Of a stretch of DNA of 41,391 bases, positions 1 to 41,391 are shown piece by piece (position 1 is the first letter of the stretch; each line of letters begins with the position of its first letter). The notes under the pieces were generated by a model. It saw only the letters and a list, made by a program, of their open reading frames with translations, had not been told where the DNA came from and did not search any database. The position numbers were made by a program, and so were the translations under genes. The stretch lies in the IMG/VR virus record IMGVR_UViG_3300028666_000026, positions 64,001 to 105,391 of that record, one strand, 5' to 3'. The DNA comes from a virus.

Positions 1-570
1 GCTGACATTGAGGGTCTCAAGGGCCTTCTGGATCAGTATCTGTCGGAGGAAGAGGCAGAGCCTGAGCACGCCATGGAAGACGGTCCGGCTGACATGAGCG
101 AATTGGAGCAGATTGTCGGCGAAGAGACTGACGCCGAAGAGGCACCTGGCGAGGCAGTCGTCGAGTCTGGCGAAGAGGAGCTGGAGCCGGTCGCTGACGA
201 GGAGGAAGAGGAAGTCGCTGAGGACGGCGAAGCCTGCCCGACTTGCGGCGCAATGGACGGACACGCCAAGGACAGTCGCGCCAAGGATCGTGCTCGGGCG
301 GCTGACGGCGCAGTGGTCACGCTGAAGCTGTTGCGGCCATTTGTAGCGCGTAGTAAGGACAACGCACTTCGCGCCACCTTCAACGCGGCCTTGTCCACAG
401 CCACACGTGGCAGCAAGCCATCAACCAGCAGCTACTCTTCGTTCGCCAAAACGGCGAGCGCACGGTCCGCCGCACCTGCGCGCGCTCGCGCAGCAGACGC
501 CAACGATAGCGACACCGGCATCGCTAAACTTCAGGCCGCGTACGACAGCGCCCTCAAGGGAGGTAAGTAA
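1..570 (+). CDS. Acidic protein (Glu/Asp-rich N-part, CPTCG knuckle, basic/Ala-rich C-part); putative scaffolding protein. 5'-partial: frame is open from nt 1
   Basis: Frame 1 has no stop from position 1, so the ORF probably starts upstream of the window. Long acidic stretch (EEELEPVADEEEEEVAEDGE). Lies immediately upstream of the head/capsid genes, the typical scaffold position. Confidence 0.45.
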   Translation, partial: ADIEGLKGLLDQYLSEEEAEPEHAMEDGPADMSELEQIVGEETDAEEAPGEAVVESGEEELEPVADEEEEEVAEDGEACPTCGAMDGHAKDSRAKDRARAADGAVVTLKLLRPFVARSKDNALRATFNAALSTATRGSKPSTSSYSSFAKTASARSAAPARARAADANDSDTGIAKLQAAYDSALKGGK

Positions 571-575
571 CCGCC

Positions 576-1379
576 ATGACTTTGACATCTTTTGGTCAAA
601 CGATTCCTGTCACCGGCCCCAATATCGGCTTCCAGGGCACTGTTAGCCGATTTGGCGAACGCGTGATCGCGGCACGGCAATTCGTGCCAACCACCACCAC
701 CAACAACCTCAACTTCGGTGATCCTGCCGTCATTGTGCCCAATACTTCCGGCGGCTACTACGACTCCGTTGCTGACTTCATCGCAGCTGCGGCAGCCAAC
801 GCTGGTTTGCTCGCGTCGTACTTCGCTGGCGTCGCCATTCGCGAAGTCAAGACGCAGCTGACGTACCCGTCCAATGTCACGCCTGGAGCCAGCCCGATGG
901 TTGGGCTGTATTCGTCCGGACAGATGGCTGAGGTCCTGGAGCGCGGTAGCATCACCGTGCTGCTCACTGCTGGTACGCCTACGCAAGGCTCGCAGCTCTA
1001 CACCCGCGTCGTGCTCAACACCAGCAACGTTCCTGCTGGATTCGTTGGCGACTGGGAAGTTGCGCCTGGTGCGACGGATATCGTCAACACCACGGCGACG
1101 GCTGCGGCTATCGGTACAGCTGTCACCATCGCGTCCGGCACCAACACCAAGAACGGTCAGCTGGTCAGTGGTCTTGGAATCGCGCCTGGCACGTACGTTG
1201 CTAGCGGCGGCGGTACCACGTCCATCGTGCTCAATCAGAACACGAATGCCATCATCGCAGCCGGCACGCCCATCACGTTCAGCAATTTGTTCGCGCCTCC
1301 GGGAGTAGTGGCCAGAACTGGCTATCTCGACGCCAACAACATGCTGGAAGTCACCATCGAACGCCGCTACGCGGCCTAA
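576..1379 (+). CDS. Head structural protein (Thr/Ala/Gly-rich, beta-rich; possible decoration or accessory capsid protein)
   Basis: ATG preceded by GGGAGG SD. Sits between the scaffold-like and capsid-like genes. Composition typical of Ig-like virion proteins. Confidence 0.4.
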   Translation: MTLTSFGQTIPVTGPNIGFQGTVSRFGERVIAARQFVPTTTTNNLNFGDPAVIVPNTSGGYYDSVADFIAAAAANAGLLASYFAGVAIREVKTQLTYPSNVTPGASPMVGLYSSGQMAEVLERGSITVLLTAGTPTQGSQLYTRVVLNTSNVPAGFVGDWEVAPGATDIVNTTATAAAIGTAVTIASGTNTKNGQLVSGLGIAPGTYVASGGGTTSIVLNQNTNAIIAAGTPITFSNLFAPPGVVARTGYLDANNMLEVTIERRYAA

Positions 1380-1410
1380 CCCGTCACGTCACTGAGGAGA
1401 CCTTAGAACC

Positions 1411-2478
1411 ATGAGAACCGTTCCTAATCGTCGTGGCTTCAACGGACCCATGACCGGACGGGCGCAGGCATTTGATGCTGCAGGCGCTTCCGGCCTTGCG
1501 TTCTTGCAAAGCCAGCTCGAACTTATCGACACGGACCTTGTCCGTCCGCTTCAGGCAGTTACGCACAAGCGTGACATTGCCGTAGAAGTCGGCGGTGGGT
1601 TCCCCGAGTTCATTTCGGCGTTCGCCAGCAACTACGCCACAACCGGCACACAGTACTTCGGGCTGCAAGGAACTCAGAACACTGAGATTCCCGAGGCACA
1701 GGCCGACATCCAGAAGGGCATCTGGCGCACGTACGTCTGGGCGATGGGCATGACCATCACTTGGGTGGATTTGCGCAGAATGGAGACGGCCCTTCGCACC
1801 GGCCAGGCACCGCCGTTCAGCTTGCAAGAGCTGTACGAGGAGTCTGTCGAAACCAACTGGGGCAAGGCGTTGGACTTCGTTGTCTACGCTGGATTCCTTG
1901 GTGACCCTGCGCTGATCAACAACCCCAACGTGTACGAGTACACGGTGGCGGCTGGTGCTTCGACGTTCACCACGTGGGTCAAGAAGACGTCGCAGGAAAT
2001 TCTTGCCGATGTCAACACGGCCCTTAACACCACTGTGCAGAACTCCGGCTACTCAGCGGAAGAGGGCATGGCGGACAGGCTGTTGGTGCCGTACACGCAG
2101 TTTGCGTACCTCACCCAGCCCATGGCAATCGGCGGCAGCCCGGTGGCTGTGAGCACGATTGAGTACATCGAGAAGCAGTGCGTGGCAGCTCATCACGGCA
2201 TTGACTTCAAGATTAATTTCCTGCCCAACCCATGGATCAGCGGACAAGGCTCTGGCAACACAGCGCCTGTCGGACAGACTGGCAACGGTCTGGACCGTGC
2301 GGTGTTCTACAAGAACAGCAAGAAATCGCTGTACTTGAAGGTGCCGCAGCCCATGACGCAGGCCATGTCGGTTCCGACTACGCGCGCTGGTGGTGCGTAC
2401 GAAACCATGTTTGCCGGGTGCATCAGCCAGGTGATATTCAAGCGGACACAAACCATGGTATACGCTGACGGCATCTAA
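1411..2478 (+). CDS. Putative major capsid protein (355 aa; DUF2184/P22-coat-like size and context)
   Basis: GAGGAGA SD. 355 aa, immediately after the scaffold/head genes. Followed by a 142-nt non-coding region with hairpins. Co-occurs with a DUF4054-like protein and a sheath gene, as in DUF2184-type head modules. Confidence 0.5.
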   Translation: MRTVPNRRGFNGPMTGRAQAFDAAGASGLAFLQSQLELIDTDLVRPLQAVTHKRDIAVEVGGGFPEFISAFASNYATTGTQYFGLQGTQNTEIPEAQADIQKGIWRTYVWAMGMTITWVDLRRMETALRTGQAPPFSLQELYEESVETNWGKALDFVVYAGFLGDPALINNPNVYEYTVAAGASTFTTWVKKTSQEILADVNTALNTTVQNSGYSAEEGMADRLLVPYTQFAYLTQPMAIGGSPVAVSTIEYIEKQCVAAHHGIDFKINFLPNPWISGQGSGNTAPVGQTGNGLDRAVFYKNSKKSLYLKVPQPMTQAMSVPTTRAGGAYETMFAGCISQVIFKRTQTMVYADGI

Positions 2479-2485
2479 CAGCTGA

Positions 2486-2507
2486 GAGACGCAAAGTAGC
2501 GCGTCTT
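2486..2507 (+). terminator. Hairpin after capsid gene (GAGACGC-loop-GCGTCTT); possible partial terminator or attenuator
   Basis: 7-bp stem with a G-U wobble, seen in sequence 8 nt after the capsid stop. No strong U-tract. Confidence 0.25.
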
Positions 2508-2620
2508 CAACAAGGTTGCGCGAGCCGGGAGCAGTGGTGTCGTTAAGCTGCTCCTTGCCAGCCGGACCTGCCACGTCCCGGCTTGCGTGACACATCACAC
2601 AGAAGCAAGGAGAACTGCAT

Positions 2621-2977
2621 ATGACACTGCAACTGCATTGCAAACGTTCCAAGATTTTTCATCACAGTGATGGCGAGCGCGAAATCAGCGTTTCCGCTGC
2701 GCGCGGCGAAGTCACACCTGTGCCCGACTGGGTCAAGGATACCCTTGGCTACAGAATGGGTTTGAAGGACAAGTCCATTGTGGACCTGACGCCGCCCAAA
2801 CACGTGGAAGCCACGGAAGAGGCTCCAGCGCACACAGAGGCGTCTGTGGAAGACGTAGGCTCTGATGATCCTGACGGCAGCGGCGAGCAGGCACCAGAGG
2901 ATGCGAAGCCCAAGGCACAGCGCTCCAACGTGCCCAAGGGTCTGCAGGGCGCAAGCACGGTAGTCAAGACCAAGTAG
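2621..2977 (+). CDS. Hypothetical protein (118 aa, acidic C-terminal half)
   Basis: AAGGAGAA SD 5 nt upstream of the ATG. Lies within the head module. Confidence 0.5.
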   Translation: MTLQLHCKRSKIFHHSDGEREISVSAARGEVTPVPDWVKDTLGYRMGLKDKSIVDLTPPKHVEATEEAPAHTEASVEDVGSDDPDGSGEQAPEDAKPKAQRSNVPKGLQGASTVVKTK

Positions 2978-2993
2978 TAGGAGGCACCTTAAG

Positions 2994-3989
2994 ATGTGTT
3001 CACCCGGCAGCGGACTGATACCCAACTTCAATGCGTGGCTACAAACGGCGTGGGGTGCAGGCGCGGAATTTTGGTCCGCTGGTCCGGCAGGTTTCTTTGG
3101 TAGTGCTACCAATCTGGTATTTGGCACTAACCCGCCGTATTACCTGGACAACTTCTTAGCCTTCTATCCAAAGTTCTTTGGCGCAGCTACTTCCTTTATT
3201 GGCGTGACGACAGTGGCTGGCAGCAACCAGGCTACGTTCTTGTCGGTTACTGGATTGCAGCTAGGGCAGTTCGTAATAAGCTCTGATTTTCCGCCGGGCA
3301 CGGTTATCATCGGCATTAGTAGCCTCAACGTGACGTTCAACAACAATGCACTGACTAACGATAACAATGCCGTGTTCCAGGCTTACTTAGCACCAGTAGT
3401 GCCTGTTGCCGTAATCACGCTGTATCTGAATTTGGCCAATGCCTCGCTGGTACAATGCCGGTGGCAAGAAGAGTGGACTGTGGCCATGGGCTGGTTTATC
3501 GCCCACTACTTGACACTCTATGCGCGCAGTGATGCCGCAGAAGTACTCACTATAGCTACGTCAGCCATTCATGGCGAAATACCTGCCGGCACAAAGCCTG
3601 GTACCACATTCACGCTGAGCGCGGCACCTACCAACGGCACGTTGCAGGGCTACTACAAGAACGGAGTATTTCAGACTCCAGGCGTAGACTACACACTTGC
3701 CGGCAACGTCATCACCACTGCCGTTACAGTACTGACCACTGACAATCTGTACGCCACCTGGCCGATCAACAGCACGACCACGTCTGCCGTAACCTATTCG
3801 GCAGCACAAGTGGCGGCGCAGGGTATAGCCAACGGTATTATGACCAGCAAGTCCGTGGGCGACGTCAGCGCTTCGTACAACGTGCTGGAGTCTCTCAAAG
3901 AGTTCGGCCAATGGAATCTTACACTCTACGGCCAGCAGCTGGCCACCATGGCCAAGGTAATTGGAAGTGGACCAATGGTGATCTGGTGA
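2994..3989 (+). CDS. DUF4054-like head-tail connector/neck protein carrying an inserted ~40-aa YKNG-PGVDYT module
   Basis: AGGAGG SD. C-terminal SVGDVSASY...W.LTLYGQQL motif and AHYLTLY motif resemble the DUF4054 family. Positioned after the capsid gene. Confidence 0.4.
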   Translation: MCSPGSGLIPNFNAWLQTAWGAGAEFWSAGPAGFFGSATNLVFGTNPPYYLDNFLAFYPKFFGAATSFIGVTTVAGSNQATFLSVTGLQLGQFVISSDFPPGTVIIGISSLNVTFNNNALTNDNNAVFQAYLAPVVPVAVITLYLNLANASLVQCRWQEEWTVAMGWFIAHYLTLYARSDAAEVLTIATSAIHGEIPAGTKPGTTFTLSAAPTNGTLQGYYKNGVFQTPGVDYTLAGNVITTAVTVLTTDNLYATWPINSTTTSAVTYSAAQVAAQGIANGIMTSKSVGDVSASYNVLESLKEFGQWNLTLYGQQLATMAKVIGSGPMVIW

Positions 3990-4543
3990 GCGGTCCTGAG
4001 ATCATCCTTGGTCGCAAGTCCGGCGCGGCGGCACTGGACGCTAGGCTTAAGACGCTGAGTAAGCTGGTGGCATACGTGGGTGTGCCAGCCTCGAGCAGTC
4101 GCTCGCGTAAGACTCAGCTACTTAGCATGGCAACTGCTGCCAAGGGCACTAAGAAGCGCAAACGTCTTGAGAAGGCAGCAGAGTCTGACTTGAACAATGC
4201 CGAGACACTGTTCCTGCTTAGCAAGGGCAGTCCACTGCGCAATCAACCGCCGCGTCCAGTGTTGGAGCCTGCCATACAGGCCGAAGGCAATAGGCAAGGC
4301 ATCGCTGCCGAGTTGGCGCAAAGTGTCAAAGCTAACCTGGCTGGCGATAAAGCTGCGTCGATGAAGAGTATGCAGCGTGCGGCCTTGGCAGGGCAGAATG
4401 CGGCACGCAAATGGTTCACCGACCCACGTAATAACTGGGCACCTAACGCGCCGTCGACGATAGCACGTAAAGGTAGCGATCGTCCTGGTATAGATACTGG
4501 TGCAACACGCGCAGCAATTGTGGGAATCGTGGGCGAAGAATGA
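3986..4543 (+). CDS. Hypothetical basic virion/neck protein (185 aa), GTG start
   Basis: GTG at 3986 overlaps the upstream TGA (GTGA coupling). The ORF-track start at 3911 would overlap the upstream gene by 79 nt. Confidence 0.4.
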   Translation: MSGPEIILGRKSGAAALDARLKTLSKLVAYVGVPASSSRSRKTQLLSMATAAKGTKKRKRLEKAAESDLNNAETLFLLSKGSPLRNQPPRPVLEPAIQAEGNRQGIAAELAQSVKANLAGDKAASMKSMQRAALAGQNAARKWFTDPRNNWAPNAPSTIARKGSDRPGIDTGATRAAIVGIVGEE

Positions 4544-4698
4544 CATTGGATATAGGTGTTCGTGTTCGGTTGGTGGGTCAATCGCATGCAATCTATCACG
4601 TGTCGGTTGTTGAAGAGCACGATGGTTTAGTCTTCTATCGTTTACGAGAACTACGCGGCGCATTATTTCTGGCTTCATCACTGGAGGTTGTGGAGTGA
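4540..4698 (+). CDS. Small protein (52 aa, MTLDIGVRVRLVGQSHAIYHVSVVEEHDGLVFYRLRELRGALFLASSLEVVE); not in the ORF track
   Basis: ATG overlaps the upstream TGA (ATGA) and its TGA overlaps the downstream GTG start (GTGA). It fills an otherwise 150-nt gap. Beta-rich, SH3/KOW-like pattern. Confidence 0.4.
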   Translation: MTLDIGVRVRLVGQSHAIYHVSVVEEHDGLVFYRLRELRGALFLASSLEVVE

Positions 4699-5201
4699 GC
4701 ACAAAAGTTACGTCTGTACAGCTAGTCAACTCCACTATAGACTCTACCGTCATAGGCGGAACTTCTCCGGTTGCCGGCACTTTCACTACGCTCACTGCTA
4801 TAGACGTTGAGTCCAACATTGGAAATTTCAGCGCTACGTTGGAGGGGCCTACAGTAGCCTCTAGCGATAACAGCACTAGCGCGGCCACTACGGCGTGGGC
4901 AAAATTTGGCTTCGCAGTTTCGGCTGCTGCTAACGGATATATCAAACTCCCCACCTGGCTGGGCGGCATCGTCATTCAGTGGGGCAATGCGACACCTGGT
5001 GATCTTAGTGTCGGGTCCGGTAGTACGGTGACGTTCCCACTGGCATTTCCCACAGCTTGCTTTGCAGTAGTGGCCAACATGAATAACAACATAGGCACAA
5101 ACATTCGTACACTGAGCTGCTACAGTCAAACTGCCAGTAACTTTTTATTGGGAGCCAACGGTTCGGCTTCTACTGCCACCTGGATAGCAGTGGGGCACTA
5201 G
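4695..5201 (+). CDS. Stand-alone tail-fibre distal-tip domain protein (gp53-like C-terminal domain)
   Basis: Motifs GYIKLPTWLGGIVIQWGNAT, VTFPLAFPTACFAVVAN and WIAVGH match the conserved C-terminal knob found on many phage tail fibres. GTG start is coupled to the upstream small ORF. Confidence 0.5.
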   Translation: MSTKVTSVQLVNSTIDSTVIGGTSPVAGTFTTLTAIDVESNIGNFSATLEGPTVASSDNSTSAATTAWAKFGFAVSAAANGYIKLPTWLGGIVIQWGNATPGDLSVGSGSTVTFPLAFPTACFAVVANMNNNIGTNIRTLSCYSQTASNFLLGANGSASTATWIAVGH

Positions 5202-5202
5202 C

Positions 5203-5790
5203 ATGATCGATATGTCAGACGTTGTCGCCGACGAGGAGCTGGCTGCGCCCAAACCGTTTGTGATACTGCGCGCTAGCAGTCAGTGGACACAGAATGGGCT
5301 TGTCACCACCACAGTGTCAATTCCGCAGGTGGGCCCTGTGCAGCGCGCTTCGGCCAAAGAAGTGCAGATGTTGCCCGAAGCCGATCGTGTTGAGTCAGTC
5401 ATGGCTTTTTGGTGCCTCATTCCTGTGTTGACTGTACGCGGTAAAGATCCTGCCACAGCTGTGCAAGGCGTACAACCGCAAGGCGTGTTCCCTGGCTATG
5501 TCTACACAATAGACCCAGGGCCTGTCGGCACTTCGCAGCCAACGCTTTACAAGAACGGGCTGTTTCAAATACCTGGTGTTGACTACACTTACGCTGCTGG
5601 CATGATTACGATGACGGTGGAGACGCTTGACACTGACACGCTCTATCTGACTTATGTCACCAACACGGCTGGCGCGGCAGTTAGCGACGTGATTCAGTAT
5701 GAGTTAGAGCAGTACCGCGTACTCAGTTCAAAACATTATCCCGGAAGCGGGTTTTGGCGCGCTCTTGGCACACGACTGAGTACCATATGA
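5203..5790 (+). CDS. Head-tail adaptor/joining-like protein with a C-terminal YKNG-PGVDYT module
   Basis: The N-terminal half (QMLPEADRVESVMAFWCLIPV) resembles the head-tail joining family. The C-terminal ~40 aa repeats a motif seen in two other virion proteins. Confidence 0.4.
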   Translation: MIDMSDVVADEELAAPKPFVILRASSQWTQNGLVTTTVSIPQVGPVQRASAKEVQMLPEADRVESVMAFWCLIPVLTVRGKDPATAVQGVQPQGVFPGYVYTIDPGPVGTSQPTLYKNGLFQIPGVDYTYAAGMITMTVETLDTDTLYLTYVTNTAGAAVSDVIQYELEQYRVLSSKHYPGSGFWRALGTRLSTI

Positions 5791-6062
5791 AGCTGTGCAA
5801 GTTCGAAGAAGACATGTACGGCTTCGAGTGCCCTGGGTGTGGTCACACGCACATTATAACAGTCAACGGTAGACGAAATAGTTGTGACGCATCATGGACG
5901 TGGAACGGCAGTATGACAGCGCCCACATTCACGCCGTCCATCAATGTTGTAGGCTACTGTCACTCATTTGTAACTGATGGGCGCATTCAATTTTTGTCTG
6001 ACTGTGTACACAAGCTAGCTGGCCAGACTGTGGATATACCAGAATGGGGGTTTGCCGAGTGA
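5787..6062 (+). CDS. Small zinc-ribbon protein (91 aa; CPGCGHTH ... CHSF ... CVH)
   Basis: ATG at 5787 overlaps the upstream TGA (ATGA). Cys/His pairs spaced like a zinc ribbon. Confidence 0.45.
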   Translation: MKLCKFEEDMYGFECPGCGHTHIITVNGRRNSCDASWTWNGSMTAPTFTPSINVVGYCHSFVTDGRIQFLSDCVHKLAGQTVDIPEWGFAE

Positions 6063-6688
6063 GTACAGCAACTATACTGCCCAACGGGCAGACGCTTACT
6101 TCCATCGCACTCACTCCAAAGGTAATCAATGCACTGATGCTCCAGCTGACCTGTGGAATGCTGGGCATCAATCCGCCAGACTACTCACAAGTGCGCGATG
6201 CTTGGCAAACTCAGGGGCAACCTTTCCAAGATGTAAATACCGACATTTGCTACGTCGCCTGCGTGCCAGAAAATGTTGATTATCGGCTTGTACGCGATCG
6301 TACCTACACGACCATTCCGGCTGGCGGCGGCTTGCCAGAACGAGTTCAAGAAACCTGGACCTACACGCGCGGTTGGCGCGTGACCTGGACACTGTATGGA
6401 CCTAATTCTACTGATCGTGCTCGCATGGTTCACAGTGCGCTGTTCATGGATTATTTTAACGACCAGCTCAATCTTTCTAGTCTATTCCCGGTGTCGGACC
6501 CGCCTGAAATCATTCGTATGCCGGAGAACATGAATGCGCAATGGTTTGAGCGCGCCGAGTTCCATGTAATCATGTACGAGAATGTCACGGAAACCATCAT
6601 CGATGGCATCGTCACCAGTGTTGAAGTAAAGGTGTACGATGCTTCACCCAGTGACCCTGTTGCAGACTTCACGGTAGTAAAGCCATAA
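6059..6688 (+). CDS. Hypothetical tail/neck protein (209 aa), GTG start
   Basis: GTG at 6059 overlaps the upstream TGA (GTGA). Immediately precedes the sheath gene. An alternative ATG exists at 6044. Confidence 0.4.
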   Translation: MSTATILPNGQTLTSIALTPKVINALMLQLTCGMLGINPPDYSQVRDAWQTQGQPFQDVNTDICYVACVPENVDYRLVRDRTYTTIPAGGGLPERVQETWTYTRGWRVTWTLYGPNSTDRARMVHSALFMDYFNDQLNLSSLFPVSDPPEIIRMPENMNAQWFERAEFHVIMYENVTETIIDGIVTSVEVKVYDASPSDPVADFTVVKP

Positions 6689-6710
6689 GGCTATAAAGGA
6701 GCCACACAAC

Positions 6711-8105
6711 ATGCCCACACCACCTCTAAGTCTGAGCGACATTGTCAACATTTCAGTGACTGTGGCTCCGGCAGCGGCTACCGCCAACCCGTTTAACCAA
6801 GGCTTGTTTGTCGGTAGTTCCACGATAATTCCAAGCTACGGTGCCAACTCGCGCATTCGCCAGTACTCGGCCAATACATTCAGCGCCGCCATGCTCACGG
6901 ATGGTTTTACCAGCAACAGTCCGGAGTATATCGCCATGCAGATATACTTCAGTCAGACGCCACAACCTTCATTTGGGTGGGTTGGTCGACAGGACTTGAC
7001 GGCAATCAAGACGGCCATTCCGCACAGTGGAAATGCTGGTACTGGTTACGTCGTCGGAGATCAGGTCACGGTCACACAGGTGGGCGGTAGCAATGGCATA
7101 CTTACCGTGCTCACCATCAGCGGCGGCGGAGTGGTGGCTACACTCGGCACCACCATCGGCAATCAAGGCACAGGCTACGCCACGGCCACTGGTCTGGCTA
7201 CTACGGGCGGCACCGGCACTGGTTTAGAAGTGGATATCACAGCCATCGGTGAATCACTTCTGCAAGCGGCTGAAGCCTGCCGTATTGCTGACAGTACCTG
7301 GTATGGGCTGACTGTGTATAACCCGGCGGATGCTGACAACCTTGCTCTGGCTGAGTGGGCTGATCCGTTGTGGGAATCTACGCGTTACTACACTTGGAGT
7401 AGTGACGTAGCCATTGCCAATGGCACTACCAACAACTTGGCGCTTCAACTGCAAACTCTGAAGCTGCGCACGCTCGGTGTGTACTCCACTACGCAAGGTG
7501 GATTGTACCCCAACAATATCTACGCCGCAGTTGCAGTGATGGGCGTGGAAATGGGCAGCAATACTGGGCTGGCCGGCAGCTTCTTCACTATCGCGCACAA
7601 ACAGCTGGCTGGCATTTCTGTAGAGCCGCTGACACAGACTCAGTACACCAACATCACCAATGCCAGTTTCAATGCGTACTGTAACTTCAGTCCGTATCAA
7701 CTGTTCGAGCCTGGCTTCTTGAGTAATGGCTCGCCCAGCTACCTCTGGTTGTTTTTGGCTGTGTTGGTAGCTAATCTGCAGATTGAGGAAATCAACGTTC
7801 TGGAGTCTTACCAGGCCGTGCCGCAGACTAATGCGGGGCAGCAGTTACTCATTGGCGGTGCCAACGCGGCCTGCTCCCTACTCGCTGACATCGGCTTCTT
7901 GTCGGGCGCTATATGGGAAGGCGCTCCGGTGCTCAACTTGGCCACGGGTCAGGCACTTCCACTCGGCTACTTGAATCAGTCGGCACCTTACGCACAACAG
8001 TCTTCGGGCGACCGCGCAGCCGGCAAGGCCATGCCAATTTACTGCACAATAACCACGGCTGGCGCAGTGCAGTCTTTGGCTATCGCCGTTTACACGCAAC
8101 TGTAG
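6711..8105 (+). CDS. Tail sheath protein (464 aa)
   Basis: AAGGAG SD. Size and position immediately upstream of a ~150-aa tube-like ORF, a chaperone with frameshift and a tape-measure gene. N-terminal LSDIVNISVTV-type start is typical of DUF3383-like sheaths. Confidence 0.55.
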   Translation: MPTPPLSLSDIVNISVTVAPAAATANPFNQGLFVGSSTIIPSYGANSRIRQYSANTFSAAMLTDGFTSNSPEYIAMQIYFSQTPQPSFGWVGRQDLTAIKTAIPHSGNAGTGYVVGDQVTVTQVGGSNGILTVLTISGGGVVATLGTTIGNQGTGYATATGLATTGGTGTGLEVDITAIGESLLQAAEACRIADSTWYGLTVYNPADADNLALAEWADPLWESTRYYTWSSDVAIANGTTNNLALQLQTLKLRTLGVYSTTQGGLYPNNIYAAVAVMGVEMGSNTGLAGSFFTIAHKQLAGISVEPLTQTQYTNITNASFNAYCNFSPYQLFEPGFLSNGSPSYLWLFLAVLVANLQIEEINVLESYQAVPQTNAGQQLLIGGANAACSLLADIGFLSGAIWEGAPVLNLATGQALPLGYLNQSAPYAQQSSGDRAAGKAMPIYCTITTAGAVQSLAIAVYTQL

Positions 8106-8118
8106 AAGAGGAGAGTAC

Positions 8119-8580
8119 ATGCCAGGCTCTGTGGGCACGACGTATTCGTTCAAAGACCTTGTGGGCGCGCTTACGAACACTGTGTTCGGTGTGTCGTTCT
8201 CACTCAGTGGTGGTAATGTTGGCTTTGGCTCACTCACCATTGTCATGCAAACTGCGCGTACTGCGCATGACGTTGCCGCTGATGGCACCGTCATGCCCAG
8301 CTACATAGCCGGTGATAACGGTGAGCTGACCATTGAGTTGCAACAGACTTCTGTGTTGCACCACCAGTTACTCAACTTGTACAATCTTTGTGTGGCGGCT
8401 GCCAACAATGACGACGTCAGTGGCTGGGCCAGCACGGCGCTTGCCTTTCGTACGTTGCTAGACGGCAGCACGCATATTGCTACCGGCGTCAGCTTCGACA
8501 AGGTGCCTGATAAGCCATACCATGCCAGCGGACAGAAAGTTACCTGGAAGCTGATGGCGGCTAACATCATCAACCAATAG
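8119..8580 (+). CDS. Tail tube protein (153 aa)
   Basis: GAGGAGAG SD. Sits between the sheath and chaperone genes. Confidence 0.5.
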   Translation: MPGSVGTTYSFKDLVGALTNTVFGVSFSLSGGNVGFGSLTIVMQTARTAHDVAADGTVMPSYIAGDNGELTIELQQTSVLHHQLLNLYNLCVAAANNDDVSGWASTALAFRTLLDGSTHIATGVSFDKVPDKPYHASGQKVTWKLMAANIINQ

Positions 8581-8608
8581 CATCATCGGTGCAAGGACCG
8601 ATACCATT

Positions 8609-9067
8609 ATGAAGACAAAACCAGTTGAAGTTAGTGGGCGCAGCTACTTGTTGCGTCGTATGGCTCCGGTTTCTGGCAGCTACATTTACATGCGCATGAT
8701 GGGCGCTATGATGGAGCGTGTTGCCGCTGCTGCAAACGTGGAGGAGGTACGCAAGTCGGCTGATGTGCAACTTGAGGCCAATCCTGAAGAGCGTGCGCGA
8801 CTGTTAATCTCGCTGACATTCATGCAAGGTCTGTCACTAGCCGACATGCAATTCGCGCACAGAGAAGCGCTGCTTGTAGCCAGCGAGGCTGAGCACTCCA
8901 TACCCGTCATGGCAGCTGATGGGCGGTGGGCTGACCCAACACTGGAGGAAGACCCGCGCGCTGTGCATGACTTAGTGGTGGAGTCGCTGGTATTCAGCCT
9001 TGCACCGTTTTTCGTACAGAGCGGGTCAACTACGGCAGATGGGAAGCCAGCGGCTACGAACCTGTAG
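8609..9067 (+). CDS. Tail assembly chaperone (gpG-like), probable -1 frameshift partner downstream
   Basis: Positioned between the tube and tape-measure genes. The -1 frame stays open from 8971 to 9249 and is protein-like. Confidence 0.5.
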   Translation: MKTKPVEVSGRSYLLRRMAPVSGSYIYMRMMGAMMERVAAAANVEEVRKSADVQLEANPEERARLLISLTFMQGLSLADMQFAHREALLVASEAEHSIPVMAADGRWADPTLEEDPRAVHDLVVESLVFSLAPFFVQSGSTTADGKPAATNL

Positions 9068-9249
9068 CCTTTCCCACGCTGAACCCGCTCGTGTGGCGGC
9101 CAGTGGGCGCTGGCCTCTGGCGACATCACGAAACGTTTGATGGCACGTACGACTGCGGTGATTTGGCTGACGTACTTGAGTTCCTGGACACCAAAGAAGA
9201 GAACGAACTGAGATACCGCGAGGCCGTAGAGCATGCCAAACATTCTTGA
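8971..9249 (+). other. Candidate -1 programmed frameshift extension of the tail chaperone (gpGT-like). Possible slippery site G_TTT_TTC at 9007-9013
   Basis: The -1 frame is open across the chaperone 3' end, ending with TGA at 9247-9249 (EPVAFPTLNPLVWRPVGAGLWRHHETFDGTYDCGDLADVLEFLDTKEENELRYREAVEHAKHS). Confidence 0.35.
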
Positions 9250-10879
9250 CGAGTATCTTGTAAAGCTGGGCGCTACTGTAGACGCGGCTGGGTTCGCACG
9301 CTTCCATCAGGCTCTACGCGAAGCTAACATGGCCGTGACCGCAAACGTCACTGACATGGCCAAGGCGCTGTTCAAGGCCCAGGCAGAGATAGTCGGTGGT
9401 TTTGCTGCCATTGGCGGCGCGGCGCTTGGACTGGCTGACAAAGTCGCAATGGCTGACCAGGAGTACAGACTTTTCGCCCTGCACATGTTCATGTCCAAGG
9501 ATGCGGCACGCAGTCTGAAGGTGGCCATGGACGCGCTTGGCCAGCCTCTGGAGAATTTGTGGTGGGACCCGGAGTTGGCGGCTCGTACGCGGCAGTTGAT
9601 CGCTGATCAAAAGGCGATGGCTCCGGACGGCGACTTTGAAGCCCAGATGCTTAAGATTCGCGATGTACGCTTCGAGTTCACGCGTATGGGTGTGGAAGCG
9701 CAGTATCTTGGCATGCACGTTATTCAGGACTTCATGAAGGCCCTGGGTATGGGCCCAGATGACTTATTGACCAAACTGCGCGAGTTCAACAACTGGGTCA
9801 CAACACATCTACCAGAGATATCAAGGTGGGTAGTCACCAACTTCCTGCCCATTTGGCGCGACGTTGAAATGATCTTCAAAGACATAGCCATTACAGTGCG
9901 CGACTTTGCGACATTGTTTGACAACGTCATTGCGCTGTTCAGCGGCGATGGTACTTTGAAGGGCGTGGCCACATTCGATAAGTTTGCGCGTTCGGTGGAG
10001 AAGGTTGTACACGCACTGGCCATGGTTGCAGATTTCTTGGTCAAGATAGAAGGTCTGATCACTGGAGCCATTGGCGGTGGCAGCTTAGGCGGCATGATAG
10101 GTTCCATTGCAGGCGGTATAGCTGGCATACCTGCGGGACCAGCTGGTATTGCTGCCGGCATAATTGGCGGCGGTGCTACGGGGACAGCCATTGGTGGTGG
10201 TATCGGCGCTGCTTCTGGCGGCGTATTTGACTTGCTCAGACATTACAAAGTCGGGCCTTGGGCCGACAACGGTCAGAGCAACGCTATTGCAGGATTGATG
10301 GGCGGACCTGCTGCTGACGGCGTCGACGCGAATGCTGTGGCACAGCAAGCTATACTGCTAGCACAGCAAGTCTCAGACAAGACTGGTGTACGTGCAGATT
10401 TGTTGTGGTCCCAGTGGGCGCATGAAACCGGCGGTTTCACACACATCGCTGCCGCAAATAATTTGGCTGGTATAAATGTTCCTGGTGGCAATGGTTCGCA
10501 GTATAGATCATTTAACTCTTTGAGTGATTTTGGTGACTACTACGCTGGTATGGTGTCACGTAATTTTCCTGACTTGAAACGCGCAACTAACGCAGATCAG
10601 TTTGCCAGTATTCTTAAAAATTCGGGTAGACTAGGCGCGTACTACACAGGCCCTGAAAGTGCCTATGCTGGCGGCATGTCTAGGTTTGACAATGCATACA
10701 ATAGTGCAGGTGGCGGCGATGTGCACATTGGTTCTATCGTTGTGCACATAGACAAACCTGGTGCGACCAACGAGCACGTCGGAGAAGTGATCGCAAATAA
10801 AATTCAGCAAACGCAGAGTAAGCGCGTTCAGCGAAACTTGGCCGAGTTCCAAGACTTGTCTTACGGCTATGGAGGCTAA
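9233..10879 (+). CDS. Tape measure protein with Gly-zipper hydrophobic core and a C-terminal FlgJ-like glucosaminidase (peptidoglycan hydrolase) domain
   Basis: Follows the chaperone gene. Contains the GAIGGGSLGGMIGSIAGGIAGIPAGPAGIAAGIIGGGATGTAIGGGIGAASGG segment. WSQWAHETGGF...NNLAGIN...YRSFNSLSDFGDYYAGMV...YYTGPESAYAGGM matches Glucosaminidase-domain motifs. Confidence 0.6.
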   Translation: MPNILDEYLVKLGATVDAAGFARFHQALREANMAVTANVTDMAKALFKAQAEIVGGFAAIGGAALGLADKVAMADQEYRLFALHMFMSKDAARSLKVAMDALGQPLENLWWDPELAARTRQLIADQKAMAPDGDFEAQMLKIRDVRFEFTRMGVEAQYLGMHVIQDFMKALGMGPDDLLTKLREFNNWVTTHLPEISRWVVTNFLPIWRDVEMIFKDIAITVRDFATLFDNVIALFSGDGTLKGVATFDKFARSVEKVVHALAMVADFLVKIEGLITGAIGGGSLGGMIGSIAGGIAGIPAGPAGIAAGIIGGGATGTAIGGGIGAASGGVFDLLRHYKVGPWADNGQSNAIAGLMGGPAADGVDANAVAQQAILLAQQVSDKTGVRADLLWSQWAHETGGFTHIAAANNLAGINVPGGNGSQYRSFNSLSDFGDYYAGMVSRNFPDLKRATNADQFASILKNSGRLGAYYTGPESAYAGGMSRFDNAYNSAGGGDVHIGSIVVHIDKPGATNEHVGEVIANKIQQTQSKRVQRNLAEFQDLSYGYGG

Positions 10880-10882
10880 GTA

Positions 10883-11746
10883 ATGGCTATTTGGCGTCCT
10901 CCTCAATGGCAACAACCGGCCATGGTATCCATCACTGTGCCAGCATCGTCGGCACAACAGGCTCAGTCTACCACGCAAACCGCTGTGGGTGCCAGCACAC
11001 CTACCAGTGTCAGTCTGGGCATGTCAAATGTGGCCACGCAGTCAGCTTCGGCGGCCACTCCACCAACTACATACGTGTTTGATGCTGTGCTGAAGTTAAG
11101 CCACGACCAACGGCTAGAGAAGACTCGGCACCCAGTACAGACCGGAGCCGACCTTAGTAGCCATGCGTATTTGATGCCGGCTCGACTCACAATGAGCATT
11201 GGCATGTCCGATGCCATGGACGCCTATGCAGCCAGCTACAGCAGCACGCAGCCGCCGTACATCACGCCGTTCACCGGCAACCCTTCCAAGAGTGTGGCCG
11301 CGTATCAGCAAATGTTATCATTTCAAGCGCAGCGTATACCGCTGACAGTCACAACTCGTTTGCGCACGTACACCAACATGTTGGTTGTTGGCGTTGAGCC
11401 GGAAGAAGATCATCGCACCATATCTGGACTACGTATGCGCGTAGAGCTGGAGCAGATCTTTACAGCCTCGATAGCTTCTGTACCAACGAGTACCAGAACC
11501 AATGATACAGCTAGTACTGGTCTTGGCGTGGTAAACCCTCAAACACCTGACGCAACTACCATCAATCAGTATGGCATAGACCAACTCAGTAGTCAGGTTG
11601 TTGATTTGACAGATACAACCTCTGTAGCGTCTAACAACATGGCTGACTGGTTGGATACAAATCCAGGTGGTGTGGATGTGCCTGGTGCTGGGCTGTTTTC
11701 TAGTGTGAATACCAACAATCTGCAACAGCTACCTGCGCCGGAGTAA
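10883..11746 (+). CDS. Tail/baseplate protein (287 aa; XkdP/Mu gp43-position protein)
   Basis: GGAGG SD. Positioned between the tape-measure and hub genes. Confidence 0.4.
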   Translation: MAIWRPPQWQQPAMVSITVPASSAQQAQSTTQTAVGASTPTSVSLGMSNVATQSASAATPPTTYVFDAVLKLSHDQRLEKTRHPVQTGADLSSHAYLMPARLTMSIGMSDAMDAYAASYSSTQPPYITPFTGNPSKSVAAYQQMLSFQAQRIPLTVTTRLRTYTNMLVVGVEPEEDHRTISGLRMRVELEQIFTASIASVPTSTRTNDTASTGLGVVNPQTPDATTINQYGIDQLSSQVVDLTDTTSVASNNMADWLDTNPGGVDVPGAGLFSSVNTNNLQQLPAPE

Positions 11747-11755
11747 GGTCGTTAA

Positions 11756-12091
11756 ATGGCCAACCAAACTATACCGCTTACCAATTCGCCCAATCAAACG
11801 TTCCAGATACAACTGGTGGTAAACGGCAATCCGTTGACACTTGCCATTGCACTGTCTTACTCTGAAATGGCTGGTCACTGGCAGATGCAGGTCATAGATG
11901 TCAACGGCAATGTGTTGATAGCCTCGGTGCCGTTGATAACTGGTTGGTACCCAGCGGCAAACATTTTGGCACAGTATCAGTATTTGAACATTGGCAGTGC
12001 GTACGTACTCAACACTGGCAATGCCACTACTGACTCGCCAGGTCCGAATAATCTCAACCAGTTCACACTGCTTTGGGGCGACAATGTCTAG
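11756..12091 (+). CDS. Small baseplate-associated protein (111 aa)
   Basis: Conserved small gene preceding the hub. Its stop overlaps the next start (ATGTCTAG). Confidence 0.4.
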   Translation: MANQTIPLTNSPNQTFQIQLVVNGNPLTLAIALSYSEMAGHWQMQVIDVNGNVLIASVPLITGWYPAANILAQYQYLNIGSAYVLNTGNATTDSPGPNNLNQFTLLWGDNV

Positions 12092-13136
12092 CACTTCCAA
12101 CATACCTCTGTGGGGCCAAGCATATGAGTTGACCGTAACCTACGCGCAGCCTAACAGCGAGCCCACGACGGTCACACTGTCTAGTAATGCTTGGGAGCCG
12201 GAAGCGCTGCGTATAAAGTTTGAAGTGTTGCAGAGCACGCTACCGTCGCCTTGGTGGTTTGCCGATATAACGGTGTATAACCTCAATAAACCAGAGCGTG
12301 CCAACGCATTGCAGTATGCAACCTGGGTAGAGTTAAAAGCTGGCTTCCAAACTGGACCATCCAAATCAACCATCATTTGGAACGGTCCGGTGATGCAGAC
12401 CATTCTTACTCGAGAAAATGTTGTGGACATTGGCATAACATTCCATTGCGTGGCCAATCCTTTTGCAATGGAAAGTATTATCAGCTTTTCTTCGGGGCCG
12501 TATAGTAGTCAAGCGCAACTGTTAGTACAAATGTCCAACGCAATAGGTTTGCCAGAGGTGTCTGCTACCAATGGTACGGTGGGACAGGCTGCATCAACGG
12601 CACTGGACGCTAAGAAGTATCTGCGTGGCAATACTGTGTTCGGTAAAATGGGTAAGTACATTTTGCAGATTGCCAACGATCAGTTTATGCAAACTTGGCG
12701 CGATGGACAAAAAGCGTACATAACCAACTTGAGCAACCCAGACCTCACTCCTTTTGTCACCTACAGTCCGCCGTACCCACCCGGCGTGCCTGTGCCGCCT
12801 CTTTCCGGAGACACTACGTTCAGTCTTATTGGCACGCCGCAGCAGACACCACAAGGCGTCATATTCACGGTACTACTGGACCCCAGGCTCAGCGTAGTGC
12901 TACCGCCAAAAGTGGTGCAGTTGAAGCGTACAGTAGTGAATGTTATAACAGTTTCGCCGGGCGGCGGCGTAGCTACGCCACTGAGTAGCGATTTGAAATT
13001 ATTGGTTTCGCAGGTTAGACATGTCGGCGATTCGCGCGGCAACGATTGGTATACAGAAGTGACTGGTGTGAGCACCACTTACGCACAAAGTATGTTGGAC
13101 GGCGTGTTCGGTGCTACAGCAGCTGGAGGTAACTAG
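12084..13136 (+). CDS. Baseplate hub protein (P2 gpD/Mu gp44-like), 350 aa
   Basis: Start at ATG 12084 overlaps the upstream stop (the ORF-track start at 11991 would overlap by 100 nt). Size and position match gpD-like late control/hub proteins. Confidence 0.5.
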   Translation: MSSTSNIPLWGQAYELTVTYAQPNSEPTTVTLSSNAWEPEALRIKFEVLQSTLPSPWWFADITVYNLNKPERANALQYATWVELKAGFQTGPSKSTIIWNGPVMQTILTRENVVDIGITFHCVANPFAMESIISFSSGPYSSQAQLLVQMSNAIGLPEVSATNGTVGQAASTALDAKKYLRGNTVFGKMGKYILQIANDQFMQTWRDGQKAYITNLSNPDLTPFVTYSPPYPPGVPVPPLSGDTTFSLIGTPQQTPQGVIFTVLLDPRLSVVLPPKVVQLKRTVVNVITVSPGGGVATPLSSDLKLLVSQVRHVGDSRGNDWYTEVTGVSTTYAQSMLDGVFGATAAGGN

Positions 13137-13862
13137 GTGTCTTCGACAACCACCGCGCTGCCGCCTTTCAGTCCTACGCAGGTGAACGCAGCCGAGAGCG
13201 CGCAGTGGCGTCAGATTGTAAGCCAGTCATTGACAGACGCACGCATGGCCGTACCAGCCTTCTTAGTGAAGGATATGGATGAGGCCACACAGACTGTCAG
13301 CGTGCAGATTGCCATCCAGGAACAGGTAAAGACGCCTGACAAGGGCGCACAGTGGTGGGATGTACCGCCTATAAATATGGTGCCCATCATAATTCCACGC
13401 GCTGGCGGCTTCTGTTTGACTTTGCCCATGCTGAAGGGCGTAGAAGGCTTGCTGATTTTCTGTGACAACTGTTTTGATTTTTGGTGGAAGTACGGACAAA
13501 ATAATGCGCCAACTGCTGCTAACATAGTTGCAGCCGCAAAGGCTGCAGGCACTACGCCGCAACCTAGCGGCAGTCAAATACAGCTGGAAGTGCGCAGGCA
13601 CCATGTGCATGATTGCGGCTTTCTGCCTGGTATGTACAGTCAGCCAAACATATTGCCCAACTACTCGCAAAATTCTGCTCAGTTGCGCACTGATGACGGC
13701 TCTGTCAGCATTGACCTATCACCGTCCGGTATTATCCTGACAGCGCCGTTGGTGCGGGTGACGGAGAACCTGGAAGTTGGCAACGGGGCCACCGGCAGCT
13801 TCACTACTCCTACAGGGCAGGTAGTTACTGTACAGGACGGGATCATAACCAACATTTACTGA
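13137..13862 (+). CDS. Baseplate spike protein (gpV/Mu gp45-like)
   Basis: GTG start directly after the upstream TAG. OB-fold-like N-part (VPAFLVKDMDEATQTVSVQ...VPIIIPRAGGFCLTLPMLKGVEGLLIFCD) typical of gpV/gp138-type spikes. Confidence 0.5.
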   Translation: MSSTTTALPPFSPTQVNAAESAQWRQIVSQSLTDARMAVPAFLVKDMDEATQTVSVQIAIQEQVKTPDKGAQWWDVPPINMVPIIIPRAGGFCLTLPMLKGVEGLLIFCDNCFDFWWKYGQNNAPTAANIVAAAKAAGTTPQPSGSQIQLEVRRHHVHDCGFLPGMYSQPNILPNYSQNSAQLRTDDGSVSIDLSPSGIILTAPLVRVTENLEVGNGATGSFTTPTGQVVTVQDGIITNIY

Positions 13863-13872
13863 GGGCCGCCAG

Positions 13873-14217
13873 ATGATTCCGCAGGGAACTTCGCTAGTCA
13901 ATGCTGCTTTCTTCACGGCGTCTGTAGACGCTGTAAATGCCGCGACATCTTGCGCAGCATTGAATGCGGCGTCCAGCGATGCCGTAGCCTCTCTAGAAGC
14001 TGAGATAACAACGGTCACGGCGCAAATATCATTGCTGGCTCCGTTAATTGTGTCTCCAACAGATTTGCCTTCGGTGCTGACTTGGATTGGCAGTGTTATA
14101 GCTCCCATGGTAACGACGCACACCAACTGTATCGCGCAGTTGGCAGAACTAAATACAAGGCTCACCACATTAACGGCTGCCATAGCAGCTAAGTCAGCTT
14201 CTTTGGGGTGCCCATAA
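13873..14217 (+). CDS. Hypothetical Ala/Thr-rich baseplate protein (114 aa; possible spike-tip or accessory)
   Basis: GAGGG SD. Sits between the spike and W-like genes. Confidence 0.4.
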   Translation: MIPQGTSLVNAAFFTASVDAVNAATSCAALNAASSDAVASLEAEITTVTAQISLLAPLIVSPTDLPSVLTWIGSVIAPMVTTHTNCIAQLAELNTRLTTLTAAIAAKSASLGCP

Positions 14218-14609
14218 TGGCCGCTGCACCTACCATTACGTATCTGCTGCTGGATGCGCAGTATGATCCGGTGTTCGAGCCACAAGTTTCGCTAACAAAT
14301 GCGCAAGCAGTAAGTCAGGCTATTTTGACTCGGCTGCGTTTATTTCTTGGTGAGTGGTGGGAAGATTTGAATTTAGGCTTGCCTGTCTTTCAGCAAATGC
14401 TGGGGCAGCCAGGCAACAATCGCGTACAAGCAGCCATGAATCTAGCTATTCAAAGGCAGATTGAGGGCGTGCCATATGTTACGCAGGTCAACAACATAAC
14501 ATCACAATTCACGGCTGGCAAGTTTTCCTTTACTGCATCTGTGCAGACTGCTTTCGGCGTGATAGTTGTGAACAACGTACCGGGCTTGCAGGCCAGTTTG
14601 GACACATAA
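14217..14609 (+). CDS. Baseplate wedge protein (gpW/gp25-like), 130 aa
   Basis: ATG at 14217 overlaps the upstream TAA (TAATG). LGEWWEDLNLGLPVF motif and a size of ~130 aa match W/gp25-like proteins. Lies upstream of the J-like gene. Confidence 0.45.
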   Translation: MAAAPTITYLLLDAQYDPVFEPQVSLTNAQAVSQAILTRLRLFLGEWWEDLNLGLPVFQQMLGQPGNNRVQAAMNLAIQRQIEGVPYVTQVNNITSQFTAGKFSFTASVQTAFGVIVVNNVPGLQASLDT

Positions 14610-14612
14610 GAT

Positions 14613-16037
14613 ATGTCAATTCCGCCTTACGCACCGGCCAGTGTCGGACCTGCAGGACTGCAAATCAGCACGTACCAATCAATTCTGCAGGACAATCTTC
14701 AGGCTTACCTCAACATATTTGGCGCTAATCAATACATAGCGCCAGACTCAGCAATTTATCAGTTACTCTCCATTCTCTCGTTGAAGCAGTCTGACTGCAA
14801 CCTTGGTCTGTTGCTGGCGTACAACCAGAGTAGTCCGCAGACAGCTGTCGGCGCTGGGCTGGATCGCACGGTGAAGTTGAATGGCTTGGCGCGTGCGCCG
14901 TTTACATACTCCATAGCAGTACTCACACTCGTTGGCGTGGCAACACCGCCCACGGTACTCAACAATTGCTTTGCCCAGGACAGCAATGGCAATTTGTGGG
15001 CTATCCCCAGTGGAACCACATTTGTTACAGGCACCATCAATGTAACGGCTACATGCACCACGCCTGGTAATGTCACAGCTGAACCGGGTGCAATCAACAT
15101 CGTAGCGACGCCCACGTTGGGTTGGACTAGTGTTATCAATATAGCACCAGCCACAGCCGGCAACCCGGTAGAGACTGACAGTCAGCTGCGCGCGCGTCAA
15201 TCTATCAGCGTTGCGCGGCCTTCGCTCACCACATTGCAGTCCACTATCGCCGATGTGCTAGCCGTCACCGGCGTGACTCGTATAAACCCTGGCACGCCCA
15301 CTCCAGGTGGACCTGGCACTTCCATTGAGAATCCTACTGGCGCTGTGGATTACTGGGGCAACCCACCGCACAGCATCAGCATGGTGGTGGAGGGCGGCGC
15401 TGATTTAGACGTAGCCACTGCTATCTACATCGCTCGTGGCATAGGCTGCTTTACTAATGGCACCACATCTGTGCCAGTGGTCGACGCCAATAGTGGTTAC
15501 ACAATGAATATCAGCTTCTTCAGACCGACCTATTTGCCGATCGCGGTGTTTCTCACGGTAATACCTCTGGCCGGTTACACGTCGGCAACCAAGACGGCCA
15601 TTCAATCGGGAATAGTGAATTACCTGAACAGCCTTTCCATCGGCGAGAATGTGGTGTACAGTGAATTGTATGGCGCGGCCCTTACGGCGCGGCCCAACCC
15701 CGATCAACCACTGTTCTCCATTACAGCTTTGACTAGCGGAGCATTGGCTGCGCAGCCCCAAGCCGCACTTGTTGGCGGCAACCCTGTAGTGACGGTAACC
15801 TCAGCCGCTGGCATTGCCGTAGGGCAGTTTGTGCGTGACGAAACCACGCCTGGACACTTCCCAGTTGGCACAACGGTGTCTAACGTGGCTGGCACTAGCA
15901 TTACACTTTCCAACGTTGCTGCGGTCACAGTGCCTGCCGACACGCTGTCTTTCTTCACCATGGGCAACACAGATATAACGGTGCCGTACACCAACGTCGC
16001 CAAAGGTGTGCCCAATGATGTGGTGGTGACGCCATGA
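14613..16037 (+). CDS. Baseplate J-like protein (P2 gpJ/Mu gp47/XkdT-like), 474 aa
   Basis: Size and position between the W-like and I-like genes. N-terminal MSIPPYAPASVGPAGLQISTYQSI... Confidence 0.5.
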   Translation: MSIPPYAPASVGPAGLQISTYQSILQDNLQAYLNIFGANQYIAPDSAIYQLLSILSLKQSDCNLGLLLAYNQSSPQTAVGAGLDRTVKLNGLARAPFTYSIAVLTLVGVATPPTVLNNCFAQDSNGNLWAIPSGTTFVTGTINVTATCTTPGNVTAEPGAINIVATPTLGWTSVINIAPATAGNPVETDSQLRARQSISVARPSLTTLQSTIADVLAVTGVTRINPGTPTPGGPGTSIENPTGAVDYWGNPPHSISMVVEGGADLDVATAIYIARGIGCFTNGTTSVPVVDANSGYTMNISFFRPTYLPIAVFLTVIPLAGYTSATKTAIQSGIVNYLNSLSIGENVVYSELYGAALTARPNPDQPLFSITALTSGALAAQPQAALVGGNPVVTVTSAAGIAVGQFVRDETTPGHFPVGTTVSNVAGTSITLSNVAAVTVPADTLSFFTMGNTDITVPYTNVAKGVPNDVVVTP

Positions 16038-16669
16038 TTCCCAATCCGGCTTACGGTGTAACCGGGTATGGACTAGGCGGTTATGGCAATCAGCCCATCG
16101 AATCTTTGCCACTTGGGTACTACCTAGCACTGCTGACCTCGGAGTACAGACAAAATTCACCGAAGCTGAACGCTTTGTTGTATGTGCTGCTTCGCAAATT
16201 TGATGATGTGACCACTTGTCTGGTGAAGCTGGACACGGCTCTGGATCTGGACAGCGCCATGGGAGCACAGCTAGATCAGATAGGCGAAGTAGTACAGGCT
16301 TTGCGCACAGTTGGCTTTCAGCCTAGCGGCGGTGTTAGTCCTGTGCTGGATGATGACACGTATCGGCTCTACATCAAGGCTAAGATAGCACGCAATCAAT
16401 GGAACGGCCAGATAGATAGTCTGTATACGATTTGGAAGCAATTGTTCCCTGCCGGCACGATTGTCATTGAGGATAATCAGAATATGTCAGTGAACATTTT
16501 GCTGACGGGTGCGTTTTCTTCCATCATCCAGGACCTGATAACCAATGGTTACATAATTCCCAGGCCGGAGGGCGTACTGTACAACTACATATTCGGTGTG
16601 CTACCGCTGTTTGGCTTCGATCAAGCGCCGGGATTCATAGACGGCTTCGACGTTGGTCACTGGGCCTGA
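16034..16669 (+). CDS. Tail protein I-like (P2 gpI/Mu gp48/XkdU, DUF2313-like), 211 aa
   Basis: ATGA overlap with the J-like gene. Conserved position and size. Confidence 0.5.
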   Translation: MIPNPAYGVTGYGLGGYGNQPIESLPLGYYLALLTSEYRQNSPKLNALLYVLLRKFDDVTTCLVKLDTALDLDSAMGAQLDQIGEVVQALRTVGFQPSGGVSPVLDDDTYRLYIKAKIARNQWNGQIDSLYTIWKQLFPAGTIVIEDNQNMSVNILLTGAFSSIIQDLITNGYIIPRPEGVLYNYIFGVLPLFGFDQAPGFIDGFDVGHWA

Positions 16670-16678
16670 GGAGGCTAG

Positions 16679-17245
16679 ATGTCATCAACTAACATGCAGC
16701 AGTGGAACCCCACTGCCACTAATCAAGAGTCTGACGCGGCGTACACAGCGGACTCACAACGAGCTGGCGGGGCCACAAACCCCTCCATCTTCGCGTCCAT
16801 ACTGGCCAACAAGGCGTTCTTCCAATTCAGCACTTACCTAACAGCGTTGTTTACAGCCTTTGCGAATAAAGGCTTCGCAACTAGCGATGCCTCGCTAGCT
16901 ACTCTGACCGCGCAGTGCGCTAATTTTCTTACCACGGCTGACGTTCATGCCGGTTTACAATACGTGCCATTTTCGCCGACGTTGGCGTTTGCGTGTGCCA
17001 GCTACGATGGGTTCCAGGTAACTCTTACTGGCAATCTTACGTTCTCACTGTCTTCGCCAAGTATCGGACAAAAGATAACGCTGGCATTCACGCAGGATGC
17101 TACTGGTGGTCGCACAGTCACCTGGCCTGGCAATGTTGTCGGCCATGGCACTATTGATGGCACCGCCAACGCAACTAGTCAGCAGCTATTTGAAGTGCTG
17201 AATGACAATCTGCTGCACCCACTCGGCGTAATGACGGTGAGCTAA
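16679..17245 (+). CDS. Tail fibre-associated protein (188 aa)
   Basis: GAGGAGG SD. Immediately downstream of the baseplate wedge genes. Confidence 0.4.
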   Translation: MSSTNMQQWNPTATNQESDAAYTADSQRAGGATNPSIFASILANKAFFQFSTYLTALFTAFANKGFATSDASLATLTAQCANFLTTADVHAGLQYVPFSPTLAFACASYDGFQVTLTGNLTFSLSSPSIGQKITLAFTQDATGGRTVTWPGNVVGHGTIDGTANATSQQLFEVLNDNLLHPLGVMTVS

Positions 17246-17247
17246 CC

Positions 17248-17646
17248 ATGGCTGGCGAGACTACGACACCGAACATTGGATTGCAGATACCGGCCTTCGA
17301 TCAAGCCAACTGGCAGGTTCCAACCAATTTCAATTGGGCATTGCTGGATAAGATTTTTGGCGGTGAGATTCAGGTTCCAGCGCTCAGCGTGATAACACTG
17401 ACGGCAGTAAACTTTGAATTGCCCAGCGTAATCGCCACCATAGCTACGGCGTTCACGGTTGAGTCCGGCACATTTGTGTCTGGGACCACCTACCAATTCA
17501 GCCACATACCGATTGTTATGTTTGGTGTGTACGTCAATGGCGTTTGGCAGCGACCGGGCGTGGATTACACGTCAGCTGGAAATCAAATCACGCTTGCTTA
17601 CACCTTGCTCAGCGGAGATACACTGTATGCGACTTACCTTCACTAA
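17248..17646 (+). CDS. Tail fibre N-terminal/collar-like protein with a C-terminal YVNG-PGVDYT module (132 aa)
   Basis: TPNIGLQIPAFDQANWQVPTNFNWALLDKIFGG resembles conserved tail-fibre N-termini. The C-terminal module is shared with the genes at 2994 and 5203. Confidence 0.45.
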   Translation: MAGETTTPNIGLQIPAFDQANWQVPTNFNWALLDKIFGGEIQVPALSVITLTAVNFELPSVIATIATAFTVESGTFVSGTTYQFSHIPIVMFGVYVNGVWQRPGVDYTSAGNQITLAYTLLSGDTLYATYLH

Positions 17647-17695
17647 AGCAATCCTGGCAGGGCTCTTGATAACGCTGAGTTGTGTAGCTGGTGCG
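17627..17695 (+). other. Predicted Sec signal peptide (cleavage after AGA)
   Basis: Basic n-region, 14-residue hydrophobic core, AXA site. Confidence 0.45.
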
Positions 17696-19876
17696 CAGCA
17701 GCCTCAGAGCATAAATCCAGCCACACAAATTCAATGGCCGAAGATAACTGGTAATGGCACACCGACCAGTCTCAGCCTTTCCTGCTCGCCGTTGAATTAC
17801 GGCCAGCCGTATCAGAATACTGGCGTCACTCCCAATACCACGTACACCTGCGGCTCAGATGGGTGGGCTCAGCGCGGTAGTGGCGGCGGCGGTGGCGGAG
17901 CTGTGAATGGCGTTATCGTCACCACTTCTACTACGGCTTCGTGCGGACAGTTGGTGCGTGTCAACAATGGTTCGACGCCTGTTACCATCACCATGCCTCC
18001 CGGGCCACCCACGGGTTGTCAGGTGGTTGTCGAGCGCCAGTACAATTCCTCTGCTACGGTAACAATTAGTCCAAATGGCGTACCCTACGACGGCGTAACT
18101 ACTCAATTGCCCGTCGCCGAGGCCGTACTTGTATGGACAGACGGCACCAACTATCACTCTTCCGTGCCAGTAATCTATGGTGCTGGATTCACGATCACTC
18201 CTGCTGCCACTGGATTGGGGTTGGCTGCGAATGGCGTAGGACCGTACCCATCTACTACTAACTTCATCTTTGTCAGCTTCAGCGGTCTGTTCGATGACAA
18301 TCATGTTTTGAGTACTGCGGTACCTGTTTCAAGTATTAGCTGCGATGGAGTATCGCTGTGTACCGTGAACACTTCGTCTGCCCACGGTTTGGTGGTGAAC
18401 AGTCTTAACAATGGTTTTGTGGATCTGTCGCAAATTACTGGTTGGGGCGCAACCGGGCAGAGCACGAATAAGGGATCGTTCAAGGTAGCGTCGACGCCCA
18501 CGTCAACACAGTTTACTGTTGCTTCTAATCGGTCGTCATTTTCTTGTTCTAGCTCGTGCGGAAACATTTACAACGCTGGATACTGGGCTATATATCAGAC
18601 GGCTACAGAGCCGTTTATTAAAAATAGCGGTGGGACAGTCATCGGTATTGAGGACACTGCAACTGATTTGAACACTAACTTCTCTACTCTTGTTGCTCCG
18701 CTATGCGGGCTGACGGGTCCAAACTACCTCATTCTTCTTGTTGGTGCAAACGACGCAAACATTGGATCAACGGCGGCTACCATTGAAGGCTACCTAGTAG
18801 GAACCGGAGCAAACACGGGTATATGGTATCAAGCACATACTGCTGGCTGTAAAGTCTTGCAGGGGACATTTACAGCTGCCAATTATGGGTTCGCTACGCC
18901 AGAAGGAGTTTATCAAACTATTCGCGAGGTGAATCGCTGGATTCCCAAAAATGCCAAGTCGGCGACGAATGCCTCAACAGGTCAATATTGGGACGGCATC
19001 ATTGACTATAACGGAACGATGGCTTGGGCCGGTGGACAGAATGGCAACTATCTTCTTGGAGGAGACACAAACTCAGCTTATCAATTTGCTCAGATCACCA
19101 ATGCGGCTCTTGCGAACCAGCAGAGTATGCTATCGGGACCGTGGGCAGGCATGTATGGGCAAGATGGTGGCAATGCCATAGGATTTGACGTAGGAGGTGG
19201 CTGGCAGTTTTACGGTGACACCACTAACTATTTCATGGGTTGGAACAAGCAGGGCGTATGGCTGCATCAAACTCCCGGCAGTGGAGCATCCTTACTGCAA
19301 GACATTCCTACGCAATCTCCCTCTGGTACGTGGGATGTTTGTCCCTATTTGATGGGCCAGCAATTTGATCCGACTTACGGCGGAACCAATACTGCCGAAG
19401 TTTACTGTTGGCACAACGTAGGTTCCGGAAATGCACAGAACTACGCTTGGTTTGGCGGCACACAGTACGCCGCGTTTCCAATTCAGCAGTTATTCCTGTA
19501 CATGGATGGCACGCTTGGCTTTCCTGGGTACACTGTAGGCGGTTCCGACAAATACCTTGGCCTGGATCACACTAACAACAAAGTTAAGATCATGCCAACG
19601 CCGCCGCTGAGCAGCACGCAGACCACCGTCAGCTGCTCAACATCTGGTACTGCTGTGTTTTCGCAAACGCAAACAACAGTCGACAATCGTGTGCTGATTC
19701 ATCTTTCAGCCTGCCTGGGTACAGCCAGTTACACGTATCCCGTGGCGTACACCAATACGCCTAGCGTGTTCGGGTCTAACAATGTGGCTGCGACAGTGGC
19801 TACTTCAGTCAGCACATCGGCGGTAACTGTGACTGGCGCAACCAGCACCGGCGCTCTTGTTCTTGAGGACTACTAA
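17627..19876 (+). CDS. Large protein with a predicted Sec signal peptide (749 aa); possible SGNH-like esterase motif (LILLVGANDA). Function uncertain: fibre distal part or secreted enzyme
   Basis: ATG 17627 with GGAGA SD. N-terminus MRLTFTKAILAGLLITLSCVAGA-QQ has a classic n-h-c signal peptide layout. The ORF-track start at 17459 would overlap the upstream gene by 187 nt. Confidence 0.5.
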   Translation: MRLTFTKAILAGLLITLSCVAGAQQPQSINPATQIQWPKITGNGTPTSLSLSCSPLNYGQPYQNTGVTPNTTYTCGSDGWAQRGSGGGGGGAVNGVIVTTSTTASCGQLVRVNNGSTPVTITMPPGPPTGCQVVVERQYNSSATVTISPNGVPYDGVTTQLPVAEAVLVWTDGTNYHSSVPVIYGAGFTITPAATGLGLAANGVGPYPSTTNFIFVSFSGLFDDNHVLSTAVPVSSISCDGVSLCTVNTSSAHGLVVNSLNNGFVDLSQITGWGATGQSTNKGSFKVASTPTSTQFTVASNRSSFSCSSSCGNIYNAGYWAIYQTATEPFIKNSGGTVIGIEDTATDLNTNFSTLVAPLCGLTGPNYLILLVGANDANIGSTAATIEGYLVGTGANTGIWYQAHTAGCKVLQGTFTAANYGFATPEGVYQTIREVNRWIPKNAKSATNASTGQYWDGIIDYNGTMAWAGGQNGNYLLGGDTNSAYQFAQITNAALANQQSMLSGPWAGMYGQDGGNAIGFDVGGGWQFYGDTTNYFMGWNKQGVWLHQTPGSGASLLQDIPTQSPSGTWDVCPYLMGQQFDPTYGGTNTAEVYCWHNVGSGNAQNYAWFGGTQYAAFPIQQLFLYMDGTLGFPGYTVGGSDKYLGLDHTNNKVKIMPTPPLSSTQTTVSCSTSGTAVFSQTQTTVDNRVLIHLSACLGTASYTYPVAYTNTPSVFGSNNVAATVATSVSTSAVTVTGATSTGALVLEDY

Positions 19877-19942
19877 GTGAAAATACTGTTGAAGTGTGCG
19901 CTGCTGAGTGTACTCTGCCTTCTCCCTACTACAGTTGTGGCC
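19877..19942 (+). other. Predicted Sec signal peptide (VVA-QT)
   Basis: MKILLK n-region, Leu-rich h-region, AXA cleavage motif. Confidence 0.5.
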
Positions 19943-22900
19943 CAGACTTGGCGTTCATTAGCCACGGCTCGTGGGTTCACAATGGGTTGCGGCGACACGG
20001 ATCCATCCATTTTCAATAGTGATGGCACATTCAACGGTCTGGTTGCGGCTCAGTGTAACAGTATAGAGCCTGGTAATGTCATGAAGCAAAATGCGATGGA
20101 GCCGTCCAATGGTGGCTACGACTTCTCGCAAGCTGATTTGGTAATGAACTATGCGGCGGCCAACTCGCAGTCAGTCACGGCGACCGCTCCAGTTTGGGAT
20201 AATGCTAGTTATGGAGGAGGCACTCCTTCATGGGTTTCTGGCCTGAGTTCTGGCGCGCTGACGACGGCGCTGCAGAATTACGTTAATCAGTTCATGACCC
20301 ACATGCACACCAATTATCCTGGTCGCATGAAACAGATAGCACTTGTAAGCGAGGCCAGCCATCAGTGTCCCAATGGCAGCTATAATCCCGGCTATGGAAC
20401 TGGACCTTACTGCTCTATACTAGGTCCTGATACGTCTTCTGGTTCCTACGCTTCGCATGTATCTGGTTTAACCTACTTCCCTGAATACGTCACTGTGGCT
20501 TACACTCAGGCACGTGCCAGCGATCCCACTGCGCAACTCTGCTACGATGACTGGGGCTGGGAGGGTAGCGGCGCAAGTGGCTATCAGTACTGGCTGGTTG
20601 CGTATCTTAAACATCTGGGACTTGTAGACTGTGTTGGCTTGGAAGGTCAATGGCAGTATAACGCGATTCCCACCAATGTGCCATCAACTGGTTCAATTTC
20701 CTCAACTATCAGTGCGTACCAGGCTCTTGGTGTCACCGTTTACTTCTCACAAGTTCAGTTGGGCATACACACAAATGGCACCAACAATAACGTGCCAAAC
20801 ACTTACACGTCAACAGTGCCTGCCGACCTTACTACGCAAGCTAGTACATACTCTGCACTTCTCGGAGCTTGTCTAGCCAACACGACGGCCTGCAATGCTT
20901 TCTATGTGTGGGGCATATCGGATAAGTGGGCATTCATTGATGCGCCATCACCCTACGGAGTTGGCGCACCGCAGCCGTATGACGCTTCGTACAATCCAAA
21001 AGCGGCGTACACTGCAATCCAGACGGCATTGGCTTCGGGTGGCGGCACTACCTATGCACTCTCGACTGCCACCACAGGAAGCGGAACTGGAACTGTCACA
21101 GGGTGCGCTGGCAACTATGCGGCATCGGTTGCATACTCATGCACAGTGACTCCAACAGGCGGCTCGACTTTATCCAGCGTTACAGGGTGCGGAGGGTCAG
21201 GAACCACCACCTACTCTGGCTCCATGCCGGCTTCGGCCTGCACAGTTACAGCCACTTTCTCTTCTGCCGGCTGTACTGCCAGCAGAACCGCAGCCAGTCT
21301 GAATCCTTCAGACGTGTTGGCCGCGCTGAACGCCGTCAATTGCCCGACGTCCACCGTCAGTCTACCTGCTGGGCATGTGGCTTGGTCCTCTGCCATTGCC
21401 TACACAATGCCGTCAGTGATCACTAGCTTGACATTGCAGGGCGCCACTACGCTGGCCTGCACCGGCACGCCTGCAACATCGGGGTACAGTTGCACTCCTA
21501 CAGACAACACCATCATTGAGGACGCGTACCTCTCCAACACTTCACTCATTACGCTTTACTTGACCAACTCGGCCACTTCTGTCATGCGCATTACAGGCAT
21601 AACAATGCAGGGCGGCAGTGCTGGCGGCAATTCCAAGTATAACGGGTTGATTGATGTGTACAGTGGCTCGCTGCAACTGCGCTACGACCACGATCACTGC
21701 AACATGTCCACGTACTCGCCTACTAGTACGGCGTCTGTATGTCTACGCACATTCGGTCCTGTCACTGGCGTTGCAGACCACAACAAAATTGAGCTGGCTC
21801 CGAACTCTGGCGGATTCCCGACACTGCAGACCTTCTCCTTCGGCTTCTCCATATTTGGCGCATACAACGACTCCATTGGCAACGGCGATGGCACGTTCTC
21901 GCATCCTACGCCTTGGGGCTCACTCACGTCGTTCTATGTGGAGTCCAACGTATTCATAGGCGGATACACAAATGACTGCGGCGGCGCTGGAGCCATGGTC
22001 ATTCGCAATAACAATACACAGGGCAGTTACACGCAGACACACGGCACCAAGTCTGCAGCTGGTCCCGATCGTGGATGCCGCATGTACGAGGCATACCATA
22101 ACTACATCACCGGACCCACATCCGGCATAGGTCCGCTGGATGCTGTGTTCGGCTCGAAGAACGCGACTGCAATGATCTGGGGTAACACGCTGGTGAACGG
22201 CTTCTACCGCTACACCAACTTGTGCACGGATCGTAACTCCTGCGAAACGCCGGAGACTGCGCCACCAAATGGTTGGGGTTACTGCGGCACGGTTCATGGC
22301 GGGTCTGACTCAGCTTGGGACGGCAATAATAATGTCGGCTCTGGTTGGCCCTGCCTGGACGGTATCGGACGCGGTCAGGATACACAGGCTCTCAATGGGC
22401 AGGCGTTCCCAGGTAGACTAAATTCCATCACTGGCACAGTGGCGTGGTCACACCAGTATCTGGAGCCAATGTACTTCTTCATGAACTCGGGTACGCCACA
22501 AGCCGGTGTATTCGCCGAAGTAGGTTCTACCGATACCACAAACAATCGCGACTTCTACGCTGATTGCTCGGCTAGCAATGCTGGCTGCACAGGAGCATTT
22601 ACTGGCGCAGCTGGTACTGGCTACGGTCTGCTAAGCGCACGTCCGTCAACCTGCACAGCAGGTCCTGGCGGCACATATGCTACCAGTCCCACGGGCAGTT
22701 ATGGCGTAGCGTACTTCGCGACTGATGTGAATGGCGGCTTGGGCGGTCTGTATGTTTGCACAGCTACCAACACCTGGTCGTCTACGTACATCTACACGCC
22801 AGCCGCATATCCGCATCCACTCGCAGGCGGCACGCCGCAAGTCAACACGCCCACGGCCACTCCTATTGCGCCATACACTGGCACAGCAACCACTGTTGCG

Positions 22901-24439
22901 CTGGCTGACACCACACCTTCTGCCGCTATATGCTACACAGTAGACGGCTCCACACCCACCGCGCCCACACCGGGCACCTGCTCTGGCGGCACCACGGCGC
23001 TGTACACCACACCAATCAGTGTGTCGTCCACCACCACCATCAACGCTATTGGCACGCTTGCGGCATATCTGAATAGCGCGCAGTTCAGCGGCCTGTACAC
23101 CATTAGTGGCTCGTCTGTCTGCGGTGATCCTACCCAGAATGGTCCCAATTACTCGGGCACTTACAACGTGCCGCCGACAACGTTGCCGCTGGCCGTTGGC
23201 TTTACTTCGCCCACTGCTGGATGCGTCATGCATTACACGGCAACCACGGACGGCTCCACACCAGCTGCACCAACTTGCGGCGATACGACGTATCCTGGCG
23301 GCGGGTTCTCAATTACGTCAGGTGGCACGTATATCTGGCGTACTATCGCCTGCCAAGGCGGATACACCAGCTCAAACATCATAGGCGGCACCTGGACAGT
23401 TTCTGCACCAATACCAGCTTCGTTGACCGTTACAGTGAATGGCACTGGCAGCGGGTCAGTAAGTAGTTGCCCGTTGGGAACCTCAGCACCCACCGTTGGC
23501 TCGTCTGTAACATGCGCAGGCGCGCCTGCTGCCGGGTCCATGGTGACTTCGTCCGGTACTGGTAGTGCTGGCGCTTGCACTGGTGGCGGCTGTACGTTCA
23601 CTTTCAATGTCACTTCGACACTGACATATACATTCATTGCGCAAGCCTCGCCACCACTCATCACGCCGTCCACCGGCACATACACTGGAGTGCAGACTGT
23701 GTCCATGACTGACTCCACACCAGGCGCGGTTATGCGCTACACGCTTGACGGCTCAACACCCACCGCAGGCTCCACTCTGTACAGCGGTTCGTTCTCGGTG
23801 TCGGTCTCTACCACTGTACGCGCCATAGCTATTGCCAGCGGATACACGAACAGCGGCGTGGGGCAGTCTGTCATCACCATCAACTCCACATGCGGCAATC
23901 CAACTCAACTTGGGCCTAACTTTTCGGGTCCGTACAGCTCGCCACCTACCACGCTGCCAATATCTATCGGCTACACTTCGCCGACGGTTGGCTGCAACAT
24001 GTTCATGACGTTGGACAGCAGCACACCCACGTGTCTCAGCACTGCGTATGCTGGGCAGTCAATTTCCGTTACCACTACGATGAAGGTTTTGGCTTGTCAG
24101 GCAGGGTACACTTCGTCTGCTGTGCAAAGCGGAACTTGGTCTATTAACCCACCGGCGGTCACACCATTGTTCTCGCCAGTTACGGGTACGTATTCTGGCG
24201 GCACAAGCGTTAGCATTTCCACCGCAACGTTGGGCTGCAGTGCGTACATTTATTGGGCTACGCACACTCCGCCTACTACTGGTGACAATCATGGCATAAC
24301 CTTCTTCATGACGACTCCGGGCACTTACTATGCCAAGGTTATCAGTTGTCCTGGGTATACCGATTCGTCGGTTGGTTTTGCTACGTACTCTATACCGGGC
24401 GCACCTGCACTACTCATCGCTGTACCAGCAATTGAATGA
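19877..24439 (+). CDS. 1520-aa secreted multi-domain glycanase-like protein: Sec signal peptide, GH10-like (beta/alpha)8 domain, parallel beta-helix-like middle region, about six C-terminal beta-sandwich (CHB_HEX_C/Fn3-like) modules
   Basis: GTG start with GAGGA SD. N-terminus MKILLKCALLSVLCLLPTTVVA-QT. GH10 motifs: NSIEPGNVMKQNAMEPSNGGYDFSQADLVMNYAAAN, LVSEA, AYTQARASDPTAQLCYDDWG, VDCVGLEGQWQ. Repeated TPT...YT(L/V)DGSTPT modules. Confidence 0.6.
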   Translation: MKILLKCALLSVLCLLPTTVVAQTWRSLATARGFTMGCGDTDPSIFNSDGTFNGLVAAQCNSIEPGNVMKQNAMEPSNGGYDFSQADLVMNYAAANSQSVTATAPVWDNASYGGGTPSWVSGLSSGALTTALQNYVNQFMTHMHTNYPGRMKQIALVSEASHQCPNGSYNPGYGTGPYCSILGPDTSSGSYASHVSGLTYFPEYVTVAYTQARASDPTAQLCYDDWGWEGSGASGYQYWLVAYLKHLGLVDCVGLEGQWQYNAIPTNVPSTGSISSTISAYQALGVTVYFSQVQLGIHTNGTNNNVPNTYTSTVPADLTTQASTYSALLGACLANTTACNAFYVWGISDKWAFIDAPSPYGVGAPQPYDASYNPKAAYTAIQTALASGGGTTYALSTATTGSGTGTVTGCAGNYAASVAYSCTVTPTGGSTLSSVTGCGGSGTTTYSGSMPASACTVTATFSSAGCTASRTAASLNPSDVLAALNAVNCPTSTVSLPAGHVAWSSAIAYTMPSVITSLTLQGATTLACTGTPATSGYSCTPTDNTIIEDAYLSNTSLITLYLTNSATSVMRITGITMQGGSAGGNSKYNGLIDVYSGSLQLRYDHDHCNMSTYSPTSTASVCLRTFGPVTGVADHNKIELAPNSGGFPTLQTFSFGFSIFGAYNDSIGNGDGTFSHPTPWGSLTSFYVESNVFIGGYTNDCGGAGAMVIRNNNTQGSYTQTHGTKSAAGPDRGCRMYEAYHNYITGPTSGIGPLDAVFGSKNATAMIWGNTLVNGFYRYTNLCTDRNSCETPETAPPNGWGYCGTVHGGSDSAWDGNNNVGSGWPCLDGIGRGQDTQALNGQAFPGRLNSITGTVAWSHQYLEPMYFFMNSGTPQAGVFAEVGSTDTTNNRDFYADCSASNAGCTGAFTGAAGTGYGLLSARPSTCTAGPGGTYATSPTGSYGVAYFATDVNGGLGGLYVCTATNTWSSTYIYTPAAYPHPLAGGTPQVNTPTATPIAPYTGTATTVALADTTPSAAICYTVDGSTPTAPTPGTCSGGTTALYTTPISVSSTTTINAIGTLAAYLNSAQFSGLYTISGSSVCGDPTQNGPNYSGTYNVPPTTLPLAVGFTSPTAGCVMHYTATTDGSTPAAPTCGDTTYPGGGFSITSGGTYIWRTIACQGGYTSSNIIGGTWTVSAPIPASLTVTVNGTGSGSVSSCPLGTSAPTVGSSVTCAGAPAAGSMVTSSGTGSAGACTGGGCTFTFNVTSTLTYTFIAQASPPLITPSTGTYTGVQTVSMTDSTPGAVMRYTLDGSTPTAGSTLYSGSFSVSVSTTVRAIAIASGYTNSGVGQSVITINSTCGNPTQLGPNFSGPYSSPPTTLPISIGYTSPTVGCNMFMTLDSSTPTCLSTAYAGQSISVTTTMKVLACQAGYTSSAVQSGTWSINPPAVTPLFSPVTGTYSGGTSVSISTATLGCSAYIYWATHTPPTTGDNHGITFFMTTPGTYYAKVISCPGYTDSSVGFATYSIPGAPALLIAVPAIE
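22850..24400 (+). repeat. In-frame tandem array of about six 80-95-aa beta-sandwich modules inside the 1520-aa gene. Two CGxPTQxGPN(Y/F)SG modules alternate with TGTYTG...DGSTPT modules
   Basis: Repeated peptide motifs read directly in the translation. These are protein-coding repeats, not a CRISPR array. Confidence 0.5.
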
Positions 24440-24453
24440 CAAGGAGAACTCCA

Positions 24454-24945
24454 ATGAGGAAGTATCTTTACGCAGCACTACTGACGCCGCTGTTGGCCTT
24501 GGTGGCCGGTTGTCCCGGGCAAGCGCCCACACCCACGCCCACCTATGGATGTGCGGTAACGTCTGACACTGCCTTCGGGCCAATCAATGCGCCTGGGTCG
24601 ACTACAGGGGTCACATACAAGGATGTCGCGCCATTGCCGGCAGGCTGTTACTTTGTGGTGACGTACCAGGGCAGTGGCAACAGCGGCCCGTCCAACGTGG
24701 CATTGGCACTACTCAGCACCACAGACAAGGTGGTGAACATTTCCTGGGTTCCACCCACGTCTTGCGCTGGGTGCAGCTATGTTCTATATCGTGCCGCAGC
24801 TACGGCAGTCGTACCCACGGCTCCGCAGCAATTGCCGCCCACCACAGCCGTGTCGCATAATGACGCACCACTACTGCACGAGCCAGATTCCAGCTTGGCG
24901 TACTACGTGCCTAGCAAACTTACAGCAAAACCGGCCAGTCGGTAG
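24454..24945 (+). CDS. Lipoprotein (163 aa; lipobox LVAG-C, Pro/Thr linker, Fn3-like body); candidate receptor-masking/superinfection-exclusion protein (T5 Llp-like position)
   Basis: AAGGAGAA SD, ATG at 24454. MRKYLYAALLTPLLALVAGC signal plus lipobox. Located directly after the fibre/spike genes. Confidence 0.5.
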   Translation: MRKYLYAALLTPLLALVAGCPGQAPTPTPTYGCAVTSDTAFGPINAPGSTTGVTYKDVAPLPAGCYFVVTYQGSGNSGPSNVALALLSTTDKVVNISWVPPTSCAGCSYVLYRAAATAVVPTAPQQLPPTTAVSHNDAPLLHEPDSSLAYYVPSKLTAKPASR

Positions 24946-24957
24946 AAGGAGAATCTG

Positions 24958-25191
24958 ATGGCAGACCTTAGTGGCAAGACAATTCTTGGTGTTAGCAAGC
25001 AGACTCTGTCCAGCATCTTGACTGGAATTATCGGCACGCTAACCAGTCTTATGACGTTCACCGTGCCGCAGGCGTTGCTTAACCCGCAGCAAGCGCACAC
25101 CTGGCTCTGGATCAACACGGGCGCGAACCTACTGAGCATCATCCTCAAAGTGTGGTTGGGCGTTGTCACTGGTGACGCACCAACACTGTAA
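24958..25191 (+). CDS. Putative holin (77 aa, two hydrophobic segments)
   Basis: AAGGAGAA SD. Small membrane protein immediately upstream of the lytic enzymes. Confidence 0.35.
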   Translation: MADLSGKTILGVSKQTLSSILTGIIGTLTSLMTFTVPQALLNPQQAHTWLWINTGANLLSIILKVWLGVVTGDAPTL

Positions 25192-25202
25192 AGGCGGACC
25201 AC

Positions 25203-26045
25203 ATGCTACCTGTATCACCCGCAGGTCGTCGTTACGGCGTCTACCGTGACAACCCGCTTCACCCGGCACGTACTTTGCTTCGATTGTCCGTGCCGGCTGA
25301 TATACAACTGCCGCCAAAGGCTTCAACTTCGCAGTGGATGGGCCGCATCCGGGACCAGGGCCAGGAAGGCTCCTGTACTGGACAGATGGGTTCTGCGCTG
25401 CGTGACGCTCTGTACCGCAAGTTGTACATTTTTGAAAAAGACAAGAGCGTAGTGCCTTCTGCGCTTTCCGTTTCAGCATCGTTCGTGTACAAGTGCAACT
25501 TGATTGCCGACGGCGATTTGGGCACGGATGCCGGCAGCTCCATACATCAGACATTCATCACTCTCAATCAGAAGGGCGCTTGTCTGGAGGCGCTGGAACC
25601 GTACAGCGACAATGACTATTCTGCGCCACCCAGTGCTGCACAGTACGCAGGTGGTTTGACGTATCGTGGCGGCTCGTATCATTTTCTGCCTGATCTGATC
25701 ACCATGAAGGCGTGCATTGCCAGCGGATATCCGCTAGGCTTTGGCATTTCTGTGTACTCGTCGTTCGAAGACAGCTGGTCAGTTGCTGGCCAGATGCCCA
25801 TGCCAGACGTCAAGACTGAGCAACTGCTGGGCGGTCATGCGCAGCCGGTGTTCGACTATGATGACGACCTGGTATTTGCGGACGGCTACAAGGGCGGGTT
25901 GCTTATTCAGAACTCTTGGGGCACAAACTGGGGCGTATCTGCGCCAGGGCGCACAGACGGAGGCTGCTACTGGATGCCGTATGCCTACGTGGAGGCTGGT
26001 CTGGCCAATGACGCATGGATGATGCATCTTGGCAGGCCGTGGTGA
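25203..26045 (+). CDS. Papain-family (C1A) cysteine peptidase
   Basis: Catalytic triad motifs QGQEGSC (Cys), GGHAQPVFDYDDD (His), NSWGTNWG...GGCYWMPYAYV (Asn). No long propeptide. Confidence 0.7.
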   Translation: MLPVSPAGRRYGVYRDNPLHPARTLLRLSVPADIQLPPKASTSQWMGRIRDQGQEGSCTGQMGSALRDALYRKLYIFEKDKSVVPSALSVSASFVYKCNLIADGDLGTDAGSSIHQTFITLNQKGACLEALEPYSDNDYSAPPSAAQYAGGLTYRGGSYHFLPDLITMKACIASGYPLGFGISVYSSFEDSWSVAGQMPMPDVKTEQLLGGHAQPVFDYDDDLVFADGYKGGLLIQNSWGTNWGVSAPGRTDGGCYWMPYAYVEAGLANDAWMMHLGRPW

Positions 26046-26563
26046 AGTACGAGGAGCTTCGGCCACTAGTGCGCACTGGCGACATTCTTGGCTACCACGG
26101 CGTCTCGTGGTTGTCCAAGACCATTGAGTTCTTCACTGGCCGCCGTGATCAGCTGGCCTGGAGTCATGTGGCAGTCTTTTACTGGGACGGCGCAGGACTC
26201 TGGGTCGCGCAGGAGTACGAAGGTGTGGGCTTTACTTGCCAGCCAGCTTCGCAGCTAATTGGCAAGCTGCTGGCTGAGCATGGTAATTGCTACTGGGGCG
26301 CTGCGCCTGTGTTCATCACAGACAATTCACGCGGCATACTGGAGCTCATATCTACGTACAGAGTAACGCCACAACTTCGACCGTACGGCTACGGTTCGCT
26401 AGTACGTATATTGTTTGGCGGTAGTCTTGATCCTTCTTCTGTGCAAGCTGTATGCAGCATATTTGCACAGCAAGCCTGGGAGCGCTGTGGCTACAAATTC
26501 TCGCGATTATTTGCGCCTGAAGATTTCAAGCGCGTGATCACTAACATCAACTCAATTGAATAA
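26015..26563 (+). CDS. Permuted NlpC/P60 (LRAT/YiiX-like) papain-fold protein; putative cell-wall peptidase or amidase (alternative GTG start at 26042 overlapping the upstream TGA)
   Basis: GDILGYHG ... SHVAVFYWDG (His) followed by HGNCYWG (NCxxF-like Cys motif), in permuted order. Translationally coupled to the C1 peptidase. Confidence 0.4.
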   Translation: MDDASWQAVVKYEELRPLVRTGDILGYHGVSWLSKTIEFFTGRRDQLAWSHVAVFYWDGAGLWVAQEYEGVGFTCQPASQLIGKLLAEHGNCYWGAAPVFITDNSRGILELISTYRVTPQLRPYGYGSLVRILFGGSLDPSSVQAVCSIFAQQAWERCGYKFSRLFAPEDFKRVITNINSIE

Positions 26564-26576
26564 AGGAGCAAGGACA

Positions 26577-27119
26577 ATGCAAAATCTTTCGCGCAGGTCT
26601 TTTGGTAAGAGTATGGTGGGTGCTGCTGGTCTCACATTGGTTAGCGGTGGCGCACTACTCACTGAGGGCTGCAGCAGTCAGCAAGTCATCAATGAGATCA
26701 ATGTGGTACTGCAGCAGATAGCTGGCGTGTTGGCTCAGGTTGAGCCCAACGCACCTTGGGCGCAGGAGCTGCGTAATGCCATCTCAGCATTGCTGTCGGC
26801 AGAGCAACAGTGGCAGGCTGGCGGCGCGGTACAGGTCGTGGTAGACGTACTGAATACAATCGTGGCCATCACGGCTGTCATCCCCATCACCGCTCCTTAC
26901 TCGCCGTTGATCGACATTCTGGTTGCCGGCATAGAGGCCATTCTTGCGGCGCTTCCGCAGTCCACCAAGGCCGAGCGCACGGCTTCGTCGTTGGGCAACC
27001 CGCACGTCGGACGCACCGTCATCAAGCACCGCCTGTTGCATTCGTATGCTTCTGACTGCAAGACTCAGTGGAACGCGCAGGCATTGGCCCTGGGAATGCC
27101 CACGGCGGTTATCGCGTAG
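26577..27119 (+). CDS. Tat-signal lipoprotein (180 aa)
   Basis: AAAGGAGCAAGGA SD. MQNLSRRSFGKSMVGAAGLTLVSGGALLTEG-C has a twin-arginine motif (SRRSFGK) plus a lipobox Cys. Confidence 0.5.
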   Translation: MQNLSRRSFGKSMVGAAGLTLVSGGALLTEGCSSQQVINEINVVLQQIAGVLAQVEPNAPWAQELRNAISALLSAEQQWQAGGAVQVVVDVLNTIVAITAVIPITAPYSPLIDILVAGIEAILAALPQSTKAERTASSLGNPHVGRTVIKHRLLHSYASDCKTQWNAQALALGMPTAVIA

Positions 27120-27125
27120 CACAGC

Positions 27126-27635
27126 ATGGCAGACTTCCAGTCGTGCTTCGCATTTATGATGGCCAACGAGGACAGTGCTAACCTTCACGCACAAGTGTCT
27201 GATGCTTGTCCGCCTGGTGTGGCTGGTCCTTGTTGGGCCATCAGTGGGATTAACAGTGGCGTGTATCCTACGCAGTTCTCTGTGCTGGCTGCCGCGCCGC
27301 AAAGTGCACGTGGGCCGCTGGTAGAAGTCTTCTACAAGACGTACATCTGGGACCGATGGTTTGGTGCGGCCACTTCTACAGATTTGATGATGCGGGTGTT
27401 CGACTGCACAGTGAATCTTGGTGAGCGCAAAGCCGTTCGACTGCTGCAGCAGTCAGTACCAGACAGCTCGCTAGTACCTGACGGTCTTTGGGGTCCGGTA
27501 ACGCTGGCAGCTGTGAATGCAGCTGACCCGGTGGCTACACTGACGGCCTTCAAGGCCGCGCGCCGAGAGCACTACTTACTCAATGATGCCAATAACCCTG
27601 CTCTGTCAGCATTACTGATCAGAGCAGCTAAGTAG
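27126..27635 (+). CDS. Endolysin: GH108-type muramidase N-domain with C-terminal PG_binding_3 domain
   Basis: C-terminal RVFDCTVNLGERKAVRLLQQ...VPDGLWGPVTLAAVNAADPVATLTAFKAARREHY matches the PG_binding_3 pattern, which normally accompanies GH108. Last gene of the late operon. Confidence 0.5.
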   Translation: MADFQSCFAFMMANEDSANLHAQVSDACPPGVAGPCWAISGINSGVYPTQFSVLAAAPQSARGPLVEVFYKTYIWDRWFGAATSTDLMMRVFDCTVNLGERKAVRLLQQSVPDSSLVPDGLWGPVTLAAVNAADPVATLTAFKAARREHYLLNDANNPALSALLIRAAK

Positions 27636-27671
27636 AAGAGCCCACTGCCCAATACGGGCGGTGGGCTCTTC
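27635..27671. terminator. Strong hairpin (perfect 11-bp stem GAAGAGCCCAC/GTGGGCTCTTC, 15-nt loop with inner GCCC/GGGC pairing) between convergent operons; probable bidirectional terminator
   Basis: Seen in sequence directly after the endolysin stop and just downstream of the minus-strand DUF3310 gene. Weak U-tracts on both sides. Confidence 0.5.
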
Positions 27672-27689
27672 GTGCGTTTACGCGCCTTC

Positions 27690-28016
27690 TTAATGCTCGC
27701 GCAGCCGGAGCTTCGCAGGTGGCGGTGGCGGCTCGCGCAGTGCAGGGCCGGGCAACTTCAGCACAGCGTCCAGCTTGTCCAGGAAGCTGCGCGCTTTGGC
27801 CAAGTCCTCCAGGCCATTCTTCTGCAACCACCGAATGACGTAGCGACATATCTGCGCTTCCAGGTATGGCATGCGAGCAAATAAATCCCAGTGTTGAATT
27901 TCTCCGCCGCAGTGCGGGCATTGACCTGCACAGTTGGAGTAGTGTGACCCGCCCACCTGTGCCACCACGGCTGTATTGGCTCCCACTACGCGCACTGATT
28001 TCTTTAAGATGGGCAT
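27690..28016 (-). CDS. DUF3310-like protein (GGSHY motif)
   Basis: GGAGAAG SD. Motifs GGSHY, WDLFA, YVIRWLQKNGLEDLAKARSFL are typical of phage DUF3310 proteins. Confidence 0.5.
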   Translation of the reverse strand: MPILKKSVRVVGANTAVVAQVGGSHYSNCAGQCPHCGGEIQHWDLFARMPYLEAQICRYVIRWLQKNGLEDLAKARSFLDKLDAVLKLPGPALREPPPPPAKLRLREH

Positions 28017-28597
28017 ACAGACTTCTCCATTCTGTTGATTAGTGGTAACAACATGTCGCTGTCAGCGATCATCGCACACTCTCGCATCAAGCGTATGGCT
28101 GCCAATTGTGTGCCCTTGCGCAGCACACAATAGTTGACGCTAAATTGAGGTTGCAAATATTCGCACAAAATACGCAGTATGCGCACGCCGTCTCTGTTGC
28201 CCAACATGGCCTGCCTGGCACAATGTACAGCAGCTGCAATTGTGTCGCTGATAGTCAAAATTTGCCTCTGCGCCTCGAGTAAAGGCGTGTTGCCGAATTG
28301 TAGTTTTTGAAACCTGAATCTTGCTTCGGCTTCGTTCAACTCAGTGAGTAACTCCTTGGACAGTACCTTCTTTACCGGAGCTGGCAAATCGCCGGACCAA
28401 TACTCACCAAGGTCGTGTCGCAGCGCTTCGCGCACGAGGTAGTAGCGCTCGCTTATTGTCAGCTCTTCAGTTTCTGCAAAGTAGTCTGACAACAAAGCCA
28501 CTACCGCGCTGTGGTGTCCGTCTGTTTCATCGCCTATTTGCGGCTCTGTGTGCCAGCGCCGTACGCCTACTGCGCGCATTAAACTATCAACATTCAT
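28004..28597 (-). CDS. HD-domain phosphohydrolase (YfbR-like dNMP/dNTP phosphohydrolase), 197 aa
   Basis: ATG at 28597 overlaps the upstream TGA (ATGA). Motifs RRWHT, DGHHSAV and RHDLGEYWSGD give an H...HD...D metal-binding pattern. Confidence 0.55.
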   Translation of the reverse strand: MNVDSLMRAVGVRRWHTEPQIGDETDGHHSAVVALLSDYFAETEELTISERYYLVREALRHDLGEYWSGDLPAPVKKVLSKELLTELNEAEARFRFQKLQFGNTPLLEAQRQILTISDTIAAAVHCARQAMLGNRDGVRILRILCEYLQPQFSVNYCVLRKGTQLAAIRLMRECAMIADSDMLLPLINRMEKSVCPS

Positions 28598-29655
28598 TTT
28601 GTTCTCCGACTCACCCACTCTTGGCACGCACGCTTCCAGTCCGGCGCATCGATACCGTCCAGACACACGCCCATACTATGCTTGTCTTTCCACTTGCGAT
28701 ATGTCCAGGCAAGAAATACAGGCACCACTACTGCGTGCATAAATGGCGTCTTTAAATCCGGCACGTTCAGCGCTATGGGTTCCTGCGCAGTGGAGCGTAT
28801 CACGGCGCGCGCCCAAGGCATAAATCGGCCCAGGTCAGCGTCGAACCCAGGCTCCAGGGCTGGGCCCAATTCTGGCAATGCACCCAGGGTGTCGCACTCG
28901 TGAATGATTTGGTCTATCTTTTCTGCGCCAAACACACCAGTGTACAAGTGGAAGTTATTGCTGAATTGTCTGTACGTGCCAATAGGCACGCCCACACGCA
29001 TAGCCATGTACTCCTGTAGAAAGCTGAAGTGCACAGCATTGGCACCGTAACAGCCCCATACAATATCATTGCTGCGGTTGCAGACAGTGATGTTGAGCGC
29101 GCCGCCGCGACAATCCACGTAGGCGTGCGTATTGCATGGCACGTCCAGGCCGCCATGTGTGGCCACGTAGAAGTCTGACGCATCCATGTCGCCTACTTTC
29201 GGCAGGACGCTCAGGCCCACTAACTCCGGGTCAGGCACTGCGTTCCACATCGCCAGTACGCAGCGCCGGGAAGCCGGATTCTTCTGCAGCTCCGCCACAA
29301 TGCCTTCCAACTGATCCCACCCAAAGAAACTGCGCCAGCGCCAGCCGTAGGCGCCCCAGCTGGTGATGCCGTCATCGCTGTATTCGCGCATTTGCTTGGC
29401 GAAAAACTCAACAAATTCCACGTCATTGGCACCGCTGAGCATCCACAGCGACTCCATCAGATGGAAGAAAGGGTTGGCATCACGTGTGGGACTGAACAGC
29501 ACGCGGCTGCGTGGGTTGGTGTACTCGGTGCACACAGGACCAGGTGCCACTAGCACTGGGCCGTTGCGACTTTGTTCTTCTACGCCTGCGTGGCGTAGAT
29601 ACTCCAGGCCATATTGCAACGCTTGGTTTACGTCGTCCGTTTGAAAGCTGTACAT
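28594..29655 (-). CDS. Thymidylate synthase-family enzyme (dUMP-binding; candidate dUMP hydroxymethylase or divergent ThyA), 353 aa with ~60-aa C-terminal extension
   Basis: AAGGAGAA SD at ATG 29655. Alignable to E. coli ThyA: ESLWMLSGANDV (ELLWFLQGDTN), YGWRWR, NPASRRCVLAMWN, PCN (PCH catalytic Cys), RSND (RSCD), Asn kept in GANAVHF (PFNIASY), NFHLY (DTHLY). Confidence 0.75.
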   Translation of the reverse strand: MYSFQTDDVNQALQYGLEYLRHAGVEEQSRNGPVLVAPGPVCTEYTNPRSRVLFSPTRDANPFFHLMESLWMLSGANDVEFVEFFAKQMREYSDDGITSWGAYGWRWRSFFGWDQLEGIVAELQKNPASRRCVLAMWNAVPDPELVGLSVLPKVGDMDASDFYVATHGGLDVPCNTHAYVDCRGGALNITVCNRSNDIVWGCYGANAVHFSFLQEYMAMRVGVPIGTYRQFSNNFHLYTGVFGAEKIDQIIHECDTLGALPELGPALEPGFDADLGRFMPWARAVIRSTAQEPIALNVPDLKTPFMHAVVVPVFLAWTYRKWKDKHSMGVCLDGIDAPDWKRACQEWVSRRTK

Positions 29656-29699
29656 CTGTTCTCCTTGCTTACAGGGGTTGAGAGTGCCCACCCTTAATT

Positions 29700-30584
29700 T
29701 TACCGCGCCGCGTAGGGCTCCGCGCTAGGGTTGAAGTTCTGGCGCGGTCTACCTTCTCCACCACGTGTGCGCATGTATTTGTCAAACTCGCACAAGCAAT
29801 TTTGTAGGTTCTGCGCATCCAGACTACGCAATTCCTTGGGCAACTTGGGCAACACGTGACCACGTAGTGCCAACAATGCGCTGTGCCACTCTTGTGGTTG
29901 CCACGGAGCAGTAAGGTCTTGCCCCATGGCGCGGTTAAGTCCACGTTGTGAGCCTGGACCTGGCGCTGCGAACGTTTCCCAATCCACAGCATTGACCAAC
30001 GGCGGCACCCACTTCACGTCTGCCACCACTTGTGCGGCAAGAAAGCTGCCCATGCCGTAGTGAGATTGCAGCCAAGTGTGAAACTCTTGTAGCGTACCTT
30101 TCAGTGGAGTTTGCTTCTTAGCAGCCCACAATGGATTGAGTACGTACTTGGCTAGGTAGTCAGCTTTGGTCTCTCCATCTTTTGCTTCTATGGCGCGAAT
30201 CATGTAGGCCGAAGTCCAGGTCTTTTCACCGCGCCCTTTACGCCTGTTCATTACGCTTGTGAACTTTTTCGGACTCCACTCTACATGTTTGCCGGCAAAT
30301 ACAGCGTTAGGCATCTCATGCAGAGATTCTGGTAAGTTCACCAATCTTGCTACTGTCATGGCAAACCAAACATTTTTGTCGTGTGTGTGCGGCAGCAGCC
30401 ACTCCTTGTGGATCCATTGCGTGACACGGTCGTCCTCACGCCTGACATTGCAGAATCTGTACCGACGCAATATAGGGTCTTTTGTCCACGGCGACGGTTG
30501 ACCAGCGCAGCGCTTGGTGTGAATGCTCCAGCGTTCTGATATGAACGCGACAAATTCCTTCAGCAGTGGAAACTGTGCACTCAC
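29700..30584 (-). CDS. Hypothetical protein in the DNA-modification operon (294 aa); candidate base-modification transferase (aGPT-pyrophosphorylase-like by context only)
   Basis: GTG start with GGAGG SD, GTGA overlap with the GNAT stop. Embedded between the ThyA-like and GNAT genes. No motif I can confidently assign. Confidence 0.3.
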   Translation of the reverse strand: MSAQFPLLKEFVAFISERWSIHTKRCAGQPSPWTKDPILRRYRFCNVRREDDRVTQWIHKEWLLPHTHDKNVWFAMTVARLVNLPESLHEMPNAVFAGKHVEWSPKKFTSVMNRRKGRGEKTWTSAYMIRAIEAKDGETKADYLAKYVLNPLWAAKKQTPLKGTLQEFHTWLQSHYGMGSFLAAQVVADVKWVPPLVNAVDWETFAAPGPGSQRGLNRAMGQDLTAPWQPQEWHSALLALRGHVLPKLPKELRSLDAQNLQNCLCEFDKYMRTRGGEGRPRQNFNPSAEPYAAR

Positions 30585-31060
30585 TTGGCGGCCTCCAACA
30601 TCAATCTCCAGTACGGCACCTTGGCGCTGTTCTGTCCTTCACCCACTACTTTGAAACCCAGCTTTTTGTAGAACCTCAATCCCTGCACATTCTCCTTCTC
30701 AGAGATCAGCTCGAGCAATCCATTTGGCGAAGTTTTCATTGCGTGTTGTAACAATGCACTGCCTATGCCCTTGCGCGGTACAGAAGTGCCCACATAGTAC
30801 ACAGAAGTGTGTGGACGTTCGTAGTAGCGCAAGAATTTGTCGTAGTAAATATCAGGCTTGTGCGGTTTGCGCACGCAGTGATGCACGCATAAGAAGCCAA
30901 CAATCTTGCCCTTCTGTCGCACCACTGAGACCCAACCGCGCGTGTAGTACTCCTCCACGTTGCCCATGCCAACGCCTGAGAACCCCTTGGTGAACTTGCT
31001 CAAGGCTGACAGCTTGAGTATTTCTTTGTGCTCTGACCACTTAGCTTTTTCGATTTTCAT
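30581..31060 (-). CDS. GNAT-family N-acetyltransferase (159 aa)
   Basis: ATGA overlap on both ends. Acetyl-CoA binding motif VGTSVPRKGIGSALLQHAM and motif B RFYKKLGFK. Confidence 0.6.
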   Translation of the reverse strand: MKIEKAKWSEHKEILKLSALSKFTKGFSGVGMGNVEEYYTRGWVSVVRQKGKIVGFLCVHHCVRKPHKPDIYYDKFLRYYERPHTSVYYVGTSVPRKGIGSALLQHAMKTSPNGLLELISEKENVQGLRFYKKLGFKVVGEGQNSAKVPYWRLMLEAAK

Positions 31061-31467
31061 GCTATCAACCAAGGATGTTCTTTGGAGCGTCTGAAGTCCC
31101 ACTTCTTACCGTCGTAGTAGCGCACAAATAAGTATCTGATGCGACCCATTAAGTGCGTATGCTCCAACTCTCTGCCAAATCTTTCCGCGTACCACTTGAA
31201 CATGTGTGGGTATTGTTCGCGAGCGAATAACATAGCAGGCTCGTACACTTCCCTGCCAAATAGTTTTGATCTGGCAGCTAGCAGCTTAGTGTCGCCTTGA
31301 AAGAATTTCATTTTCACATGATCATAAAATTCTTGGAACTCTGGTTTGAACTTATACAGCCAAGGGCCTTTGTTAGTTTGATGACTTGTGCCCTTCTTTC
31401 TACTGTGCATGTGCGTCACGCCAGTGTTGTGCAACACCGTTTGAGGTGCTCCGCCTGCCTTCGTCAT
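31057..31467 (-). CDS. Hypothetical protein (136 aa) in the modification operon
   Basis: ATG at 31467 overlaps the P-loop kinase stop (ATGA), and its own stop overlaps the GNAT start. Confidence 0.4.
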   Translation of the reverse strand: MTKAGGAPQTVLHNTGVTHMHSRKKGTSHQTNKGPWLYKFKPEFQEFYDHVKMKFFQGDTKLLAARSKLFGREVYEPAMLFAREQYPHMFKWYAERFGRELEHTHLMGRIRYLFVRYYDGKKWDFRRSKEHPWLIA

Positions 31468-32027
31468 GCTTTCTCCTTCCCAAGTAGTACCTTCATAAAA
31501 TCCCTCGTAGCCGTCTTGTGTTTCAGCGTCACGCATCGCAAGCCCAGATCTTCTAGCTTTGGCCTGCTTACTTCTACTGCATGATGTTTGACAGCTGTGT
31601 TCTTCGGATCCAGTGGGCGCGTGTCACCCTTGGCAGCGCGGCGCTGGCGAATACGGTATAGGCACACCTCGAGCGGCGTGTCCAGGAAGCACACTACGCA
31701 GCTCTTCTTACGCGCTGCCATGGCGCGGCCTATATTACCTACCGACGAGCTCACCAGCGCGCCCTCGAAGAGCACGTGGCCTCTGATGGCGTATGCTTCG
31801 ACGCGCGGCCAGATCAAGTCGTAGGGCTGTATCGCGTCGCAACCGCCACACTGTGTGGCGTAGGGTCCGACGACGAACAATGGTTTCGACAAGCCAGGTA
31901 TTGTCACCTTGTAGCCTTCTGGACGCTCAGGCCTCGGGCCTATCGGCGCGCTGACATACTTCTTCAAGATATCTTGCACAATGGTGCTCTTGCCAGAGCC
32001 ATGTGTGCCCCTCACATTCAAAATCAT
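31464..32027 (-). CDS. P-loop kinase (187 aa; candidate 5-hydroxymethyl-dU DNA kinase-like)
   Basis: Walker A GTHGSGKST 8 residues from the N-terminus. ATGA overlaps at both ends. Context with ThyA-like, HD and amidotransferase genes. Confidence 0.5.
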   Translation of the reverse strand: MILNVRGTHGSGKSTIVQDILKKYVSAPIGPRPERPEGYKVTIPGLSKPLFVVGPYATQCGGCDAIQPYDLIWPRVEAYAIRGHVLFEGALVSSSVGNIGRAMAARKKSCVVCFLDTPLEVCLYRIRQRRAAKGDTRPLDPKNTAVKHHAVEVSRPKLEDLGLRCVTLKHKTATRDFMKVLLGKEKA

Positions 32028-33886
32028 TTGATCAACCCTCTCTGCACAATAGGCCACAGCCCAATCATGCGCCCGGTATCGCGTAGTACATGTTCCTTAG
32101 ACTTGTCCACCTTCGTACGCGGTGGGGTCGCCAACTCACCCAGATATTCTGGAATGATGTTCTCGTGCCTGAATTGATACAGCACATTCCAATCAATACC
32201 AGACGTGATGGGCGCGTCTCGCATTTGGTTGATCTCGTTGGCCATGCGATCGAGATAGTACGGCAGGTATCTACCCTTAGTGGGCCTGAAGAACCCTTTG
32301 TAGGCGCACAGGCATGACTCCATGAACCAGTGATCCATGCCCAGCTTGGGGTACTCACGTTGGATTTCTGTGAGTAGCTTCTCACCTTCGCCCAGCAGCC
32401 AATCCCATTCTTCCGGCAGCAGCTCCGCTTCCTTAACCTGCTGCACATCAGTGGCGTGCAAGTTCAAGGCGTATGCCAGTCCTGTGCGTGAGCTTTGTGC
32501 TTCACGTAGGAACATAGTGTCAGCCTTGATGGGCATACCCATGCAGCGGTGCAAGGCTTCCGTGTAGATATACGTGGCGTAGCGACCAAAGTGCCAAAGT
32601 GTGCGCAACTTTGCCTCCACCACACGAAAGCGTTCTTCGTCTGTCTTGCCATGCTTGAGCAGCTGCGCGAAAAACTCCTCCTGCGCCGTTGGCGTCTGCC
32701 CGCCCACTGTGTCACGGTAGCTCTCGAACATTTCTACAAAGTGACCCTTCTCATATTTGCGATCAGTGTTGTAGGCTAGCGCACGCCAATTAGCTTTGTG
32801 CCATTTGTCCAGCCGCTTCAGATCGACTTTTTCAAACTCTGGAAATTCCTGCATGACGTAGAACACAGAACCTGGGTGGTAGAACGTGCCATACAAAAAG
32901 CAAGCCCAATACTCCTGAGATTTGGAAAGTTCGTAGCGTCTGAACAAGTAGTTCATCAGTGGGTAGTTGGGATCAATCTCCCAACTGGCAATTGCCGCAA
33001 CGCAATACTGCTTGAAGGACTGGCGCAGGCGTTTGCGATGATCCGCTTGTTTGTACTTTGTCGTGTCCAGCTCTAGCGGAGCTTTGGGCTTCTTGGCTGT
33101 AAGCATCAAGCGGTTCTGGATGCTGGGTCTGGGGAAGCGTACTTCCGAAGGCTGGGCGTACTTCAGCCGGGATAGCTCCTGAGCTCCCGAGGCGGTTAGG
33201 CCGTACTCGGTGTACGGTTCGGCTTCCCACAGCTCCAAACCTCCCGCGAGCGGCTCGCCCAGGCCCTCCAGCGCCCGTAGGACGATGTCTCGAGTAGAGG
33301 CGAAGCCGGTAAGGCTCAGGGCCTTGCTGCGGAACAGCCAGAGGGGCCGGATGTGGTCGCGTATGGCCGTGACCCGGCCTTGGTCGTCGAGGAAGCCACA
33401 GGCGAAGATAGGCGGTTGTACGGTGTATATCCGGTCGAACGCGCTCGAGAGGCTTCCTCGCGCTGCCAATACACGTCGGAGGATCACCTCGGTATCGTTT
33501 GCCGAGGTAGTTTTCACGTCGTAGGCGGCTTCGTACGTCTTCTGGTCTGCCATGGAAACTAGGCCGTTGTGAACCACGGCCAATTTGCTCGTCGCCACGG
33601 GCTGATTGTTTGCGTTGTCCTGCCAGTCACCACTGGTTGAGTACCGGGTGTGGCCTATCGCCTGCATCGGGGTACTGCGCCGCAGTGCATCCCAGGCAGC
33701 GCCGCTGACCAATTCCCAAGCGGGTATCGGTGCTTTAAGTGTGCGTACTTTACCGTTGGCAATCCAAGAAGCGCCGGAAGCGTGCATACCGCGCACTCGG
33801 CTTTCCTCCATCAGCTTGGTAAAGAACTCGAAGGCAACAGGCGCGTGCGCCCGTTTACCTACTACGTATCCAACAATGCCACACAT
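32024..33886 (-). CDS. Fusion protein: N-terminal class-II (Ntn) glutamine amidotransferase domain plus ~400-aa unrecognised C-terminal domain (620 aa)
   Basis: AAGGAGAA SD 4 nt before the ATG. N-terminus M-CGIVGY (Cys nucleophile). GlmS/AsnB-like motifs RYSTSGDWQDNANNQP and VVHNGLV...NDTEVIL. No PP-loop SGGxDS motif in the C-terminal part. Confidence 0.7.
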   Translation of the reverse strand: MCGIVGYVVGKRAHAPVAFEFFTKLMEESRVRGMHASGASWIANGKVRTLKAPIPAWELVSGAAWDALRRSTPMQAIGHTRYSTSGDWQDNANNQPVATSKLAVVHNGLVSMADQKTYEAAYDVKTTSANDTEVILRRVLAARGSLSSAFDRIYTVQPPIFACGFLDDQGRVTAIRDHIRPLWLFRSKALSLTGFASTRDIVLRALEGLGEPLAGGLELWEAEPYTEYGLTASGAQELSRLKYAQPSEVRFPRPSIQNRLMLTAKKPKAPLELDTTKYKQADHRKRLRQSFKQYCVAAIASWEIDPNYPLMNYLFRRYELSKSQEYWACFLYGTFYHPGSVFYVMQEFPEFEKVDLKRLDKWHKANWRALAYNTDRKYEKGHFVEMFESYRDTVGGQTPTAQEEFFAQLLKHGKTDEERFRVVEAKLRTLWHFGRYATYIYTEALHRCMGMPIKADTMFLREAQSSRTGLAYALNLHATDVQQVKEAELLPEEWDWLLGEGEKLLTEIQREYPKLGMDHWFMESCLCAYKGFFRPTKGRYLPYYLDRMANEINQMRDAPITSGIDWNVLYQFRHENIIPEYLGELATPPRTKVDKSKEHVLRDTGRMIGLWPIVQRGLIK

Positions 33887-33904
33887 GTATTCTCCTTGCA
33901 ACAA

Positions 33905-33935
33905 AACCGCCAGCCCGATACAGCGGCTGGCGGTT
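33905..33935 (-). terminator. Intrinsic terminator hairpin (perfect 11-bp stem AACCGCCAGCC/GGCTGGCGGTT, 9-nt loop) followed on the minus strand by UUUUGUUG
   Basis: Seen in sequence 30 nt downstream of the 658-aa gene stop and immediately upstream of the modification operon. Confidence 0.5.
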
Positions 33936-33964
33936 CTTTGATCGAATTTGTTGCCCTTGTGCTA

Positions 33965-35941
33965 CTAGCTCAACTTGATGTGCGCCGGTGCGTTGCCGTG
34001 CGGCTCGCTGGCCCACTTGATGAAGTACACCGCTTCGTACACGTCGCTCTTCGCCTTCTCCAGTGCCTTCTTGAAAGCGCCCACGGTGTCGGACTTGCGC
34101 AGGATAGCGAAGGAATTGAAAGCCTTGGTGCCTTCGCGGTACGGGTTGCCGTCGGTGCGACCCTCGACTGTTTTCGTAACCAGCTTGATGGTCATTTCGT
34201 CAGCGTAGGTACGGCGGGTGCTTTCGCGTGCGGCCTTCTTGGCCTTGGGTGCCTTCTCGGCTTTGGCAGACTTGGCGGCAGACTTCTTAGCAGGCGGCGC
34301 AAACTTCGGTGTCTTCGTAACGGTTTCGTTTGCCATGGGAATCAGCTCCTTGCAGTGTAGCACTGCGGTTAAGTGCCTTGCGGCAGCTGGCGTTACTGGT
34401 ACAGACGGAACCATTGGATTCAGTAACTGGTTTGCAGCCGCGATCAGGTCAACTTCGCCCGGCACAGGCCGCAGGTTTCTCAGAGTCTTTGTTGGAACAA
34501 CGCCTACAGCAACCCTGACACCATTATTATATACGCAAATTGCGCCCTGTGAGTTTTCACGCTCCAATTGCATCATTACAAGGCCGTTTTTCGGGTCTTG
34601 GAGGAGCCCGATATCGCCCGGTACTAGCTCCACCTCGGCGTCAGGGCGGGGAGCCGCGATAACCTCTGGAGTGACTGCGAGAGCGTATATCTCGCGCTTG
34701 GCAGCATCCTCCTGAGCCTTACGCTCCTTGTTGCTGAGCGGCTTGGCTACGCTCAGGACTTTACCCGGTACGGTGCGATCCAGCTTCGTGGACTGTAAAG
34801 CCTGCTCAAGTAGCTTGCGCTCCGCCCTGGTGTTGGCCGTCTTTATTTTGCGTATAGCTGCGCAGATAGTTTTGCAGCGATCAGCGAATGTCGTCGCGCG
34901 CGCCGCAGCAGACTTGCCTTCCGCACCCACAGCACTGTAGAAAGCCTGTGTCAAATTACCTATTGTGCATTCTTTGGCAAGTACACGATCACGGTTGAAC
35001 AAATTCTTCAGCAGTGCCATGCGCTTGCCGTAGTATTTGTCACCGCGTAGCAGATCCAGATTGTAGTTCTGCAGTGTCAACCCACCCAGCATTTCCACTG
35101 CGCGTACTACGTTAGCTGGCACGCCGTTGACAGCAGGCTTGGTCAGCACAGTCGCACGAGCGGAGGCTATGTCAGCCACTGTCATACCTTCTGTGCCCTC
35201 CAGTGCGAGTTCTGCGGCCTTCGCTGCTCTGGCCAATCTATGGGCCGCTTTATTCAGCGCTGTCTTGGACGTTTGCATGAGCGCGAGCTTGAGGTCTATC
35301 AGCTTGACGCCTGCCAGACGCGCGGCTTCCGGCGGTGGCGCTGGCGTTTCGGCAGGCAGCTTGATGGCCCAGTTTTCTTCAGTACCCGCAACATTGTGTG
35401 AGTACAGCGCGCCGCGTCCGTCCTTGTGTTGGTAGCCGTGCGCGTAGCCGAAGCCGGGTACTTCCTGCGTCATGACAAAGCTGAACTCCGCCTTGCGAAT
35501 GGCCTGTATCATGGGCCGATCTTTGGGTGGCTTGGGTAGCTCGACAACCTTAGCGGACGGCTTCTTCTTGCCAGCCTTCGCTGCGAGCGCGGTCAACTTC
35601 TCCGCAGCAGGCTCTTCCTCAGCAGGCTCTTCGACAATGCTGTGTAGCTCGTGGTTGGCGGGGTTGAAGCATACCGCGCACTTCGTGGACTTGCCGGCGC
35701 TCTTCGCGTAGGCATGCGGTCTGAGCTCTTCGTCGCCGGGCAGGTTTGTGGGTTCTTTGAATACGGCAGTCTTGACGGGCTGCGCTTCTGCTTCCCGCGC
35801 ATAATCCAGGATGGTCTTGATAACGCGCTGCGGCGCTGGCTGCTTTGCCAAAGTCGTTTCTCTGACGACGGCGGTAGCTGCGGTGGCTGCGGTCTTGGCG
35901 GTCTTGCTGCCGGTGGACTTCTTTGCTGTTCCTTGCTTCAT
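33965..35941 (-). CDS. Large Lys/Ala-rich protein (658 aa) with histone-H1-like AKK/AAK repeats at both termini; putative DNA-binding protein
   Basis: AAAGGAGCG SD. N-terminus MKQGTAKKSTGSKTAKTAATAATA. C-terminal AKKSAAKSAKAEKAPKAKKAARE. Central region unassigned. Confidence 0.5.
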   Translation of the reverse strand: MKQGTAKKSTGSKTAKTAATAATAVVRETTLAKQPAPQRVIKTILDYAREAEAQPVKTAVFKEPTNLPGDEELRPHAYAKSAGKSTKCAVCFNPANHELHSIVEEPAEEEPAAEKLTALAAKAGKKKPSAKVVELPKPPKDRPMIQAIRKAEFSFVMTQEVPGFGYAHGYQHKDGRGALYSHNVAGTEENWAIKLPAETPAPPPEAARLAGVKLIDLKLALMQTSKTALNKAAHRLARAAKAAELALEGTEGMTVADIASARATVLTKPAVNGVPANVVRAVEMLGGLTLQNYNLDLLRGDKYYGKRMALLKNLFNRDRVLAKECTIGNLTQAFYSAVGAEGKSAAARATTFADRCKTICAAIRKIKTANTRAERKLLEQALQSTKLDRTVPGKVLSVAKPLSNKERKAQEDAAKREIYALAVTPEVIAAPRPDAEVELVPGDIGLLQDPKNGLVMMQLERENSQGAICVYNNGVRVAVGVVPTKTLRNLRPVPGEVDLIAAANQLLNPMVPSVPVTPAAARHLTAVLHCKELIPMANETVTKTPKFAPPAKKSAAKSAKAEKAPKAKKAARESTRRTYADEMTIKLVTKTVEGRTDGNPYREGTKAFNSFAILRKSDTVGAFKKALEKAKSDVYEAVYFIKWASEPHGNAPAHIKLS

Positions 35942-35969
35942 TTTTACTGCGCTCCTTTCAAGCGCGGTA

Positions 35970-36071
35970 CTACTTCTTGCAGAAATACACTTGAATGATC
36001 AGCGTGCTCATCACACCGATGATGATGCCCAGAGCGACATTAGCGGCGGCTAGCAGATTGGCGTCGGTCAC
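35970..36071 (-). CDS. Small membrane protein (33 aa, VTDANLLAAANVALGIIIGVMSTLIIQVYFCKK); not in the ORF track
   Basis: GTG overlaps the upstream TGA (GTGA). Single TM helix. Fills the gap before the 658-aa gene. Coordinates are approximate (+/-1) because of a 1-nt inconsistency in my position counting in this region. Confidence 0.3.
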   Translation of the reverse strand: MTDANLLAAANVALGIIIGVMSTLIIQVYFCKK

Positions 36072-36322
36072 AGCTGACCCAGCCTTTCTAGCCACGTGTC
36101 CGGCACAGCTGCCTCGCCCAGCTCGATCAGCTTCGCGCCGACAGCGTGAAGCACGGCACGCCTGTCGTCTTCGCTGAGTGTGGTAGTGTCCACTTCAGCT
36201 AGGTCGCCGTACCAAAACAGCTGGATGGGAGCTGTGTCATCGGTGGAGGCGAAACGGGCAACTAGCTCGTCGCCCGTCAGTAGCTTGATGAATACCTCGT
36301 GGTAATTGTTTGGGTCTGTCAC
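36068..36322 (-). CDS. Hypothetical acidic protein (84 aa), GTG start
   Basis: ORF-track ORF. Start abuts the upstream TAG. Confidence 0.4.
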   Translation of the reverse strand: MTDPNNYHEVFIKLLTGDELVARFASTDDTAPIQLFWYGDLAEVDTTTLSEDDRRAVLHAVGAKLIELGEAAVPDTWLERLGQL

Positions 36323-37320
36323 TAGCGTCCCAGCCCTTTCTGCGTGGACGCGCCAAGTTGTCCGTCCAGCCCGATGTCATTGCCTTTGGCCTGCCCGGCG
36401 CGGTACGCGGCTGACGCCTTGCGCTCGCCCTGCTTGTCTTGTTCGCGCCAGTAACGTTCACTGTAGCGCGCGCTGGCACGTTCGTCGCGACGGGCCTGCG
36501 CGGCCTCTTCTCGCTCACGCTTGGCCTTCTGCGCCGGTGACTCCAGCGCTCGGGCTGCCGCGAGCTTGGCAAGGCGCTCTGCCTCGCGTGCCGCCACAGC
36601 TTCTTCGCTCCAGTACACCGCGCTCTCAGCCTCGCTCTTTAGCTTCAACGCCCACTGGCCTGCGCCGTGGTAGTGGTCGTAATTGCCAGCTTCTTCTTTC
36701 TTCGCCAGGTCAGCCACTTGAATGGCCGTGCTGTAGGCAGCCTCGCCCTGCGTGGCGTAATCGGCCTTGCGCATGGCAGCTGCTTTCGCGTTGATGCGTT
36801 CCACTAGACGGTCAGCGCAACCTTCGCGCCACAACACTGCCTCACGGCACAGCCGTTCGCGGCCTGTCCAGGGCAGCAGACGCTCAATGGTTTCAAGCAG
36901 GTAATCCACCATTACCAAAACGGCTGTGGTGTTGACGACACGGCCTAGTACCTTGTGCCGCTTTACTTGACACAGACGATTCCAGCGCGTCTCCGTGGTG
37001 TCTTCCACCCAATAGCGGCAGAAGTTTGCTTCCGCCACGGTCCTGACAAGGTTGCGTTGCCACTGATACATGGCAGATTTACTGACACGAGCGTAGTCGC
37101 GTTTGGTTTCTGCTTCGCGCGCTGCGACGCCGCCAGCCACAACTTTGTCCTGCACCGTACCCAGGTCTAGGTTGTACTGCGCCAGAAGCTCCTGCGCCTT
37201 GCCCATTGCAGCAGCGGCCTCTGCTTCGTTGCCCTCGGGCCGTGCTGCCAGGTTGAGTAGCAGTTGAATTTTGCGTACTAAGGAATCGCTGATCTCGAGT
37301 GTGGGCGTGTTCGTAGTCAT
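36322..37320 (-). CDS. DUF2786-domain protein with Glu/Arg-rich coiled-coil C-terminus (332 aa)
   Basis: ATG 37320 overlaps the upstream TAA. VRKIQLLLNLAARPEGNEAEAAAAMGKAQELLAQYNL is the DUF2786 signature. Confidence 0.5.
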   Translation of the reverse strand: MTTNTPTLEISDSLVRKIQLLLNLAARPEGNEAEAAAAMGKAQELLAQYNLDLGTVQDKVVAGGVAAREAETKRDYARVSKSAMYQWQRNLVRTVAEANFCRYWVEDTTETRWNRLCQVKRHKVLGRVVNTTAVLVMVDYLLETIERLLPWTGRERLCREAVLWREGCADRLVERINAKAAAMRKADYATQGEAAYSTAIQVADLAKKEEAGNYDHYHGAGQWALKLKSEAESAVYWSEEAVAAREAERLAKLAAARALESPAQKAKREREEAAQARRDERASARYSERYWREQDKQGERKASAAYRAGQAKGNDIGLDGQLGASTQKGLGR

Positions 37321-37643
37321 TAGAACACCTCCAGTGTCAGCCCTGCAGCTTTGGCCATTCTGCGTGCTAATGAAGTGTTCACCCAAACTGGCGTACCGCT
37401 CAACTCACCACGTTTGTGGACAAACGCTGGCGCTGACTTGCTGAATATGTCTCCAGGCTTGCCAAAGTACTGGAACAACGGACCGAAACCAGAACCTTCC
37501 ATCTTGATCACGAACCCGGTGGGTAGCTTCGCTGTTTTGTTAAAAGGCACCCGCTCACCGTCTGTCGTAAGCGTTGCTTCTTCTACAAACTTTTTGATGA
37601 CCTTCAGATGGCTAGGGCTGAAATGTTGATTGTTAGCAGTCAT
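37320..37643 (-). CDS. Hypothetical protein (107 aa)
   Basis: ATG overlaps the upstream TAA (TAATG). Confidence 0.45.
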   Translation of the reverse strand: MTANNQHFSPSHLKVIKKFVEEATLTTDGERVPFNKTAKLPTGFVIKMEGSGFGPLFQYFGKPGDIFSKSAPAFVHKRGELSGTPVWVNTSLARRMAKAAGLTLEVF

Positions 37644-37957
37644 TAGCGCACCGCCTTTTTATTCTGATGCTGGATGGCCAATTTGTTGGAGAAGTCGAAC
37701 TCTTCAGCGCCGCCCAAGAACACGATGCGGTTGTCTGGGTACTGCGCTTGCAGAGCCTCCATTTGCAGATCACGAAGACCGTATGCGCTGGTTTCGGTGA
37801 GAAACAACCCGACGCCGTCGACGTAAACTACGCCACGAAAAGTTCTCGTGCCCGGCTTGTACAGGCGGCCAGGATCACTGATACAGGCGAAGCGGTCAGC
37901 GACCCGCAGTTTTGGTGTAACCTGGCTAACATGTTGATTCTTTGTGGCTTGTGTCAT
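37643..37957 (-). CDS. Hypothetical protein (104 aa; alternative start 37990)
   Basis: AAAGGACGG SD precedes ATG 37957. The ATG at 37990 has no SD. Confidence 0.4.
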   Translation of the reverse strand: MTQATKNQHVSQVTPKLRVADRFACISDPGRLYKPGTRTFRGVVYVDGVGLFLTETSAYGLRDLQMEALQAQYPDNRIVFLGGAEEFDFSNKLAIQHQNKKAVR

Positions 37958-38034
37958 TTTAGGGCCGTCCTTTCTAACGACCAAAACCATTATACAACGT
38001 CAAACTGGGCTGGAAAACATTTATTTTGAGCGCT

Positions 38035-38277
38035 TTAGCCCTCCACGTTCTTCGCGATGTCAGCGTATTTCGCCGTTCCGCTCGCGGAGGCTTTGATGGA
38101 CAGGTCCAACTTGCGTAGTATCGGCGCGTAGGCTTCGCATTGATCGGCCAGCTTGGCTTTGTCGTCACCATCTAGACACGTGGAAATTACTGGGTGTACG
38201 GCGTACTGCGCCAGAACTCGCATACGCAGTTCAACGGCCAGCTTCAACAGCCGCGCTTCGTCTGATGTGAGCTTCAC
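38035..38277 (-). CDS. Hypothetical small protein (80 aa), GTG start
   Basis: GTGA overlap with the upstream gene stop. Confidence 0.4.
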   Translation of the reverse strand: MKLTSDEARLLKLAVELRMRVLAQYAVHPVISTCLDGDDKAKLADQCEAYAPILRKLDLSIKASASGTAKYADIAKNVEG

Positions 38278-38621
38278 TTCACTACCTCCACTGGAACGCC
38301 AGCCTTGCGCGCACGTCGCACCATGTCAGCGGTGCCCTTGGACTTTTCTATGTCTGAGTGAAAAGCTATGACTTTGTCTGGCTGTCCGAATTTCAACATC
38401 CACCCATTGCGAATGGGGCCTGCGGCTTTGTGGTAGAAGTGCCAGTTGGCTTTGAACGTGGCGTGAGGAATGCCGCGCATGTCGGCCAGAACACCGGATA
38501 TAAAGTCAGCTCCCGGCGCGCCGCCCTCAATCACAAGATCATTTGGGCCCAACTTCTTCATGCGCCGTTCTATCTTCTGCTGATCAGTCCAGTCACGCCC
38601 ACCACAAAACAAGTACCTCAT
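38274..38621 (-). CDS. DUF2493/YspA-like SLOG-domain protein (115 aa)
   Basis: AAGGAGG SD. MRYLFCGGRDWTD, VIEGGAPGADF and AAGPIRNGWML motifs. Confidence 0.5.
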   Translation of the reverse strand: MRYLFCGGRDWTDQQKIERRMKKLGPNDLVIEGGAPGADFISGVLADMRGIPHATFKANWHFYHKAAGPIRNGWMLKFGQPDKVIAFHSDIEKSKGTADMVRRARKAGVPVEVVK

Positions 38622-38625
38622 GCTA

Positions 38626-39555
38626 CTACCTCCTTGCCACGTACACTCTTGGTGTGGGCGGCTTAAACGGTTTGTCTGCCGGACCTTTTATGTAAGGATC
38701 TATCAGTATAAGTTTTACAGTGTTATTACTACGATATGGTTGCAAACGGAAGTGGGCTCCCACCAACCACTGACAGTGAAACTCACGTTTACTTTCATCG
38801 TCAGTACCAGAAGGTGTGGTATTCAACCGTCTTAGTAAAATGGTATGCGGTTCATTTGTAAATCTAAAACCATTCTGTCGTTTGATTCTACTTAGCTTTT
38901 CGCCACGCACGGCTGTTGGCTCCATGCCAGATATACGCTGCTGTATTAAGTAGAAGAAAGAATACAACAATCGCTGTCCAGCGTAGAACGTGTCAGTTTG
39001 TTGTTTATCACTGGTTATACAATCAGTCAACGAGCGTTCATCTTCTAAAACTCTCAGTGTAAATTCTTCAATCATCCACAGACCATTAGACATGCGATGT
39101 GGCGGCGTAGCTAGACACGCCATAAACTGGCCGCTATGCAGCTTGACCAGCTTACCATCAGGGTTTTTAGCCACTGAATCCTCGCCTATAGATGCCCACA
39201 ATAACAAGCCTATCGGATGGGCAGACACATCTAAAATAGGCTCTTCAAAGGCCACCCAGCCCACACTAGTGGGCACCAGAGACGCGTCGAACTTGGTTTC
39301 TACAGGCATCGTAGTGGCCAAAGACTTTAATGCCATACCAAAGGATTTCTCAACCAAAAAGTGTTCTCCATGTTGAATTGCTACGTTCAACAAGTTTAAA
39401 AAATTTGTTTCACATCCCGCCTGTTCAGGCCCATACTCAGCAAGCGCCTGCTGGTGAAAAGTGTCAAGCATATCTGGGTTGTTTAGACCTGTGTTGCGCA
39501 AGTAGCGATATACCTCTTCTCGCATGTTCAACGACCGCTCCATAACAGTATTCAT
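38626..39555 (-). CDS. Hypothetical protein (309 aa), lower-GC gene
   Basis: ATG at 39555 overlaps the upstream TGA (ATGA). Confidence 0.45.
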   Translation of the reverse strand: MNTVMERSLNMREEVYRYLRNTGLNNPDMLDTFHQQALAEYGPEQAGCETNFLNLLNVAIQHGEHFLVEKSFGMALKSLATTMPVETKFDASLVPTSVGWVAFEEPILDVSAHPIGLLLWASIGEDSVAKNPDGKLVKLHSGQFMACLATPPHRMSNGLWMIEEFTLRVLEDERSLTDCITSDKQQTDTFYAGQRLLYSFFYLIQQRISGMEPTAVRGEKLSRIKRQNGFRFTNEPHTILLRRLNTTPSGTDDESKREFHCQWLVGAHFRLQPYRSNNTVKLILIDPYIKGPADKPFKPPTPRVYVARR

Positions 39556-40052
39556 GCCGCCCTCCCCGCACACTCAGGACCAAGACCAGCGGCCACGGAC
39601 TCCGGAACCGTCAGCTTGCGTCCACACCGACCACAGCGTCCCTCGTGCCACACTTCCAGTGTCTTAGGCATCGTACCGCCTGCCTGAAGTTTGGCGAAGA
39701 ACCAAGAGAATGCTTTATACGACGGCGCTTCTTCACGCACGCGACTCTTAGTAGTGCAGTGGAACCCGCGTGCATCAATCAGACCCATGTATGCGTAGTC
39801 ATCTTCGTTGGACGGTCCGCGCAGTAGGCTGACGAAGTACACCTTCTGCTGTCCAGTGCCCATCAACAGGTTATTCACGTTTTTGGCAGCAGCCATGCGA
39901 TACGTGAATCGTTCGCCAGTCTTCTTCGAACGCAGTGTAAAGGTGGCATTGCCAGCAAACACGAACCGACCCGTTACATCCCACGTAGTCAGACGGCCTT
40001 GTAGTGCAGAAGTCTTAGCAGAATTGAGTAGCTCAACCATAGATGAACTCAT
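39552..40052 (-). CDS. Hypothetical protein with C-terminal zinc ribbon (CGRCGRKLTVPESVAAGLGPEC; DUF6011-like), 166 aa
   Basis: AAAGGAGAG SD 5 nt before ATG 40052. The ORF-track GTG at 40076 is less likely. Confidence 0.45.
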   Translation of the reverse strand: MSSSMVELLNSAKTSALQGRLTTWDVTGRFVFAGNATFTLRSKKTGERFTYRMAAAKNVNNLLMGTGQQKVYFVSLLRGPSNEDDYAYMGLIDARGFHCTTKSRVREEAPSYKAFSWFFAKLQAGGTMPKTLEVWHEGRCGRCGRKLTVPESVAAGLGPECAGRAA

Positions 40053-40257
40053 GGCACTCTCCTTTCTGGTAGGCACGCACTACACGTGTCAGTGGACCGA
40101 ATGAATCACGCTCGCCCATGTGGAAGGTGACGCGCTCGTAGCCAGCCAACTCCAATGCAGGTTTGGCAATATGGTCTTCCCACTTCCAATACGACTGTCC
40201 ACAGAACTCTACGTGGTCGGCCAGTTTGCTGTCTATTACATCAAACAAATCTCTCAC
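40033..40257 (-). CDS. Hypothetical small protein (74 aa), GTG start
   Basis: AGGAGG SD 6 nt before the GTG, which overlaps the upstream TGA. Confidence 0.4.
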   Translation of the reverse strand: MRDLFDVIDSKLADHVEFCGQSYWKWEDHIAKPALELAGYERVTFHMGERDSFGPLTRVVRAYQKGECHEFIYG

Positions 40258-40610
40258 GACGCCCTCCTGATTCCGAGCCGGAACATCTTGCCCATGTCCG
40301 ACGGCGAGTACCACCGCTCGCCGTCTACCGTGCGACCCAACGCCGTACCGACTTGCCAAATAGGCCGGTCCATGTAGTCGCGCTCCTCCAGGTACACCGT
40401 GGGGTCAACACGGTAGAGCGGTACGTACTGACGTTTAAGTTTCCGCGCCGCGTGACGATCCAGAGCTTTGCGGCGCGCACCGCGTTGACGAGTAGAGTCT
40501 GGGTGGCACTTTGCCATAGGAAATGCGCCGTCATAAAAGATGAGGTTCAACATACTACGAATGTTCAGTGAACCACGCCGCCGACGTGGGTAGACGTTCA
40601 CTATCTGCAC
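40254..40610 (-). CDS. Hypothetical basic protein (118 aa), GTG start
   Basis: AAAGGAGGAGA SD before GTG 40610. Overlaps the upstream small gene by 56 nt. Confidence 0.35.
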   Translation of the reverse strand: MQIVNVYPRRRRGSLNIRSMLNLIFYDGAFPMAKCHPDSTRQRGARRKALDRHAARKLKRQYVPLYRVDPTVYLEERDYMDRPIWQVGTALGRTVDGERWYSPSDMGKMFRLGIRRAS

Positions 40611-40791
40611 TGGTCTCCTCCTTTCCCTCGCGATTGAGTACCGATGCCAGACCTAGCAGTGATGTGGTGCTGGCGCATGATGGGCAGACCGACGATGAGT
40701 TCACGACGCAATTGCAGTTCTGGCAGAGGTACGCTTCTGCCAACGGGATTACCTGCAACTGGGCTGTAGGTACTACGGGCGCGTCGCTCAT
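40555..40791 (-). CDS. Cys-rich small protein (CQNCNC...CPSC; zinc-finger-like), 78 aa
   Basis: ATGA overlap with the upstream gene. Confidence 0.35.
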   Translation of the reverse strand: MSDAPVVPTAQLQVIPLAEAYLCQNCNCVVNSSSVCPSCASTTSLLGLASVLNREGKEETSADSERLPTSAAWFTEHS

Positions 40792-41009
40792 AGCTTCGGC
40801 TCCGTGTCTGGCACGAAGTCATACTGACGATAGTGCCACTTCATGAATGGTACGTCACAACCTGCTTGGTACAGCGACTCGCCAAATTTCAAGCCCTGTT
40901 CTTCCCATTTTGGCTCACGCCTGCGCCAGTCAACTAGCTCGGCGTAATTTGCTGTGGCATTGGCCGTATAGACACCAATGGGGTAGTCATTCAGCATGAG
41001 TACGATCAT
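40788..41009 (-). CDS. Hypothetical small protein (73 aa)
   Basis: ATGA overlaps at both ends. Confidence 0.4.
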   Translation of the reverse strand: MIVLMLNDYPIGVYTANATANYAELVDWRRREPKWEEQGLKFGESLYQAGCDVPFMKWHYRQYDFVPDTEPKL

Positions 41010-41329
41010 CGCGCACCCTCCGAGGAATTGAAGTACCCGGTGCCGTCACCGTTGTCGACATATCCAGCTTCGTCCATGAACACGGCGTTGTCCGGATAGC
41101 GGCTACGCAAATGAGCCGGTATTGTGCCCTGATGCCAAAGATCATTCGTGACGATCTCAGTTCCGTCATTCTTGCGAATGCGGAATATGCGGCCTCCCAT
41201 GCCACGGAATCTGGCAAGCGTCTTCGCTTCAATTTTGGCTGTGTAGTGGTGGCCGTCAATTACCAACCCACCAGGTTGGATGTTCTCAGTCCAGAACCAG
41301 CAACTGAAGCAGATGTTCTTCTTCAGCAT
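41006..41329 (-). CDS. Hypothetical protein (107 aa)
   Basis: ATG at 41329 overlaps the TGA of an upstream partial ORF. Confidence 0.4.
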   Translation of the reverse strand: MLKKNICFSCWFWTENIQPGGLVIDGHHYTAKIEAKTLARFRGMGGRIFRIRKNDGTEIVTNDLWHQGTIPAHLRSRYPDNAVFMDEAGYVDNGDGTGYFNSSEGAR

Positions 41330-41391
41330 CACACTCTTGACGTCGTCCGTGTAACGCGTGCTGTATGGCTGAGTGCAAAGACTACAGGAAT
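41329..41391 (-). CDS. 3' end of a minus-strand gene running off the window (last 20 codons ...IPVVFALSHTARVTRTTSRV)
   Basis: Open frame from the window edge to a TGA that overlaps the next ATG. Confidence 0.25.
   Translation of the reverse strand: MPVVFALSHTARVTRTTSRV

Follow-up and report, generated by a model that had tools for sequence, protein, structure and literature searches.

An uncultured contractile-tailed phage, represented here by a DNA stretch of 41,391 nucleotides (the window), encodes two neck proteins and one fibre-like protein in which the same short motif appears to recur. The question raised by this locus is whether the recurrence marks a genuine domain, what such a domain is related to, and what it would do at both ends of a tail. 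Twenty kilobases of the window gave no match to GenBank phages in a megablast search.

One all-β domain in three virion proteins

The window contains three in-frame copies of one all-β domain, common to three virion proteins. The genes, the copies of the module and the conserved 37-aa core within each copy are:

2994–3989, plus strand: gene A, a 331-aa portal (head-to-tail) adaptor of the DUF4054/E217_gp27 family
3552–3773, plus strand: module copy A, aa 187–260 of gene A (leave-out HMM E 1.4e-27)
3651–3761: 37-aa core A, aa 220–256 of the open reading frame 2994–3989
5203–5790, plus strand: gene B, a 195-aa head-closure/collar (stopper-fold) neck protein, phrog_939, with the module in a loop
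5449–5676, plus strand: module copy B, aa 83–158 of gene B (leave-out HMM E 7.5e-20)
5545–5655: 37-aa core B, aa 115–151 of the open reading frame 5203–5790
17248–17646, plus strand: gene C, a 132-aa fibre-like protein encoded directly after the baseplate genes
17431–17643, plus strand: module copy C, aa 62–132 of gene C (leave-out HMM E 2.1e-19)
17527–17637: 37-aa core C, aa 94–130 of the open reading frame 17248–17646

Pairwise BLASTP with composition adjustment gives 62 bits for A–B, 54 bits for A–C and 41 bits for B–C, with 51% identity across 71 aa between A and C. A profile HMM based on 53 homologues of other origin, with the window sequences left out, returned the three copies as its sole matches among 785 stop-to-stop segments in six frames, and even at E ≤ 10 there was no further copy in the window. 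These scores bear out the recurrence in three virion proteins proposed in the initial annotation, as well as its view of a shared mobile module as opposed to compositional likeness. The length assigned there, about 40 aa, has to be revised: the similarity of the three copies runs on upstream of the core, so that the domain comprises approximately 70–75 aa. Of the nucleotide ranges first given, that of the third copy is in frame, whereas 3641–3765 and 5543–5658 are out of frame and yield stops or nonsense when translated. Similarly, the C-terminal position ascribed to all three copies holds for copy C, whereas copies A and B are internal loop insertions.

That the three proteins have no true domain in common, the resemblance being compositional, a chance motif, the result of recent duplication or an assembly artefact, could be argued from the richness of the proteins in T, G, V and A and from the shortness of the conserved core. 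This reading is refuted, and retains practically no probability, in view of the composition-adjusted BLASTP scores, the independent profile that finds these three segments only (E ≤ 2.1e-19), the confident common fold predicted by AF2, the presence of copies at the same sites in orthologues on many contigs, and the absence of a repeat at the DNA level. The copies are 34–43% identical to one another and show no similarity in nucleotide sequence, which excludes both a recent intragenomic duplication and an assembly artefact; recent duplication is further disfavoured by a between-protein identity (34–40%) that is near the between-orthologue identity (42–51%). Given this divergence and their retention in orthologues, the copies are old.

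Insertion of the module into neck-ring proteins

The product of gene A has an N-terminal extension of approximately 130 aa and carries the module in the middle of its conserved domain. The Pfam match to DUF4054 (52.6 bits; cut-off 23.9) is broken into two stretches, and when aa 187–260 are excised in silico, DUF4054 is matched as a single stretch covering profile positions 9–105 of 105. A profile of 30 homologues of A matches E217 gp27 (8fvh_N, E 0.005) and the XM1 head completion protein. E217 gp27 has the role of portal adaptor, and the counterparts of A and B form adjacent rings in homologous necks (PMC10329688). Protein B, which lies below the adaptor, has the small β-barrel head-closure/stopper/collar fold of solved neck proteins (Pam3 connector, Pa193 collar). 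The adaptor label that had been given to B thus belongs to A, of the E217 gp27 family, and B is the head-closure/collar protein. The genes for adaptor, Neck1, collar, terminator and sheath follow one another as they do in relatives without the module. The solved neck homologues (E217 gp27 adaptor and gp28 collar, Pa193 collar, Pam3 connector and XM1 head completion proteins; 155 aa and 110–132 aa) are all module-free and, unlike A and B, contain no inserted jellyroll.

The module is found at the same site in A in 120 of the 120 best homologues, and orthologues of A carry one, three or four copies. In B, the module is a clean presence/absence polymorphism: orthologues of 118–120 aa (L015–L019, L026–L027) lack exactly the module segment and have near-identical flanks. 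The module is an accessory part: each host fold is complete in its absence, some natural orthologues of the collar are without it, and its copy number varies among orthologues of the adaptor. Phages whose B is devoid of the module retain one copy in A, and B keeps a single copy in a phage whose A has three. Since A copy number and B show no compensating covariation, an arrangement of six triads, each of two A modules and one B module, is unsupported. The module can thus be inserted into loops of neck-ring proteins, and the natural presence/absence and copy-number variants would be suitable as ready-made experimental controls.

In some genomes, no two modules are as alike as those of A and B (55–56% identity in L002 and L022), and several B modules end in W.QWP, as is typical of A. 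This shared ending suggests that the module of B was copied from that of A. A Gp53-like_C gene, a candidate neck fibre, lies among the neck genes of the window (4695–5201). Co-occurrence of the B module with this gene is unsupported: Gp53-like_C is encoded there in the window and, of the relatives that bear the module, in L002 alone; in L022–L024, B carries the module and no gene occupies the corresponding position.

Fold and structural relatives

The AF2 model of the module (pLDDT 96.4) contains six to seven strands, and the β-sandwich fold anticipated in the initial annotation is recovered, by model and structural matches alike, as a jellyroll. The module is an autonomous β-jellyroll of the same structural class as the T4 gp10-like XD2/XD3 domains of branched tailspike complexes, which are β-jellyrolls of approximately 60–70 aa, and its best structural matches are phage XD domains, not carbohydrate-binding modules. 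The module profile matches TSP2 (6w4q) with a whole-chain E of 0.0023, with weak stretches in XD2 (38–80) and XD3 (112–153), and weakly matches residues 203–244 of TSP4 (XD2; E 0.07–0.09); T4 gp10 was not recovered in the profile search.

XD2/XD3 domains are found in CBA120 TSP4 and TSP2, G7C gp66, RaK2 gp528 and the T4 baseplate protein gp10. Both they and the T4 gp10 domains form trimeric platforms onto which other trimers dock, and have adjacent N- and C-terminal strands (PMC8825819); the same XD domains are used in RaK2 fibre branching (PMC10253068). Like XD2/XD3, the module occurs singly or in tandem within virion proteins. The two differ, however, in position, XD domains belonging to the N-terminal assembly region of trimeric fibres whereas copies A and B are internal in neck-ring proteins and copy C is C-terminal, and their sequence similarity is marginal.

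The DUF4183 domains of spore fibres are more distant structural relatives. DUF4183 (PF13799) matches copy C with 13.8 bits (E 0.051), below the gathering cut-off of 25.1 bits, and has no Pfam match in copies A and B; some relatives exceed the cut-off (P0027, 41.7 bits; P0037, 41.5; P0005, 34.5), and matches ranging from weak to significant are present in 14 of 56 family members. In F-ENA endospore fibres, DUF4183 serves as both subunit and anchor domain, and its trimers, among them a triad formed by a single chain, dock further F-ENA trimers (PMC12357932). As described, it is bacterial (Bacillota spores) and polymerises via an N-terminal hook, of which the module shows no sign. CBM_X2 (PF03442; gathering cut-off 28.9 bits), the Ig-like X2 module of cellulosomal scaffoldins, does not match the window copies. 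Its matches to 14 of the 56 family members and to several multi-copy orthologues of A centre on the NG..Q.PG.DYT core and for the most part fall short of the curated cut-off. Oligomerisation, docking and carbohydrate binding, the candidate roles put forward in the initial annotation, correspond to those of the nearest characterised relatives (XD2–XD3 of CBA120 and T4 gp10, DUF4183, and the weak CBM_X2 match).

The module family and protein C

The initial annotation had proposed an HMM search of phage proteomes. An exhaustive HMMER search revealed a large family, with 1784 cluster representatives at E ≤ 1e-3 across many virion protein classes; a word-indexed search with a three-copy profile gave nothing. 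Its members are mostly fibre-like phage proteins with the modules in tandem; two or three module copies are present in 120 of 148 family proteins, and in 112 of the 148 (76%) the modules end at the C-terminus. The module is a known promiscuous building block of phage virion proteins, and what is new is its placement in neck-ring proteins. To call its presence in both head-side and tail-side proteins unusual is, as regards kind, an overstatement; its insertion into neck-ring proteins is what is uncommon. The family, approximately 1800 representatives tied to XD2/XD3 docking domains and DUF4183, is only marginally captured by Pfam, and the link helps to annotate many fibre-like proteins now listed as hypothetical.

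Protein C consists of a conserved N-terminal motif of approximately 50 aa (TPNIGLQIPAFNQANWQVPTN.NW.LLD) followed by the module as its C-terminal half. Orthologues are encoded at the same position in L012, L017, L020, L022 and L023, and members of the C family carry one or two modules (P0095, P0113, P0118, P0145). The module region of C matches the tail-fibre families phrog_2710 and phrog_18673. The N-terminal motif, sought in the other open reading frames of the window as a shared fibre anchor, was present in none of them. The genes neighbouring C encode polysaccharide-active proteins, i.e., a 1520-aa GH10 protein with CHB_HEX_C and a protein with a weak GDSL match.

Proposed role of the module

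The first and last strands of the jellyroll are adjacent, which makes the domain insertable in a surface loop, and it should therefore project from the neck exterior. By analogy with its characterised relatives, the module is most probably a protein–protein contact piece, and the overall explanation that we favour is that the jellyroll acts as an outward docking or self-association knob on the adaptor, the collar and protein C; we consider the chances of this explanation being correct to be evenly balanced, and glycan adhesion to be its main rival. Approximately 12 adaptor knobs and approximately six collar knobs would form a crown around the neck, with a further knob at the tip of C. The modules would self-associate in small, typically threefold, clusters, and the cluster face would dock another trimeric virion protein. 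Protein C would represent a minimal fibre adaptor at the baseplate, composed of anchor plus platform, while the neck copies would constitute a mounting or bracing collar. Several findings weigh against docking. The characterised XD domains belong to trimeric fibres, whereas A and B form 12-fold and 6-fold rings in which threefold packing is not guaranteed; most family modules are at the distal C-terminal tip, which fits binding of a ligand or host surface at least as well; and the XD2 links are weak, with the window copies falling below the curated cut-offs of DUF4183 and CBM_X2. The lack of covariation between A and B and the restricted occurrence of Gp53-like_C, described above, count against it as well. 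A more specific proposal, which we regard as unlikely, is that one set of trimeric appendages is mounted at both tail ends via the same jellyroll, so that receptor-binding or enzymatic fibres would crown the neck. The Gp53-like_C protein and the polysaccharide-active proteins encoded downstream of C would be candidates for such appendages, and module copy number (one to four in A, none or one in B) would tune the number of appendages.

Alternatively, the module could be an adhesion decoration, i.e., a weak carbohydrate- or surface-binding module on neck and fibre that has no virion partner and that keeps the virion close to host envelopes, biofilm or plant polysaccharide, with Ig-like domains and CBM_X2 as analogues. 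We see this as possible, albeit on the doubtful side. It is in agreement with the extreme C-terminal location of the modules in 76% of the family proteins, where fibres bind ligands, with a copy number as variable as is typical of accessory decorations, and with the polysaccharide-active neighbours of C. The CBM_X2 matches in 14 of 56 members and in multi-copy A orthologues point in the same direction, however, they are mostly sub-cut-off and do not extend to the window copies, and the best relatives whose function has been tested dock proteins and are not lectins. There is also a precedent in small Ig-like β-domains, which, in a 2006 account by Fraser et al., are said to be promiscuous on many head and tail positions of virions.

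It is improbable that the module is a structural brace, the neck copies making contact with one another, with the first sheath ring or with the capsid floor and serving only to stiffen the head–tail joint, and copy C only stabilising its own trimer with no external ligand or additional partner. The adjoining A and B rings of homologous necks (PMC10329688) and the close similarity of the A–B pair in L002 and L022, including the shared W.QWP ending, fit such contacts, and other phages, too, have neck proteins with small β-sandwich domains (DT57C/T5 head completion, Milano Neck1, P74-26 collar, phage 812). However, the existence of a natural clade in which B lacks the module and retains near-identical flanks indicates that bracing by B is dispensable, the three to four tandem copies in A are hard to reconcile with a fixed structural contact, and the C-terminal copies on fibre-like proteins are left unexplained. 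If the neck copies mount fibres or bind surfaces, they would offer a simple and evolvable route to neck appendages in myoviruses; if they do not, the locus is still a tidy case of domain shuffling among virion proteins.

The module invites comparison with the Ig-like domains of virions, such as those of T4 Hoc. Both are small all-β domains that are added promiscuously to head and tail proteins in variable copy number, and both are dispensable for core assembly. Unlike the Ig-like domains, the module is a jellyroll with adjacent termini, which permits loop insertion and not only terminal addition, and I-set, FN3 and Big_2 are absent from the Pfam matches of the three proteins and of 56 module sequences. 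Antibody Fab heavy chains retrieved when A alone was used as query in a single-sequence phmmer search of the PDB (E 0.016–0.035) are taken as chance or general β-strand likeness, and not as homologues.

Identification and extent of the shared module

Three ORFs of the window carry the motif Y.NG..Q.PGVDYT....IT.....L..D.LY.T[YW] in frame:

2994–3989, + strand: portal adaptor A (DUF4054/E217 gp27 family), 331 aa; module at aa 187–260, exact motif core at nt 3651–3761
5203–5790, + strand: head-closure/collar neck protein B (stopper fold), 195 aa; module at aa 83–158, core at nt 5545–5655
17248–17646, + strand: small fibre-like protein C, 132 aa; module at aa 62–132, core at nt 17527–17637

These are the three proteins named in the initial annotation, but its nucleotide ranges for A and B are out of frame. 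Pairwise BLASTP among the copies, run with composition-based statistics, scores 62, 54 and 41 bits; the corresponding E-values come from two-sequence searches, and the argument rests on the bit scores together with an independent profile. Because the alignments continue well upstream of the 40-aa core (71 aa at 51% identity for A and C), the unit comprises ~70–75 aa rather than the ~40 aa first proposed. The independent profile, built only from 53 homologues of other sources and run against every stop-to-stop segment in the six frames of the window, recovers the three copies at E-values of 1.4e-27, 7.5e-20 and 2.1e-19, and no fourth copy even at E ≤ 10. The three copies show no significant similarity in their coding DNA and so are neither a recent duplication nor a product of repeat artefacts or composition. 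The three virion proteins thus have one domain in common, beyond compositional likeness, as had been suspected.

Fold and family

AlphaFold2, applied to a 56-sequence alignment of the module, returned a very confident all-β model (pLDDT 96.4), in line with the β-sandwich fold that had been put forward for checking. The top six Foldseek matches of this model are all to TSP4, a tailspike of phage CBA120, and the fold searches concur on its jellyroll as the nearest solved structure. The sequence profile aligns weakly to TSP4 residues 203–244, within the XD2 domain (residues 189–250; PMC8825819), and to both XD domains of the CBA120 tailspike TSP2. From these model and profile matches, we assign the module to the T4-gp10-like XD2/XD3 jellyroll class, as a member or close sister. 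The strongest sequence matches to solved structures are to the Klebsiella K1 capsule depolymerase 9k4a (E 1.5e-12), whose N-terminal region has two copies in tandem, and to gp28, a fibre of cyanophage P-SCSP1u with one copy (E 1.5e-6). Pfam coverage is marginal: of 56 representative module sequences, 14 are matched by DUF4183 (PF13799, the F-ENA endospore fibre domain) and 14 by CBM_X2 (PF03442); against DUF4183 the copy in C reaches 13.8 bits, below the cut-off, and the copies in A and B match neither family. The link to DUF4183 is more distant than that to XD2/XD3.

With a three-copy profile, HMMER was run exhaustively against 1.84 billion cluster representatives and gave 1784 matches at E ≤ 1e-3, of which 184 reach E ≤ 1e-10. 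Among the 148 best-matching proteins (median length 342 aa), 120 have two or three copies, and in 112 at most 12 residues follow the last copy before the C-terminus. Their PHROG matches are to "tail fiber", "baseplate wedge" and "virion structural" families, always via the module itself.

Insertion into the adaptor and collar proteins

The module had been described as lying near or at the C-terminus in all three proteins; this holds for C, whereas in A and B it is a loop insertion. In A, the DUF4054/E217_gp27 Pfam match is broken into two stretches, and in silico removal of aa 187–260 joins them into one, covering profile positions 9–105 of 105; the phrog_302 match likewise becomes a single stretch. 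A 30-sequence profile of A matches the solved E217 adaptor gp27, a portal-bound dodecameric head-to-tail adaptor of 155 aa (PMC10329688), and the XM1 head completion protein, via the part downstream of the insert. Unlike A and B, their solved homologues in E217, Pa193, Pam3 and XM1 have no module insert. Such an insertion is structurally plausible because in the XD jellyroll the first and last strands lie next to each other. A second indel segment of A (aa ~63–130, weak phrog_5838 match) is missing from the orthologue at related locus L025.

In C, a conserved N-terminal motif of ~50 aa, which no other ORF of the window has, precedes the module, of which relatives of C have one or two copies.

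Comparison of related loci

Using the sheath protein as anchor, we retrieved 26 related loci (sheath identity 52–76%), and further loci via homologues of A. The module occupies the same site in all 120 best A homologues, nine of which have a further two or three in tandem near residue 111, for a total of three or four. C orthologues retain it wherever the locus extends far enough. B orthologues occur in a long form of 190–217 aa with the module and a short form of 118–120 aa (loci L015–L019 and L026–L027), in which the flanks align perfectly and exactly the module segment is absent. By this comparison, the module is an accessory, mobile part. Mean identity is 34–40% between modules of different proteins versus 42–51% between orthologous modules, and some B modules resemble A modules most (55–56%) and share their "W.QWP" ending, which suggests, at the sequence level, that B acquired its copy from A.

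In related loci L008 and L009 (~2000–8700), B, terminator and sheath are present, there is no recognisable A or Neck1 upstream, and ORFs of 1102 and 754 aa fill the region where these are expected. In L030 (2428–7644), an A orthologue with four modules is followed by a 1738-aa protein, itself devoid of module copies, in place of the usual Neck1-like gene.

Proposed role of the module

We favour a role as an externally displayed docking or self-association knob, because all characterised relatives are protein–protein contact modules. In TSP4 and TSP2 the XD2/XD3 domains, like their T4 gp10 equivalents, assemble into trimers, and the faces of these trimers dock other trimeric fibres (PMC8825819), RaK2 uses up to five XD-type domains for fibre branching (PMC10253068), and DUF4183 trimers, or an in-chain triad, dock F-ENA trimers (PMC12357932). 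By analogy, ~12 copies of A and ~6 of B would form a neck crown if ring stoichiometries follow E217, from which they are taken, and we infer that the inserts point outwards; C might be a minimal baseplate adaptor of the "anchor plus platform" type. A strict triad of two A modules and one B module is not supported, as copy number in A and the state of B show no compensating covariation.

The main rival to docking is that the module decorates the virion for weak adhesion or carbohydrate binding, which would fit its position at the C-terminal tip in most family members, the CBM_X2 echoes in family sequences and the plasticity of its copy number. As a third option it could be a purely structural brace, and here the naturally module-less B speaks against an essential bracing role.

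That one phage may carry promiscuous small β-domains on head and tail proteins alike is reportedly an established theme (Fraser et al. 2006), and the XD2/XD3 class is already well described. Not described in the publications found are the insertion into a portal adaptor and a head-closure/collar protein, the series of natural indels and expansions in these two proteins, and the size of the sequence family joining XD domains to DUF4183.

Genomic setting

The window lies in an uncultured phage contig (~77–105 kb), has no close nucleotide relative among the GenBank phages searched and has a GC content of 54.4%; no tRNA genes were found. Genes at 576–17646 form a myovirus structural module in the order XM1-gp53-like minor capsid protein, HK97-type major capsid protein, A, Neck1-like protein, 52-aa ORF, 168-aa protein with a Gp53-like tail-fibre C-terminal domain, B, BubE, tail terminator, sheath, tube, tape measure protein, baseplate hub and wedge proteins, and C. 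The 168-aa protein (4695–5201, + strand; PF21882, E 1e-14), encoded between Neck1 and B, may be a neck fibre or whisker. L002 is the only one of the 26 related loci with such a gene at this position, and the predicted tie to the B module is not supported, as the two do not co-occur across these loci. The BubE-family protein (PF20137; 5787–6062, + strand; 91 aa) between B and the terminator has a CPGCGH motif.

The gene after C (17627–19876, + strand) most likely starts at ATG 17627, overlapping the last codons of C; its product opens with MRLTFTKAILAGLLITLSCVAGAQQ, a signal-peptide/lipobox-like N-terminus that is odd in a virion protein, and has a weak GDSL-lipase match mid-protein. Directly downstream of the fibre/baseplate genes, a 1520-aa protein (19877–24439, + strand) begins with a domain of the GH10 (xylanase) family (E 3e-41) and, close to its C-terminus, carries three CHB_HEX_C_1/Fn3_assoc domains; it has no recognisable N-terminal fibre anchor. 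A 280-aa protein (25203–26045, + strand) gives a weak papain-like Peptidase_C1 match. On the − strand, 28004–33904 encodes a thymidine-hypermodification set comprising a YfbR-like HD 5'-deoxynucleotidase, a thymidylate-synthase-like protein, a 5-hmdU DNA kinase (PF18723, E 2e-44) and a fusion of GATase_6 with amino acid:DNA transferase (PF18724)/aGPT-Pplase3; judging from these genes, the phage DNA probably contains hypermodified thymine.

Follow-up and report, generated by a model that had tools for sequence, protein, structure and literature searches.

A predicted exported, fibre-like SGNH-fold protein without the block V catalytic base in the late operon of an uncultured myovirus

The gene and its neighbours in the late operon

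Within the 41,391-nt window (the whole stretch of viral DNA that we analysed), an open reading frame on the plus strand at positions 17627-19876 (ATG at 17627, stop codon at 19874-19876) encodes a 749-aa protein. The gene belongs to an uncultured myovirus, sits in its late head-tail-lysis operon, and lies 3' of the baseplate J gene, a DUF2612 wedge gene, and two short fibre-like ORFs of 188 and 132 aa (ORF188 and ORF132; Table 1). It is tightly packed: neighbouring genes adjoin it at both ends, and its start overlaps the end of ORF132 by 20 nt, which suggests translational coupling. Shine-Dalgarno motifs precede 21 of the 48 window genes vs. a background of 7.6%. A longer version of the ORF from a TTG at 17459 was unsupported by homologue N-termini and was disfavoured because all homologues start at M(K/R) plus a hydrophobic segment. 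We found no promoter or terminator belonging to the gene itself, with promoter-like (8 vs. 10.4) and terminator-like (14 vs. 12.3) motifs at chance level, and its position inside the late operon does not match the lom/llp type, in which a gene has its own promoter and terminator and stands apart from that operon. No second long fibre gene was found in the window, and a search for tRNAs gave none.

Table 1. Positions of the 749-aa gene's features and of the adjoining genes in the window
Feature	Position	Strand	Remarks
Two short fibre-like ORFs (188 aa, 132 aa)	16679..17646	+	without signal peptides
GGAG, Shine-Dalgarno-like motif	17612..17615	+	9 nt 5' of the ATG; from sequence
Signal peptide, aa 1-23 (MRLTFTKAILAGLLITLSCVAGA)	17627..17695	+	n/h/c regions, A-x-A↓Q; predicted cleavage before Gln24
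N-terminal beta-rich region, aa 24-205	17696..18241	+	low confidence, pLDDT mostly 40-85
SGNH part 1	18242..18319	+	strand beta1 and block I F-S219-G-L-F-D223-D224-N-H; model and conservation
Beta-barrel of ~70 aa, aa 232-300	18320..18526	+	between blocks I and II; holds conserved C239/C245 pair
SGNH part 2, aa 301-510	18527..19156	+	block II strand …GGTVIGIED with G336; block III LVGA-N375-D376
Beta-sandwich-like domain, aa 511-660	19157..19606	+	moderate confidence; strands 526-656, pLDDT about 60-90
Ser/Thr-rich C-terminal region, aa 661-749, and stop codon	19607..19876	+	no confident model; varies among relatives
Exported 1520-aa protein	19877..24439	+	predicted signal …TTVVA↓QTW; GH10 domain, CHB_HEX_C, Fn3_assoc repeats
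Third exported protein, 169-aa lipoprotein-like ORF	24436..24945	+	lipobox LVAG↓C

The two short ORFs correspond to modules that are fused within signal-peptide-bearing family members of other phages. ORF132 matches aa ~20-108 of four relatives (P0130, P0094, P0150, and P0063), and for ORF188 the matching stretches are the P0058 C-terminus and the N-terminal part of P0047. No homology to either ORF was found in the ORFs that follow the wedge gene in one related locus (L001). Downstream, the GH10 neighbour carries Gln in place of the nucleophile Glu and is probably catalytically dead.

Export-type N-termini were found in only 3 of the 49 window ORFs, and all three are consecutive (starts at 17627, 19877, and 24436). 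An earlier note on this DNA had described the 749-aa protein as the second of two consecutive exported proteins; adjacent export signals were indeed present, but there are three in a row, and the 749-aa protein is the first of them in gene order. A Tat-motif protein is encoded at 26556-27119, beyond the three.

A predicted signal peptide shared by a large phage family

Judged from sequence, the signal peptide of the 749-aa protein looks genuine. By a hydrophobicity heuristic, the N-terminus (MRLTFTK-AILAGLLITLSCV-AGA↓QQ, arrow marking the predicted cut) follows the Sec/signal-peptidase-I layout M-R-LTFT-K / AILAGLLITLSCV / A-G-A↓Q. The n-region is charged, the h-region spans 13 residues (Kyte-Doolittle 2.57 over 12 aa), and positions -3 to -1 read A-x-A, in agreement with the earlier description of a canonical Sec signal. 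The same heuristic found this layout in 122 of the 144 listed family representatives, whose N-terminal sequences are not alignable. Gln24 would be the +1 residue of the mature protein, as in the Q-rule (PMC5837995). Among the 122 signal-bearing relatives, small residues stand at -1, and Gln is the first polar residue past the h-region in 99 (~80%). Gln at +1 recurs in other, unrelated signal-peptide proteins of related phage loci, and Q-rule signal-peptide proteins have been reported in Porphyromonas phages (PMC10367356). No type IX C-terminal sorting domain was matched by Pfam or NCBIfam in either the 749-aa protein or its GH10 neighbour.

Cysteine content is consistent with an extracytoplasmic protein. 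The three exported proteins contain 2.0-3.0% Cys, 3-5 times the level in 22 upstream virion genes taken together (0.60%; Fisher p=3e-4 for the 749-aa protein, 3e-13 pooled), and the 14 Cys of the mature 749-aa protein fall into seven neighbouring pairs. We infer that the protein is exported and cleaved in vivo, while the N-terminal hydrophobic segment may instead be an uncleaved signal-anchor. Tailed-phage virions are assembled in the cytoplasm. Secretion signals across a whole family are therefore odd for a product of the tail region, and the literature searched held no precedent for signal-peptide-bearing tail fibres.

An exhaustive profile search returned 810 representative relatives of the 749-aa protein, where a word-index search gave only 8. 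All eight of the gene neighbourhoods examined were phage-like. Relatives lie in phage tail or structural neighbourhoods, some of them within baseplate modules, and the next gene often encodes an exported protein too; in one relative's locus, an arabinofuranosidase-type gene stands two genes downstream. The place of the gene in syntenic tail modules varies, being after the hub in two related loci (L001 and L002) and after the fibres in the window. No homologue was found among cultured phages (tblastn, 50,697 GenBank phage records, INPHARED), the 749-aa protein matched no PHROG or NCBIfam family, and phmmer against the PDB gave only a chance match to a retroviral capsid. Tail-fibre, tail, or virion PHROG matches occurred in only 5 of 39 relatives, via other modules. 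The protein is encoded in a tail/baseplate module, but the PHROG and tblastn searches linked it to no described tail-fibre family. Its own family of phage proteins is large, had not been described before, and consists, by prediction, almost wholly of members with secretion signals.

Signals for the host conflict, with the Q-rule on one side and strong Shine-Dalgarno use on the other. A Bacteroidota host, suggested by the Q-rule, is not a safe conclusion: 44-68% of genes carry Shine-Dalgarno motifs, which Bacteroidia lack (PMC7797042). A first scan of GTDB genomes for the family gave no match; a second gave one, in a MAG labelled Gammaproteobacteria, with the surrounding 20 kb all phage-like.

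An SGNH fold without the block V base

The predicted structure, an AF2 model of the monomer, contains a three-layer alpha/beta/alpha fold whose parallel sheet is five-stranded, and the SGNH fold suspected earlier was borne out by Foldseek, whose top matches were PbeAcXE (E 9e-5) and Ape1 (E 2e-4) over ~400 aligned columns, a length beyond that of an SGNH domain alone. The SGNH domain is interrupted by a beta-barrel, in which the ~86-aa matches (prob 1.0) to phage baseplate-J-like proteins probably fall, the search output giving no aligned query residues. Around this core, the protein was confirmed as Ser/Thr/Gly-rich (T 12.7%, G 12.7%, S 8.9%), with the G6 linker (aa 86-91, nt 17882-17899) inside the N-terminal region. 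That region also contains a 'INPATQIQWPKITGNGTP' module common to the relative P0009 and others, and N-terminal modules are exchanged among family members. The beta-sandwich-like domain is conserved in relatives, and trimeric fibre segments might account for the termini modelled with low confidence.

Much of the active site is recognisable. Ser219 (codon at nt 18281-18283) lies behind strand 212-217 at the position of the block I nucleophile, with the motif F-S-G rather than G-D-S. Among 112 aligned relatives, 108 (96%) share this Ser and the remaining four have a gap; in P0009 its counterpart is the Ser of 'VVGASQD'. Asp223 (92%) and Asp224 (100%) are also conserved, as are the oxyanion-hole residues of blocks II and III (Gly336, 78%; Asn375, 82%; Asp376, 96%). 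Of the two motifs previously proposed as SGNH blocks, LVGANDA within LILLVGANDA (aa 368-377) is block III, at which the Pfam GDSL_2 and PDB SGNH sequences align to the protein. The other, IGIEDTATD (aa 339-347), had been taken for block I, but its IGIED belongs to the block II strand, and block I itself is F-S219-G-L-F-D-D. The second SGNH part also contains the AH404TAG helix end and D456/D460. The gathering threshold of Pfam Lipase_GDSL_2 was not reached by the 749-aa protein (19.5 vs. 32.9 bits, E=0.0015, aa 364-444 only), and 4 of 39 relatives matched this family with E up to 7e-7.

By contrast, neither the 749-aa protein nor any of the 112 aligned relatives has the Asp-x-x-His of block V, the source of the catalytic base. 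In hhalign, the DNLHP of P0009 falls opposite aa 472-482 (LLGGDTN) of the 749-aa protein. In the 112 relatives, the column corresponding to the His holds Asn, Pro, or Gly, and no column in that part is rich in His. The family's only other His in the active-site region (His334 of 'GHGT', 74% conserved) is Ser in the 749-aa protein. Two further candidates were rejected: His226 ('DDNH') is only 36% conserved, and His404 is probably structural because it aligns to the end of TesA helix alpha3 and recurs in the 'AHAKG' of the genuine esterase PbeAcXE. Because the base is missing, esterase activity is doubtful, and with it the earlier suggestion of an envelope-modifying deacetylase. The pocket would thus seem suited to binding rather than catalysis, though the invariant Ser219 and Asp224 might form a non-canonical catalytic site.

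Possible roles and comparison with known systems

Our leading reading, at a probability of roughly 0.45, is that the 749-aa protein is an exported, disulfide-stabilised, fibre-like, sugar-recognising protein that masks or modifies the phage receptor on the host envelope. The 23-residue signal peptide would direct it across the inner membrane, signal peptidase I would cut before Gln24, and Gln24 may then cyclise to pyroglutamate. Outside the cytoplasm, the mature protein would fold oxidatively through its 14 Cys. The SGNH pocket, keeping Ser219, Asp223/224, Gly336, and Asn375 without the Asp-His base, would most likely bind an O-acetylated or related sugar of the envelope or capsule, possibly with weak or non-canonical hydrolysis of what it binds. 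From the periplasm, and after release at lysis, the protein would mask or modify the phage's own receptor on the infected cell and on debris, leading to less superinfection and less progeny loss. The exported GH10 neighbour may act jointly with it. We infer both the glycan ligand and the receptor-masking role.

The gene's location directly past baseplate J, the wedge gene, and the short fibre ORFs is where fibres are expected, and the protein could itself be a virion tail fibre or receptor-binding protein. Exported, oxidatively folded fibres would then join fibre-less particles only once lysis lets periplasm and cytoplasm mix, or the hydrophobic segment would not be used for export at all. The start overlap with ORF132, the presence of ORF132 and ORF188 modules inside family proteins of other phages, the swapping of N- and C-terminal modules around a conserved core as in receptor-binding proteins, the PHROG matches in 5 of 39 relatives, and the lack of another long fibre gene in the window all point this way, and phages commonly have receptor-binding proteins of the SGNH type (PMC13123978). 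Still, we consider a virion fibre somewhat unlikely. A cleavable signal with Gln at +1, kept across ~120 diverged members, argues for real periplasmic processing, whereas tailed-phage assembly is cytoplasmic. The Cys enrichment also fits an extracytoplasmic protein, the variable place in tail modules is more typical of an accessory gene, and the 749-aa protein itself has no PHROG match. A broader possibility is that a large class of tailed phages makes fibre-like recognition proteins in the periplasm (Sec-exported, cut by signal peptidase I, pyroglutamate-capped, and disulfide-bonded) that attach to particles after lysis or serve as free receptor-binding decoys; this we hold to be unlikely.

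Two enzymatic alternatives meet the same obstacle in the active site. An active receptor-destroying esterase, in which Ser219 would work with a non-canonical base such as Asp223/224, would explain why Ser219, Asp223, and Asp224 are 92-100% conserved and why Asn375 and Gly336 are kept, and SGNH receptor-binding proteins of Klebsiella prophages are proven, active esterases (PMC13123978). However, with block V lost, His334 replaced by Ser, and His404 at the far end of helix alpha3, no usable His remains, and we judge this improbable. Even less probable is an auxiliary metabolic role, in which a secreted enzyme of the acetyl-xylan-esterase type and a GH10 xylanase boost the infected host's breakdown of plant hemicellulose. 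The top Foldseek match is indeed an acetyl-xylan esterase, GH10 lies next door, a relative's locus holds the arabinofuranosidase-type gene, and ~5% of prophage CAZymes have signal peptides (PMC13507307). Against this, the block V His and Asp are missing, the GH10 nucleophile is Gln, both genes sit within a late structural operon, and the flanking modules are fibre-like.

If the protein is exported, the dying host cell carries large phage proteins for sugar recognition in or on its envelope, with a bearing on superinfection exclusion, on progeny loss to debris, and on host range read from genomes. If it is on virions after all, fibre attachment necessarily occurs outside the cytoplasm, and a true periplasmic class of maturing fibres or decoys would add to tailed-phage biology an extracytoplasmic branch not described before. 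In either case, because both adjacent proteins (SGNH and GH10) appear to lack a catalytic residue, a phage SGNH or GH10 fold should not be annotated as an active enzyme on that basis.

Among known systems, the haemagglutinin-esterases of influenza C virus, toroviruses, and coronaviruses pair an SGNH module with an inserted lectin domain, pass through the secretory pathway, and act on O-acetylated surface sugars. These eukaryotic-virus envelope glycoproteins combine receptor binding with receptor destruction and have an intact Ser-His-Asp triad, and no homology to them is expected. PbeAcXE and Ape1, both bacterial enzymes, have their catalytic site intact, and an extra domain interrupts the SGNH fold of Ape1, a peptidoglycan O-acetylesterase. 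They are the best fold matches (7toh/7tog and 4k3u, respectively), at only 12-17% identity and without fibre-like flanks, and PbeAcXE has an 'AH-x-G' motif in common with the 749-aa protein. The OSK domain of Drosophila Oskar (5a4a; PF17182) is a eukaryotic RNA-binding domain and biologically unrelated.

Closer in setting are Lom of lambda, Llp of T5, and Cor of phi80, which are small, single-domain proteins exported by way of the host's Sec machinery and encoded beside tail or receptor-binding protein genes, typically with their own regulation; their presumed role is to change the cell surface or obstruct the receptor. The Q-rule signal-peptide genes of Porphyromonas phages (PMC10367356) belong with them. 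The 749-aa protein differs from Lom, Llp, and Cor in being larger and fibre-like, in lying inside the late operon, and in having hundreds of relatives. SGNH-esterase fibres and tailspikes (E. coli phage G7C gp63.1, PDB 4qnl; SFP21A Gp09, 9lna; the Klebsiella prophage receptor-binding proteins, PMC13123978) are virion proteins made in the cytoplasm, and a text search of PMC13123978 found no mention of 'signal peptide'. Their activity implies an intact catalytic site, whereas the 749-aa protein has a predicted cleavable signal peptide, lacks Asp-x-x-His, and has no sequence homology to them detectable by PHROG or tblastn. The earlier judgement that such exported proteins are highly unusual does not hold for small exported genes of tail regions (lom, llp), and Q-rule signal-peptide proteins are reported from Porphyromonas phages (PMC10367356), but it does for a large, fibre-like protein with export signals family-wide. 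SGNH domains in phage receptor-binding proteins were already known; hundreds of fibre-like phage proteins, nearly all with predicted cleavable signals, are new.

Gene layout and predicted export signal

The target ORF, which encodes 749 aa, runs on the plus strand from an ATG at 17627 to a stop codon at 19874-19876, exactly as the earlier note had placed it. A GGAG lies 9 nt 5' of the ATG, and the first 20 nt of the gene are shared with the 3' end of the 132-aa ORF before it. The window represents the late region of a myovirus-type phage, with genes that abut or overlap all along it. Near the target, sites resembling promoters or terminators were about as frequent as expected by chance. We therefore regard the target as part of the late operon rather than as a self-contained insert. 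Beyond the muramidase-like gene, the minus strand carries thymidine hypermodification and replication genes.

Features of the window, with positions and strand
Feature	Position	Strand	Remarks
Major head protein	1411-2478
Sheath	6711-8105
Tape measure	9233-10879
Baseplate hub	11991-13136
Baseplate W-like wedge subunit	14208-14609
Baseplate J	14613-16037
DUF2612 wedge protein	16034-16669
Two short fibre-like ORFs	16679-17245, 17248-17646
Target	17627-19876	+
GH10/CHB_HEX_C protein	19877-24439		1520 aa
Lipoprotein-like ORF	24436-24945		169 aa, lipobox LVAGC
Papain-family C1 peptidase match	25203-26045		weak, E=2e-4
187-aa ORF	26556-27119		twin-arginine motif SRRSFGK
Muramidase-like gene	27126-27635	+	peptidoglycan-binding domain; last gene of plus-strand block
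Thymidine hypermodification cluster	28004-33904	-	5-hmdU DNA kinase (E=2e-44), amino-acid:DNA transferase fused to glutamine amidotransferase, thymidylate-synthase-like gene and HD-domain protein among its genes

The N-terminus of the target (MRLTFTK, then AILAGLLITLSCV, then AGA↓QQ) shows the tripartite layout of a Sec signal, with A-x-A ahead of the predicted cut, in line with the signal proposed earlier. Only 3 of the 49 ORFs in the window have signal-like N-termini, and these three genes lie side by side: the target, the GH10 protein (…TTVVA↓QTW), and the lipoprotein (LVAG↓C). Where the earlier note proposed two consecutive exported proteins, the N-termini point to a run of three. A fourth ORF, of 187 aa, bears a twin-arginine motif. 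Among the matches listed that start with Met, 122 of 144 relatives have a signal-like N-terminus, and several of the remaining 22 are shortened or have a miscalled start with the signal further inside. After the signal come N-terminal modules of at least five types with no relation to one another. Kept across all of these, the signal is a selected feature, and this speaks for real processing.

Gln is the first polar residue past the hydrophobic core in 99 of the 122 signals, with a small residue before it in 96 of the 99, and unrelated signal-bearing proteins of related phage loci have Gln at +1 as well. Gln at +1 of Bacteroidetes signal-peptidase-I substrates is known as the Q-rule (PMC5837995) and has been noticed in a few Porphyromonas phage genes (PMC10367356). 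Cysteine content offers independent support for an extracytoplasmic life of the target. Cys makes up 2.0% of the target and 3.0% each of the GH10 protein and the lipoprotein, vs. 0.60% (33/5463) in 22 upstream virion genes pooled (Fisher's test, p=3e-4 for the target by itself and p=3e-13 when the three exported proteins are taken together). The 14 Cys of the mature target lie in seven neighbouring pairs, and pairs 239/245 and 307/311 are kept across the family.

SGNH core and active site

Pfam Lipase_GDSL_2 matched the target below threshold (aa 364-444, E=0.0015, 19.5 bits vs. a cut-off of 32.9). The AlphaFold2 model drew on 71 family sequences and had a mean pLDDT of 72, exceeding 90 in the core (aa 210-510). 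Its top Foldseek matches, PbeAcXE and Ape1, spanned ~400 aligned columns, a length beyond that of an SGNH domain by itself, bearing out the SGNH fold suggested earlier. The SGNH fold of Ape1 carries an inserted domain; in the target, a ~70-aa beta-barrel (aa 232-300) is inserted directly after block I. By the defining criteria, the modelled target has the SGNH fold and three of the four blocks but lacks the catalytic Asp-His. Of the motifs first singled out, LVGANDA is indeed block III, but IGIED is the block II strand rather than block I, which reads F-S219-G-L-F-D-D.

In the core extracted from 112 relatives, Ser219 is conserved in 96% (the rest being gaps), Asp223 in 92%, and Asp224 in 100%, followed by Gly336 of block II (78%), Asn375 and Asp376 of block III (82% and 96%), His404 (97%), and Asp456 (96%). 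A distant relative, P0009, which has only the N-terminal module in common with the target, has in the corresponding position a classic SGNH domain (…VVGASQD…, …DNLHPT…), and profile alignment sets its DNLHP opposite target aa 472-482 (LLGGDTN). The column equivalent to the block V His holds Asn, Pro, or Gly across the 112 relatives, with no catalytic His. We considered His404 as a displaced base, but its role is probably structural: in the alignment it falls at the distal end of helix alpha3, and PbeAcXE, a genuine esterase, has it too, as 'AHAKG'. The sole other well-conserved His near the site, His334 (74%, 'GHGT'), is Ser in the target. What the earlier note observed is confirmed, and its esterase reading is supported in part: the fold and the Ser, Gly, and Asn blocks are kept, the catalytic Asp-His is lost.

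Family, genomic context, and host signals

A word-index search returned eight relatives and no more. A profile search across 1.84 billion representatives yielded 810 at E ≤ 1e-3, 362 at ≤ 1e-10, and 123 at ≤ 1e-30, and tblastn against 50,697 GenBank phage records gave no homologue. Among 39 diverse relatives surveyed with Pfam and PHROGs, Pfam matched Lipase_GDSL_2 in four, CBM_5_12 in two, and pectate-lyase-like, Pur_ac_phosph_N, and OSK domains in one each; five of the 39 had PHROGs tail fibre, tail, or virion matches.

All eight related loci examined were phage-like. In two E217-like myoviruses, the relative separates the baseplate hub from the baseplate gene that follows; the target of the window comes after the short fibre ORFs. 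The 132-aa fibre ORF, which has no signal, is 36-64% identical to the segment right after the signal peptide in four relatives (P0130, P0094, P0150, and P0063), and the 188-aa fibre ORF, which lacks one too, has its counterparts at the C-terminus of P0058 and in the N-terminal part of P0047. In other phages these modules are thus fused into family members that bear signal peptides, and by these matches a single pool of modules supplies both the family proteins and the short fibre ORFs. At several loci the next gene after the relative also encodes an exported protein, of CHB_HEX_C type or a lipoprotein. Companions include an arabinofuranosidase-type catalytic domain (locus L010, 14410-15321) and, at L002 13146-15572, L003 282-2231, and L011 7884-9341, signal-bearing CHB_HEX_C proteins and a 485-aa signal-bearing protein.

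The Q-rule of the family points to Bacteroidetes (PMC5837995). However, Shine-Dalgarno motifs stand before 21 of 48 genes of the window and, at five related loci, before 46-68% of genes (background 8-14%), and Bacteroidia are without such motifs (PMC7797042). A frequency of 44-68% would not be expected for Bacteroidia and conflicts with the host signal from the Q-rule. The host is possibly a non-Bacteroidia lineage that follows the rule, or another phylum; Ignavibacterium has a Q-value of 77% (PMC5837995). The sole genome match lies in a MAG labelled Gammaproteobacteria. Locus L011 (contig CAVRHU010000002.1, 202-222 kb of 638 kb), in a MAG so labelled, is a wholly phage-like 20 kb with DNA-polymerase-like and ATP-grasp-like genes; a prophage, a misassembly, and a bin with the wrong label are all conceivable.

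Possible function and comparison with known systems

Our leading reading, tentative at a probability of about 45%, is that the target is exported and folds oxidatively, recognises surface sugars, and acts on the host envelope. This is based on the selected signal peptide, the Cys enrichment, the run of exported neighbours, and the variable place of the gene in tail modules that are syntenic in other respects. A further reason is that the catalytic base is lost, which suggests that the protein binds its ligand and does not turn it over. In the GH10 neighbour, two independent PDB alignments show that the nucleophile motif T-E-[IL]-D reads S-Q-V-Q (aa ~289-293), with Gln replacing the nucleophile Glu and the acid/base Glu kept; by these residues the protein may be a lectin-like dead enzyme, which points the same way. 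The target would probably act on the phage's own receptor polysaccharide, masking or modifying it during late infection and after lysis.

The main rival, a genuine virion fibre, would account for the position and modularity of the target and for there being no other long fibre gene in the window, yet it requires either that the fibre attaches after lysis or that the signal goes unused, and we consider it rather unlikely. The invariant Ser219 and Asp224 could instead belong to an active non-canonical esterase, which we judge improbable from the residues present. The acetyl-xylan-esterase-like fold, the GH10 neighbour, and the arabinofuranosidase-type gene of L010 would suit a hemicellulose-degrading auxiliary gene; with catalytic residues missing and a late-operon position, this is very improbable.

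Exported accessory genes near phage tail genes are already known, and G7C gp63.1 is reportedly an established example of an SGNH domain in a phage receptor-binding protein. Such domains are established in this protein class (PMC13123978). The novelty of the exported, sugar-recognising candidate lies in features that occur together: the family is large and uncharacterised, was met in phage-like contexts only in this analysis, and is modular in the manner of fibres; its signals are near-universal and of predicted cleavable type, with Gln at +1; and its SGNH centre is degenerate.

Follow-up and report, generated by a model that had tools for sequence, protein, structure and literature searches.

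In the lambda S-R-Rz/Rz1 and T1 gp11 lysis systems a small membrane protein, a soluble muralytic enzyme without a signal and a lipoprotein are encoded in a late gene cluster. The cassettes of mycobacteriophages and corynephages include a factor for a third layer, i.e. the mycolyl-arabinogalactan esterase LysB, or LysZ (PMC5707550; bioRxiv 10.1101/2025.06.24.661397). About 15% of the phages infecting Gram-negative hosts have no spanins and rely on something else (bioRxiv 10.1101/515445). The phiKT gp28 'disruptin' is a precedent for outer-membrane disruption without spanins. In this article we describe a cassette of unusual composition from an uncultivated phage and demonstrate that two of its members, a papain-like peptidase and a helical lipoprotein, form a conserved gene pair: the two are mostly neighbours, their order varies, and in many environmental phages they accompany endolysins from five families.

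The analysed stretch of 41,391 nucleotides (hereafter the window) belongs to a contig of about 105 kb that derives from a soil-type myovirus; no close relative was found among 185,579 genomes. Its positions 24454-27635 carry six tightly packed genes, all on the + strand and separated by gaps of 6-13 nt or overlapping, which follow the baseplate and fibre genes and close the myovirus structural operon. At the end of these genes a GC-rich hairpin (27639..27667; 11-12 bp stem and 5-nt loop, read from the sequence), a probable bidirectional terminator, occupies the 54-nt gap in front of a convergent module on the - strand; a terminator scan caught this hairpin in part, and the scan overall gave no enrichment over shuffles. 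The six ORFs of an earlier, sequence-only reading were all recovered at the stated positions, on the + strand, and its proposal of a lysis cassette with an atypical make-up was borne out, the odd components recurring in other phage genomes. The best explanation of the region is a lysis cassette that terminates the late (structural) operon. The host would be diderm, as judged from the endolysin type and the relatives only.

The first gene (24454..24945), recognized by its ORF, RBS and a lipobox scan, encodes a 163-aa Fn3-like lipoprotein: AAGGAG precedes the ATG start, the signal is MRKYLYAALLTPLLALVAGC (...LLALVAGC), and a Pro/Thr-rich linker, an Fn3-like domain containing Cys and a Pro-rich tail follow. 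The product has no Pfam or PHROG match; similar Fn3-like lipoproteins come after fibre genes in four other loci (L002, L005, L008, L064). The product of the second gene (24958..25191) is a membrane protein of 77 aa, hydrophobic over two segments (about residues 16-40 and 52-75), and it shares 36% identity with a 69-aa protein whose gene directly precedes the peptidase-lipoprotein pair in L064 and L069. It was previously described as holin-like, and its size, topology and position agree with a putative holin; however, no holin family was matched in Pfam or PHROG, and CrcB matches were sub-threshold only, so that the label refers to these three properties.

The third gene (25203..26045) encodes a xylellain-like cysteine peptidase of the papain family (C1), 280 aa long. 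It scores 21.9 bits against PF00112 (cut-off 20.7), residues 35-275 match xylellain of Xylella fastidiosa (PDB 3OIS, E=1.8e-20), and Q52, C58, H212 and N237 are invariant in the 15 homologues compared, thus the intact catalytic motifs noticed before are all kept. Xylellain is the best solved relative, with 240 alignable residues and the catalytic residues in register, but it is a chromosomal bacterial enzyme outside any phage cassette and the sequence relation is distant. The N-terminus of the phage enzyme bears a conserved 35-aa extension (SPAGRRYG...), and no signal peptide precedes it. The statement that such peptidases are rare in phages holds for cultured ones (a tblastn search of 50,697 records gave 3 hits) but not for environmental contigs, from which 287 metagenomic homologues were collected. 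A C1 domain homologous to the cassette enzyme (27.6% identity, E=1e-13) is also present in the 753-aa endolysin of Alicyclobacillus phage MMB025 (PV686781, CDS0095), where Peptidase_C1 (27.9 bits, above the cut-off) is combined with Rv2525c_GlyHyd-like and PG_binding_1 domains. This cultured Gram-positive phage likewise carries a Peptidase_C1 domain in a lysis protein, although there the chain also includes PG_binding_1 and a domain resembling glycoside hydrolases, whereas the cassette enzyme stands alone. The C1-PG_binding_1 fusion indicates a cell wall target rather than outer-membrane tethers, which speaks against the lysis model given below; C1 domains may therefore simply cut the wall.

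The start of the fourth gene (26042..26563) is the GTG at 26042, assigned from the homologue alignment and the sequence, which overlaps the stop of the C1 gene (GTGA; TGGTGAAG); the coupling proposed between the two genes is accordingly translational. The 173-aa product has no Pfam match of its own, nevertheless its earlier designation as a permuted papain-fold protein is backed by the predicted fold and by distant relatives. The AF2 model (pLDDT 79) matched 3KW0 (E=1.8e-7, TM 0.72) and YiiX 2IF6 (E=3e-4) in Foldseek, and 44 of 110 distant relatives match Peptidase_C92 (PF05708), which points to a YiiX/YaeF-type permuted NlpC/P60 Cys-His hydrolase. H42, Y115 and C138 are conserved. The permuted papain-like core, in which His (His42) comes before Cys (Cys138), and the conserved Tyr are shared with the YaeF/YiiX enzymes (BcPPNE 3KW0, YiiX 2IF6), with Tox-Act1/TseH and with LRAT/HRASLS; unlike these, the protein scores under the Pfam thresholds, and its subfamily, whose members have 165-180 residues, is divergent and has 186 cluster representatives. 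Like the C1 peptidase, it has neither a signal peptide nor conserved disulfide cysteines. To our knowledge, this family has not been reported in the context of a lysis cassette. Permuted NlpC/P60 enzymes have hydrophobic or lipid-binding pockets and phospholipase activity, and the T6SS effector Tox-Act1 is a phospholipase acting in the periplasm (PMC3142127, PMC12994826).

The fifth gene (26577..27119; AAGGAG 7 nt before ATG) encodes the 180-aa lipoprotein with a twin-arginine signal that had been placed ahead of the endolysin: the SRRSFGK motif is followed by a Gly/Ala-rich h-region and the Cys, and the G-C is invariant in 26 aligned homologues; a search for homologues found 52. RR is present in 20 of these 26; the other six have Sec-type signals, and Sec-type lipoproteins adjoin peptidases in L014, L044, L046, L003, L010 and L018, while TIGR01409 matches the L012 lipoprotein above its cut-off. 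The mature part is predicted to fold into a six-helix bundle (AF2 pLDDT 80) that includes a helical hairpin at about residues 85-125, both very hydrophobic and strongly conserved, and a conserved loop, N-P-H-V-G-R, exposed in the predicted structure; against PDB and BFVD the model gave generic helical-bundle matches only. The last gene (27126..27635) encodes a 169-aa endolysin, a divergent GH108-like muramidase with PG_binding_3, as described earlier. Its matches to the GH108 structures 2IKB/2IS5 (E=3e-4), phrog_315 (endolysin, 1.5e-10) and NF040573 (3.9e-6) and the N-terminal Glu and Asp conserved across nine relatives make membership in GH108 probable, but PF05838 was not matched and PG_binding_3 (22.4) remained under its cut-off of 24.6. 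Homologues are found in L008, L012 and L043, and the protein has neither a signal nor a SAR segment. The reported lack of a recognizable spanin also stood: i-, o- and u-spanin-like ORFs were found neither in the window nor in the flanks, of which 12.5 kb were read. Together this covers about 54 kb of the 105 kb contig, and spanins could lie in the other 51 kb or so.

Beside cell-wall enzymes, the pair of peptidase and helical lipoprotein is also present in dozens of further phages, likewise uncharacterised. C1 homologues adjoin a GH108-like endolysin in the window and L008, Hydrolase_2 in L002, L005, L006, L010, L018 and L025, VanY/M15 in L003, Phage_lysozyme in L013 and Glucosaminidase in L030, and small TM proteins lie upstream at other loci too. 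Thirteen non-redundant loci carry a close C1 homologue (at least 55% identity), and at 12 of them a helical lipoprotein is its direct neighbour or lies no more than 2 kb away, on one side or the other; in an independent set anchored on the lipoprotein a papain-like or YiiX-like gene is adjacent at 11 of 19 non-redundant loci and within 2 kb at one further locus, though these counts overstate independence since the loci are phylogenetically related. The remaining seven have no adjacent cysteine hydrolase, so the lipoprotein may act alone. Peptidase and helical lipoprotein, and not peptidase and YiiX-like protein, make up the conserved unit; the YiiX-like gene is an occasional insert (window, L043, L044). 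Elsewhere the position of C1 is filled by a YiiX-like enzyme or by phrog_19005. The latter had no name before and is another papain-like family, as hhalign shows (probability 97.5%, E=5.6e-12), the Cys, the His and SWG being in register. Cultured or assembled phages with this family have lipoproteins beside it as well: in Komagataeibacter phage phiKX2 a lipoprotein gene overlaps the end of a phrog_19005-family peptidase gene, and in MW202816 a lipoprotein gene stands upstream of an adjacent Amidase_2-peptidase pair in which the phrog_19005 gene overlaps the Amidase_2 gene. The closest syntenic relative, L043, has the YiiX-like, lipoprotein and GH108 genes with no C1 peptidase in the 16.5 kb read around the cassette; C1 is therefore not indispensable, and on this genomic comparison it is dispensable or replaceable.

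We tentatively propose, at somewhat less than an even chance, a holin-gated lysis in which signal-less cysteine hydrolases meet a pre-exported lipoprotein partner and attack the outer envelope. The GH108-like muramidase, the C1 peptidase and the YiiX-type hydrolase, all signal-less, would build up in the cytoplasm, where the 35-residue extension probably keeps the C1 peptidase quiet, while the helical lipoprotein would be exported (here via Tat) and lipid-anchored in the periplasm. The small protein with two TMDs might open the inner membrane, after which the muramidase would cut the glycan strands and the cysteine peptidase would first contact the lipoprotein, which could be a substrate for processing (e.g. 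at the exposed NPHVGR loop) or a docking or activating factor. The peptidase and the lipid- or amide-directed YiiX-like enzyme might then destroy the links, of protein and of lipid, that still hold the outer envelope, a final step which is the task of spanins in classical cassettes. We infer here the holin role, the compartment logic, a link between peptidase and lipoprotein (physical or functional), the replacement of spanins and the substrates. A host envelope that calls for proteolysis, with an S-layer or a proteinaceous sacculus, as envisaged by the earlier reading, would be a further conjecture.

It is less probable, though deserving serious weight, that the C1 and phrog_19005 peptidases are second endolysin activities, i.e. 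CHAP- or NlpC/P60-like endopeptidases of peptidoglycan stem peptides or cross-links, with a lipoprotein that is an independent gene of the cassette and only co-located, e.g. an unrecognised spanin analogue or a regulator. The domain combination of the MMB025 endolysin, the overlap with Amidase_2 in MW202816 and the 7/19 lipoprotein loci without an adjacent peptidase, often beside GH108 or Hydrolase_2, agree with this; nevertheless the adjacency of peptidase and lipoprotein withstands inversions of order and swaps of endolysin family, peptidase adjacency recurs with unrelated lipoproteins, we know of no C1-family enzyme that cuts peptidoglycan, and the host of MMB025 is Gram-positive with a different envelope. 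Chance placement at the late operon end of cysteine hydrolases serving host takeover, anti-defence or morphogenesis is highly improbable, because C1 stands consistently beside five endolysin families and small membrane proteins at many loci and is a domain of an annotated modular endolysin (MMB025), even if the missing signal peptides and conserved disulfide cysteines are compatible with cytoplasmic action and the distant C1 homologues of L020-L023 (29% identity) lie among large genes, one of them structural-looking, with no recognizable endolysin nearby.

The lipoprotein might also be an inhibitor, forming an effector-immunity-like pair with the papain-fold hydrolase that times lysis or excludes superinfecting phages delivering the enzyme; parallels are known in the T6SS Tae/Tai or Tox-Act1 pairs and in T4 Spackle. 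We consider this improbable: a specific inhibitor usually co-varies with the enzyme it targets, whereas one lipoprotein family has three hydrolase partners here (C1, phrog_19005, YiiX-like), no benefit for the phage is obvious in blocking its own lysis enzyme where it must act, and the 280-aa stand-alone enzyme has no sign of being a virion component. The signal-less enzymes have a partner that bears a twin-arginine signal; this, together with the TIGR01409 match in L012, would suit a hitch-hiking route, in which the peptidase or peptidases fold in the cytoplasm, bind the lipoprotein and are co-exported by Tat, making lysis partly holin-independent. Sec does not carry folded passengers, and 6/26 family members, as well as several peptidase-adjacent lipoproteins, are of the Sec-type without RR; hitch-hiking is thus not the conserved mechanism, and we give it hardly any credence.

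The proposed holin-gated scheme shares with lambda-type cassettes that the enzymes would be held in the cytoplasm until the membrane lesion. The locus differs from lambda in having neither a coiled-coil i-spanin with an N-terminal TMD nor a small Pro-rich o-spanin, and from lambda-type cassettes generally in its two additional cysteine hydrolases; its lipoprotein, predicted to be a helical bundle of 150 residues that contains a hydrophobic hairpin, has no C-terminal TMD, unlike T1 gp11. The phiKT gp28 disruptin is a small cationic amphipathic peptide, and as such it is unlike the enzymes and the lipoprotein found here. With the LysB/LysZ cassettes the folds are unrelated and the hosts presumably so; nevertheless the locus would resemble them in supplying an extra factor for an envelope layer beyond the peptidoglycan, the YiiX-type enzyme and LysB both belonging to lipid-directed classes.

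The window belongs to a metagenomic contig of 105,390 bp (ena:ERZ27245386:k141_12260), and its plus strand carries a myovirus structural module at 73-24439 (major head protein of phrog_264, sheath, tape measure, baseplate hub and wedge, then large fibre-like proteins), with the six cassette genes directly 3' of the fibre-like genes. A GC-rich hairpin (27639-27667) lies inside the 54-nt gap between the cassette and a convergent minus-strand module of nucleotide-modification and replication genes; the promoter and terminator scan gave no enrichment relative to shuffled sequences. Gene starts were set by ribosome-binding sites and homologues. On the plus strand the first lipoprotein begins with ATG at 24454 (AAGGAG ahead), the 77-aa membrane protein with ATG at 24958 (AGGAG ahead), the papain-family peptidase (C1) with ATG at 25203, the Tat lipoprotein with ATG at 26577 (AAGGAG 7 nt ahead) and the muramidase with ATG at 27126. 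The YiiX-like hydrolase starts at 26042 (+) with a GTG which overlaps the stop codon of C1 as TGGTGAAG, and this start is backed by homologues, whose MKYEDLR aligns with VKYEELR of the window protein. The cassette had zero nucleotide matches in 50,697 phage records and no cultured phage is similar to it at the DNA level; the capsid protein shares no more than 35% identity with that of any deposited phage.

Further features of this genome were recorded outside the cassette. The 1520-aa protein encoded in the tail-fibre position (19877-24439, +) combines a GH10 (xylanase-type) domain (E=3.4e-41) with repeated domains of the CHB_HEX_C/Fn3_assoc kind. Oddly for a virion fibre, its N terminus is a Sec-type signal peptide (MKILLKCALLSVLCLLPTTVVAQT), and the N terminus is likewise hydrophobic in the homologue from the closest syntenic relative (L043). 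The protein could be a secreted auxiliary enzyme that degrades polysaccharides instead of a fibre. The tape-measure-like protein (9233-10879, +) has a weak Glucosaminidase match (PF01832) in the precomputed annotation, which suggests a wall-cutting domain for entry. Upstream of the window start, in another assembly of the same phage (L070, 1192-2160), a gene close to those for packaging encodes a 322-aa protein whose N terminus resembles a papain motif (GKNGNCFATALASIL); this protein may be another cysteine peptidase of the genome. The minus strand at 27690-35941 holds a cluster typical of thymidine hypermodification (YfbR-like dNMP phosphatase, thymidylate-synthase-like protein of phrog_5131, HMUDK_hel, HMUDK_HMUD1 as a faint match, an acetyltransferase and a GATase+ADDT protein), variants of which in L043 and in a 69-kb contig have SPASM, NTP_transferase or TAGT genes.

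Classical C1A enzymes possess a secretory signal, an I29-type propeptide and conserved disulfides. The sequence-only reading had named the peptidase (25203-26045) a papain C1A enzyme, and its placement in the C1 family held: it marginally passes Pfam PF00112 (21.9 bits, gathering score 20.7, residues 46-245), aligns over 240 residues with xylellain (3OIS, E=1.8e-20), a solved bacterial papain-family enzyme, and shares Q52, C58, H212, N237, S238 and W239 with all of 15 homologues (55-72% identity). The catalytic order is Gln (oxyanion hole), Cys, His, Asn as in the papain family, with an N-S-W-G motif after the His. The classical C1A traits, however, were not found, since C1 has neither a hydrophobic N terminus or signal peptide nor an I29 match, and no conserved disulfide cysteines (besides the invariant catalytic C58, C127 alone is nearly invariant). 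Judged by these absences, C1 is a relative of the bacterial xylellain type and not a classical C1A zymogen, and it is predicted to be proteolytic. In the place of the propeptide stands a conserved 35-residue N-terminal extension (SPAGRRYG...), which we take for a putative short inhibitory pro-segment. All 287 C1 homologues are metagenomic and many of them lie on contigs of 40-215 kb; no close relative was found in 185,579 bacterial and archaeal genomes, where the only matches were Bacteroidota and Pseudomonadota MAGs with 26-31% identity.

Its position argues strongly that C1 has a role in lysis, since in the 32 viral loci fetched around its homologues it adjoins endolysins of five families: GH108-like (window and L008), Hydrolase_2 (L002, L005, L006, L010, L018 and L025), VanY/M15 (L003), Phage_lysozyme (L013) and Glucosaminidase (L030), and small membrane proteins are also encoded nearby. 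Furthermore, a helical lipoprotein was adjacent to or at most 2 kb from a close C1 homologue, either upstream or downstream, in 12 of 13 non-redundant loci, a count which, the compared loci being those of related phages, does not represent independent events. These lipoproteins belong to the family of the window or to a second type; in hhalign only the signal and the first helix of the two types (c1, c3) were aligned, and their homology is unproven.

When the search was anchored on the lipoprotein instead (26 loci, 19 non-redundant, again from related phages and thus not independent), a cysteine hydrolase was found directly adjacent in 11 of the 19 and within 2 kb in one more. The neighbour was C1 in two loci and a YiiX-like protein in L044 (outside this set also in L043), and in ten loci it was a member of a third family, 230-270 residues long, with the pattern G-D-C-T...G-G-H...S-W-G. 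This family has no Pfam match and corresponds to phrog_19005, where its function is given as unknown. An earlier profile comparison with C1 was not significant (1.7%); significance was reached only with more diverse profiles (probability 97.5%, E=5.6e-12), and with the Cys, the His and the SWG in register in that alignment, phrog_19005 is, by profile, a second papain-like clade. In L043 the gene order is Fn3 protein, 75-aa TM protein, YiiX-like protein, Tat lipoprotein and GH108-like protein, and no C1 was seen in the 16.5 kb read. Among cultured or assembled phages, MW202816 has a phrog_19005 member overlapping an Amidase_2 gene, and in Komagataeibacter phage phiKX2 the gene that comes after a phrog_19005 member encodes a lipoprotein and overlaps it.

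Single loci of the comparison showed additional peculiarities. The phrog_19005 peptidase of L069 (3468-4991) contains an intein-like insert of about 250 aa directly after the catalytic GGH (borders GGH|CLCPETRVL and MASHN|CVFV), a position in keeping with an active site at the GGH motif. In L008 a GDSL esterase of 627 aa whose end is K1-lyase_C-like (3691-5574) is encoded between C1 and the lipoprotein; in L010 the place directly upstream of C1 is taken by a lipoprotein (5169-5942) that belongs to the DNA/RNA non-specific endonuclease family. Tail-anchored coiled-coil proteins with a single C-terminal TMD precede the peptidase-lipoprotein pair in L064 (2909-3950), L005 (4329-4583), L006 (5085-5492) and L008 (1949-2458); the window has none. 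They could be lysis regulators.

Tat signals combine the consensus S/T-R-R-x-F-L-K with a weakly hydrophobic h-region. The fifth cassette protein (26577-27119) carries S-R-R-S-F-G-K followed by SMVGAAGLTLVSGGALL, with a Gly/Ala-rich h-region; the twin arginine is carried by 20 of the 26 aligned family members, the other six having Sec-type signals, and a G-C at the end of the signal is invariant in all 26, with an unusual Glu or Asp at the lipobox -2 position (L-x-E-G-C). TIGR01409 was matched by the lipoprotein of L012 (21.3, cut-off 16.7), scored 15.1 with the L008 homologue and gave no match with the window protein. The Tat-dependent lipoprotein of the sequence-only reading was retained, its export and lipidation being predictions. 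Its AlphaFold model (pLDDT 80, built on a shallow alignment of 26 sequences) is a six-helix bundle that begins two positions beyond the lipidated Cys. As hydrophobic as TM segments, its helices 3 and 4 (roughly residues 85-125) hold the most conserved motif of the family, V-I-P-x-T-x-x-Y-x-P-L-I-x-x-L-V-A-x-I-E; after this hairpin comes a polar tail of 55 residues. The other conserved motif, N-P-H-V-G-R, is part of an exposed linker modelled with low confidence. No tblastn match of this lipoprotein was obtained in 50,697 phage records.

The YiiX-like protein (26042-26563) had no Pfam match at E<=0.1. Its AlphaFold model (pLDDT 79, built on a shallow alignment of 10 sequences, residues 111-136 of low confidence) matched in Foldseek BcPPNE 3KW0 (E=1.8e-7, probability 1.00, TM 0.72) and YiiX 2IF6 (E=3.2e-4) and nothing else. 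The full HMMER scan returned 186 cluster representatives of its size, and Peptidase_C92 (PF05708) was matched by 44 of 110 scanned family members (best 3.2e-15). The core is circularly permuted, with His42 N-terminal to Cys138 and a conserved Tyr115 (in 110 sequences H42 is invariant, C138, S139 and Y115 at least 90% conserved). Based on the modelled fold, the Peptidase_C92 relatives and the permuted His/Cys/Tyr core, the protein is assigned to the YaeF/YiiX group as a divergent member, in agreement with the initial guess of a permuted NlpC/P60-like protein. Permuted NlpC/P60 enzymes bind lipids, and one of them is a phospholipase acting in the periplasm (PMC3142127; PMC12994826). A plausible target of the additional YiiX-like enzyme is the acyl chains that phospholipids or lipoproteins carry.

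The last gene (27126-27635) had been read as a GH108 endolysin with PG_binding_3. The endolysin type stood on several weak and concordant matches: GH108-type structures (2IKB/2IS5, E=3.4e-4; 2NR7, 0.033), endolysins of phrog_315 (1.5e-10) and the holin-associated N-acetylmuramidases of NF040573 (3.9e-6, far under the cut-off), all covering mainly residues 66-152. Both Pfam cut-offs were missed (PF09374 22.4 against 24.6, PF05838 unreported), therefore we call it GH108-like, its membership being unproven. Among its homologues, that of L012 scored 25.1 with PF09374 and that of L008 24.5 with PF09374 and 18.3 with PF05838. In work on N4 gp61, the E-G-G-Y motif with the N-terminal catalytic Glu reportedly defines GH108; here an N-terminal Glu and a downstream Asp are invariant in nine relatives, the motif reads N-E-D-S, and H-E-G is kept in one relative, L067. 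Holins are small proteins of the lysis cassette that span the membrane once or more and end in a charged C terminus. The 77-aa protein (24958-25191) has two hydrophobic segments and a homologue at the same position in other phages; its C terminus (TGDAPTL) is uncharged and no holin family of Pfam, PHROGs or NCBIfam was matched. By size, topology and position it is a putative holin.

An i-spanin consists of an N-terminal TMD and a periplasmic coiled coil, its o-spanin partner is a small Pro-rich outer-membrane lipoprotein, adjacent or embedded, and a u-spanin of the gp11 type joins an N-terminal lipoprotein signal to a C-terminal TMD. The earlier remark that spanins are missing was borne out when the search was widened: lipobox and TMD scans of all window ORFs found none of the three architectures in the window (41.4 kb) and the 12.5 kb of flanking sequence, together about 54 kb of the 105,390-bp contig. 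Besides one embedded 40-aa ORF, only the two cassette lipoproteins (24454-24945 and 26577-27119) were recovered by the scans; their spanin identity was rejected on architecture, and neither has a C-terminal TMD. The 40-aa ORF (27202-27324, +), out of frame within the muramidase gene, is the sole embedded one with a lipobox. It has a good lipoprotein signal (MLVRLVWLVLVGPSVGLTVAC); its mature part, 20 residues long, contains a single Pro, an i-spanin partner is lacking, and the ORF is probably due to chance.

We propose, at slightly less than an even chance, a holin-gated cassette in which three cytoplasmic hydrolases and a pre-exported lipoprotein would carry out the last lysis step on the outer envelope; the holin function, the host type, the substrates and the coupling are what we infer. 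The muramidase would cut glycan, the papain-like peptidase and the lipoprotein, whose adjacency survives flips of gene order and swaps of endolysin and of peptidase family, would act as a functional couple, and the YiiX-like enzyme may add an attack on acyl chains. It is this couple, together with the lipid-directed YiiX-like enzyme and the lack of a detected spanin, that leads us to place the cassette at the outer envelope. The main rival, which we consider somewhat unlikely, takes the peptidase for a second peptidoglycan-cleaving lysin and the lipoprotein for an independent cassette gene. It is suggested by the cultured Alicyclobacillus phage MMB025 (PV686781.1, L071 3953-6214), whose annotated 753-aa endolysin is a fusion of Peptidase_C1, Big-like, Rv2525c_GlyHyd-like and PG_binding_1 domains, while the conserved pairing with the lipoprotein speaks for the couple. 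A lipoprotein acting as inhibitor or immunity partner of the hydrolase is less likely, given that one lipoprotein family tolerates three hydrolase families, which favours a substrate or docking factor over a specific inhibitor. The Tat signal might alternatively serve the hitch-hiking of enzymes, which is again less likely and was rejected as a general mechanism, since some members of this lipoprotein family, and some lipoproteins beside peptidases, have Sec-type signals, and the six Sec-type members indicate that the export route is not the conserved point. A non-lysis role of the cysteine hydrolases, to be set against the endolysins adjoining C1, is likewise less likely.

A more specific version of the proposed outer-envelope step is that the signal-less papain-like peptidase and the pre-exported lipoprotein constitute a so far unrecognised, compartment-separated, two-component spanin alternative across a wide range of soil and peat phages, which we put forward as an unlikely idea. 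Until the holin fires, the lipoprotein would stay in the periplasm with its hydrophobic hairpin buried; the peptidase would then process or engage it, and the lipoprotein would either enter the outer membrane and disrupt it or direct the peptidase to tethers between outer membrane and wall, with a lipid-directed contribution of the YiiX-like enzyme.

In this work we describe a recurrent, uncharacterised module which stands beside endolysins in dozens of environmental phages and consists of a papain-superfamily peptidase (C1-like or phrog_19005) and a helical lipoprotein, in many cases Tat-dependent, to which a YiiX-type hydrolase is added in some loci. The individual enzyme families were known already; their joint use in a phage lysis cassette, and likewise the conserved peptidase-lipoprotein module with its lipoprotein family, appear undescribed in the literature searched. 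Should the outer envelope be its target, the module would represent a new enzymatic route to outer-membrane release and would give a function to the bacterial-type C1 clade and to phrog_19005, and it could show on which envelope links little-studied soil bacteria rely for mechanical strength; if the peptidase is a second lysin, papain-family domains would join the endolysin toolbox. To our knowledge, the breach of the outer envelope by spanin-less phages is a largely open question with few solved cases, namely disruptin and LysB/LysZ. Compared with lambda-type cassettes the logic is the same, whereas the set encoded in the window fails every spanin architecture test; with LysB/LysZ and disruptin the likeness is one of principle only, an extra factor for an extra envelope layer.

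Follow-up and report, generated by a model that had tools for sequence, protein, structure and literature searches.

An operon of a metagenomic myovirus with a glutamine amidotransferase fused to an amino-acid:DNA transferase: a candidate glutamine-fed route to 5-acetylaminomethyl-dU

The DNA base 5-acetylaminomethyl-dU (5-AcNmdU) and its precursor 5-aminomethyl-dU have been reconstituted for Pseudomonas phage PaMx11, a 60-kb siphovirus (Lee et al. 2021, PMC8989533). Its gp46-gp53 cluster includes the glycine:DNA transferase gp46, whose glycine-binding residues W146 and K150 have been defined (Wen et al. 2024, PMC11472151), the FAD lyase gp47, and gp48, which acetylates 5-NmdU and not glycinyl-thymidine (PMC8989533). 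The 5-NedU cluster of Pseudomonas phage M6 (gp51-gp59) tailors glycinyl-thymidine by means of a radical-SAM isomerase and a PLP decarboxylase, and its gp55 is not needed in vitro (PMC8989533). In ParB-dependent T-dioxygenase clusters, 5-hmU arises from post-replicative oxidation of T by Tet/JBP, and a glutamine amidotransferase (GATase) has been named as associated machinery, with neither product nor function assigned (PMC13229309; bioRxiv 10.1101/2025.08.14.668559).

The locus described here lies in a window of 41,391 nucleotides (IMG/VR record IMGVR_UViG_3300028666_000026, positions 64,001 to 105,391) from a roughly 105-kb metagenomic myovirus, and consists of eight minus-strand open reading frames, g8 to g1, at positions 27690-33886. 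Six of the eight have homologues in the PaMx11 cluster: the kinase g7 (gp49; 38% identity, E 8e-28), the acetyltransferase g5 (gp48; 35%, E 1e-25), the HMUDK_hel protein g4 (gp50; 32%, E 2e-33), the ThyA-like g3 (gp51; 39%), the HD protein g2 (gp52; 34%) and the DUF3310-like g1 (gp53; 28%, E 1e-5). As in PaMx11, the last four genes stand in the same order, terminators bracket the cassette, the amino-acid:DNA transferase (AADT) has the same Pfam family and fold, and an identical end product is predicted. Unlike PaMx11, the operon has no FAD lyase, carries an additional ORFan (g6), and encodes an AADT that is fused to an Ntn GATase and lacks the equivalents of Trp146 and Lys150. It shares with M6 the 5-hmdU to 5-PmdU logic and homologues of the biochemically validated kinase gp54 (g7; 27% identity over the full length, E 2e-12), of gp55 (g4; 35%, E 1e-53) and of the hydroxymethylase gp58 (g3; 42%), but has neither of the M6 tailoring enzymes. 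The T-dioxygenase clusters contain the same GATase, AADT and kinase module (for example in locus L022), with the same Phe/Tyr and mostly Ile/Leu/Val signature in their AADTs; there, however, GATase and AADT are in most cases encoded separately, whereas here they form a fusion that is coupled to an acetyltransferase, and Tet/JBP takes the place of a pre-replicative dUMP hydroxymethylase.

The operon is very probably a 5-hmdU kinase/AADT hypermodification cassette. A preliminary description, made from the sequence alone, had already read it as a system for 5-hmdU-based post-replicative hypermodification, and the hydroxymethylase-like ThyA homologue, HD nucleotidase, kinase homologue, AADT and GNAT acetyltransferase that we find agree with this reading. 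Its ThyA, HD, P-loop kinase, GATase fusion and GNAT assignments were likewise recovered by Pfam and PHROGs (GATase_6 plus ADDT; HD/YfbR-like). Its two unknown proteins are not both unknown: of the genes that it left without assignment, g4 belongs to HMUDK_hel, g1 is DUF3310-like and g6 is a true ORFan.

Gene starts were refined by ribosome-binding sites (RBS) and the N-termini of homologues, and the source contig gives identical gene calls. Two strong hairpins flank the operon. The one directly upstream of the g8 RBS (33899..33936, minus strand) resembles an intrinsic terminator, with a 12-bp stem that has a CCGCCAGCC/GGCUGGCGG core, a 9-nt loop and a UUUUGUUG tail (dG -31.4 kcal/mol, z -4.05, 0/200 shuffles as good); it closes off gA, the gene before, and sets the 5' border of the cassette. 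The 3' border is formed by a hairpin (27635..27671, minus strand) after g1, between the convergent g1 and an endolysin-like gene, which combines a AAGAGCCCAC...GUGGGCUCUU stem with an inner GCCC/GGGC stem and has an imperfect U-tract (dG -34.2, z -5.25, 0/200 shuffles as good). ATGA overlaps link g8/g7, g7/g6, g6/g5 and g3/g2, and a GTGA overlap links g5/g4; g2/g1 overlap by 13 nt, and a 44-nt gap separates g4 from g3. The eight-gene arrangement with its stop-start overlaps and the strong terminator ahead of it are thus as first described. The idea that tight translational coupling indicates a stoichiometric complex is not supported, since 4-nt overlaps are a genome-wide habit and not distinctive of the operon (5/7 junctions versus 13/32 in the early region upstream on this contig; Fisher p = 0.22), and since one of the coupled genes, g6, is an insertion that is missing from the closest relatives.

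The proposed pathway would begin before replication. The ThyA-family protein g3 (353 aa, 28594..29655) is a predicted dUMP 5-hydroxymethylase: it matches phrog_5131 (5.6e-105), falls far under all NCBIfam ThyA equivalog cut-offs, and has as its best solved relative the CMP hydroxymethylase MilA (7e-18, versus 2e-8 for any thymidylate synthase), whose cytosine-specifying Asp is Asn in g3. From these homologies, g3 would turn dUMP into 5-hmdUMP. We infer that g2 (197 aa, 28004..28597), an HD-domain, YfbR-like 5'-deoxynucleotidase (PF12917, 6e-10; HD motif in ...LRHDLGE...), serves to deplete the dTMP pool, and through the combined action of both enzymes the phage polymerase would build 5-hmdU DNA.

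On DNA, the next step would fall to g7 (187 aa, 31464..32027), a P-loop kinase (Walker A GTHGSGKST) homologous to phage 5-hmdU DNA kinases (5-HMUDK), which by its kinship to M6 gp54 and PaMx11 gp49 may phosphorylate 5-hmdU to 5-phosphomethyl-dU, perhaps together with g4. Pfam comparison with the 5-hmdU kinase and aGPT-Pplase families returned a match for each protein, weak for g7 (HMUDK_HMUD1, 1e-5; PaMx11 gp49 itself scores 2e-3) and strong for g4 (294 aa, 29700..30584; PF18723 HMUDK_hel, formerly aGPT-Pplase clade 1, 1.7e-44). g4 also shows distant homology to AADTs (hhalign probability 86%, E 5e-6), has a Cys aligned with gp46 Cys247, and probably assists the kinase in base flipping or DNA recognition.

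In g8 (620 aa, 32024..33886), a class II (Ntn) GATase (residues 2 to about 240; GATase_6, 1.2e-9) is fused to an AADT domain (about 290-620; ADDT, 3.1e-21) that falls into one Pfam family with the glycine transferase gp46. The gene has an AAGGAG RBS, and the protein starts with M-C-G-I-V-G. Cys2, R81, N107-G108 and D131 are invariant or nearly so across 28 homologues, and judging from these active-site residues the GATase is catalytically intact. Like PurF and GlmS, g8 combines an N-terminal Cys nucleophile, an Arg / Asn-Gly / Asp glutamine site and the corresponding fold with a C-terminal acceptor domain; both enzymes were matched in a PDB profile search (PurF 3e-12, GlmS 4e-9), and in the AF2 model (pLDDT 93, pTM 0.92) the N-domain aligns with the GlmS glutaminase domain at a TM of 0.71-0.74. 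EgtC, a pure Ntn hydrolase, is also among the structural matches. Unlike in PurF and GlmS, the acceptor domain, the only one that this GATase has, is an all-helical DNA base-flipping transferase, whose sole real PDB matches are PaMx11 gp46 (8z2m/8z2n), and the proposed acceptor is a base in duplex DNA. The literature searched holds no amidotransferase with a DNA acceptor, and no GATase-AADT fusion occurs among the 50,697 phage records searched.

The catalytic residues D24, E243, T244 and C247 of gp46 are retained in 64-65 of 65 GATase-linked AADTs, and correspond to D305, E523, S524 and C527 in g8. The glycine-binding pair is replaced: equivalents of W146 and K150 are found in 9/9 FAD- or PLP-linked AADTs versus 0/65 GATase-linked ones, which have Phe/Tyr and mostly Ile/Leu/Val at these positions. 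We propose that g8 acts as a glutamine-dependent 5-phosphomethyl-dU aminotransferase. Its Ntn domain would hydrolyse glutamine and the ammonia would go to the AADT domain, where Cys527 would attack C6 of the flipped base, the phosphate would depart, and NH3 would add to the exocyclic methylene, yielding 5-aminomethyl-dU in one step. The reaction would be formally similar to that of PurF, in which glutamine-derived NH3 displaces pyrophosphate from an activated carbon.

The amine would then be acetylated to 5-acetylaminomethyl-dU by g5 (159 aa, 30581..31060), a GNAT (Acetyltransf_1/7/10; acetyl-CoA motif RKGIGS) of the gp48 type (5-aminomethyl-dU N-acetyltransferase). Its near-full-length matches among the 50,697 phage records number 18, of which 17 are the acetyltransferase of PaMx11-like Pseudomonas phages and one, from a Thermocrinis virus, is weak (E 9e-4). 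By this route the PaMx11 product would be reached with neither glycine nor an FAD lyase and, if this is true, g8 alone stands in for the PaMx11 glycine:DNA transferase and FAD lyase. We consider this pathway in its entirety, with ammonia transfer and with 5-AcNmdU as the acetylated end product, to be reasonably likely. The order suggested in the preliminary description, from GATase and GNAT to an aminomethyl- and then an acetamidomethyl-dU, is the one best supported by the comparative evidence. The product had been thought to lie outside the described modifications, but it is known from PaMx11 (PMC8989533); what is new is the glutamine route only.

The distribution of these modules was compared across about 75 loci, in which GATase-linked and FAD-lyase-linked AADTs are mutually exclusive and the gp48-type GNAT pairs with either. 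A gp47-like FAD enzyme was found in 0/70 viral GATase/AADT loci, nor was a gp47 homologue found in the about 52 kb screened of the 105-kb contig; the other gp48-type GNAT loci examined (7/7) have ADDT with FAD(DAO) and no GATase. The gp48-type GNAT and the GATase-AADT occur together in the close relatives L002, L167 and L168, and on a distant 190-kb contig the GNAT, the GATase and the AADT each have a gene of their own, the three lying side by side. As most GATase/AADT loci have no GNAT, acetylation is an extra that lies outside the module itself, and minimal Tet_JBP-GATase-AADT-kinase cassettes exist with no further tailoring enzyme. Relatives of the cassette bear an additional Methyltransf_21-like gene.

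The same proteins could act in another order, in which the AADT attaches an amino acid and the Ntn domain then trims the DNA-bound adduct as an EgtC-like amidohydrolase. The amino acid could be glutamine, joined by its amide or its alpha-amine, or a different one, and the outcome would be either 5-aminomethyl-dU, with the net result unchanged, or a glutamyl-type adduct, to be acetylated by the GNAT. The resemblance of the N-domain to EgtC-type hydrolases is consistent with such a scheme, as is Arg435, a residue that is invariant among GATase-linked AADTs, also occurs in the serine-transferring ViI/Det7 type, and might hold a carboxylate and thereby imply an amino-acid co-substrate; moreover, all AADTs characterised so far work with amino acids or polyamines (PMC8989533, PMC13458397). 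The N-domain is nearest in sequence, however, to the true amidotransferases PurF and GlmS, it retains the Asp that binds the alpha-amino group of glutamine, and its fixed position ahead of the acceptor domain is the classic amidotransferase architecture. In addition, amide nitrogens are poor nucleophiles, and hydrophobic residues replace the glycine-holding ones of gp46 in all 65 GATase-linked AADTs. We regard this scheme, with all its variants, as unlikely.

There is a small but real chance that the operon produces a base not yet described, the GNAT acetylating some other amine or g4 or g6 adding a step. g5 is just 35% identical to gp48 and its acceptor could thus differ, g4 is an AADT-like paralogue with a candidate catalytic Cys, the Methyltransf_21-like gene is present in relatives, an ORFan sits inside the operon, and surveys emphasise the combinatorial diversity of such clusters (PMC8989533). 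Against this, g4, g3, g2 and g1 all have PaMx11 counterparts and so add nothing beyond PaMx11 chemistry, the close matches of g5 are gp48 orthologues with the one exception given above, and no PLP, radical-SAM or FAD tailoring enzyme was found in the window or in L083. The ORFan g6 (136 aa, 31057..31467), between g7 and g5, matches nothing in Pfam, PHROG or NCBIfam and has four homologues in 1.84 billion representatives, one of which, in another phage, sits between DNA polA and a PDDEXK nuclease; it is not in the otherwise syntenic cassettes L002, L167 and L168, and is probably outside the core pathway. Ordinary nucleotide metabolism with no DNA modification (a thymidylate synthase, a dNMP kinase, a nucleotidase, a precursor-supplying amidotransferase and an unrelated acetyltransferase) would accord with the weak Pfam match of g7 and with public phage records, in which homologues carry generic labels such as 'thymidylate synthase' or even 'terminase small subunit'. 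It is contradicted by the profile and fold results and is highly improbable: the cluster is homologous gene by gene to the biochemically reconstituted one of PaMx11 (PMC8989533), ADDT and HMUDK_hel are domains found specifically in DNA hypermodification clusters, g3 is nearer to a hydroxymethylase than to ThyA, and the GATase has nothing but an AADT as its acceptor domain.

The glutamine-fed route that we favour would have a counterpart in RNA. In the formation of tRNA xnm5U, MnmEG uses either glycine, followed by MnmC(o), or ammonium, and both give aminomethyl-uracil; one route thus passes through glycine and an FAD lyase, and the other takes up ammonia directly. PaMx11 and the present operon would mirror these two routes on DNA, by analogy only, as the tRNA pathway involves unrelated proteins and other one-carbon chemistry.

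The operon ends with g1 (108 aa, 27690..28016), a small Cys-rich protein (DUF3310, 1.8e-3; phrog_236, 2.8e-8) whose counterparts in L002, L166 and L168 likewise stand last. In keeping with the proposed pathway, the same contig also codes for DNA polA, a DCD-family enzyme and a NUDIX hydrolase.

The eight minus-strand genes g8 to g1 lie in a row (33886-27690, from ORF listing and inspection of start codons) and very probably form a thymidine hypermodification cassette of the kinase/AADT (amino-acid:DNA transferase) kind. For the operon, the stored gene calls of the metagenomic source contig (ENA ERZ27245386 k141_12260, 105,390 bp, of which the window is positions 30479-71869, reversed) are identical. 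The g8/g7, g7/g6, g6/g5 and g3/g2 junctions are ATGA overlaps and the g5/g4 junction is a GTGA overlap; g2 and g1 overlap by 13 nt, and g4 and g3 are separated by 44 nt. A canonical terminator hairpin (33899-33936, minus strand; 12-bp stem with a CCGCCAGCC/GGCUGGCGG core and a UUUUGUUG tail; dG -31.4, z -4.05) lies immediately 5' of the g8 Shine-Dalgarno sequence, and a second strong hairpin (27635-27671, minus strand; z -5.25) lies 3' of g1. The cassette is therefore bracketed, as is the PaMx11 cluster as annotated. The preliminary description had read the gene overlaps as a sign of a stoichiometric complex; we reject this reading because such overlaps are frequent throughout the genome (4-nt overlaps at five of seven operon junctions versus 13 of 32 in the early region that lies upstream on this contig; Fisher p = 0.22).

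Searches of Pfam, PHROGs and NCBIfam identified g8 as a fusion of GATase_6 and ADDT (PF18724, previously named aGPT-Pplase2; ADDT 3.1e-21), g7 as a P-loop kinase with a weak HMUDK_HMUD1 match and a Walker A motif, g5 as a GNAT, g4 (29700-30584, minus strand) as HMUDK_hel (PF18723, 1.7e-44), g3 as a member of the ThyA family (phrog_5131, 5.6e-105), g2 as a YfbR-like HD 5'-deoxynucleotidase and g1 as DUF3310-like, while g6 (31057-31467, minus strand) had no match in any of the three. The closest characterized reference is the Pseudomonas phage PaMx11 pathway, in which synthesis of 5-acetylaminomethyl-dU (5-AcNmdU) was reconstituted by Lee et al. (PMC8989533) with four enzymes: the 5-hmdU DNA kinase gp49, the glycine:DNA transferase gp46, the FAD lyase gp47, whose product is 5-aminomethyl-dU (5-NmdU), and the acetyltransferase gp48, whose substrate is 5-NmdU and not glycinyl-thymidine. 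Six operon products have BLASTP-level counterparts in this cluster: g7 matches gp49 (38% identity, E 8e-28), g5 gp48 (35%, 1e-25), g4 gp50 (32%, 2e-33), g3 gp51 (39%, 3e-79), g2 gp52 (34%, 2e-7) and g1 gp53 (28%, 1e-5), and the order of g4-g1 is identical to that of gp50-gp53. The g7 kinase also aligns along its whole length with M6 gp54, a kinase validated biochemically (27% identity, 2e-12), and has both the homology and the Walker A motif of the P-loop 5-hmdU DNA kinases of 5-hmdU-based, post-replicative hypermodification clusters (Lee et al. 2018, 2021).

In such clusters, 5-hmdU comes from a ThyA-family dUMP hydroxymethylase or a T-dioxygenase; here the predicted source is g3, which is 39-42% identical to PaMx11 gp51 and M6 gp58. 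Its nearest solved relative is the CMP hydroxymethylase MilA (7e-18, versus 2e-8 or worse for thymidylate synthases), and it carries an Asn at the position of the cytosine-specifying Asp of MilA. Unlike a canonical thymidylate synthase, g3 falls below every NCBIfam ThyA equivalog cut-off (best 61.4 bits versus 174.55; others 27-47 bits versus more than 300). The best reading of these comparisons is that g3 is a dUMP hydroxymethylase.

The cassette differs from that of PaMx11 at the step that generates the amine. PaMx11 gp46 and the C-terminal half of g8 belong to a common Pfam family, but have diverged beyond BLASTP detection, and no counterpart of gp47, the FAD-dependent glycinyl-thymidine lyase, was found by tblastn and HMM searches of the window and the adjoining 10 kb (about 52 kb of the 105-kb contig). 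Of the 18 near-full-length matches to g5 among 50,697 phage records, 17 are acetyltransferases of PaMx11-like phages (gp48 orthologues), the eighteenth being a weak match (E 9e-4) from a Thermocrinis virus, and g5 is a predicted 5-NmdU N-acetyltransferase of the gp48 type. The GATase-AADT fusion itself occurs in none of these 50,697 records.

The N-terminal half of g8 has the features of a class II (Ntn) glutamine amidotransferase. The protein starts M-C-G-I-V-G from an ATG preceded by an AAGGAG ribosome-binding site, and approximately 60 metagenomic proteins, none of them named, share its full architecture at 35-65% identity. A Met-Cys start is found in all 27 homologues whose N-terminus is complete, so that removal of the Met would expose the putative catalytic Cys. 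In an alignment of 28 homologues, Cys2, Arg81 (in HTRYSTSG), His106-Asn107-Gly108 and Asp131-x-Glu133 are invariant or nearly so; Cys2, Arg81, Asn107-Gly108 and Asp131 correspond to the class II nucleophile and to the glutamine-carboxylate, oxyanion-hole and alpha-amino-binding residues. The g8 profile matches PurF (3e-12) and GlmS (4e-9), and the glutamine-site residues align with those of PurF (equivalents of Arg73, Asn-Gly and Asp). In the AlphaFold model of g8 (pLDDT 93, pTM 0.92), the N-terminal domain superposes on the GlmS glutaminase domain (1xff; TM 0.71-0.74) and on PurF, pointing to an Ntn alpha-beta-beta-alpha fold. The modeled layout, with the GATase at the N-terminus and the acceptor domain at the C-terminus, is compatible with ammonia channelling.

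Since Foldseek returned only GATases for the full-length model, the C-terminal domain was modeled (pLDDT 95) and searched alone, and its only meaningful PDB matches were the PaMx11 gp46 structures 8z2m and 8z2n (probability 1.0, TM 0.62-0.65). In gp46, Cys247 attacks C6, Glu243 and Thr244 form a metal site, Asp24 lies in the pocket, and Trp146 and Lys150 hold the carboxylate and amine of glycine (Wen et al., PMC11472151). As the single gp46 sequence gave too weak an hhalign match to the fusion alignment (probability 0.5%) to be relied on, we aligned the fusion C-domains with four reference AADTs (gp46, M6 gp51, PhiW-14 gp109 and Det7 gp175) using MAFFT, and 76 AADTs using hmmalign. All AADT classes keep Asp24, Gly144, Glu243, Thr/Ser244, Cys247 and Lys250 (gp46 numbering), and in g8 residues D305, E523, S524 and C527, including the catalytic Cys and Glu, are conserved. 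The glycine site behaves differently: Trp146 and Lys150 are present in all nine AADTs that adjoin an FAD or PLP enzyme, and in none of the 65 that adjoin or are fused to a GATase. The latter carry Phe or Tyr at 146, mostly Ile, Leu or Val at 150 (Asn, Tyr or Phe in seven) and, in 63 of 65, Arg in place of Pro145; the g8 equivalents of Trp146 and Lys150 are Tyr436 and Ile440, unlike those of a PaMx11-type glycine:DNA transferase. GATase-linked AADTs therefore retain the catalytic machinery, and a largely hydrophobic site, which would suit a small uncharged nucleophile, takes the place of the glycine site.

A scan of viral contigs revealed 70 loci in which GATase and AADT are fused or adjacent. 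A first co-occurrence table made by plain tblastn missed divergent kinases and GNATs, and was redone with small HMMs on the ORFs of each locus; in this screen none of the 70 loci encodes a gp47-like FAD enzyme. A GNAT of the gp48 type accompanies the GATase/AADT pair in the window and at loci L002, L012, L030 and L040/L041. For relatives of the GNAT, a pattern scan of viral contigs yielded four loci and was replaced by a protein search with context look-ups; all seven other loci found via the GNAT (L079-L082, L164-L166) carry a standalone ADDT, a FAD/DAO enzyme and the GNAT, with no GATase. The gp48-type GNAT thus occurs with exactly two alternative upstream modules, namely a glycine transferase with a FAD lyase, or a GATase with an AADT that lacks the glycine site. 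One of the seven, L165, has a PaMx11-type cassette (7839-10768; ADDT, DAO, GNAT, HMUDK_hel) with PRPP-synthetase-like and NAPRTase/NAMPT-like genes inserted ahead of its ThyA-like gene.

The nearest relatives of the window cassette (L002, L167 and L168, on contigs of 27-106 kb, with L167 on 106 kb) carry its core minus g6, in the order unknown large protein, GATase-AADT, kinase, GNAT, HMUDK_hel, ThyA-like, HD and small protein. Two of them have a Methyltransf_21-like gene (weak Pfam match) between GNAT and HMUDK_hel (L002 13845-14555; L168 7456-8172), which may provide an extra tailoring step, e.g. methylation, in those phages. Split GATase and AADT genes are found at most of the distant loci, such as L041 on a 190-kb viral contig (9386-11619), where the GNAT, the GATase and the AADT are encoded side by side by three individual genes, the AADT is only 32% identical, and kinase, HMUDK_hel and ThyA-like genes lie nearby. 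At locus L022 (8968-12088 and 15726-16556) the cassette is minimal: the GATase, AADT and P-loop kinase genes are accompanied only by one for a Tet_JBP dioxygenase, and a ParB-like gene is close by. Clusters of this type are described in PMC13229309, and at L022 the module is fed by post-replicative T oxidation and not by a dUMP hydroxymethylase. In that article, its preprint and PMC8989533, GATases or amidotransferases are mentioned solely as co-occurring genes, with no role assigned. Among 185,579 representative genomes, the full-length fusion occurs once (DASTCY010000055.1, a Ca. Sulfotelmatobacter MAG; 41% identity), which makes it in essence a protein of viruses and metagenomes; this copy, at the end of a 125-kb contig, may stem from a prophage or a mis-binned phage, and is a weak hint of Acidobacteriota hosts.

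With two alternative modules preceding one family of 5-NmdU acetyltransferases, the simplest explanation is that both deliver 5-NmdU. In the GATase module, glutamine-derived ammonia would be added to the exocyclic methylene formed as phosphate leaves 5-phosphomethyl-dU (5-PmdU), yielding 5-NmdU in a reaction that would parallel PurF chemistry. We consider it reasonably likely that g8 and its relatives are a new class of enzymes, glutamine-dependent DNA aminotransferases, in which the Ntn glutaminase channels ammonia to a base-flipping AADT that converts 5-PmdU in duplex DNA to 5-NmdU in one step. The pairing of the GATase-AADT with a 5-NmdU acetyltransferase where the FAD lyase is missing is the clearest genomic argument for the GATase as supplier of ammonia. 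An attach-then-trim role of the Ntn domain is a less likely rival explanation: EgtC-like hydrolases have the same fold as the g8 N-terminal domain, and Arg435, which is invariant in GATase-linked AADTs, could accommodate a carboxylate; on the other side stand the glutamine-site residues shared with PurF and the loss of the glycine-holding pair from GATase-linked AADTs.

Reading the activities, the ammonia transfer and the product from homologies, conserved catalytic residues, folds and neighbourhood statistics, we favour with moderate confidence the full chain from 5-hmdU through 5-PmdU and 5-NmdU to 5-AcNmdU as end product. The rival here is that the cassette yields a different final adduct, against which the predominance of gp48 orthologues among the matches to g5 argues. 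The preliminary description had placed the end product outside the described modifications, which does not hold for 5-AcNmdU, already described for PaMx11 (PMC8989533). Its view of a hypermodification operon was borne out, in that profile searches place the kinase and the GATase fusion in hypermodification families. A role of the operon genes in plain nucleotide metabolism or salvage is effectively excluded by the ADDT and HMUDK_hel profiles, by the closer relationship of g3 to MilA than to ThyA, and by the gp46-like fold.

Thymidine hypermodifications shield phage DNA from restriction and other nucleases, and the enzymes that make them serve as tools for derivatising DNA. The aGPT-Pplase families were reportedly defined by Iyer et al. 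in 2013. The kind of system and its predicted end product are already known, and what is new is the glutamine-amidotransferase route, of which we found no functional characterization in the literature searched; nor is an amidotransferase with a nucleic-acid polymer as acceptor described there. The window operon joins the GATase-AADT to the sole tailoring enzyme with a known substrate, the 5-NmdU acetyltransferase, and together with its relatives gives the route a specific, testable assignment. If correct, one enzyme and a kinase would use glutamine and ATP to put a primary amine on DNA, dispensing with an oxygen-dependent, H2O2-producing lyase step, and a widespread module of environmental phages would be explained. 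The GATase-AADT would be a non-orthologous replacement of the glycine-transferase and FAD-lyase pair, on at least 70 viral contigs and with two sources of 5-hmU. Two routes to aminomethyl-uridine exist in tRNA, and the GATase and PaMx11 routes would mirror them.

Two further operon genes deserve comment. The g4 protein is remotely homologous to the AADTs (hhalign probability 86%), and its family (g4, PaMx11 gp50 and M6 gp55) keeps an FG motif and a Cys aligned with gp46 Cys247. The M6 orthologue gp55 is dispensable in vitro (PMC8989533), and g4 may partner the kinase in recognizing DNA or the base; two HMUDK_hel paralogues stand in tandem at L164. The ORFan g6 is translationally coupled on either side, is missing from the nearest syntenic cassettes and matches only four proteins among 1.84 billion representatives; the gene of one of these homologues lies between DNA polA and PDDEXK nuclease genes in another phage (L078). 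The small ORFs that occupy its position in L002 are dissimilar to it, and g6 looks like an insertion and not a pathway enzyme.

Major head protein, tail sheath, baseplate and endolysin genes occupy the remainder of the window, so the virus is a myovirus. Its region has no close DNA-level relative among the 50,697 phage records, as blastn gave only short matches, all inside the ThyA-like gene. Approximately 13 kb upstream of the cassette, on the same strand and contig, lie genes for DNA polymerase A, a DCD-family enzyme, a NUDIX hydrolase, a PDDEXK nuclease and an SNF2 helicase. The first three are grouped (1853-4922 of L083, the stretch of k141_12260 adjoining the window), and this group, with its DCD-family (dCTP deaminase/dUTPase-like) and NUDIX genes, could plausibly provide dUMP and clear dTTP or dUTP. 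The gene gA (33965-35941, minus strand) immediately precedes the GATase-AADT gene in the window as in L002, L167 and L168, and in the window the strong terminator separates it from g8; it encodes an Ala/Lys-rich protein of 658 aa that has no Pfam, PHROG or NCBIfam match and about 30 metagenomic homologues, none named. Elsewhere in the window, a 1520-aa ORF (19877-24439, plus strand) has Glyco_hydro_10, CHB_HEX_C and Fn3-associated domains according to precomputed Pfam annotation; it probably encodes a tail fibre or depolymerase bearing a xylanase-like domain.

Follow-up and report, generated by a model that had tools for sequence, protein, structure and literature searches.

The gene at positions 28594..29655 (minus strand, 353 aa plus stop) of the window, i.e., the whole 41,391-nt stretch of viral DNA analyzed here, very probably (probability about 0.86) encodes a dUMP hydroxymethylase, a long-form member of the thymidylate synthase (TS) superfamily that would produce 5-hmdUMP instead of dTMP. 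The hydroxymethylase assignment is based on homology, sequence motifs, fold, synteny, and phylogenetic placement; we infer the chemistry and the final base of the phage DNA. The system is of a known kind, as earlier work has already linked dUMP hydroxymethylase to genes for 5-hmdU DNA kinase (5-HMUDK) and amino acid:DNA transferase (AADT) (Lee et al. 2018, 2021). The target ORF starts at the ATG at 29655, 5 nt after a strong Shine-Dalgarno motif AAGGAG (29661..29666, minus strand) read from the sequence; translation is less likely to begin at the in-frame GTG at 29691. Its stop overlaps the start of the following HD phosphohydrolase gene in an ATGA (28594..28597, minus strand), also read from the sequence, an arrangement typical of translationally coupled genes. 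The protein matched Pfam PF00303 with 50.1 bits (gathering score 24.3), this match being confined to residues 66-240, and PHROG phrog_5131 over its full length (E 5e-105). An identical protein is already on record, on the 105-kb metagenomic contig k141_12260 of ENA ERZ27245386, of which we inspected approximately 51 kb; the remainder may carry a second TS or a ThyX. ORFs on the opposite strand over the target (e.g., 29136..29366, plus strand) were judged spurious: homology strongly supports the minus-strand gene, and gene calling on the contig did not pick them up. The source phage is uncultured and has relatives at the protein level only; a DNA-level search of the right half of the window against 50,697 phage records returned no match.

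The TS core motifs aligned throughout the target, as the sequence-only reading had claimed: E68, Y103, R130/R131, C174, R194-S195-x-D197, N206, and H236-x-Y238. Across the family, C174, E68, Y103, R30, R130/R131, R194-S195-x-D197, and H236-x-Y238 are invariant. According to the alignments, the C174 codon lies at 29134-29136 and the N206 codon at 29038-29040 (both minus strand). The Cys motif of the target is P173-C174-N175 instead of the PCH of TS enzymes, and N206 aligns with E. coli N177, the uracil-specifying Asn, where T4 dCMP hydroxymethylase (dCH) and MilA have Asp. Both features had been read correctly from the sequence. In the alignment, the residue after the Cys (Cys+1) and the N177-equivalent residue together form a code, which is H/N in the five TS enzymes, N/N in SPO1 gp29, YuA gp17, a ViI-like protein, and the target, and T/D in T4 gp42, a Bacteroides phage dCH-annotated protein, and MilA. 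PCN together with Asn was kept in 111 of 112 close and 77 of 80 diverse homologues, while Asn at the N177-equivalent position alone was found in 111/112 and 80/80 parsed homologues, respectively. Asp occupies the specificity position in the family member P0088.

Hydroxymethylases carry a further signature, an Asp three residues before the catalytic Cys (Cys-3) where TS enzymes have Leu (PMC6400193); it was described for a dCMP hydroxymethylase, and applying it to dUMP enzymes is an extrapolation. The target has this Asp as D171. Among 107 parsed homologues, 106 have a single Asp either at Cys-3 (39) or at Tyr-2 (67), never at both; the outlier, P0087, is a parsing slip and reads Asp at Cys-3. 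In T4 dCH, the Cys-3 and Tyr-2 positions touch each other. We tentatively suggest that the water-activating Asp of this family may sit at either of these two contacting positions, which would extend the published hydroxymethylase signature. In TS enzymes, the C-terminal tail closes over the folate and Trp80/Trp83 shield the methylene intermediate (PMC6400193). The tail is absent in the target, with a helical domain in its place, and so is the Trp pair, with M89 aligned to Trp80 and Y92 to Trp83. The target has the [YF]SDDG and PCN motifs, as well as the long form, in common with characterised members.

Profile scores and phylogeny bear on whether the target could be a divergent but genuine TS that makes dTMP for phage replication. 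The target passes the PF00303 threshold, none of the residues needed for covalent catalysis or dUMP binding is missing, the uracil-specifying Asn included, and the database records of its homologues are mostly labelled 'thymidylate synthase'. However, all six matching NCBIfam TS equivalog models scored the target far under their cut-offs, the best at 61.4 against 174.55, and TIGR03284 at 29 bits against 108.35. E. coli ThyA passes its equivalog model (579 against 405), and SPO1 gp29, YuA gp17, and T4 gp42 fail the NCBIfam TS equivalogs as the target does. A neighbor-joining tree with 300 bootstraps, including five TS enzymes of which four are from phages, separated the hydroxymethylases from all five with 100% support. 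The sequence-only reading had named a position inside canonical phage ThyA as evidence against itself; the target instead falls outside canonical and phage ThyA at 100% bootstrap, so the phylogeny provides no such evidence. The missing C-terminal tail and Trp80/Trp83, the Asn in place of His147, and the Asp instead of the TS Leu at Cys-3 also argue against a genuine TS, as does the operon, whose 5-hmdU DNA kinase homologue and AADT both require 5-hmU and not T. We therefore consider a genuine TS extremely improbable, and the suggestion of a likely dUMP hydroxymethylase made from the sequence is borne out by the PCN/Asn pair shared with SPO1 gp29, the Asp at Cys-3, the failed TS equivalogs, and the tree. 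Within the hydroxymethylases, a long-form clade including SPO1 gp29 and MilA received 98% bootstrap and the target family grouped with YuA at 100%. A narrower clade of the target family with SPO1 gp29 reached only 54-72%, and a grouping of dCH with MilA was not recovered in this tree.

The AF2 model of the target had a pLDDT of 93.9; its input alignment excluded the YuA row and the model contains no ligands. Together with the alignments, it divides the protein into a TS-like catalytic core (residues 1-243; 28927..29655, minus strand) and a C-terminal domain (residues 244-353; 28597..28926, minus strand), the latter delimited by the AF2 secondary structure and a Foldseek match to MilA. A confidently modelled five-helix domain spans residues 244-351 and takes the place of the TS C-terminus instead of being appended to it, and an insertion of 25-30 aa at about residues 141-165 is modelled with low confidence. 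The extension of about 60 aa beyond the ThyA fold noted from the sequence was thus only roughly right: the net length was approximately captured, and the anatomy was not, because the net excess over E. coli ThyA is about 90 aa, the C-terminus is replaced, and there is the additional insertion. PCN and the extension, both present, had been taken as marks of divergence, but they are typical of the long-form hydroxymethylase branch as a whole. Foldseek aligned the target with MilA over the full length (TMq 0.78 / TMt 0.86, about 355 columns) and with many TS structures at probability 1.0 over only about 250 core columns. The C-terminal domain of MilA comprises alpha9-alpha13 (PMC5175136), and the five-helix domain of the target is its equivalent. 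In a fold search of BFVD, other long phage 'TS' proteins matched the target over their full length, and no entry named SPO1 gp29 was listed.

Since MilA is the best solved-structure match of the target by both sequence and fold, we also considered that the target could be a dCMP (or CMP) hydroxymethylase yielding 5-hydroxymethylcytosine nucleotides, like T4 gp42 or MilA. Some close relatives of the gene adjoin TAGT glycosyltransferases, a family first linked to TET/5hmC systems, and the Asp of P0088 would also fit. Nevertheless, Asn206 and Asn175 of the target correspond to Asp and Thr, respectively, in T4 gp42, the Bacteroides phage enzyme, and MilA, and R130 and S195 of the target are deoxyribose-type residues, whereas MilA has the ribose-type K133 and A176 (PMC5175136). 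Moreover, the neighbouring 5-HMUDK and AADT work on 5-hmdU (PMC8989533), and the target groups with YuA at full support in a tree that does not unite dCH with MilA. A cytosine-directed enzyme is accordingly very unlikely, and dUMP remains our preferred substrate.

The genomic context of the gene consists of a downstream block and an upstream cassette. Downstream lies a YfbR-like HD phosphohydrolase (197 aa; 28004..28597, minus strand; PF12917, 39.5 bits against 25.9), which confirms the adjacent HD hydrolase of the sequence-only reading. It is homologous to YuA gp18 (E 1e-9), with the HD.GE.W.GD.PAP.K motif in common, and has weak PDB matches to YfbR, OxsA, and DatZ. It is a candidate dTMP/dTTP-depleting enzyme. 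The last gene of the block encodes a small DUF3310-like protein (108 aa; 27690..28016, minus strand) with a Pfam DUF3310 match under the cut-off (E 0.0018) and a match to phrog_236 'nucleotide kinase' (E 2.8e-8). T7 gp1.7 carries DUF3310, and its N-terminal two-thirds have no counterpart in the window protein. We rejected this gene as a T7 gp1.7-type kinase for 5-hmdUMP, as direct BLASTP gave only E 0.1 over 32 residues, and any kinase role for it is speculative. Scanning the window for Rfam families and tRNAs gave no match. Around the operon, counts of promoter and terminator patterns stayed at chance level, and we therefore claim no transcription unit boundaries; the sole pointer to one comes from terminator-like hairpins at 27640-27685, in a gap between convergent genes.

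Upstream of the target, the genes are tightly packed on one strand with overlapping stops and starts. The first is a standalone HMUDK_hel protein (294 aa; 29700..30584, minus strand; PF18723, 152.7 bits), formerly aGPT-Pplase clade 1, which is 33% identical to YuA gp14 (E 6e-50). It is followed by a GNAT acetyltransferase (159 aa; 30581..31060, minus strand) matching PF13508, PF00583, and PF13673, and by a called gene for a 136-aa protein (31057..31467, minus strand) that had no match in Pfam or PHROG. Next comes a P-loop kinase (187 aa; 31464..32027, minus strand), a 5-HMUDK homologue by full-length BLASTP to YuA gp13 (E 1e-13) that scored 25.5 bits against PF18748, just below the cut-off of 27. 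The cassette also includes a fusion of a class II (Ntn) glutamine amidotransferase (GATase) with an AADT (ADDT, aGPT-Pplase2) (620 aa; 32024..33886, minus strand; PF13522, 38.8 bits; PF18724, 76.6 bits against a cut-off of 26.2), in which the GATase is N-terminal and the protein begins MCGIVG. Its GATase catalytic motifs are intact, judged against the GlmS/PurF motifs. About 60 full-length homologue clusters of the fusion were found, and a PDB sequence search with it returned nothing at E <= 0.01.

The core of HMUDK_hel, TS homologue, YfbR-like HD protein, and small gene was kept in six metagenomic relatives, and YuA has its genes in this order as well. In YuA and in each of the six sampled metagenomic relatives, HMUDK_hel is encoded upstream of the TS homologue; in the six, it either adjoins the TS homologue or is separated from it by one or two genes. 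The HD gene directly follows the TS homologue in all sampled relatives, and the small gene after it is DUF3310-like in four of the six. By contrast, the upstream cassettes differ among relatives and contain AADT plus PLP, TAGT plus NTP-transferase, or GATase-AADT. Enzymes that use 5-hmdU were found beside the gene in the window, in five TS-homologue relatives, and on one contig reached via the GATase-ADDT fusion, in line with the reported co-association of 5-HMUDK with dUMP hydroxymethyltransferase (PMC5889632, PMC8989533). Elsewhere, the same GATase-AADT fusion adjoins a Tet_JBP thymine dioxygenase, and no TS homologue is encoded within 8 kb. This suggests that the dioxygenase and the TS homologue are alternative suppliers of 5-hmU, as is also reported in PMC8989533.

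Following the paradigm of TS, T4 dCH, and MilA, dUMP would be bound by R30, R130'/R131', R194 together with S195, H236, and Y238, with N206 reading the uracil face. The Cys174 thiolate would attack C6, and the methylene of 5,10-CH2-THF would pass to C5, E68 and Y103 acting as acid/base. Departure of THF would leave an exocyclic methylene intermediate, to which water rather than hydride would add, because there is no TS tail or Trp80/Trp83 seal and Asp171 stands at Cys-3, giving 5-hmdUMP and THF. The HD hydrolase, together with DCD-family and NUDIX proteins further along the contig, may push the pool from dTTP to dUMP, and the family-A polymerase of the phage would incorporate 5-hmdU. After replication, 5-hmdU in DNA would be phosphorylated by the upstream 5-HMUDK homologue, the GATase-AADT fusion would swap the phosphate for a nitrogen nucleophile, and GNAT may then acetylate the product.

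It is thus most likely that the phage hypermodifies hmU after replication, like M6/YuA, ViI, and PaMx11, rather than ending at hmU like SPO1. The arrangement of an hmU phage proposed from the sequence holds as to the HD neighbour, but it missed the upstream 5-hmdU DNA kinase, AADT, and GNAT. The endpoint implied there, in which 5-hmdUMP is made and the DNA ends as hmU with the kinase, AADT, and GNAT inactive or otherwise used, could draw on the kinase score just below the Pfam cut-off. Yet this kinase is a full-length homologue of the YuA 5-HMUDK, the ADDT domain is far above its threshold, the GATase motifs appear intact, the cassette is tight and on one strand, and the fusion is kept in about 60 clusters, all of which makes an hmU endpoint unlikely. 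Beyond hypermodification as such, we propose with low confidence that a conventional hydroxymethylase here feeds an uncharacterised branch, in which the fusion would put glutamine-derived ammonia on phosphorylated 5-hmdU to give 5-aminomethyl-dU in one step, and GNAT would convert it into 5-acetylaminomethyl-dU. PaMx11 reaches 5-aminomethyl-dU through glycine and a flavin-lyase.

Databases list this gene as "thymidylate synthase"; our results recast its product as the probable entry enzyme of a DNA-hypermodification pathway, and they provide sequence rules that separate the classes, namely the Cys+1 / N177-equivalent code and the Asp at Cys-3 or Tyr-2. The locus appears as a fixed "5-hmU supply" core beside exchangeable tailoring cassettes. 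Many restriction enzymes, and probably some other nucleases, are ineffective against such hypermodified phages, a point of practical importance for phage therapy and for sequencing and cloning their DNA. Given the work of Lee et al. (2018, 2021), the enzyme itself will not surprise a specialist; the GATase-AADT fusion is the sole unexplored element of the locus and a concrete target for enzyme discovery.

Among known systems, YuA gp17, of the YuA/M6-like Pseudomonas phages (Mesyanzhinovviridae), has 43-46% identity to the target over the full length, including the C-terminal domain, and likewise has PCN, Asn, and Asp at Cys-3. YuA resembles the window in its order of AADT, tailoring genes, 5-HMUDK, HMUDK_hel, and, further on, TS homologue and HD protein, and the DNA of M6 contains 5-NedU derived from 5-hmdU (PMC5889632, PMC8989533). 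The tailoring differs, with separate AADT, PLP, and radical-SAM enzymes in YuA and the GATase-AADT fusion plus GNAT in the window; only YuA has Nmad5 (gp15) and the small gp16 between HMUDK_hel and the TS homologue. Our literature search found no enzyme of the YuA/M6-like clade assayed in isolation, and the sole directly characterised reference for the dUMP class is SPO1 gp29, which is about 28% identical to the target. SPO1 gp29 is a biochemically characterised deoxyuridylate hydroxymethylase (Wilhelm & Ruger 1992, cited in PMC5175136). Like the target, it is of the long form (383 aa, in the long-form clade), with PCN, Asn at the N177 position, Asp at Cys-3, [YF]SDDG at the TS Trp83 region, and no TS tail. 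SPO1 DNA, however, retains hmU, and neither 5-HMUDK nor AADT genes adjoin gp29. MilA (PDB 5b6d, 5jnh), the CMP 5-hydroxymethylase of Streptomyces rimofaciens, matched the target with E 7e-18 (profile E 1e-26), belongs to antibiotic biosynthesis rather than to a phage, and differs in its base-specificity, post-Cys, and ribose-contacting residues, for which the target has N206, N175, and R130/S195. The dCMP hydroxymethylase T4 gp42 belongs to the same chemistry class, and it too has Asp at Cys-3 and lacks the TS C-terminal tail (PMC6400193), but it is a short form (246 aa) without the helical domain, about 18% identical, with Asp179 for cytosine, Thr after the Cys, and the Trp80 equivalent kept. 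Finally, ThyA of E. coli and of phages My1, Bc431v3, Mudcat, and YOG shares the core fold and covalent-catalysis residues at 19-22% identity, but differs from the target in its PCH, IWDEW, and folate-sealing C-terminal tail.

The candidate dUMP hydroxymethylase, a homologue of thymidylate synthase (TS), is read from the sequence as a 353-aa ORF at 28594..29655 (-). The ORF as listed opens at GTG 29691, but an AAGGAG Shine-Dalgarno sequence 5 nt ahead of ATG 29655 makes this ATG the likely start, and the coordinates 28594-29655 of the sequence-only reading thus delimit the likely gene. Its TGA and the ATG of the next gene share ATGA, as is typical where the translation of two genes is coupled. 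No gene called on the contig overlaps the target on the opposite strand, and Rfam and tRNA scans detected no RNA gene in the window. A 105,390-bp metagenomic contig (ENA ERZ27245386), of which about 51 kb were inspected, encodes the identical protein; a DNA-level search with the right half of the window against 50,697 phage records returned no match. At the protein level, a 90%-clustered database gave 6,024 matches at E <= 1e-5, the best 120 of them being 48-68% identical to the target over all or most of their length, and a 50%-clustered library held 1,496 representatives of the family at E <= 1e-30. The closest cultured relatives are YuA/M6-like Pseudomonas siphophages (~43% identity, residues 1-351); ViI-like phage homologues are ~27% identical, and SPO1-like ones are weaker still.

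The target is not a thymidylate synthase, according to four independent tests (curated models, motifs, phylogeny, and fold). Pfam PF00303 (Thymidylat_synt) exceeded its threshold, but over residues 66-240 only, and PHROG phrog_5131 matched over the full length (E 5e-105). Six NCBIfam TS equivalog models matched, and all of them scored the target far below cut-off (best 61.4 vs 174.55); SPO1 gp29, YuA gp17, and T4 gp42 likewise fail, while E. coli ThyA passes. Canonical TS has PCH, IWDEW, and a C-terminal tail, whereas the aligned target has PCN and no tail. The TS Trp80 and Trp83 positions are M89 and Y92 in the target; Kealey et al. are said to have found in 1995 that L. casei Trp82 mutants (equivalent to E. 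coli Trp80) leak 5-hydroxymethyl-dUMP. In the account of PMC6400193, the TS tail closes the active site for methylation, and Trp83, with the support of Leu143, controls solvent access. In a distance-based neighbour-joining tree with few reference sequences (263 columns, 300 bootstraps), all hydroxymethylases were split from the five TS enzymes (E. coli and four phage TS) at 100% bootstrap. The target therefore lies outside TS and not inside canonical phage ThyA, the placement that the sequence-only reading had named as counting against it. The long-form clade, consisting of the target family, YuA, SPO1 gp29, the ViI-like homologue, and MilA, received 98%, and the target family with YuA 100%. 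MilA, a CMP 5-hydroxymethylase, is also the best solved relative by sequence (E 7e-18; family profile 1e-26), ranking above all thymidylate synthases. The AF2 model of the target (pLDDT 93.9, pTM 0.92) superposed on MilA over ~355 columns (TMq 0.78, TMt 0.86) and on TS over only ~250 core columns (TMq ~0.53).

Residues 244-351 form five confident helices in this model, corresponding in structure comparison to alpha9-alpha13 of MilA, a domain remote from the active site that MilA needs for solubility (PMC5175136). The C-terminal extension first reported is thus real as a five-helix domain, but it is not an add-on, since it replaces the TS C-terminus. Other long forms are SPO1 gp29 (383 aa), YuA gp17 (351 aa), and the ViI-like homologue (346 aa). 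Model confidence is low for a variable loop at ~141-165, which is separate from this domain.

A two-residue code, read at the position after the catalytic Cys (C174 in the target) and at the equivalent of E. coli N177, sorts the classes in the alignment: H/N in TS; N/N in SPO1 gp29, YuA gp17, the ViI-like homologue, and the target; and T/D in T4 gp42, a Bacteroides phage protein annotated as dCMP hydroxymethylase (dCH), and MilA. In this alignment the target sides with SPO1 gp29, which PMC5175136, citing Wilhelm & Ruger 1992, gives as a biochemically characterised dUMP hydroxymethylase. PCN was correctly noticed at the outset but is no anomaly: as PCN with Asn occurs in SPO1 gp29, in 111 of 112 parsed close homologues, and in 77 of 80 more diverse ones, it is the normal mark of a dUMP hydroxymethylase. 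Furthermore, R130 and S195 of the target align with K133 and A176, which set the ribose preference of MilA (PMC5175136), and this replacement points to a deoxyribonucleotide substrate. One homologue (P0088, 52% identical) keeps PCN and has Asp, not Asn, at the base-specificity position (RSEDAIWGCFGSDVV), which may represent a switch to a cytosine substrate inside the clade.

From the T4 dCH ternary complex, a hydroxylation signature has been proposed, namely an Asp three residues before the catalytic Cys (Cys-3), where TS has Leu; in T4 dCH this Asp would activate the substrate water, and it is in contact with Ser94, which precedes the catalytic Tyr by two positions (PMC6400193). The aligned residue is D171 in the target, and Asp is also found in SPO1 gp29, YuA gp17, the ViI-like protein, and MilA. 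We surveyed 107 parsed close homologues, drawn from the set P0001-P0120. Gly two residues before the catalytic Tyr (Y103 in the target; Tyr-2) is combined with Asp at Cys-3 in 39 of them, including the target, and Asp at Tyr-2 with Ala or Cys at Cys-3 in 67; the remaining one, P0087, is really of the former type, and none of the 107 has Asp at both. The placement amounts to a positional swap between two residues in mutual contact in T4 dCH. That an Asp always occupies one of the two positions, and never both, argues for a conserved catalytic requirement absent in TS. No description of this either/or placement was found in the literature searched.

The genes from 33886 down to 27690 all lie on the minus strand, with ends overlapping or nearly abutting. 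They encode, in the direction of transcription, a 620-aa fusion of a class II (Ntn-type) glutamine amidotransferase (GATase) and an amino acid:DNA transferase (ADDT or AADT), beginning MCGIVG (32024..33886; PF13522 and PF18724); a P-loop kinase homologous to the 5-hmdU DNA kinase (5-HMUDK) of YuA (31464..32027; E 1e-13); a 136-aa protein, from a called gene, without assigned function (31057..31467); a GNAT acetyltransferase (30581..31060; profile match); a standalone HMUDK_hel protein homologous to YuA gp14 (29700..30584; PF18723, 153 bits; E 6e-50); the target; a YfbR-like HD hydrolase homologous to YuA gp18 (28004..28597; profile and sequence matches); and a small DUF3310-like protein (27690..28016; weak profile match). 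T7 gp1.7 nucleotide kinase has DUF3310 at its C-terminus; compared directly, the small protein resembles it only marginally and lacks its N-terminal part. The gene immediately upstream of the modification cassette encodes a 658-aa protein that neither Pfam nor NCBIfam matched (33965..35941, -), a position kept in relatives (counterparts of 519-678 aa). Beyond 41391 on the same contig (L017, 1853-4922), a family-A DNA polymerase, a DCD-family protein (dCTP deaminase/dUTPase fold), and a NUDIX hydrolase are encoded ~13-16 kb upstream of the target and ~8-10 kb upstream of the cassette, and are likely parts of nucleotide-pool rewiring. On the other side, where the modification operon converges with the lysis/structural genes of the plus strand, the gap (27640-27685) contains terminator-like hairpins on both strands, only suggestive as terminators given pattern counts at chance level in the region. 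The structural module includes a 1,520-aa protein (19877..24439, +; precomputed Glyco_hydro_10, CHB_HEX_C_1, and Fn3_assoc matches), probably a tail or host-recognition protein, whose counterpart in a relative has 1,943 aa and many such repeats. Between this gene and a PG_binding_3-containing gene (27126..27635) lies one for a 280-aa protein that weakly matches the papain-type cysteine protease family (25203..26045, +; Peptidase_C1, just over the Pfam cut-off).

In all five relatives examined, whose TS homologues are 51-74% identical to the target in our own alignment, the order HMUDK_hel, TS homologue, YfbR-like HD, and small gene is kept, and the cassette upstream differs: a TAGT glycosyltransferase with an NTP-transferase (P0002, P0037), TAGT alone (P0098), ADDT with a PLP enzyme and a DNA methylase (P0011), or ADDT with PLP and a 485-aa protein, followed downstream by a dCMP deaminase (P0075). 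In the closest relatives (contig stretches L008, 6743-9155, and L010, 4720-7128, and the P0098 contig), TAGT replaces the AADT cassette, and two of the three TAGT-bearing relatives have a sugar nucleotidyltransferase. These cassettes suggest that 5-hmU is glycosylated, much like base J, in the DNA of uncultured phages. HMUDK_hel remains beside the TS homologue in these three, which have no recognisable P-loop kinase, so it may have a role independent of the kinase. In vitro, the kinase/AADT reaction did not require M6 gp55, perhaps the counterpart of HMUDK_hel (PMC8989533).

The GATase-ADDT fusion has ~60 full-length homologue clusters, all metagenomic and unnamed or with generic source labels only. 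One homologue (P0299) has the complete core alongside and no GNAT; another (P0323) adjoins a Tet_JBP dioxygenase, with no TS homologue within 8 kb. Such dioxygenases are an alternative route to 5-hmU in DNA (PMC8989533, PMC13229309). The same downstream enzyme is thus accompanied in one place by a thymine dioxygenase and in another by the TS homologue, which speaks well, if indirectly, for 5-hmU as the product of the TS homologue. The GATase motifs of the fusion (Met-Cys start, GHTRYSTSG, VVHNG, NDTEV) are presumably intact by comparison with GlmS/PurF. The fusion could therefore possibly transfer glutamine-derived ammonia to give 5-aminomethyl-dU, which GNAT might acetylate to a PaMx11-type base by a shorter route. 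The literature searched assigned no chemistry to the fusion, and GATases are only listed there as co-occurring with modification genes (PMC8989533, PMC13229309).

Taking homology, residues, fold, and context together, the target very probably (about 0.86) converts dUMP and 5,10-CH2-THF to 5-hmdUMP and THF. The mechanism would be of the covalent TS type, except that the exocyclic methylene intermediate takes up water and not hydride. Since hmU phages have a dTMPase and a dTTPase, and phage SH-Ab 15599 has a dTTPase/dUTPase (PMC8989533, PMC13458397), the HD enzyme, DCD, and NUDIX would by analogy shift the nucleotide pool away from thymidine nucleotides; weak matches of the HD protein to YfbR, OxsA, and DatZ do not fix its substrate. 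Once the DNA is replicated, hypermodification of its 5-hmdU would fall to the kinase and AADT. The sequence-only picture of an hmU phage is thus probably incomplete. No enzyme assay of any member of the clade was found in the literature searched. The block is organised as described for phages that hypermodify thymidine: 5-HMUDK is found together with dUMP hydroxymethyltransferase (PMC5889632), and in many metagenomic clusters the modification genes lie close to a dUMP hydroxymethylase (PMC8989533). The target is an uncultured member of a precedented class, whose enzyme class, motifs, long form, and 5-HMUDK/AADT linkage are all known.

Follow-up and report, generated by a model that had tools for sequence, protein, structure and literature searches.

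The window, which is the whole stretch of 41,391 nucleotides of viral DNA analysed, carries on its minus strand a gene at positions 32024..33886 that encodes 620 amino acids followed by a stop codon, with Pfam matches to GATase_6 and ADDT (PF18724). That this open reading frame is real, as the first-pass annotation had proposed, is supported by a good Shine-Dalgarno sequence ahead of its ATG. The mechanically called frame extends to a TTG at 33904, and MCGIVGY is assigned as the real N-terminus because the motif AAGGAG (33892..33897, minus strand, found by sequence inspection) lies 5 nt before the ATG at 33886. Between this gene and an upstream gene of 658 amino acids there is a terminator-like hairpin (33903..33937, minus strand) with a stem of 13 bp followed by UUUUGUUG. 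The RNA fold of this hairpin was calculated at -24.9 kcal/mol with a z of -4.5, none of 200 shuffled sequences folding equally well, and it had been overlooked by a consensus scan because its loop is 9 nt long. A protein identical to the fusion (P0001) is encoded on a 105-kb metagenomic contig. An AF2 model of the protein gave a pLDDT of 94.1 and a pTM of 0.93, the latter pointing to a single rigid body of two domains.

The N-terminal domain (residues 1-245, approximately 245 aa; 33152..33886, minus strand) is, on its sequence, an intact class-II (Ntn) glutaminase domain, and this bears out the earlier reading of the M-CGIVGY start. The initiator methionine is directly followed by a cysteine that is nearly invariant across the family, and this Cys2, along with Arg81, Asn107-Gly108 and Asp131, was invariant or nearly so among 38 homologs of 40-67% identity. 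Arg81, Asn107-Gly108 and Asp131 line up with Arg73, Asn98-Gly99 and Asp123 of a GlmS, and the alpha-beta-beta-alpha Ntn fold was found to be present. The closest sequence relatives of the domain are GlmS and PurF, both of which channel ammonia. Small-molecule amidotransferases (AsnB, GlmS, PurF, GltS) match the fusion only across its first ~200 residues, and no Pfam domain of the PP-loop synthetase, SIS, PRTase or FMN acceptor type was identified in the protein; the absence of the PP-loop of asparagine synthetases and of SIS had been claimed previously and is confirmed here, a PRTase domain being likewise absent. The possibility of a degenerate glutaminase was rejected, as the catalytic residues are invariant.

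The rest of the protein had been described as a domain of ~400 residues of unknown function. It belongs instead to a named family with a solved structure, Pfam PF18724, the amino acid:DNA transferase (AADT) family, formerly named aGPT-Pplase2. This family is said to have first been predicted by Iyer et al. in 2013. Three independent lines of evidence, namely Pfam, profile-profile comparison and fold, identify the domain (residues ~286-620, ~340 aa; 32027..33031, minus strand) as an AADT. It scored 76.6 bits against PF18724 (cut-off 26.2, E 3e-21), compared with 97.1 bits for gp46 of phage PaMx11 against the same model; local alignment with hhalign to an 8-sequence profile of AADTs gave a probability of 99% for its match to the characterized members; and it shares the fold of the solved member 8Z2M. 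A forced global hhalign alignment against gp46 alone returned a probability of 2.7%, a meaningless figure that is superseded by the local profile alignment. No confident match of the C-terminal domain to a small-molecule synthetase module, which the first-pass annotation had named as the result that would overturn its reading, was found in these comparisons.

Members of the AADT family displace the phosphate from 5-phosphomethyl-dU in DNA (PMC8989533, PMC11472151), and the residues associated with this chemistry are retained. Based on a profile alignment at 13% identity, the equivalents of gp46 D24, Y47, Y51, E92, R93, E243, T244, C247 and K250 are invariant or nearly so, with the catalytic cysteine (gp46 C247), the Glu-Thr metal/O4 site and the phosphate pocket (Asp24/Tyr47/Tyr51/Glu92) all matched in the fusion. 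Its C527, E523, D305, Y332, Y336 and D375 do not vary among the 38 sequences, and the position of S524 (gp46 T244) always holds Ser or Thr. Both domains of the fusion therefore look active from their conserved residues.

The site for the incoming nucleophile is different. In gp46 the amino group of glycine is held by Lys150 and Asp24 (PMC11472151). Lysine occupies the Lys150 position in seven of the eight reference AADTs aligned (four of them characterized), the exception being Det7_175 with Asn. All 38 fusion proteins have the hydrophobic I, A, Y or V there (I440 in this protein, as placed by the 13%-identity profile alignment), while the position of gp46 Trp146 is Tyr or His. Lysine at the Lys150 position was found in none of the top 150 relatives, and two standalone AADT relatives without an adjacent GATase lack it as well; its loss is hence also seen outside the GATase-linked members and is not exclusive to them. 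As the fold and chemistry are AADT-like but the nucleophile site differs, the label "amino acid" transferase probably does not suit the fusion. The fusion also differs from gp46 (PUGT, the 5-PmdU glycinyltransferase; PDB 8Z2M/8Z2N) and the other PF18724 AADTs (M6 gp51, ViI gp247, PhiW-14 gp109) in sharing only 13% identity with them, in having an AADT domain ~50 residues longer than those characterized, and in that this domain is joined to, or encoded beside, a glutaminase. The predicted nucleophile is ammonia in the fusion as opposed to an amino acid in the characterized AADTs.

The gene lies in a 5-hmdU modification operon, in agreement with the claim that it sits inside a modification operon, and the genes around it, all on the minus strand, correspond gene for gene and in nearly the same order to the 5-AcNmdU cluster of PaMx11 (kinase, HMUDK_hel, acetyltransferase, thymidylate-synthase homolog, HD and gp53). 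The TGA of the fusion overlaps the ATG (as ATGA) of a P-loop 5-hmdU DNA kinase (31464..32027; 39% identical to PaMx11 gp49, E 2.5e-28), which has a weak Pfam HMUDK_HMUD1 match, as does gp49 itself. There follows an ORF of 136 aa (31057..31467), ATGA-coupled to both the kinase and the next gene, for which neither Pfam nor PHROG gave a match and 18 related loci contained no homolog. Next is a GNAT acetyltransferase (30581..31060; 35% identity, E 1.7e-25), the ortholog of the PaMx11 gp48 5-NmdU N-acetyltransferase; a search of 50,697 phage records with it gave 20 matches, 17 of them in PaMx11-group phages, where the matches listed fall on the gp48 gene. The block continues with a gp50-like HMUDK_hel protein (29700..30584; Pfam PF18723, E 1.7e-44, 32% identical to gp50), a thymidylate-synthase homolog that is a predicted dUMP hydroxymethylase (28594..29691; Pfam Thymidylat_synt, phrog_5131 E 5.6e-105, 39% to gp51) and a gp52-like HD/YfbR-like nucleotidase (28004..28666; Pfam YfbR-like E 6e-10, 34% to gp52), and it ends with a gp53-like DUF3310 protein (27690..28016). 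Homologs of gp48-gp53 in this operon have 28-39% identity to the PaMx11 proteins, those of gp49, gp50, gp48, gp51 and gp52 being found by BLASTP at 32-39% identity with E from 1e-7 to 5e-79.

PaMx11 is a 60-kb siphovirus, whereas the virus studied here is a myovirus of ~105 kb. The two clusters also differ in that the glycine transferase gp46 and the FAD lyase gp47 of PaMx11 are replaced here by the GATase-AADT fusion, one predicted step standing in for two. No homolog of gp47 was identified in the 41-kb window of the 105-kb genome or within 10 kb of the gene in 18 related loci, and no DAO/FAD Pfam domains were present among the window ORFs scanned. As in PaMx11, the pathway is predicted to run through 5-NmdU to 5-AcNmdU as its final product.

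The fusion is common to ~60 metagenomic clusters. In at least six other lineages the GATase and AADT are separate neighboring genes whose stop and start codons overlap, which makes this a Rosetta-stone linkage of the two domains. Neighboring genes for the 5-hmdU DNA kinase and the dUMP hydroxymethylase homolog occur in the window and in most of the related loci. Around half of the related fusion genes have no GNAT gene nearby; acetylation would therefore be lineage-specific, and arguments drawn from the GNAT are limited to this clade. A megablast search of the fusion gene against the 50,697 phage records gave no match, and tblastn against the same records gave only C-terminal matches of ~25% identity (ViI-like and others), none of them full-length. 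As the fused form is absent from this collection, present knowledge of the system comes entirely from metagenomes. The class-II GATases of cultured phages (PaP3/LUZ24-like, tf) were considered as the same system and rejected, as they occur in amidoligase, ATP-grasp or gamma-glutamyl-cyclotransferase clusters with no AADT; the fecal phage records H81 and H90 have the GATase only.

While domain identities, residue conservation, synteny and the pattern of fused and split genes are established directly, the enzymatic steps proposed here are drawn from homology. The genome would be replicated with 5-hmdU, supplied by the thymidylate-synthase homolog and the HD nucleotidase, after which the P-loop kinase and HMUDK_hel protein would convert 5-hmdU in DNA to 5-phosphomethyl-dU. 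Following the scheme proposed for PaMx11 gp46, the AADT domain would flip the base out and Cys527 would add to C6, with departure of the phosphate leaving an exocyclic C5 methylene. The Ntn domain (its cysteine becoming Cys1 after removal of the methionine) would hydrolyze L-glutamine, and the ammonia would pass within the protein to the AADT site and add to the methylene, giving 5-aminomethyl-dU (5-NmdU), glutamate and phosphate. The gp48-type GNAT would then acetylate the new primary amine to 5-acetylaminomethyl-dU. The AADT methylene intermediate is known to take other nucleophiles in vitro, namely beta-mercaptoethanol and hydride (PMC8989533).

We consider it reasonably likely that glutamine-derived ammonia reacts with the activated base in this way to form 5-aminomethyl-dU directly, with acetylation following. 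The fusion would in this case take the place of the two-enzyme route (gp46 and gp47) of PaMx11. The suggestion in the first-pass annotation that the C-terminal domain accepts glutamine-derived ammonia onto activated 5-hmdU is better supported now that this domain is placed in a family acting on 5-phosphomethyl-dU in DNA, and it is the best-supported reading of a function that is itself predicted. Its further claim of new enzymology stands only in part: the transferase chemistry and the products 5-NmdU and 5-AcNmdU have already been described for PaMx11, but ammonia or glutamine as the donor and the coupling to a GATase would be new. We also lean towards regarding this as the first glutamine amidotransferase with a base in polymeric DNA as its acceptor, the Ntn domain delivering ammonia to a flipped-out, cysteine-activated 5-phosphomethyl-uracil by a route distinct from that of glycine and an FAD lyase, with the enzyme fused or in two subunits and acting downstream of a dUMP hydroxymethylase or a Tet/JBP thymine dioxygenase.

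All characterized AADTs use amino acids or polyamines as substrates (PMC8989533, PMC13458397), and it could be that the present one also transfers an amino acid or other amine, as in M6, PaMx11, ViI and PhiW-14, with the GATase amidating or trimming the appended group or having a regulatory, glutamine-sensing role. The presence of close AADT relatives without an adjacent GATase and the unexplained 136-aa ORF within the operon would fit such an arrangement. It is nonetheless judged unlikely: amidation of a carboxylate requires an ATP-dependent activating domain, which the fusion lacks, the Lys150 that binds the amino acid is lost, no PLP, radical-SAM or FAD tailoring enzymes were found in the window or in relatives, and a gp48-type GNAT requires a primary amine. 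The invariant glutaminase residues speak against a purely regulatory GATase. A further candidate product is alpha-glutamylthymidine, as in Bacillus phage SP10, with the glutaminase supplying the glutamate that the AADT attaches; 5-HMUDK-type pathways are known to make this hypermodification, while gp48 acetylates 5-NmdU and not N-alpha-GlyT (PMC8989533). The inactivity of gp48-type enzymes on such secondary amines, together with the loss of the lysine that binds the amine of the amino acid, makes this product very improbable. Glutamate is, moreover, already abundant in bacterial cells, and a dedicated glutaminase to provide it would be pointless.

Free ammonia would not be needed for the same net reaction if the amide nitrogen of glutamine were joined to the C5 methylene, forming gamma-glutamyl-aminomethyl-dU, which the Ntn domain would then hydrolyze, like EgtC, to 5-NmdU and glutamate. 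This too appears quite improbable, as an amide nitrogen is a poor nucleophile, the DNA-bound adduct would have to shift between two active sites, and GlmS and PurF, nearest to the N-terminal domain, channel ammonia. In PHROG and elsewhere, class-II GATases of phages are frequently annotated as GlmS-like, and the protein might on that basis be taken for an amidotransferase that acts on small molecules in nucleotide or sugar metabolism and has no connection with DNA; with no acceptor module of that kind in the fusion, the synthetase reading was rejected and such a role is scarcely credible.

The fusion shares with GlmS, PurF, AsnB and GltS the N-terminal cysteine nucleophile, the Arg/Asn-Gly/Asp glutamine site, the Ntn fold and the order of domains, with the glutaminase N-terminal and the acceptor domain C-terminal. 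It departs from those enzymes in having an all-helical, base-flipping DNA transferase as its acceptor domain, and its predicted acceptor is an electrophile on a DNA polymer instead of a small molecule. Phage Gat-QueC is likewise a glutamine amidotransferase fused to an enzyme of a DNA-modification pathway, QueC, but it has another acceptor domain and belongs to another pathway, that of 7-deazaguanine, in which it reportedly acts on a precursor and not on DNA. In tRNA, the ammonium branch of MnmEG makes aminomethyl-uracil directly from ammonium. The proposed fusion route and the PaMx11 route would parallel the ammonium and glycine branches of tRNA MnmEG/MnmC (cmnm5U, nm5U). For the glycine branch, in which aminomethyl-uracil arises through glycine and FAD-dependent cleavage, the likeness to PaMx11 has been noted (PMC8989533). 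The MnmEG/MnmC proteins are unrelated to the fusion, and they act on RNA, with a methylene that comes from folate where the fusion route would use a phosphorylated hydroxymethyl group.

Amidotransferases co-occur with thymidine-hypermodification genes and have no assigned function in the literature searched (PMC8989533, PMC13229309). If the proposed pathway is correct, it would give a function to the amidotransferases left unexplained in such clusters by Lee et al. (2021) and by the 2026 T-dioxygenase paper, and it would extend the enzymology of ammonia transfer to a DNA substrate. An enzyme that by itself adds a primary amine to 5-hmU in DNA would also be a useful tool for 5-hmU labelling or sequencing, and the reagents from the PaMx11 and M6 work are suited to a direct test of the prediction. 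Glutamine-derived ammonia is probably used for a one-step amination of phage DNA, which would be a shortcut to a known base modification, and in that case phages would have two different routes to one protective base, 5-NmdU or 5-AcNmdU.

The fusion gene was listed as a minus-strand ORF of 626 aa counted from a TTG (32024..33904). Because an AAGGAG motif (33892–33897) stands before the ATG at 33886, the protein was taken to be 620 aa in length and to begin with MCGIVGY, in exact agreement with the coordinates (32024–33886) and start proposed in the first-pass annotation. Its N-terminal domain was identified as a class-II (Ntn) glutamine amidotransferase (Pfam GATase_6), the family profile of which matches PurF and GlmS of the PDB (E 1.7e-12). 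In a BLASTP alignment with a GlmS, the segments MCGIVGY, IGHTRYSTSG, VVHNG, and NDTEV line up with the corresponding GlmS motifs, and Cys2, Arg81, Asn107-Gly108, and Asp131 are invariant or nearly so among homologs. Pfam and PDB profile searches found no PP-loop, SIS, or PRTase modules in the protein, upholding the original description of a class-II amidotransferase lacking a PP-loop or sugar-isomerase domain.

The C-terminal domain had been regarded as unknown, which proved to be wrong. Residues 309–530 match Pfam PF18724, "Amino acid:DNA transferase" (ADDT, formerly aGPT-Pplase clade 2), at a score of 76.6 bits (cut-off 26.2 bits), and the same model gives 97.1 bits for the experimentally characterized glycine transferase gp46 of Pseudomonas phage PaMx11. 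An alignment of residues 275–620 from 38 homologs was also matched by hhalign (probability 99.0%, E 9e-18) to a reference alignment of amino acid:DNA transferases (AADTs), namely PaMx11 gp46, M6 gp51, PhiW-14 gp109, ViI-like Det7_175, and four others. This profile alignment was used to map gp46 residues onto the fusion protein, with conservation counted over the 38 homologs. In the gp46 structure paper, Cys247 is proposed to add to C6 and a metal on O4 is held by Glu243 and Thr244; their equivalents are C527 and E523, both invariant, and S524 (Ser or Thr). Asp24, Tyr47, Tyr51, and Glu92, described there among the phosphate-pocket residues, correspond to D305, Y332, Y336, and D375, all invariant. 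Glycine is bound in gp46 by Lys150, Asp24, and Trp146, and the first and last of these correspond to I440 (I, A, Y, or V) and Y436 (Tyr or His). Lysine occupies the Lys150 position in seven of the eight aligned reference transferases (four experimentally characterized) and in none of the 150 best relatives of the fusion AADT from a search of 1.84 billion representative proteins. As read from this alignment, the base- and phosphate-handling machinery is retained and the amino-acid nucleophile site is altered. The conservation of both glutaminase and AADT residues argues that each half is under selection as an enzyme.

Downstream of the fusion gene, ATGA stop/start overlaps chain it to a P-loop kinase (31464–32027; 39% identity to PaMx11 gp49), the kinase to a 136-aa ORF (31057–31467), and this ORF to a GNAT (30581–31060; 35%, gp48). 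These are followed, also on the minus strand, by an HMUDK_hel protein (29700–30584; 32%, gp50), a thymidylate-synthase homolog (28594–29691; 39%, gp51), an HD nucleotidase (28004–28666; 34%, gp52), and a DUF3310 protein (27690–28016; 28%, gp53), so that by BLASTP the operon pairs one-to-one with gp48–gp53. Neither Pfam nor PHROG matched the 136-aa ORF, and related loci lack a homolog of it; other relatives have unrelated small ORFs in its place (73 and 106 aa on contig P0007, 136 aa in L019). The GNAT matched 20 records among 50,697 phage genomes, 17 of them PaMx11-group phages, and among the PaMx11-group matches listed it aligns to the gp48 acetyltransferase gene, which argues for specific orthology to gp48 beyond generic GNAT likeness.

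PaMx11 reaches 5-acetylaminomethyl-dU (5-AcNmdU) in four steps: 5-hmdU in DNA is phosphorylated by gp49, glycine is added by gp46, the FAD enzyme gp47 splits the glycine adduct to 5-aminomethyl-dU, and gp48, inactive on that adduct, acetylates the primary amine (PMC8989533). No gp47 homolog or FAD oxidoreductase was found in the 41-kb window or within 10 kb of the related genes; the place of gp46 plus gp47 is held in the window by the GATase-AADT fusion.

An identical fusion protein is present on a 105-kb metagenomic contig, and the fusion is common to approximately 60 clusters at 35–65% identity. It is absent at full length from deposited phage genomes (tblastn, 50,697 phage records). The window phage is a myovirus, encoding tail sheath and baseplate proteins. 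In related loci the fusion is accompanied by the kinase, HMUDK_hel, and thymidylate-synthase homolog, with a gp48-like GNAT in roughly half. At least six more distant lineages (L012/13, L014/15, L016/17, L030, L032, L034) carry separate, stop/start-overlapping genes for a GATase of ~234–299 aa and an AADT of ~330–355 aa, the order in L034 being HMUDK_hel, HMUD2 kinase, GATase, AADT, TS, and HD. Fused in some lineages and adjacent in others, the two show the classic fusion/split signature of parts of one enzyme, and the split genes appear to be its two-subunit counterpart. Strong as it is, this association has exceptions: two standalone AADT relatives (L031, 3875–5924, and L033), also without a Lys150 equivalent, have no adjoining GATase; these may use a different amine donor or free ammonium. 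A GNAT and a DUF2284 protein lie near both, adjacent in L031 and ~4 kb downstream in L033. The P0007 contig (NCBI GCA_015689235.1), with a 64%-identical relative, has a Methyltransf_21 gene between GNAT and HMUDK_hel, a hint that this lineage may add methylation as one more tailoring reaction.

In temperate-phage settings, GATase-AADT genes adjoin Tet_JBP dioxygenases (L002, 2–4461; contig P0056; L032, 1576–5228), one of which is 555 aa long with a faint acetyltransferase match. This is consistent with the reported co-occurrence of ParB-dependent T-dioxygenases with GATases, kinases, and AADTs (PMC13229309, 2026), and suggests that 5-hmU is formed there in situ from thymine and not via a dUMP hydroxymethylase.

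Taken together, the fusion probably carries out glutamine-dependent amination of 5-phosphomethyl-dU in DNA. The kinase would produce 5-phosphomethyl-dU, Cys527 of the AADT would attack C6 with departure of the phosphate, and ammonia released from glutamine at Cys1 (Cys2 of the ORF) would add to the methylene, giving 5-aminomethyl-dU for conversion to 5-AcNmdU by the GNAT. In vitro, both beta-mercaptoethanol and borohydride are known to serve as alternative nucleophiles toward the AADT intermediate (PMC8989533). The first-pass suggestion of channelled ammonia acting on activated 5-hmdU was a good one as to predicted function, though not in its premise of an unknown domain, this being PF18724. 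That the AADT is instead an amino-acid transferase, with a glutaminase unrelated in role, is a rather unlikely alternative; the lysine of the gp46 glycine site is lost. Formation of a gamma-glutamyl adduct split in the manner of EgtC, leaving the net reaction unchanged, seems less probable again. We consider transfer of glutamate very improbable, and a small-molecule enzyme slightly more so.

Directly 5' of the Shine-Dalgarno sequence, a 13-bp hairpin followed by UUUUGUUG, a U-run (33903–33937, minus strand; -24.9 kcal/mol, z -4.5), divides the fusion gene from the preceding gene. It was passed over by the consensus scan, its loop being 9 nt; this terminator-like element may be an attenuator or the point at which a separate transcription unit begins. 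The preceding gene (33965–35941, minus strand) encodes a 658-aa Ala/Lys-rich protein without a Pfam or PHROG match, which has a homolog (E 2e-105) in the equivalent place in L018; on P0007 a 495-aa unannotated gene is comparable by position alone. Further upstream, the early region (36322–40076, minus strand) encodes DUF2786/DUF7168, YAcAr (SLOG-related), and DUF6011 proteins; in the related contigs, genes for DUF6011 and DUF2786 are found again in comparable places. On the plus strand, a 280-aa ORF (25203–26045) with a weak Peptidase_C1 (papain-family) match (E 2e-4; 21.9 bits, cut-off 20.7) may belong to the lysis module, as it is placed between upstream tail genes and a downstream PG_binding_3 protein.

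A different class-II GATase fusion occurs in PaP3/LUZ24-like phages (Pseudomonas phage PaP3, NC_004466.2, 30686–39090) and, by tblastn, in phage tf. In the one locus inspected its neighbors are COOH-NH2 ligase, amidoligase, RimK-like, and gamma-glutamyl-cyclotransferase genes, and with this neighborhood and no relation to AADT it was rejected as the same system.

Amidotransferases or "glutaminotransferase" domains have been mentioned in these clusters without an assigned function (PMC8989533, PMC13229309), and in the open-access literature we found no characterization of an amidotransferase in 5-PmdU, 5-NmdU, or AADT systems. What would be new is the predicted ammonia donor, the coupling to a GATase, and the one-enzyme shortcut; precedents already exist for the fold, for the chemistry of the transferase, and for the probable product.
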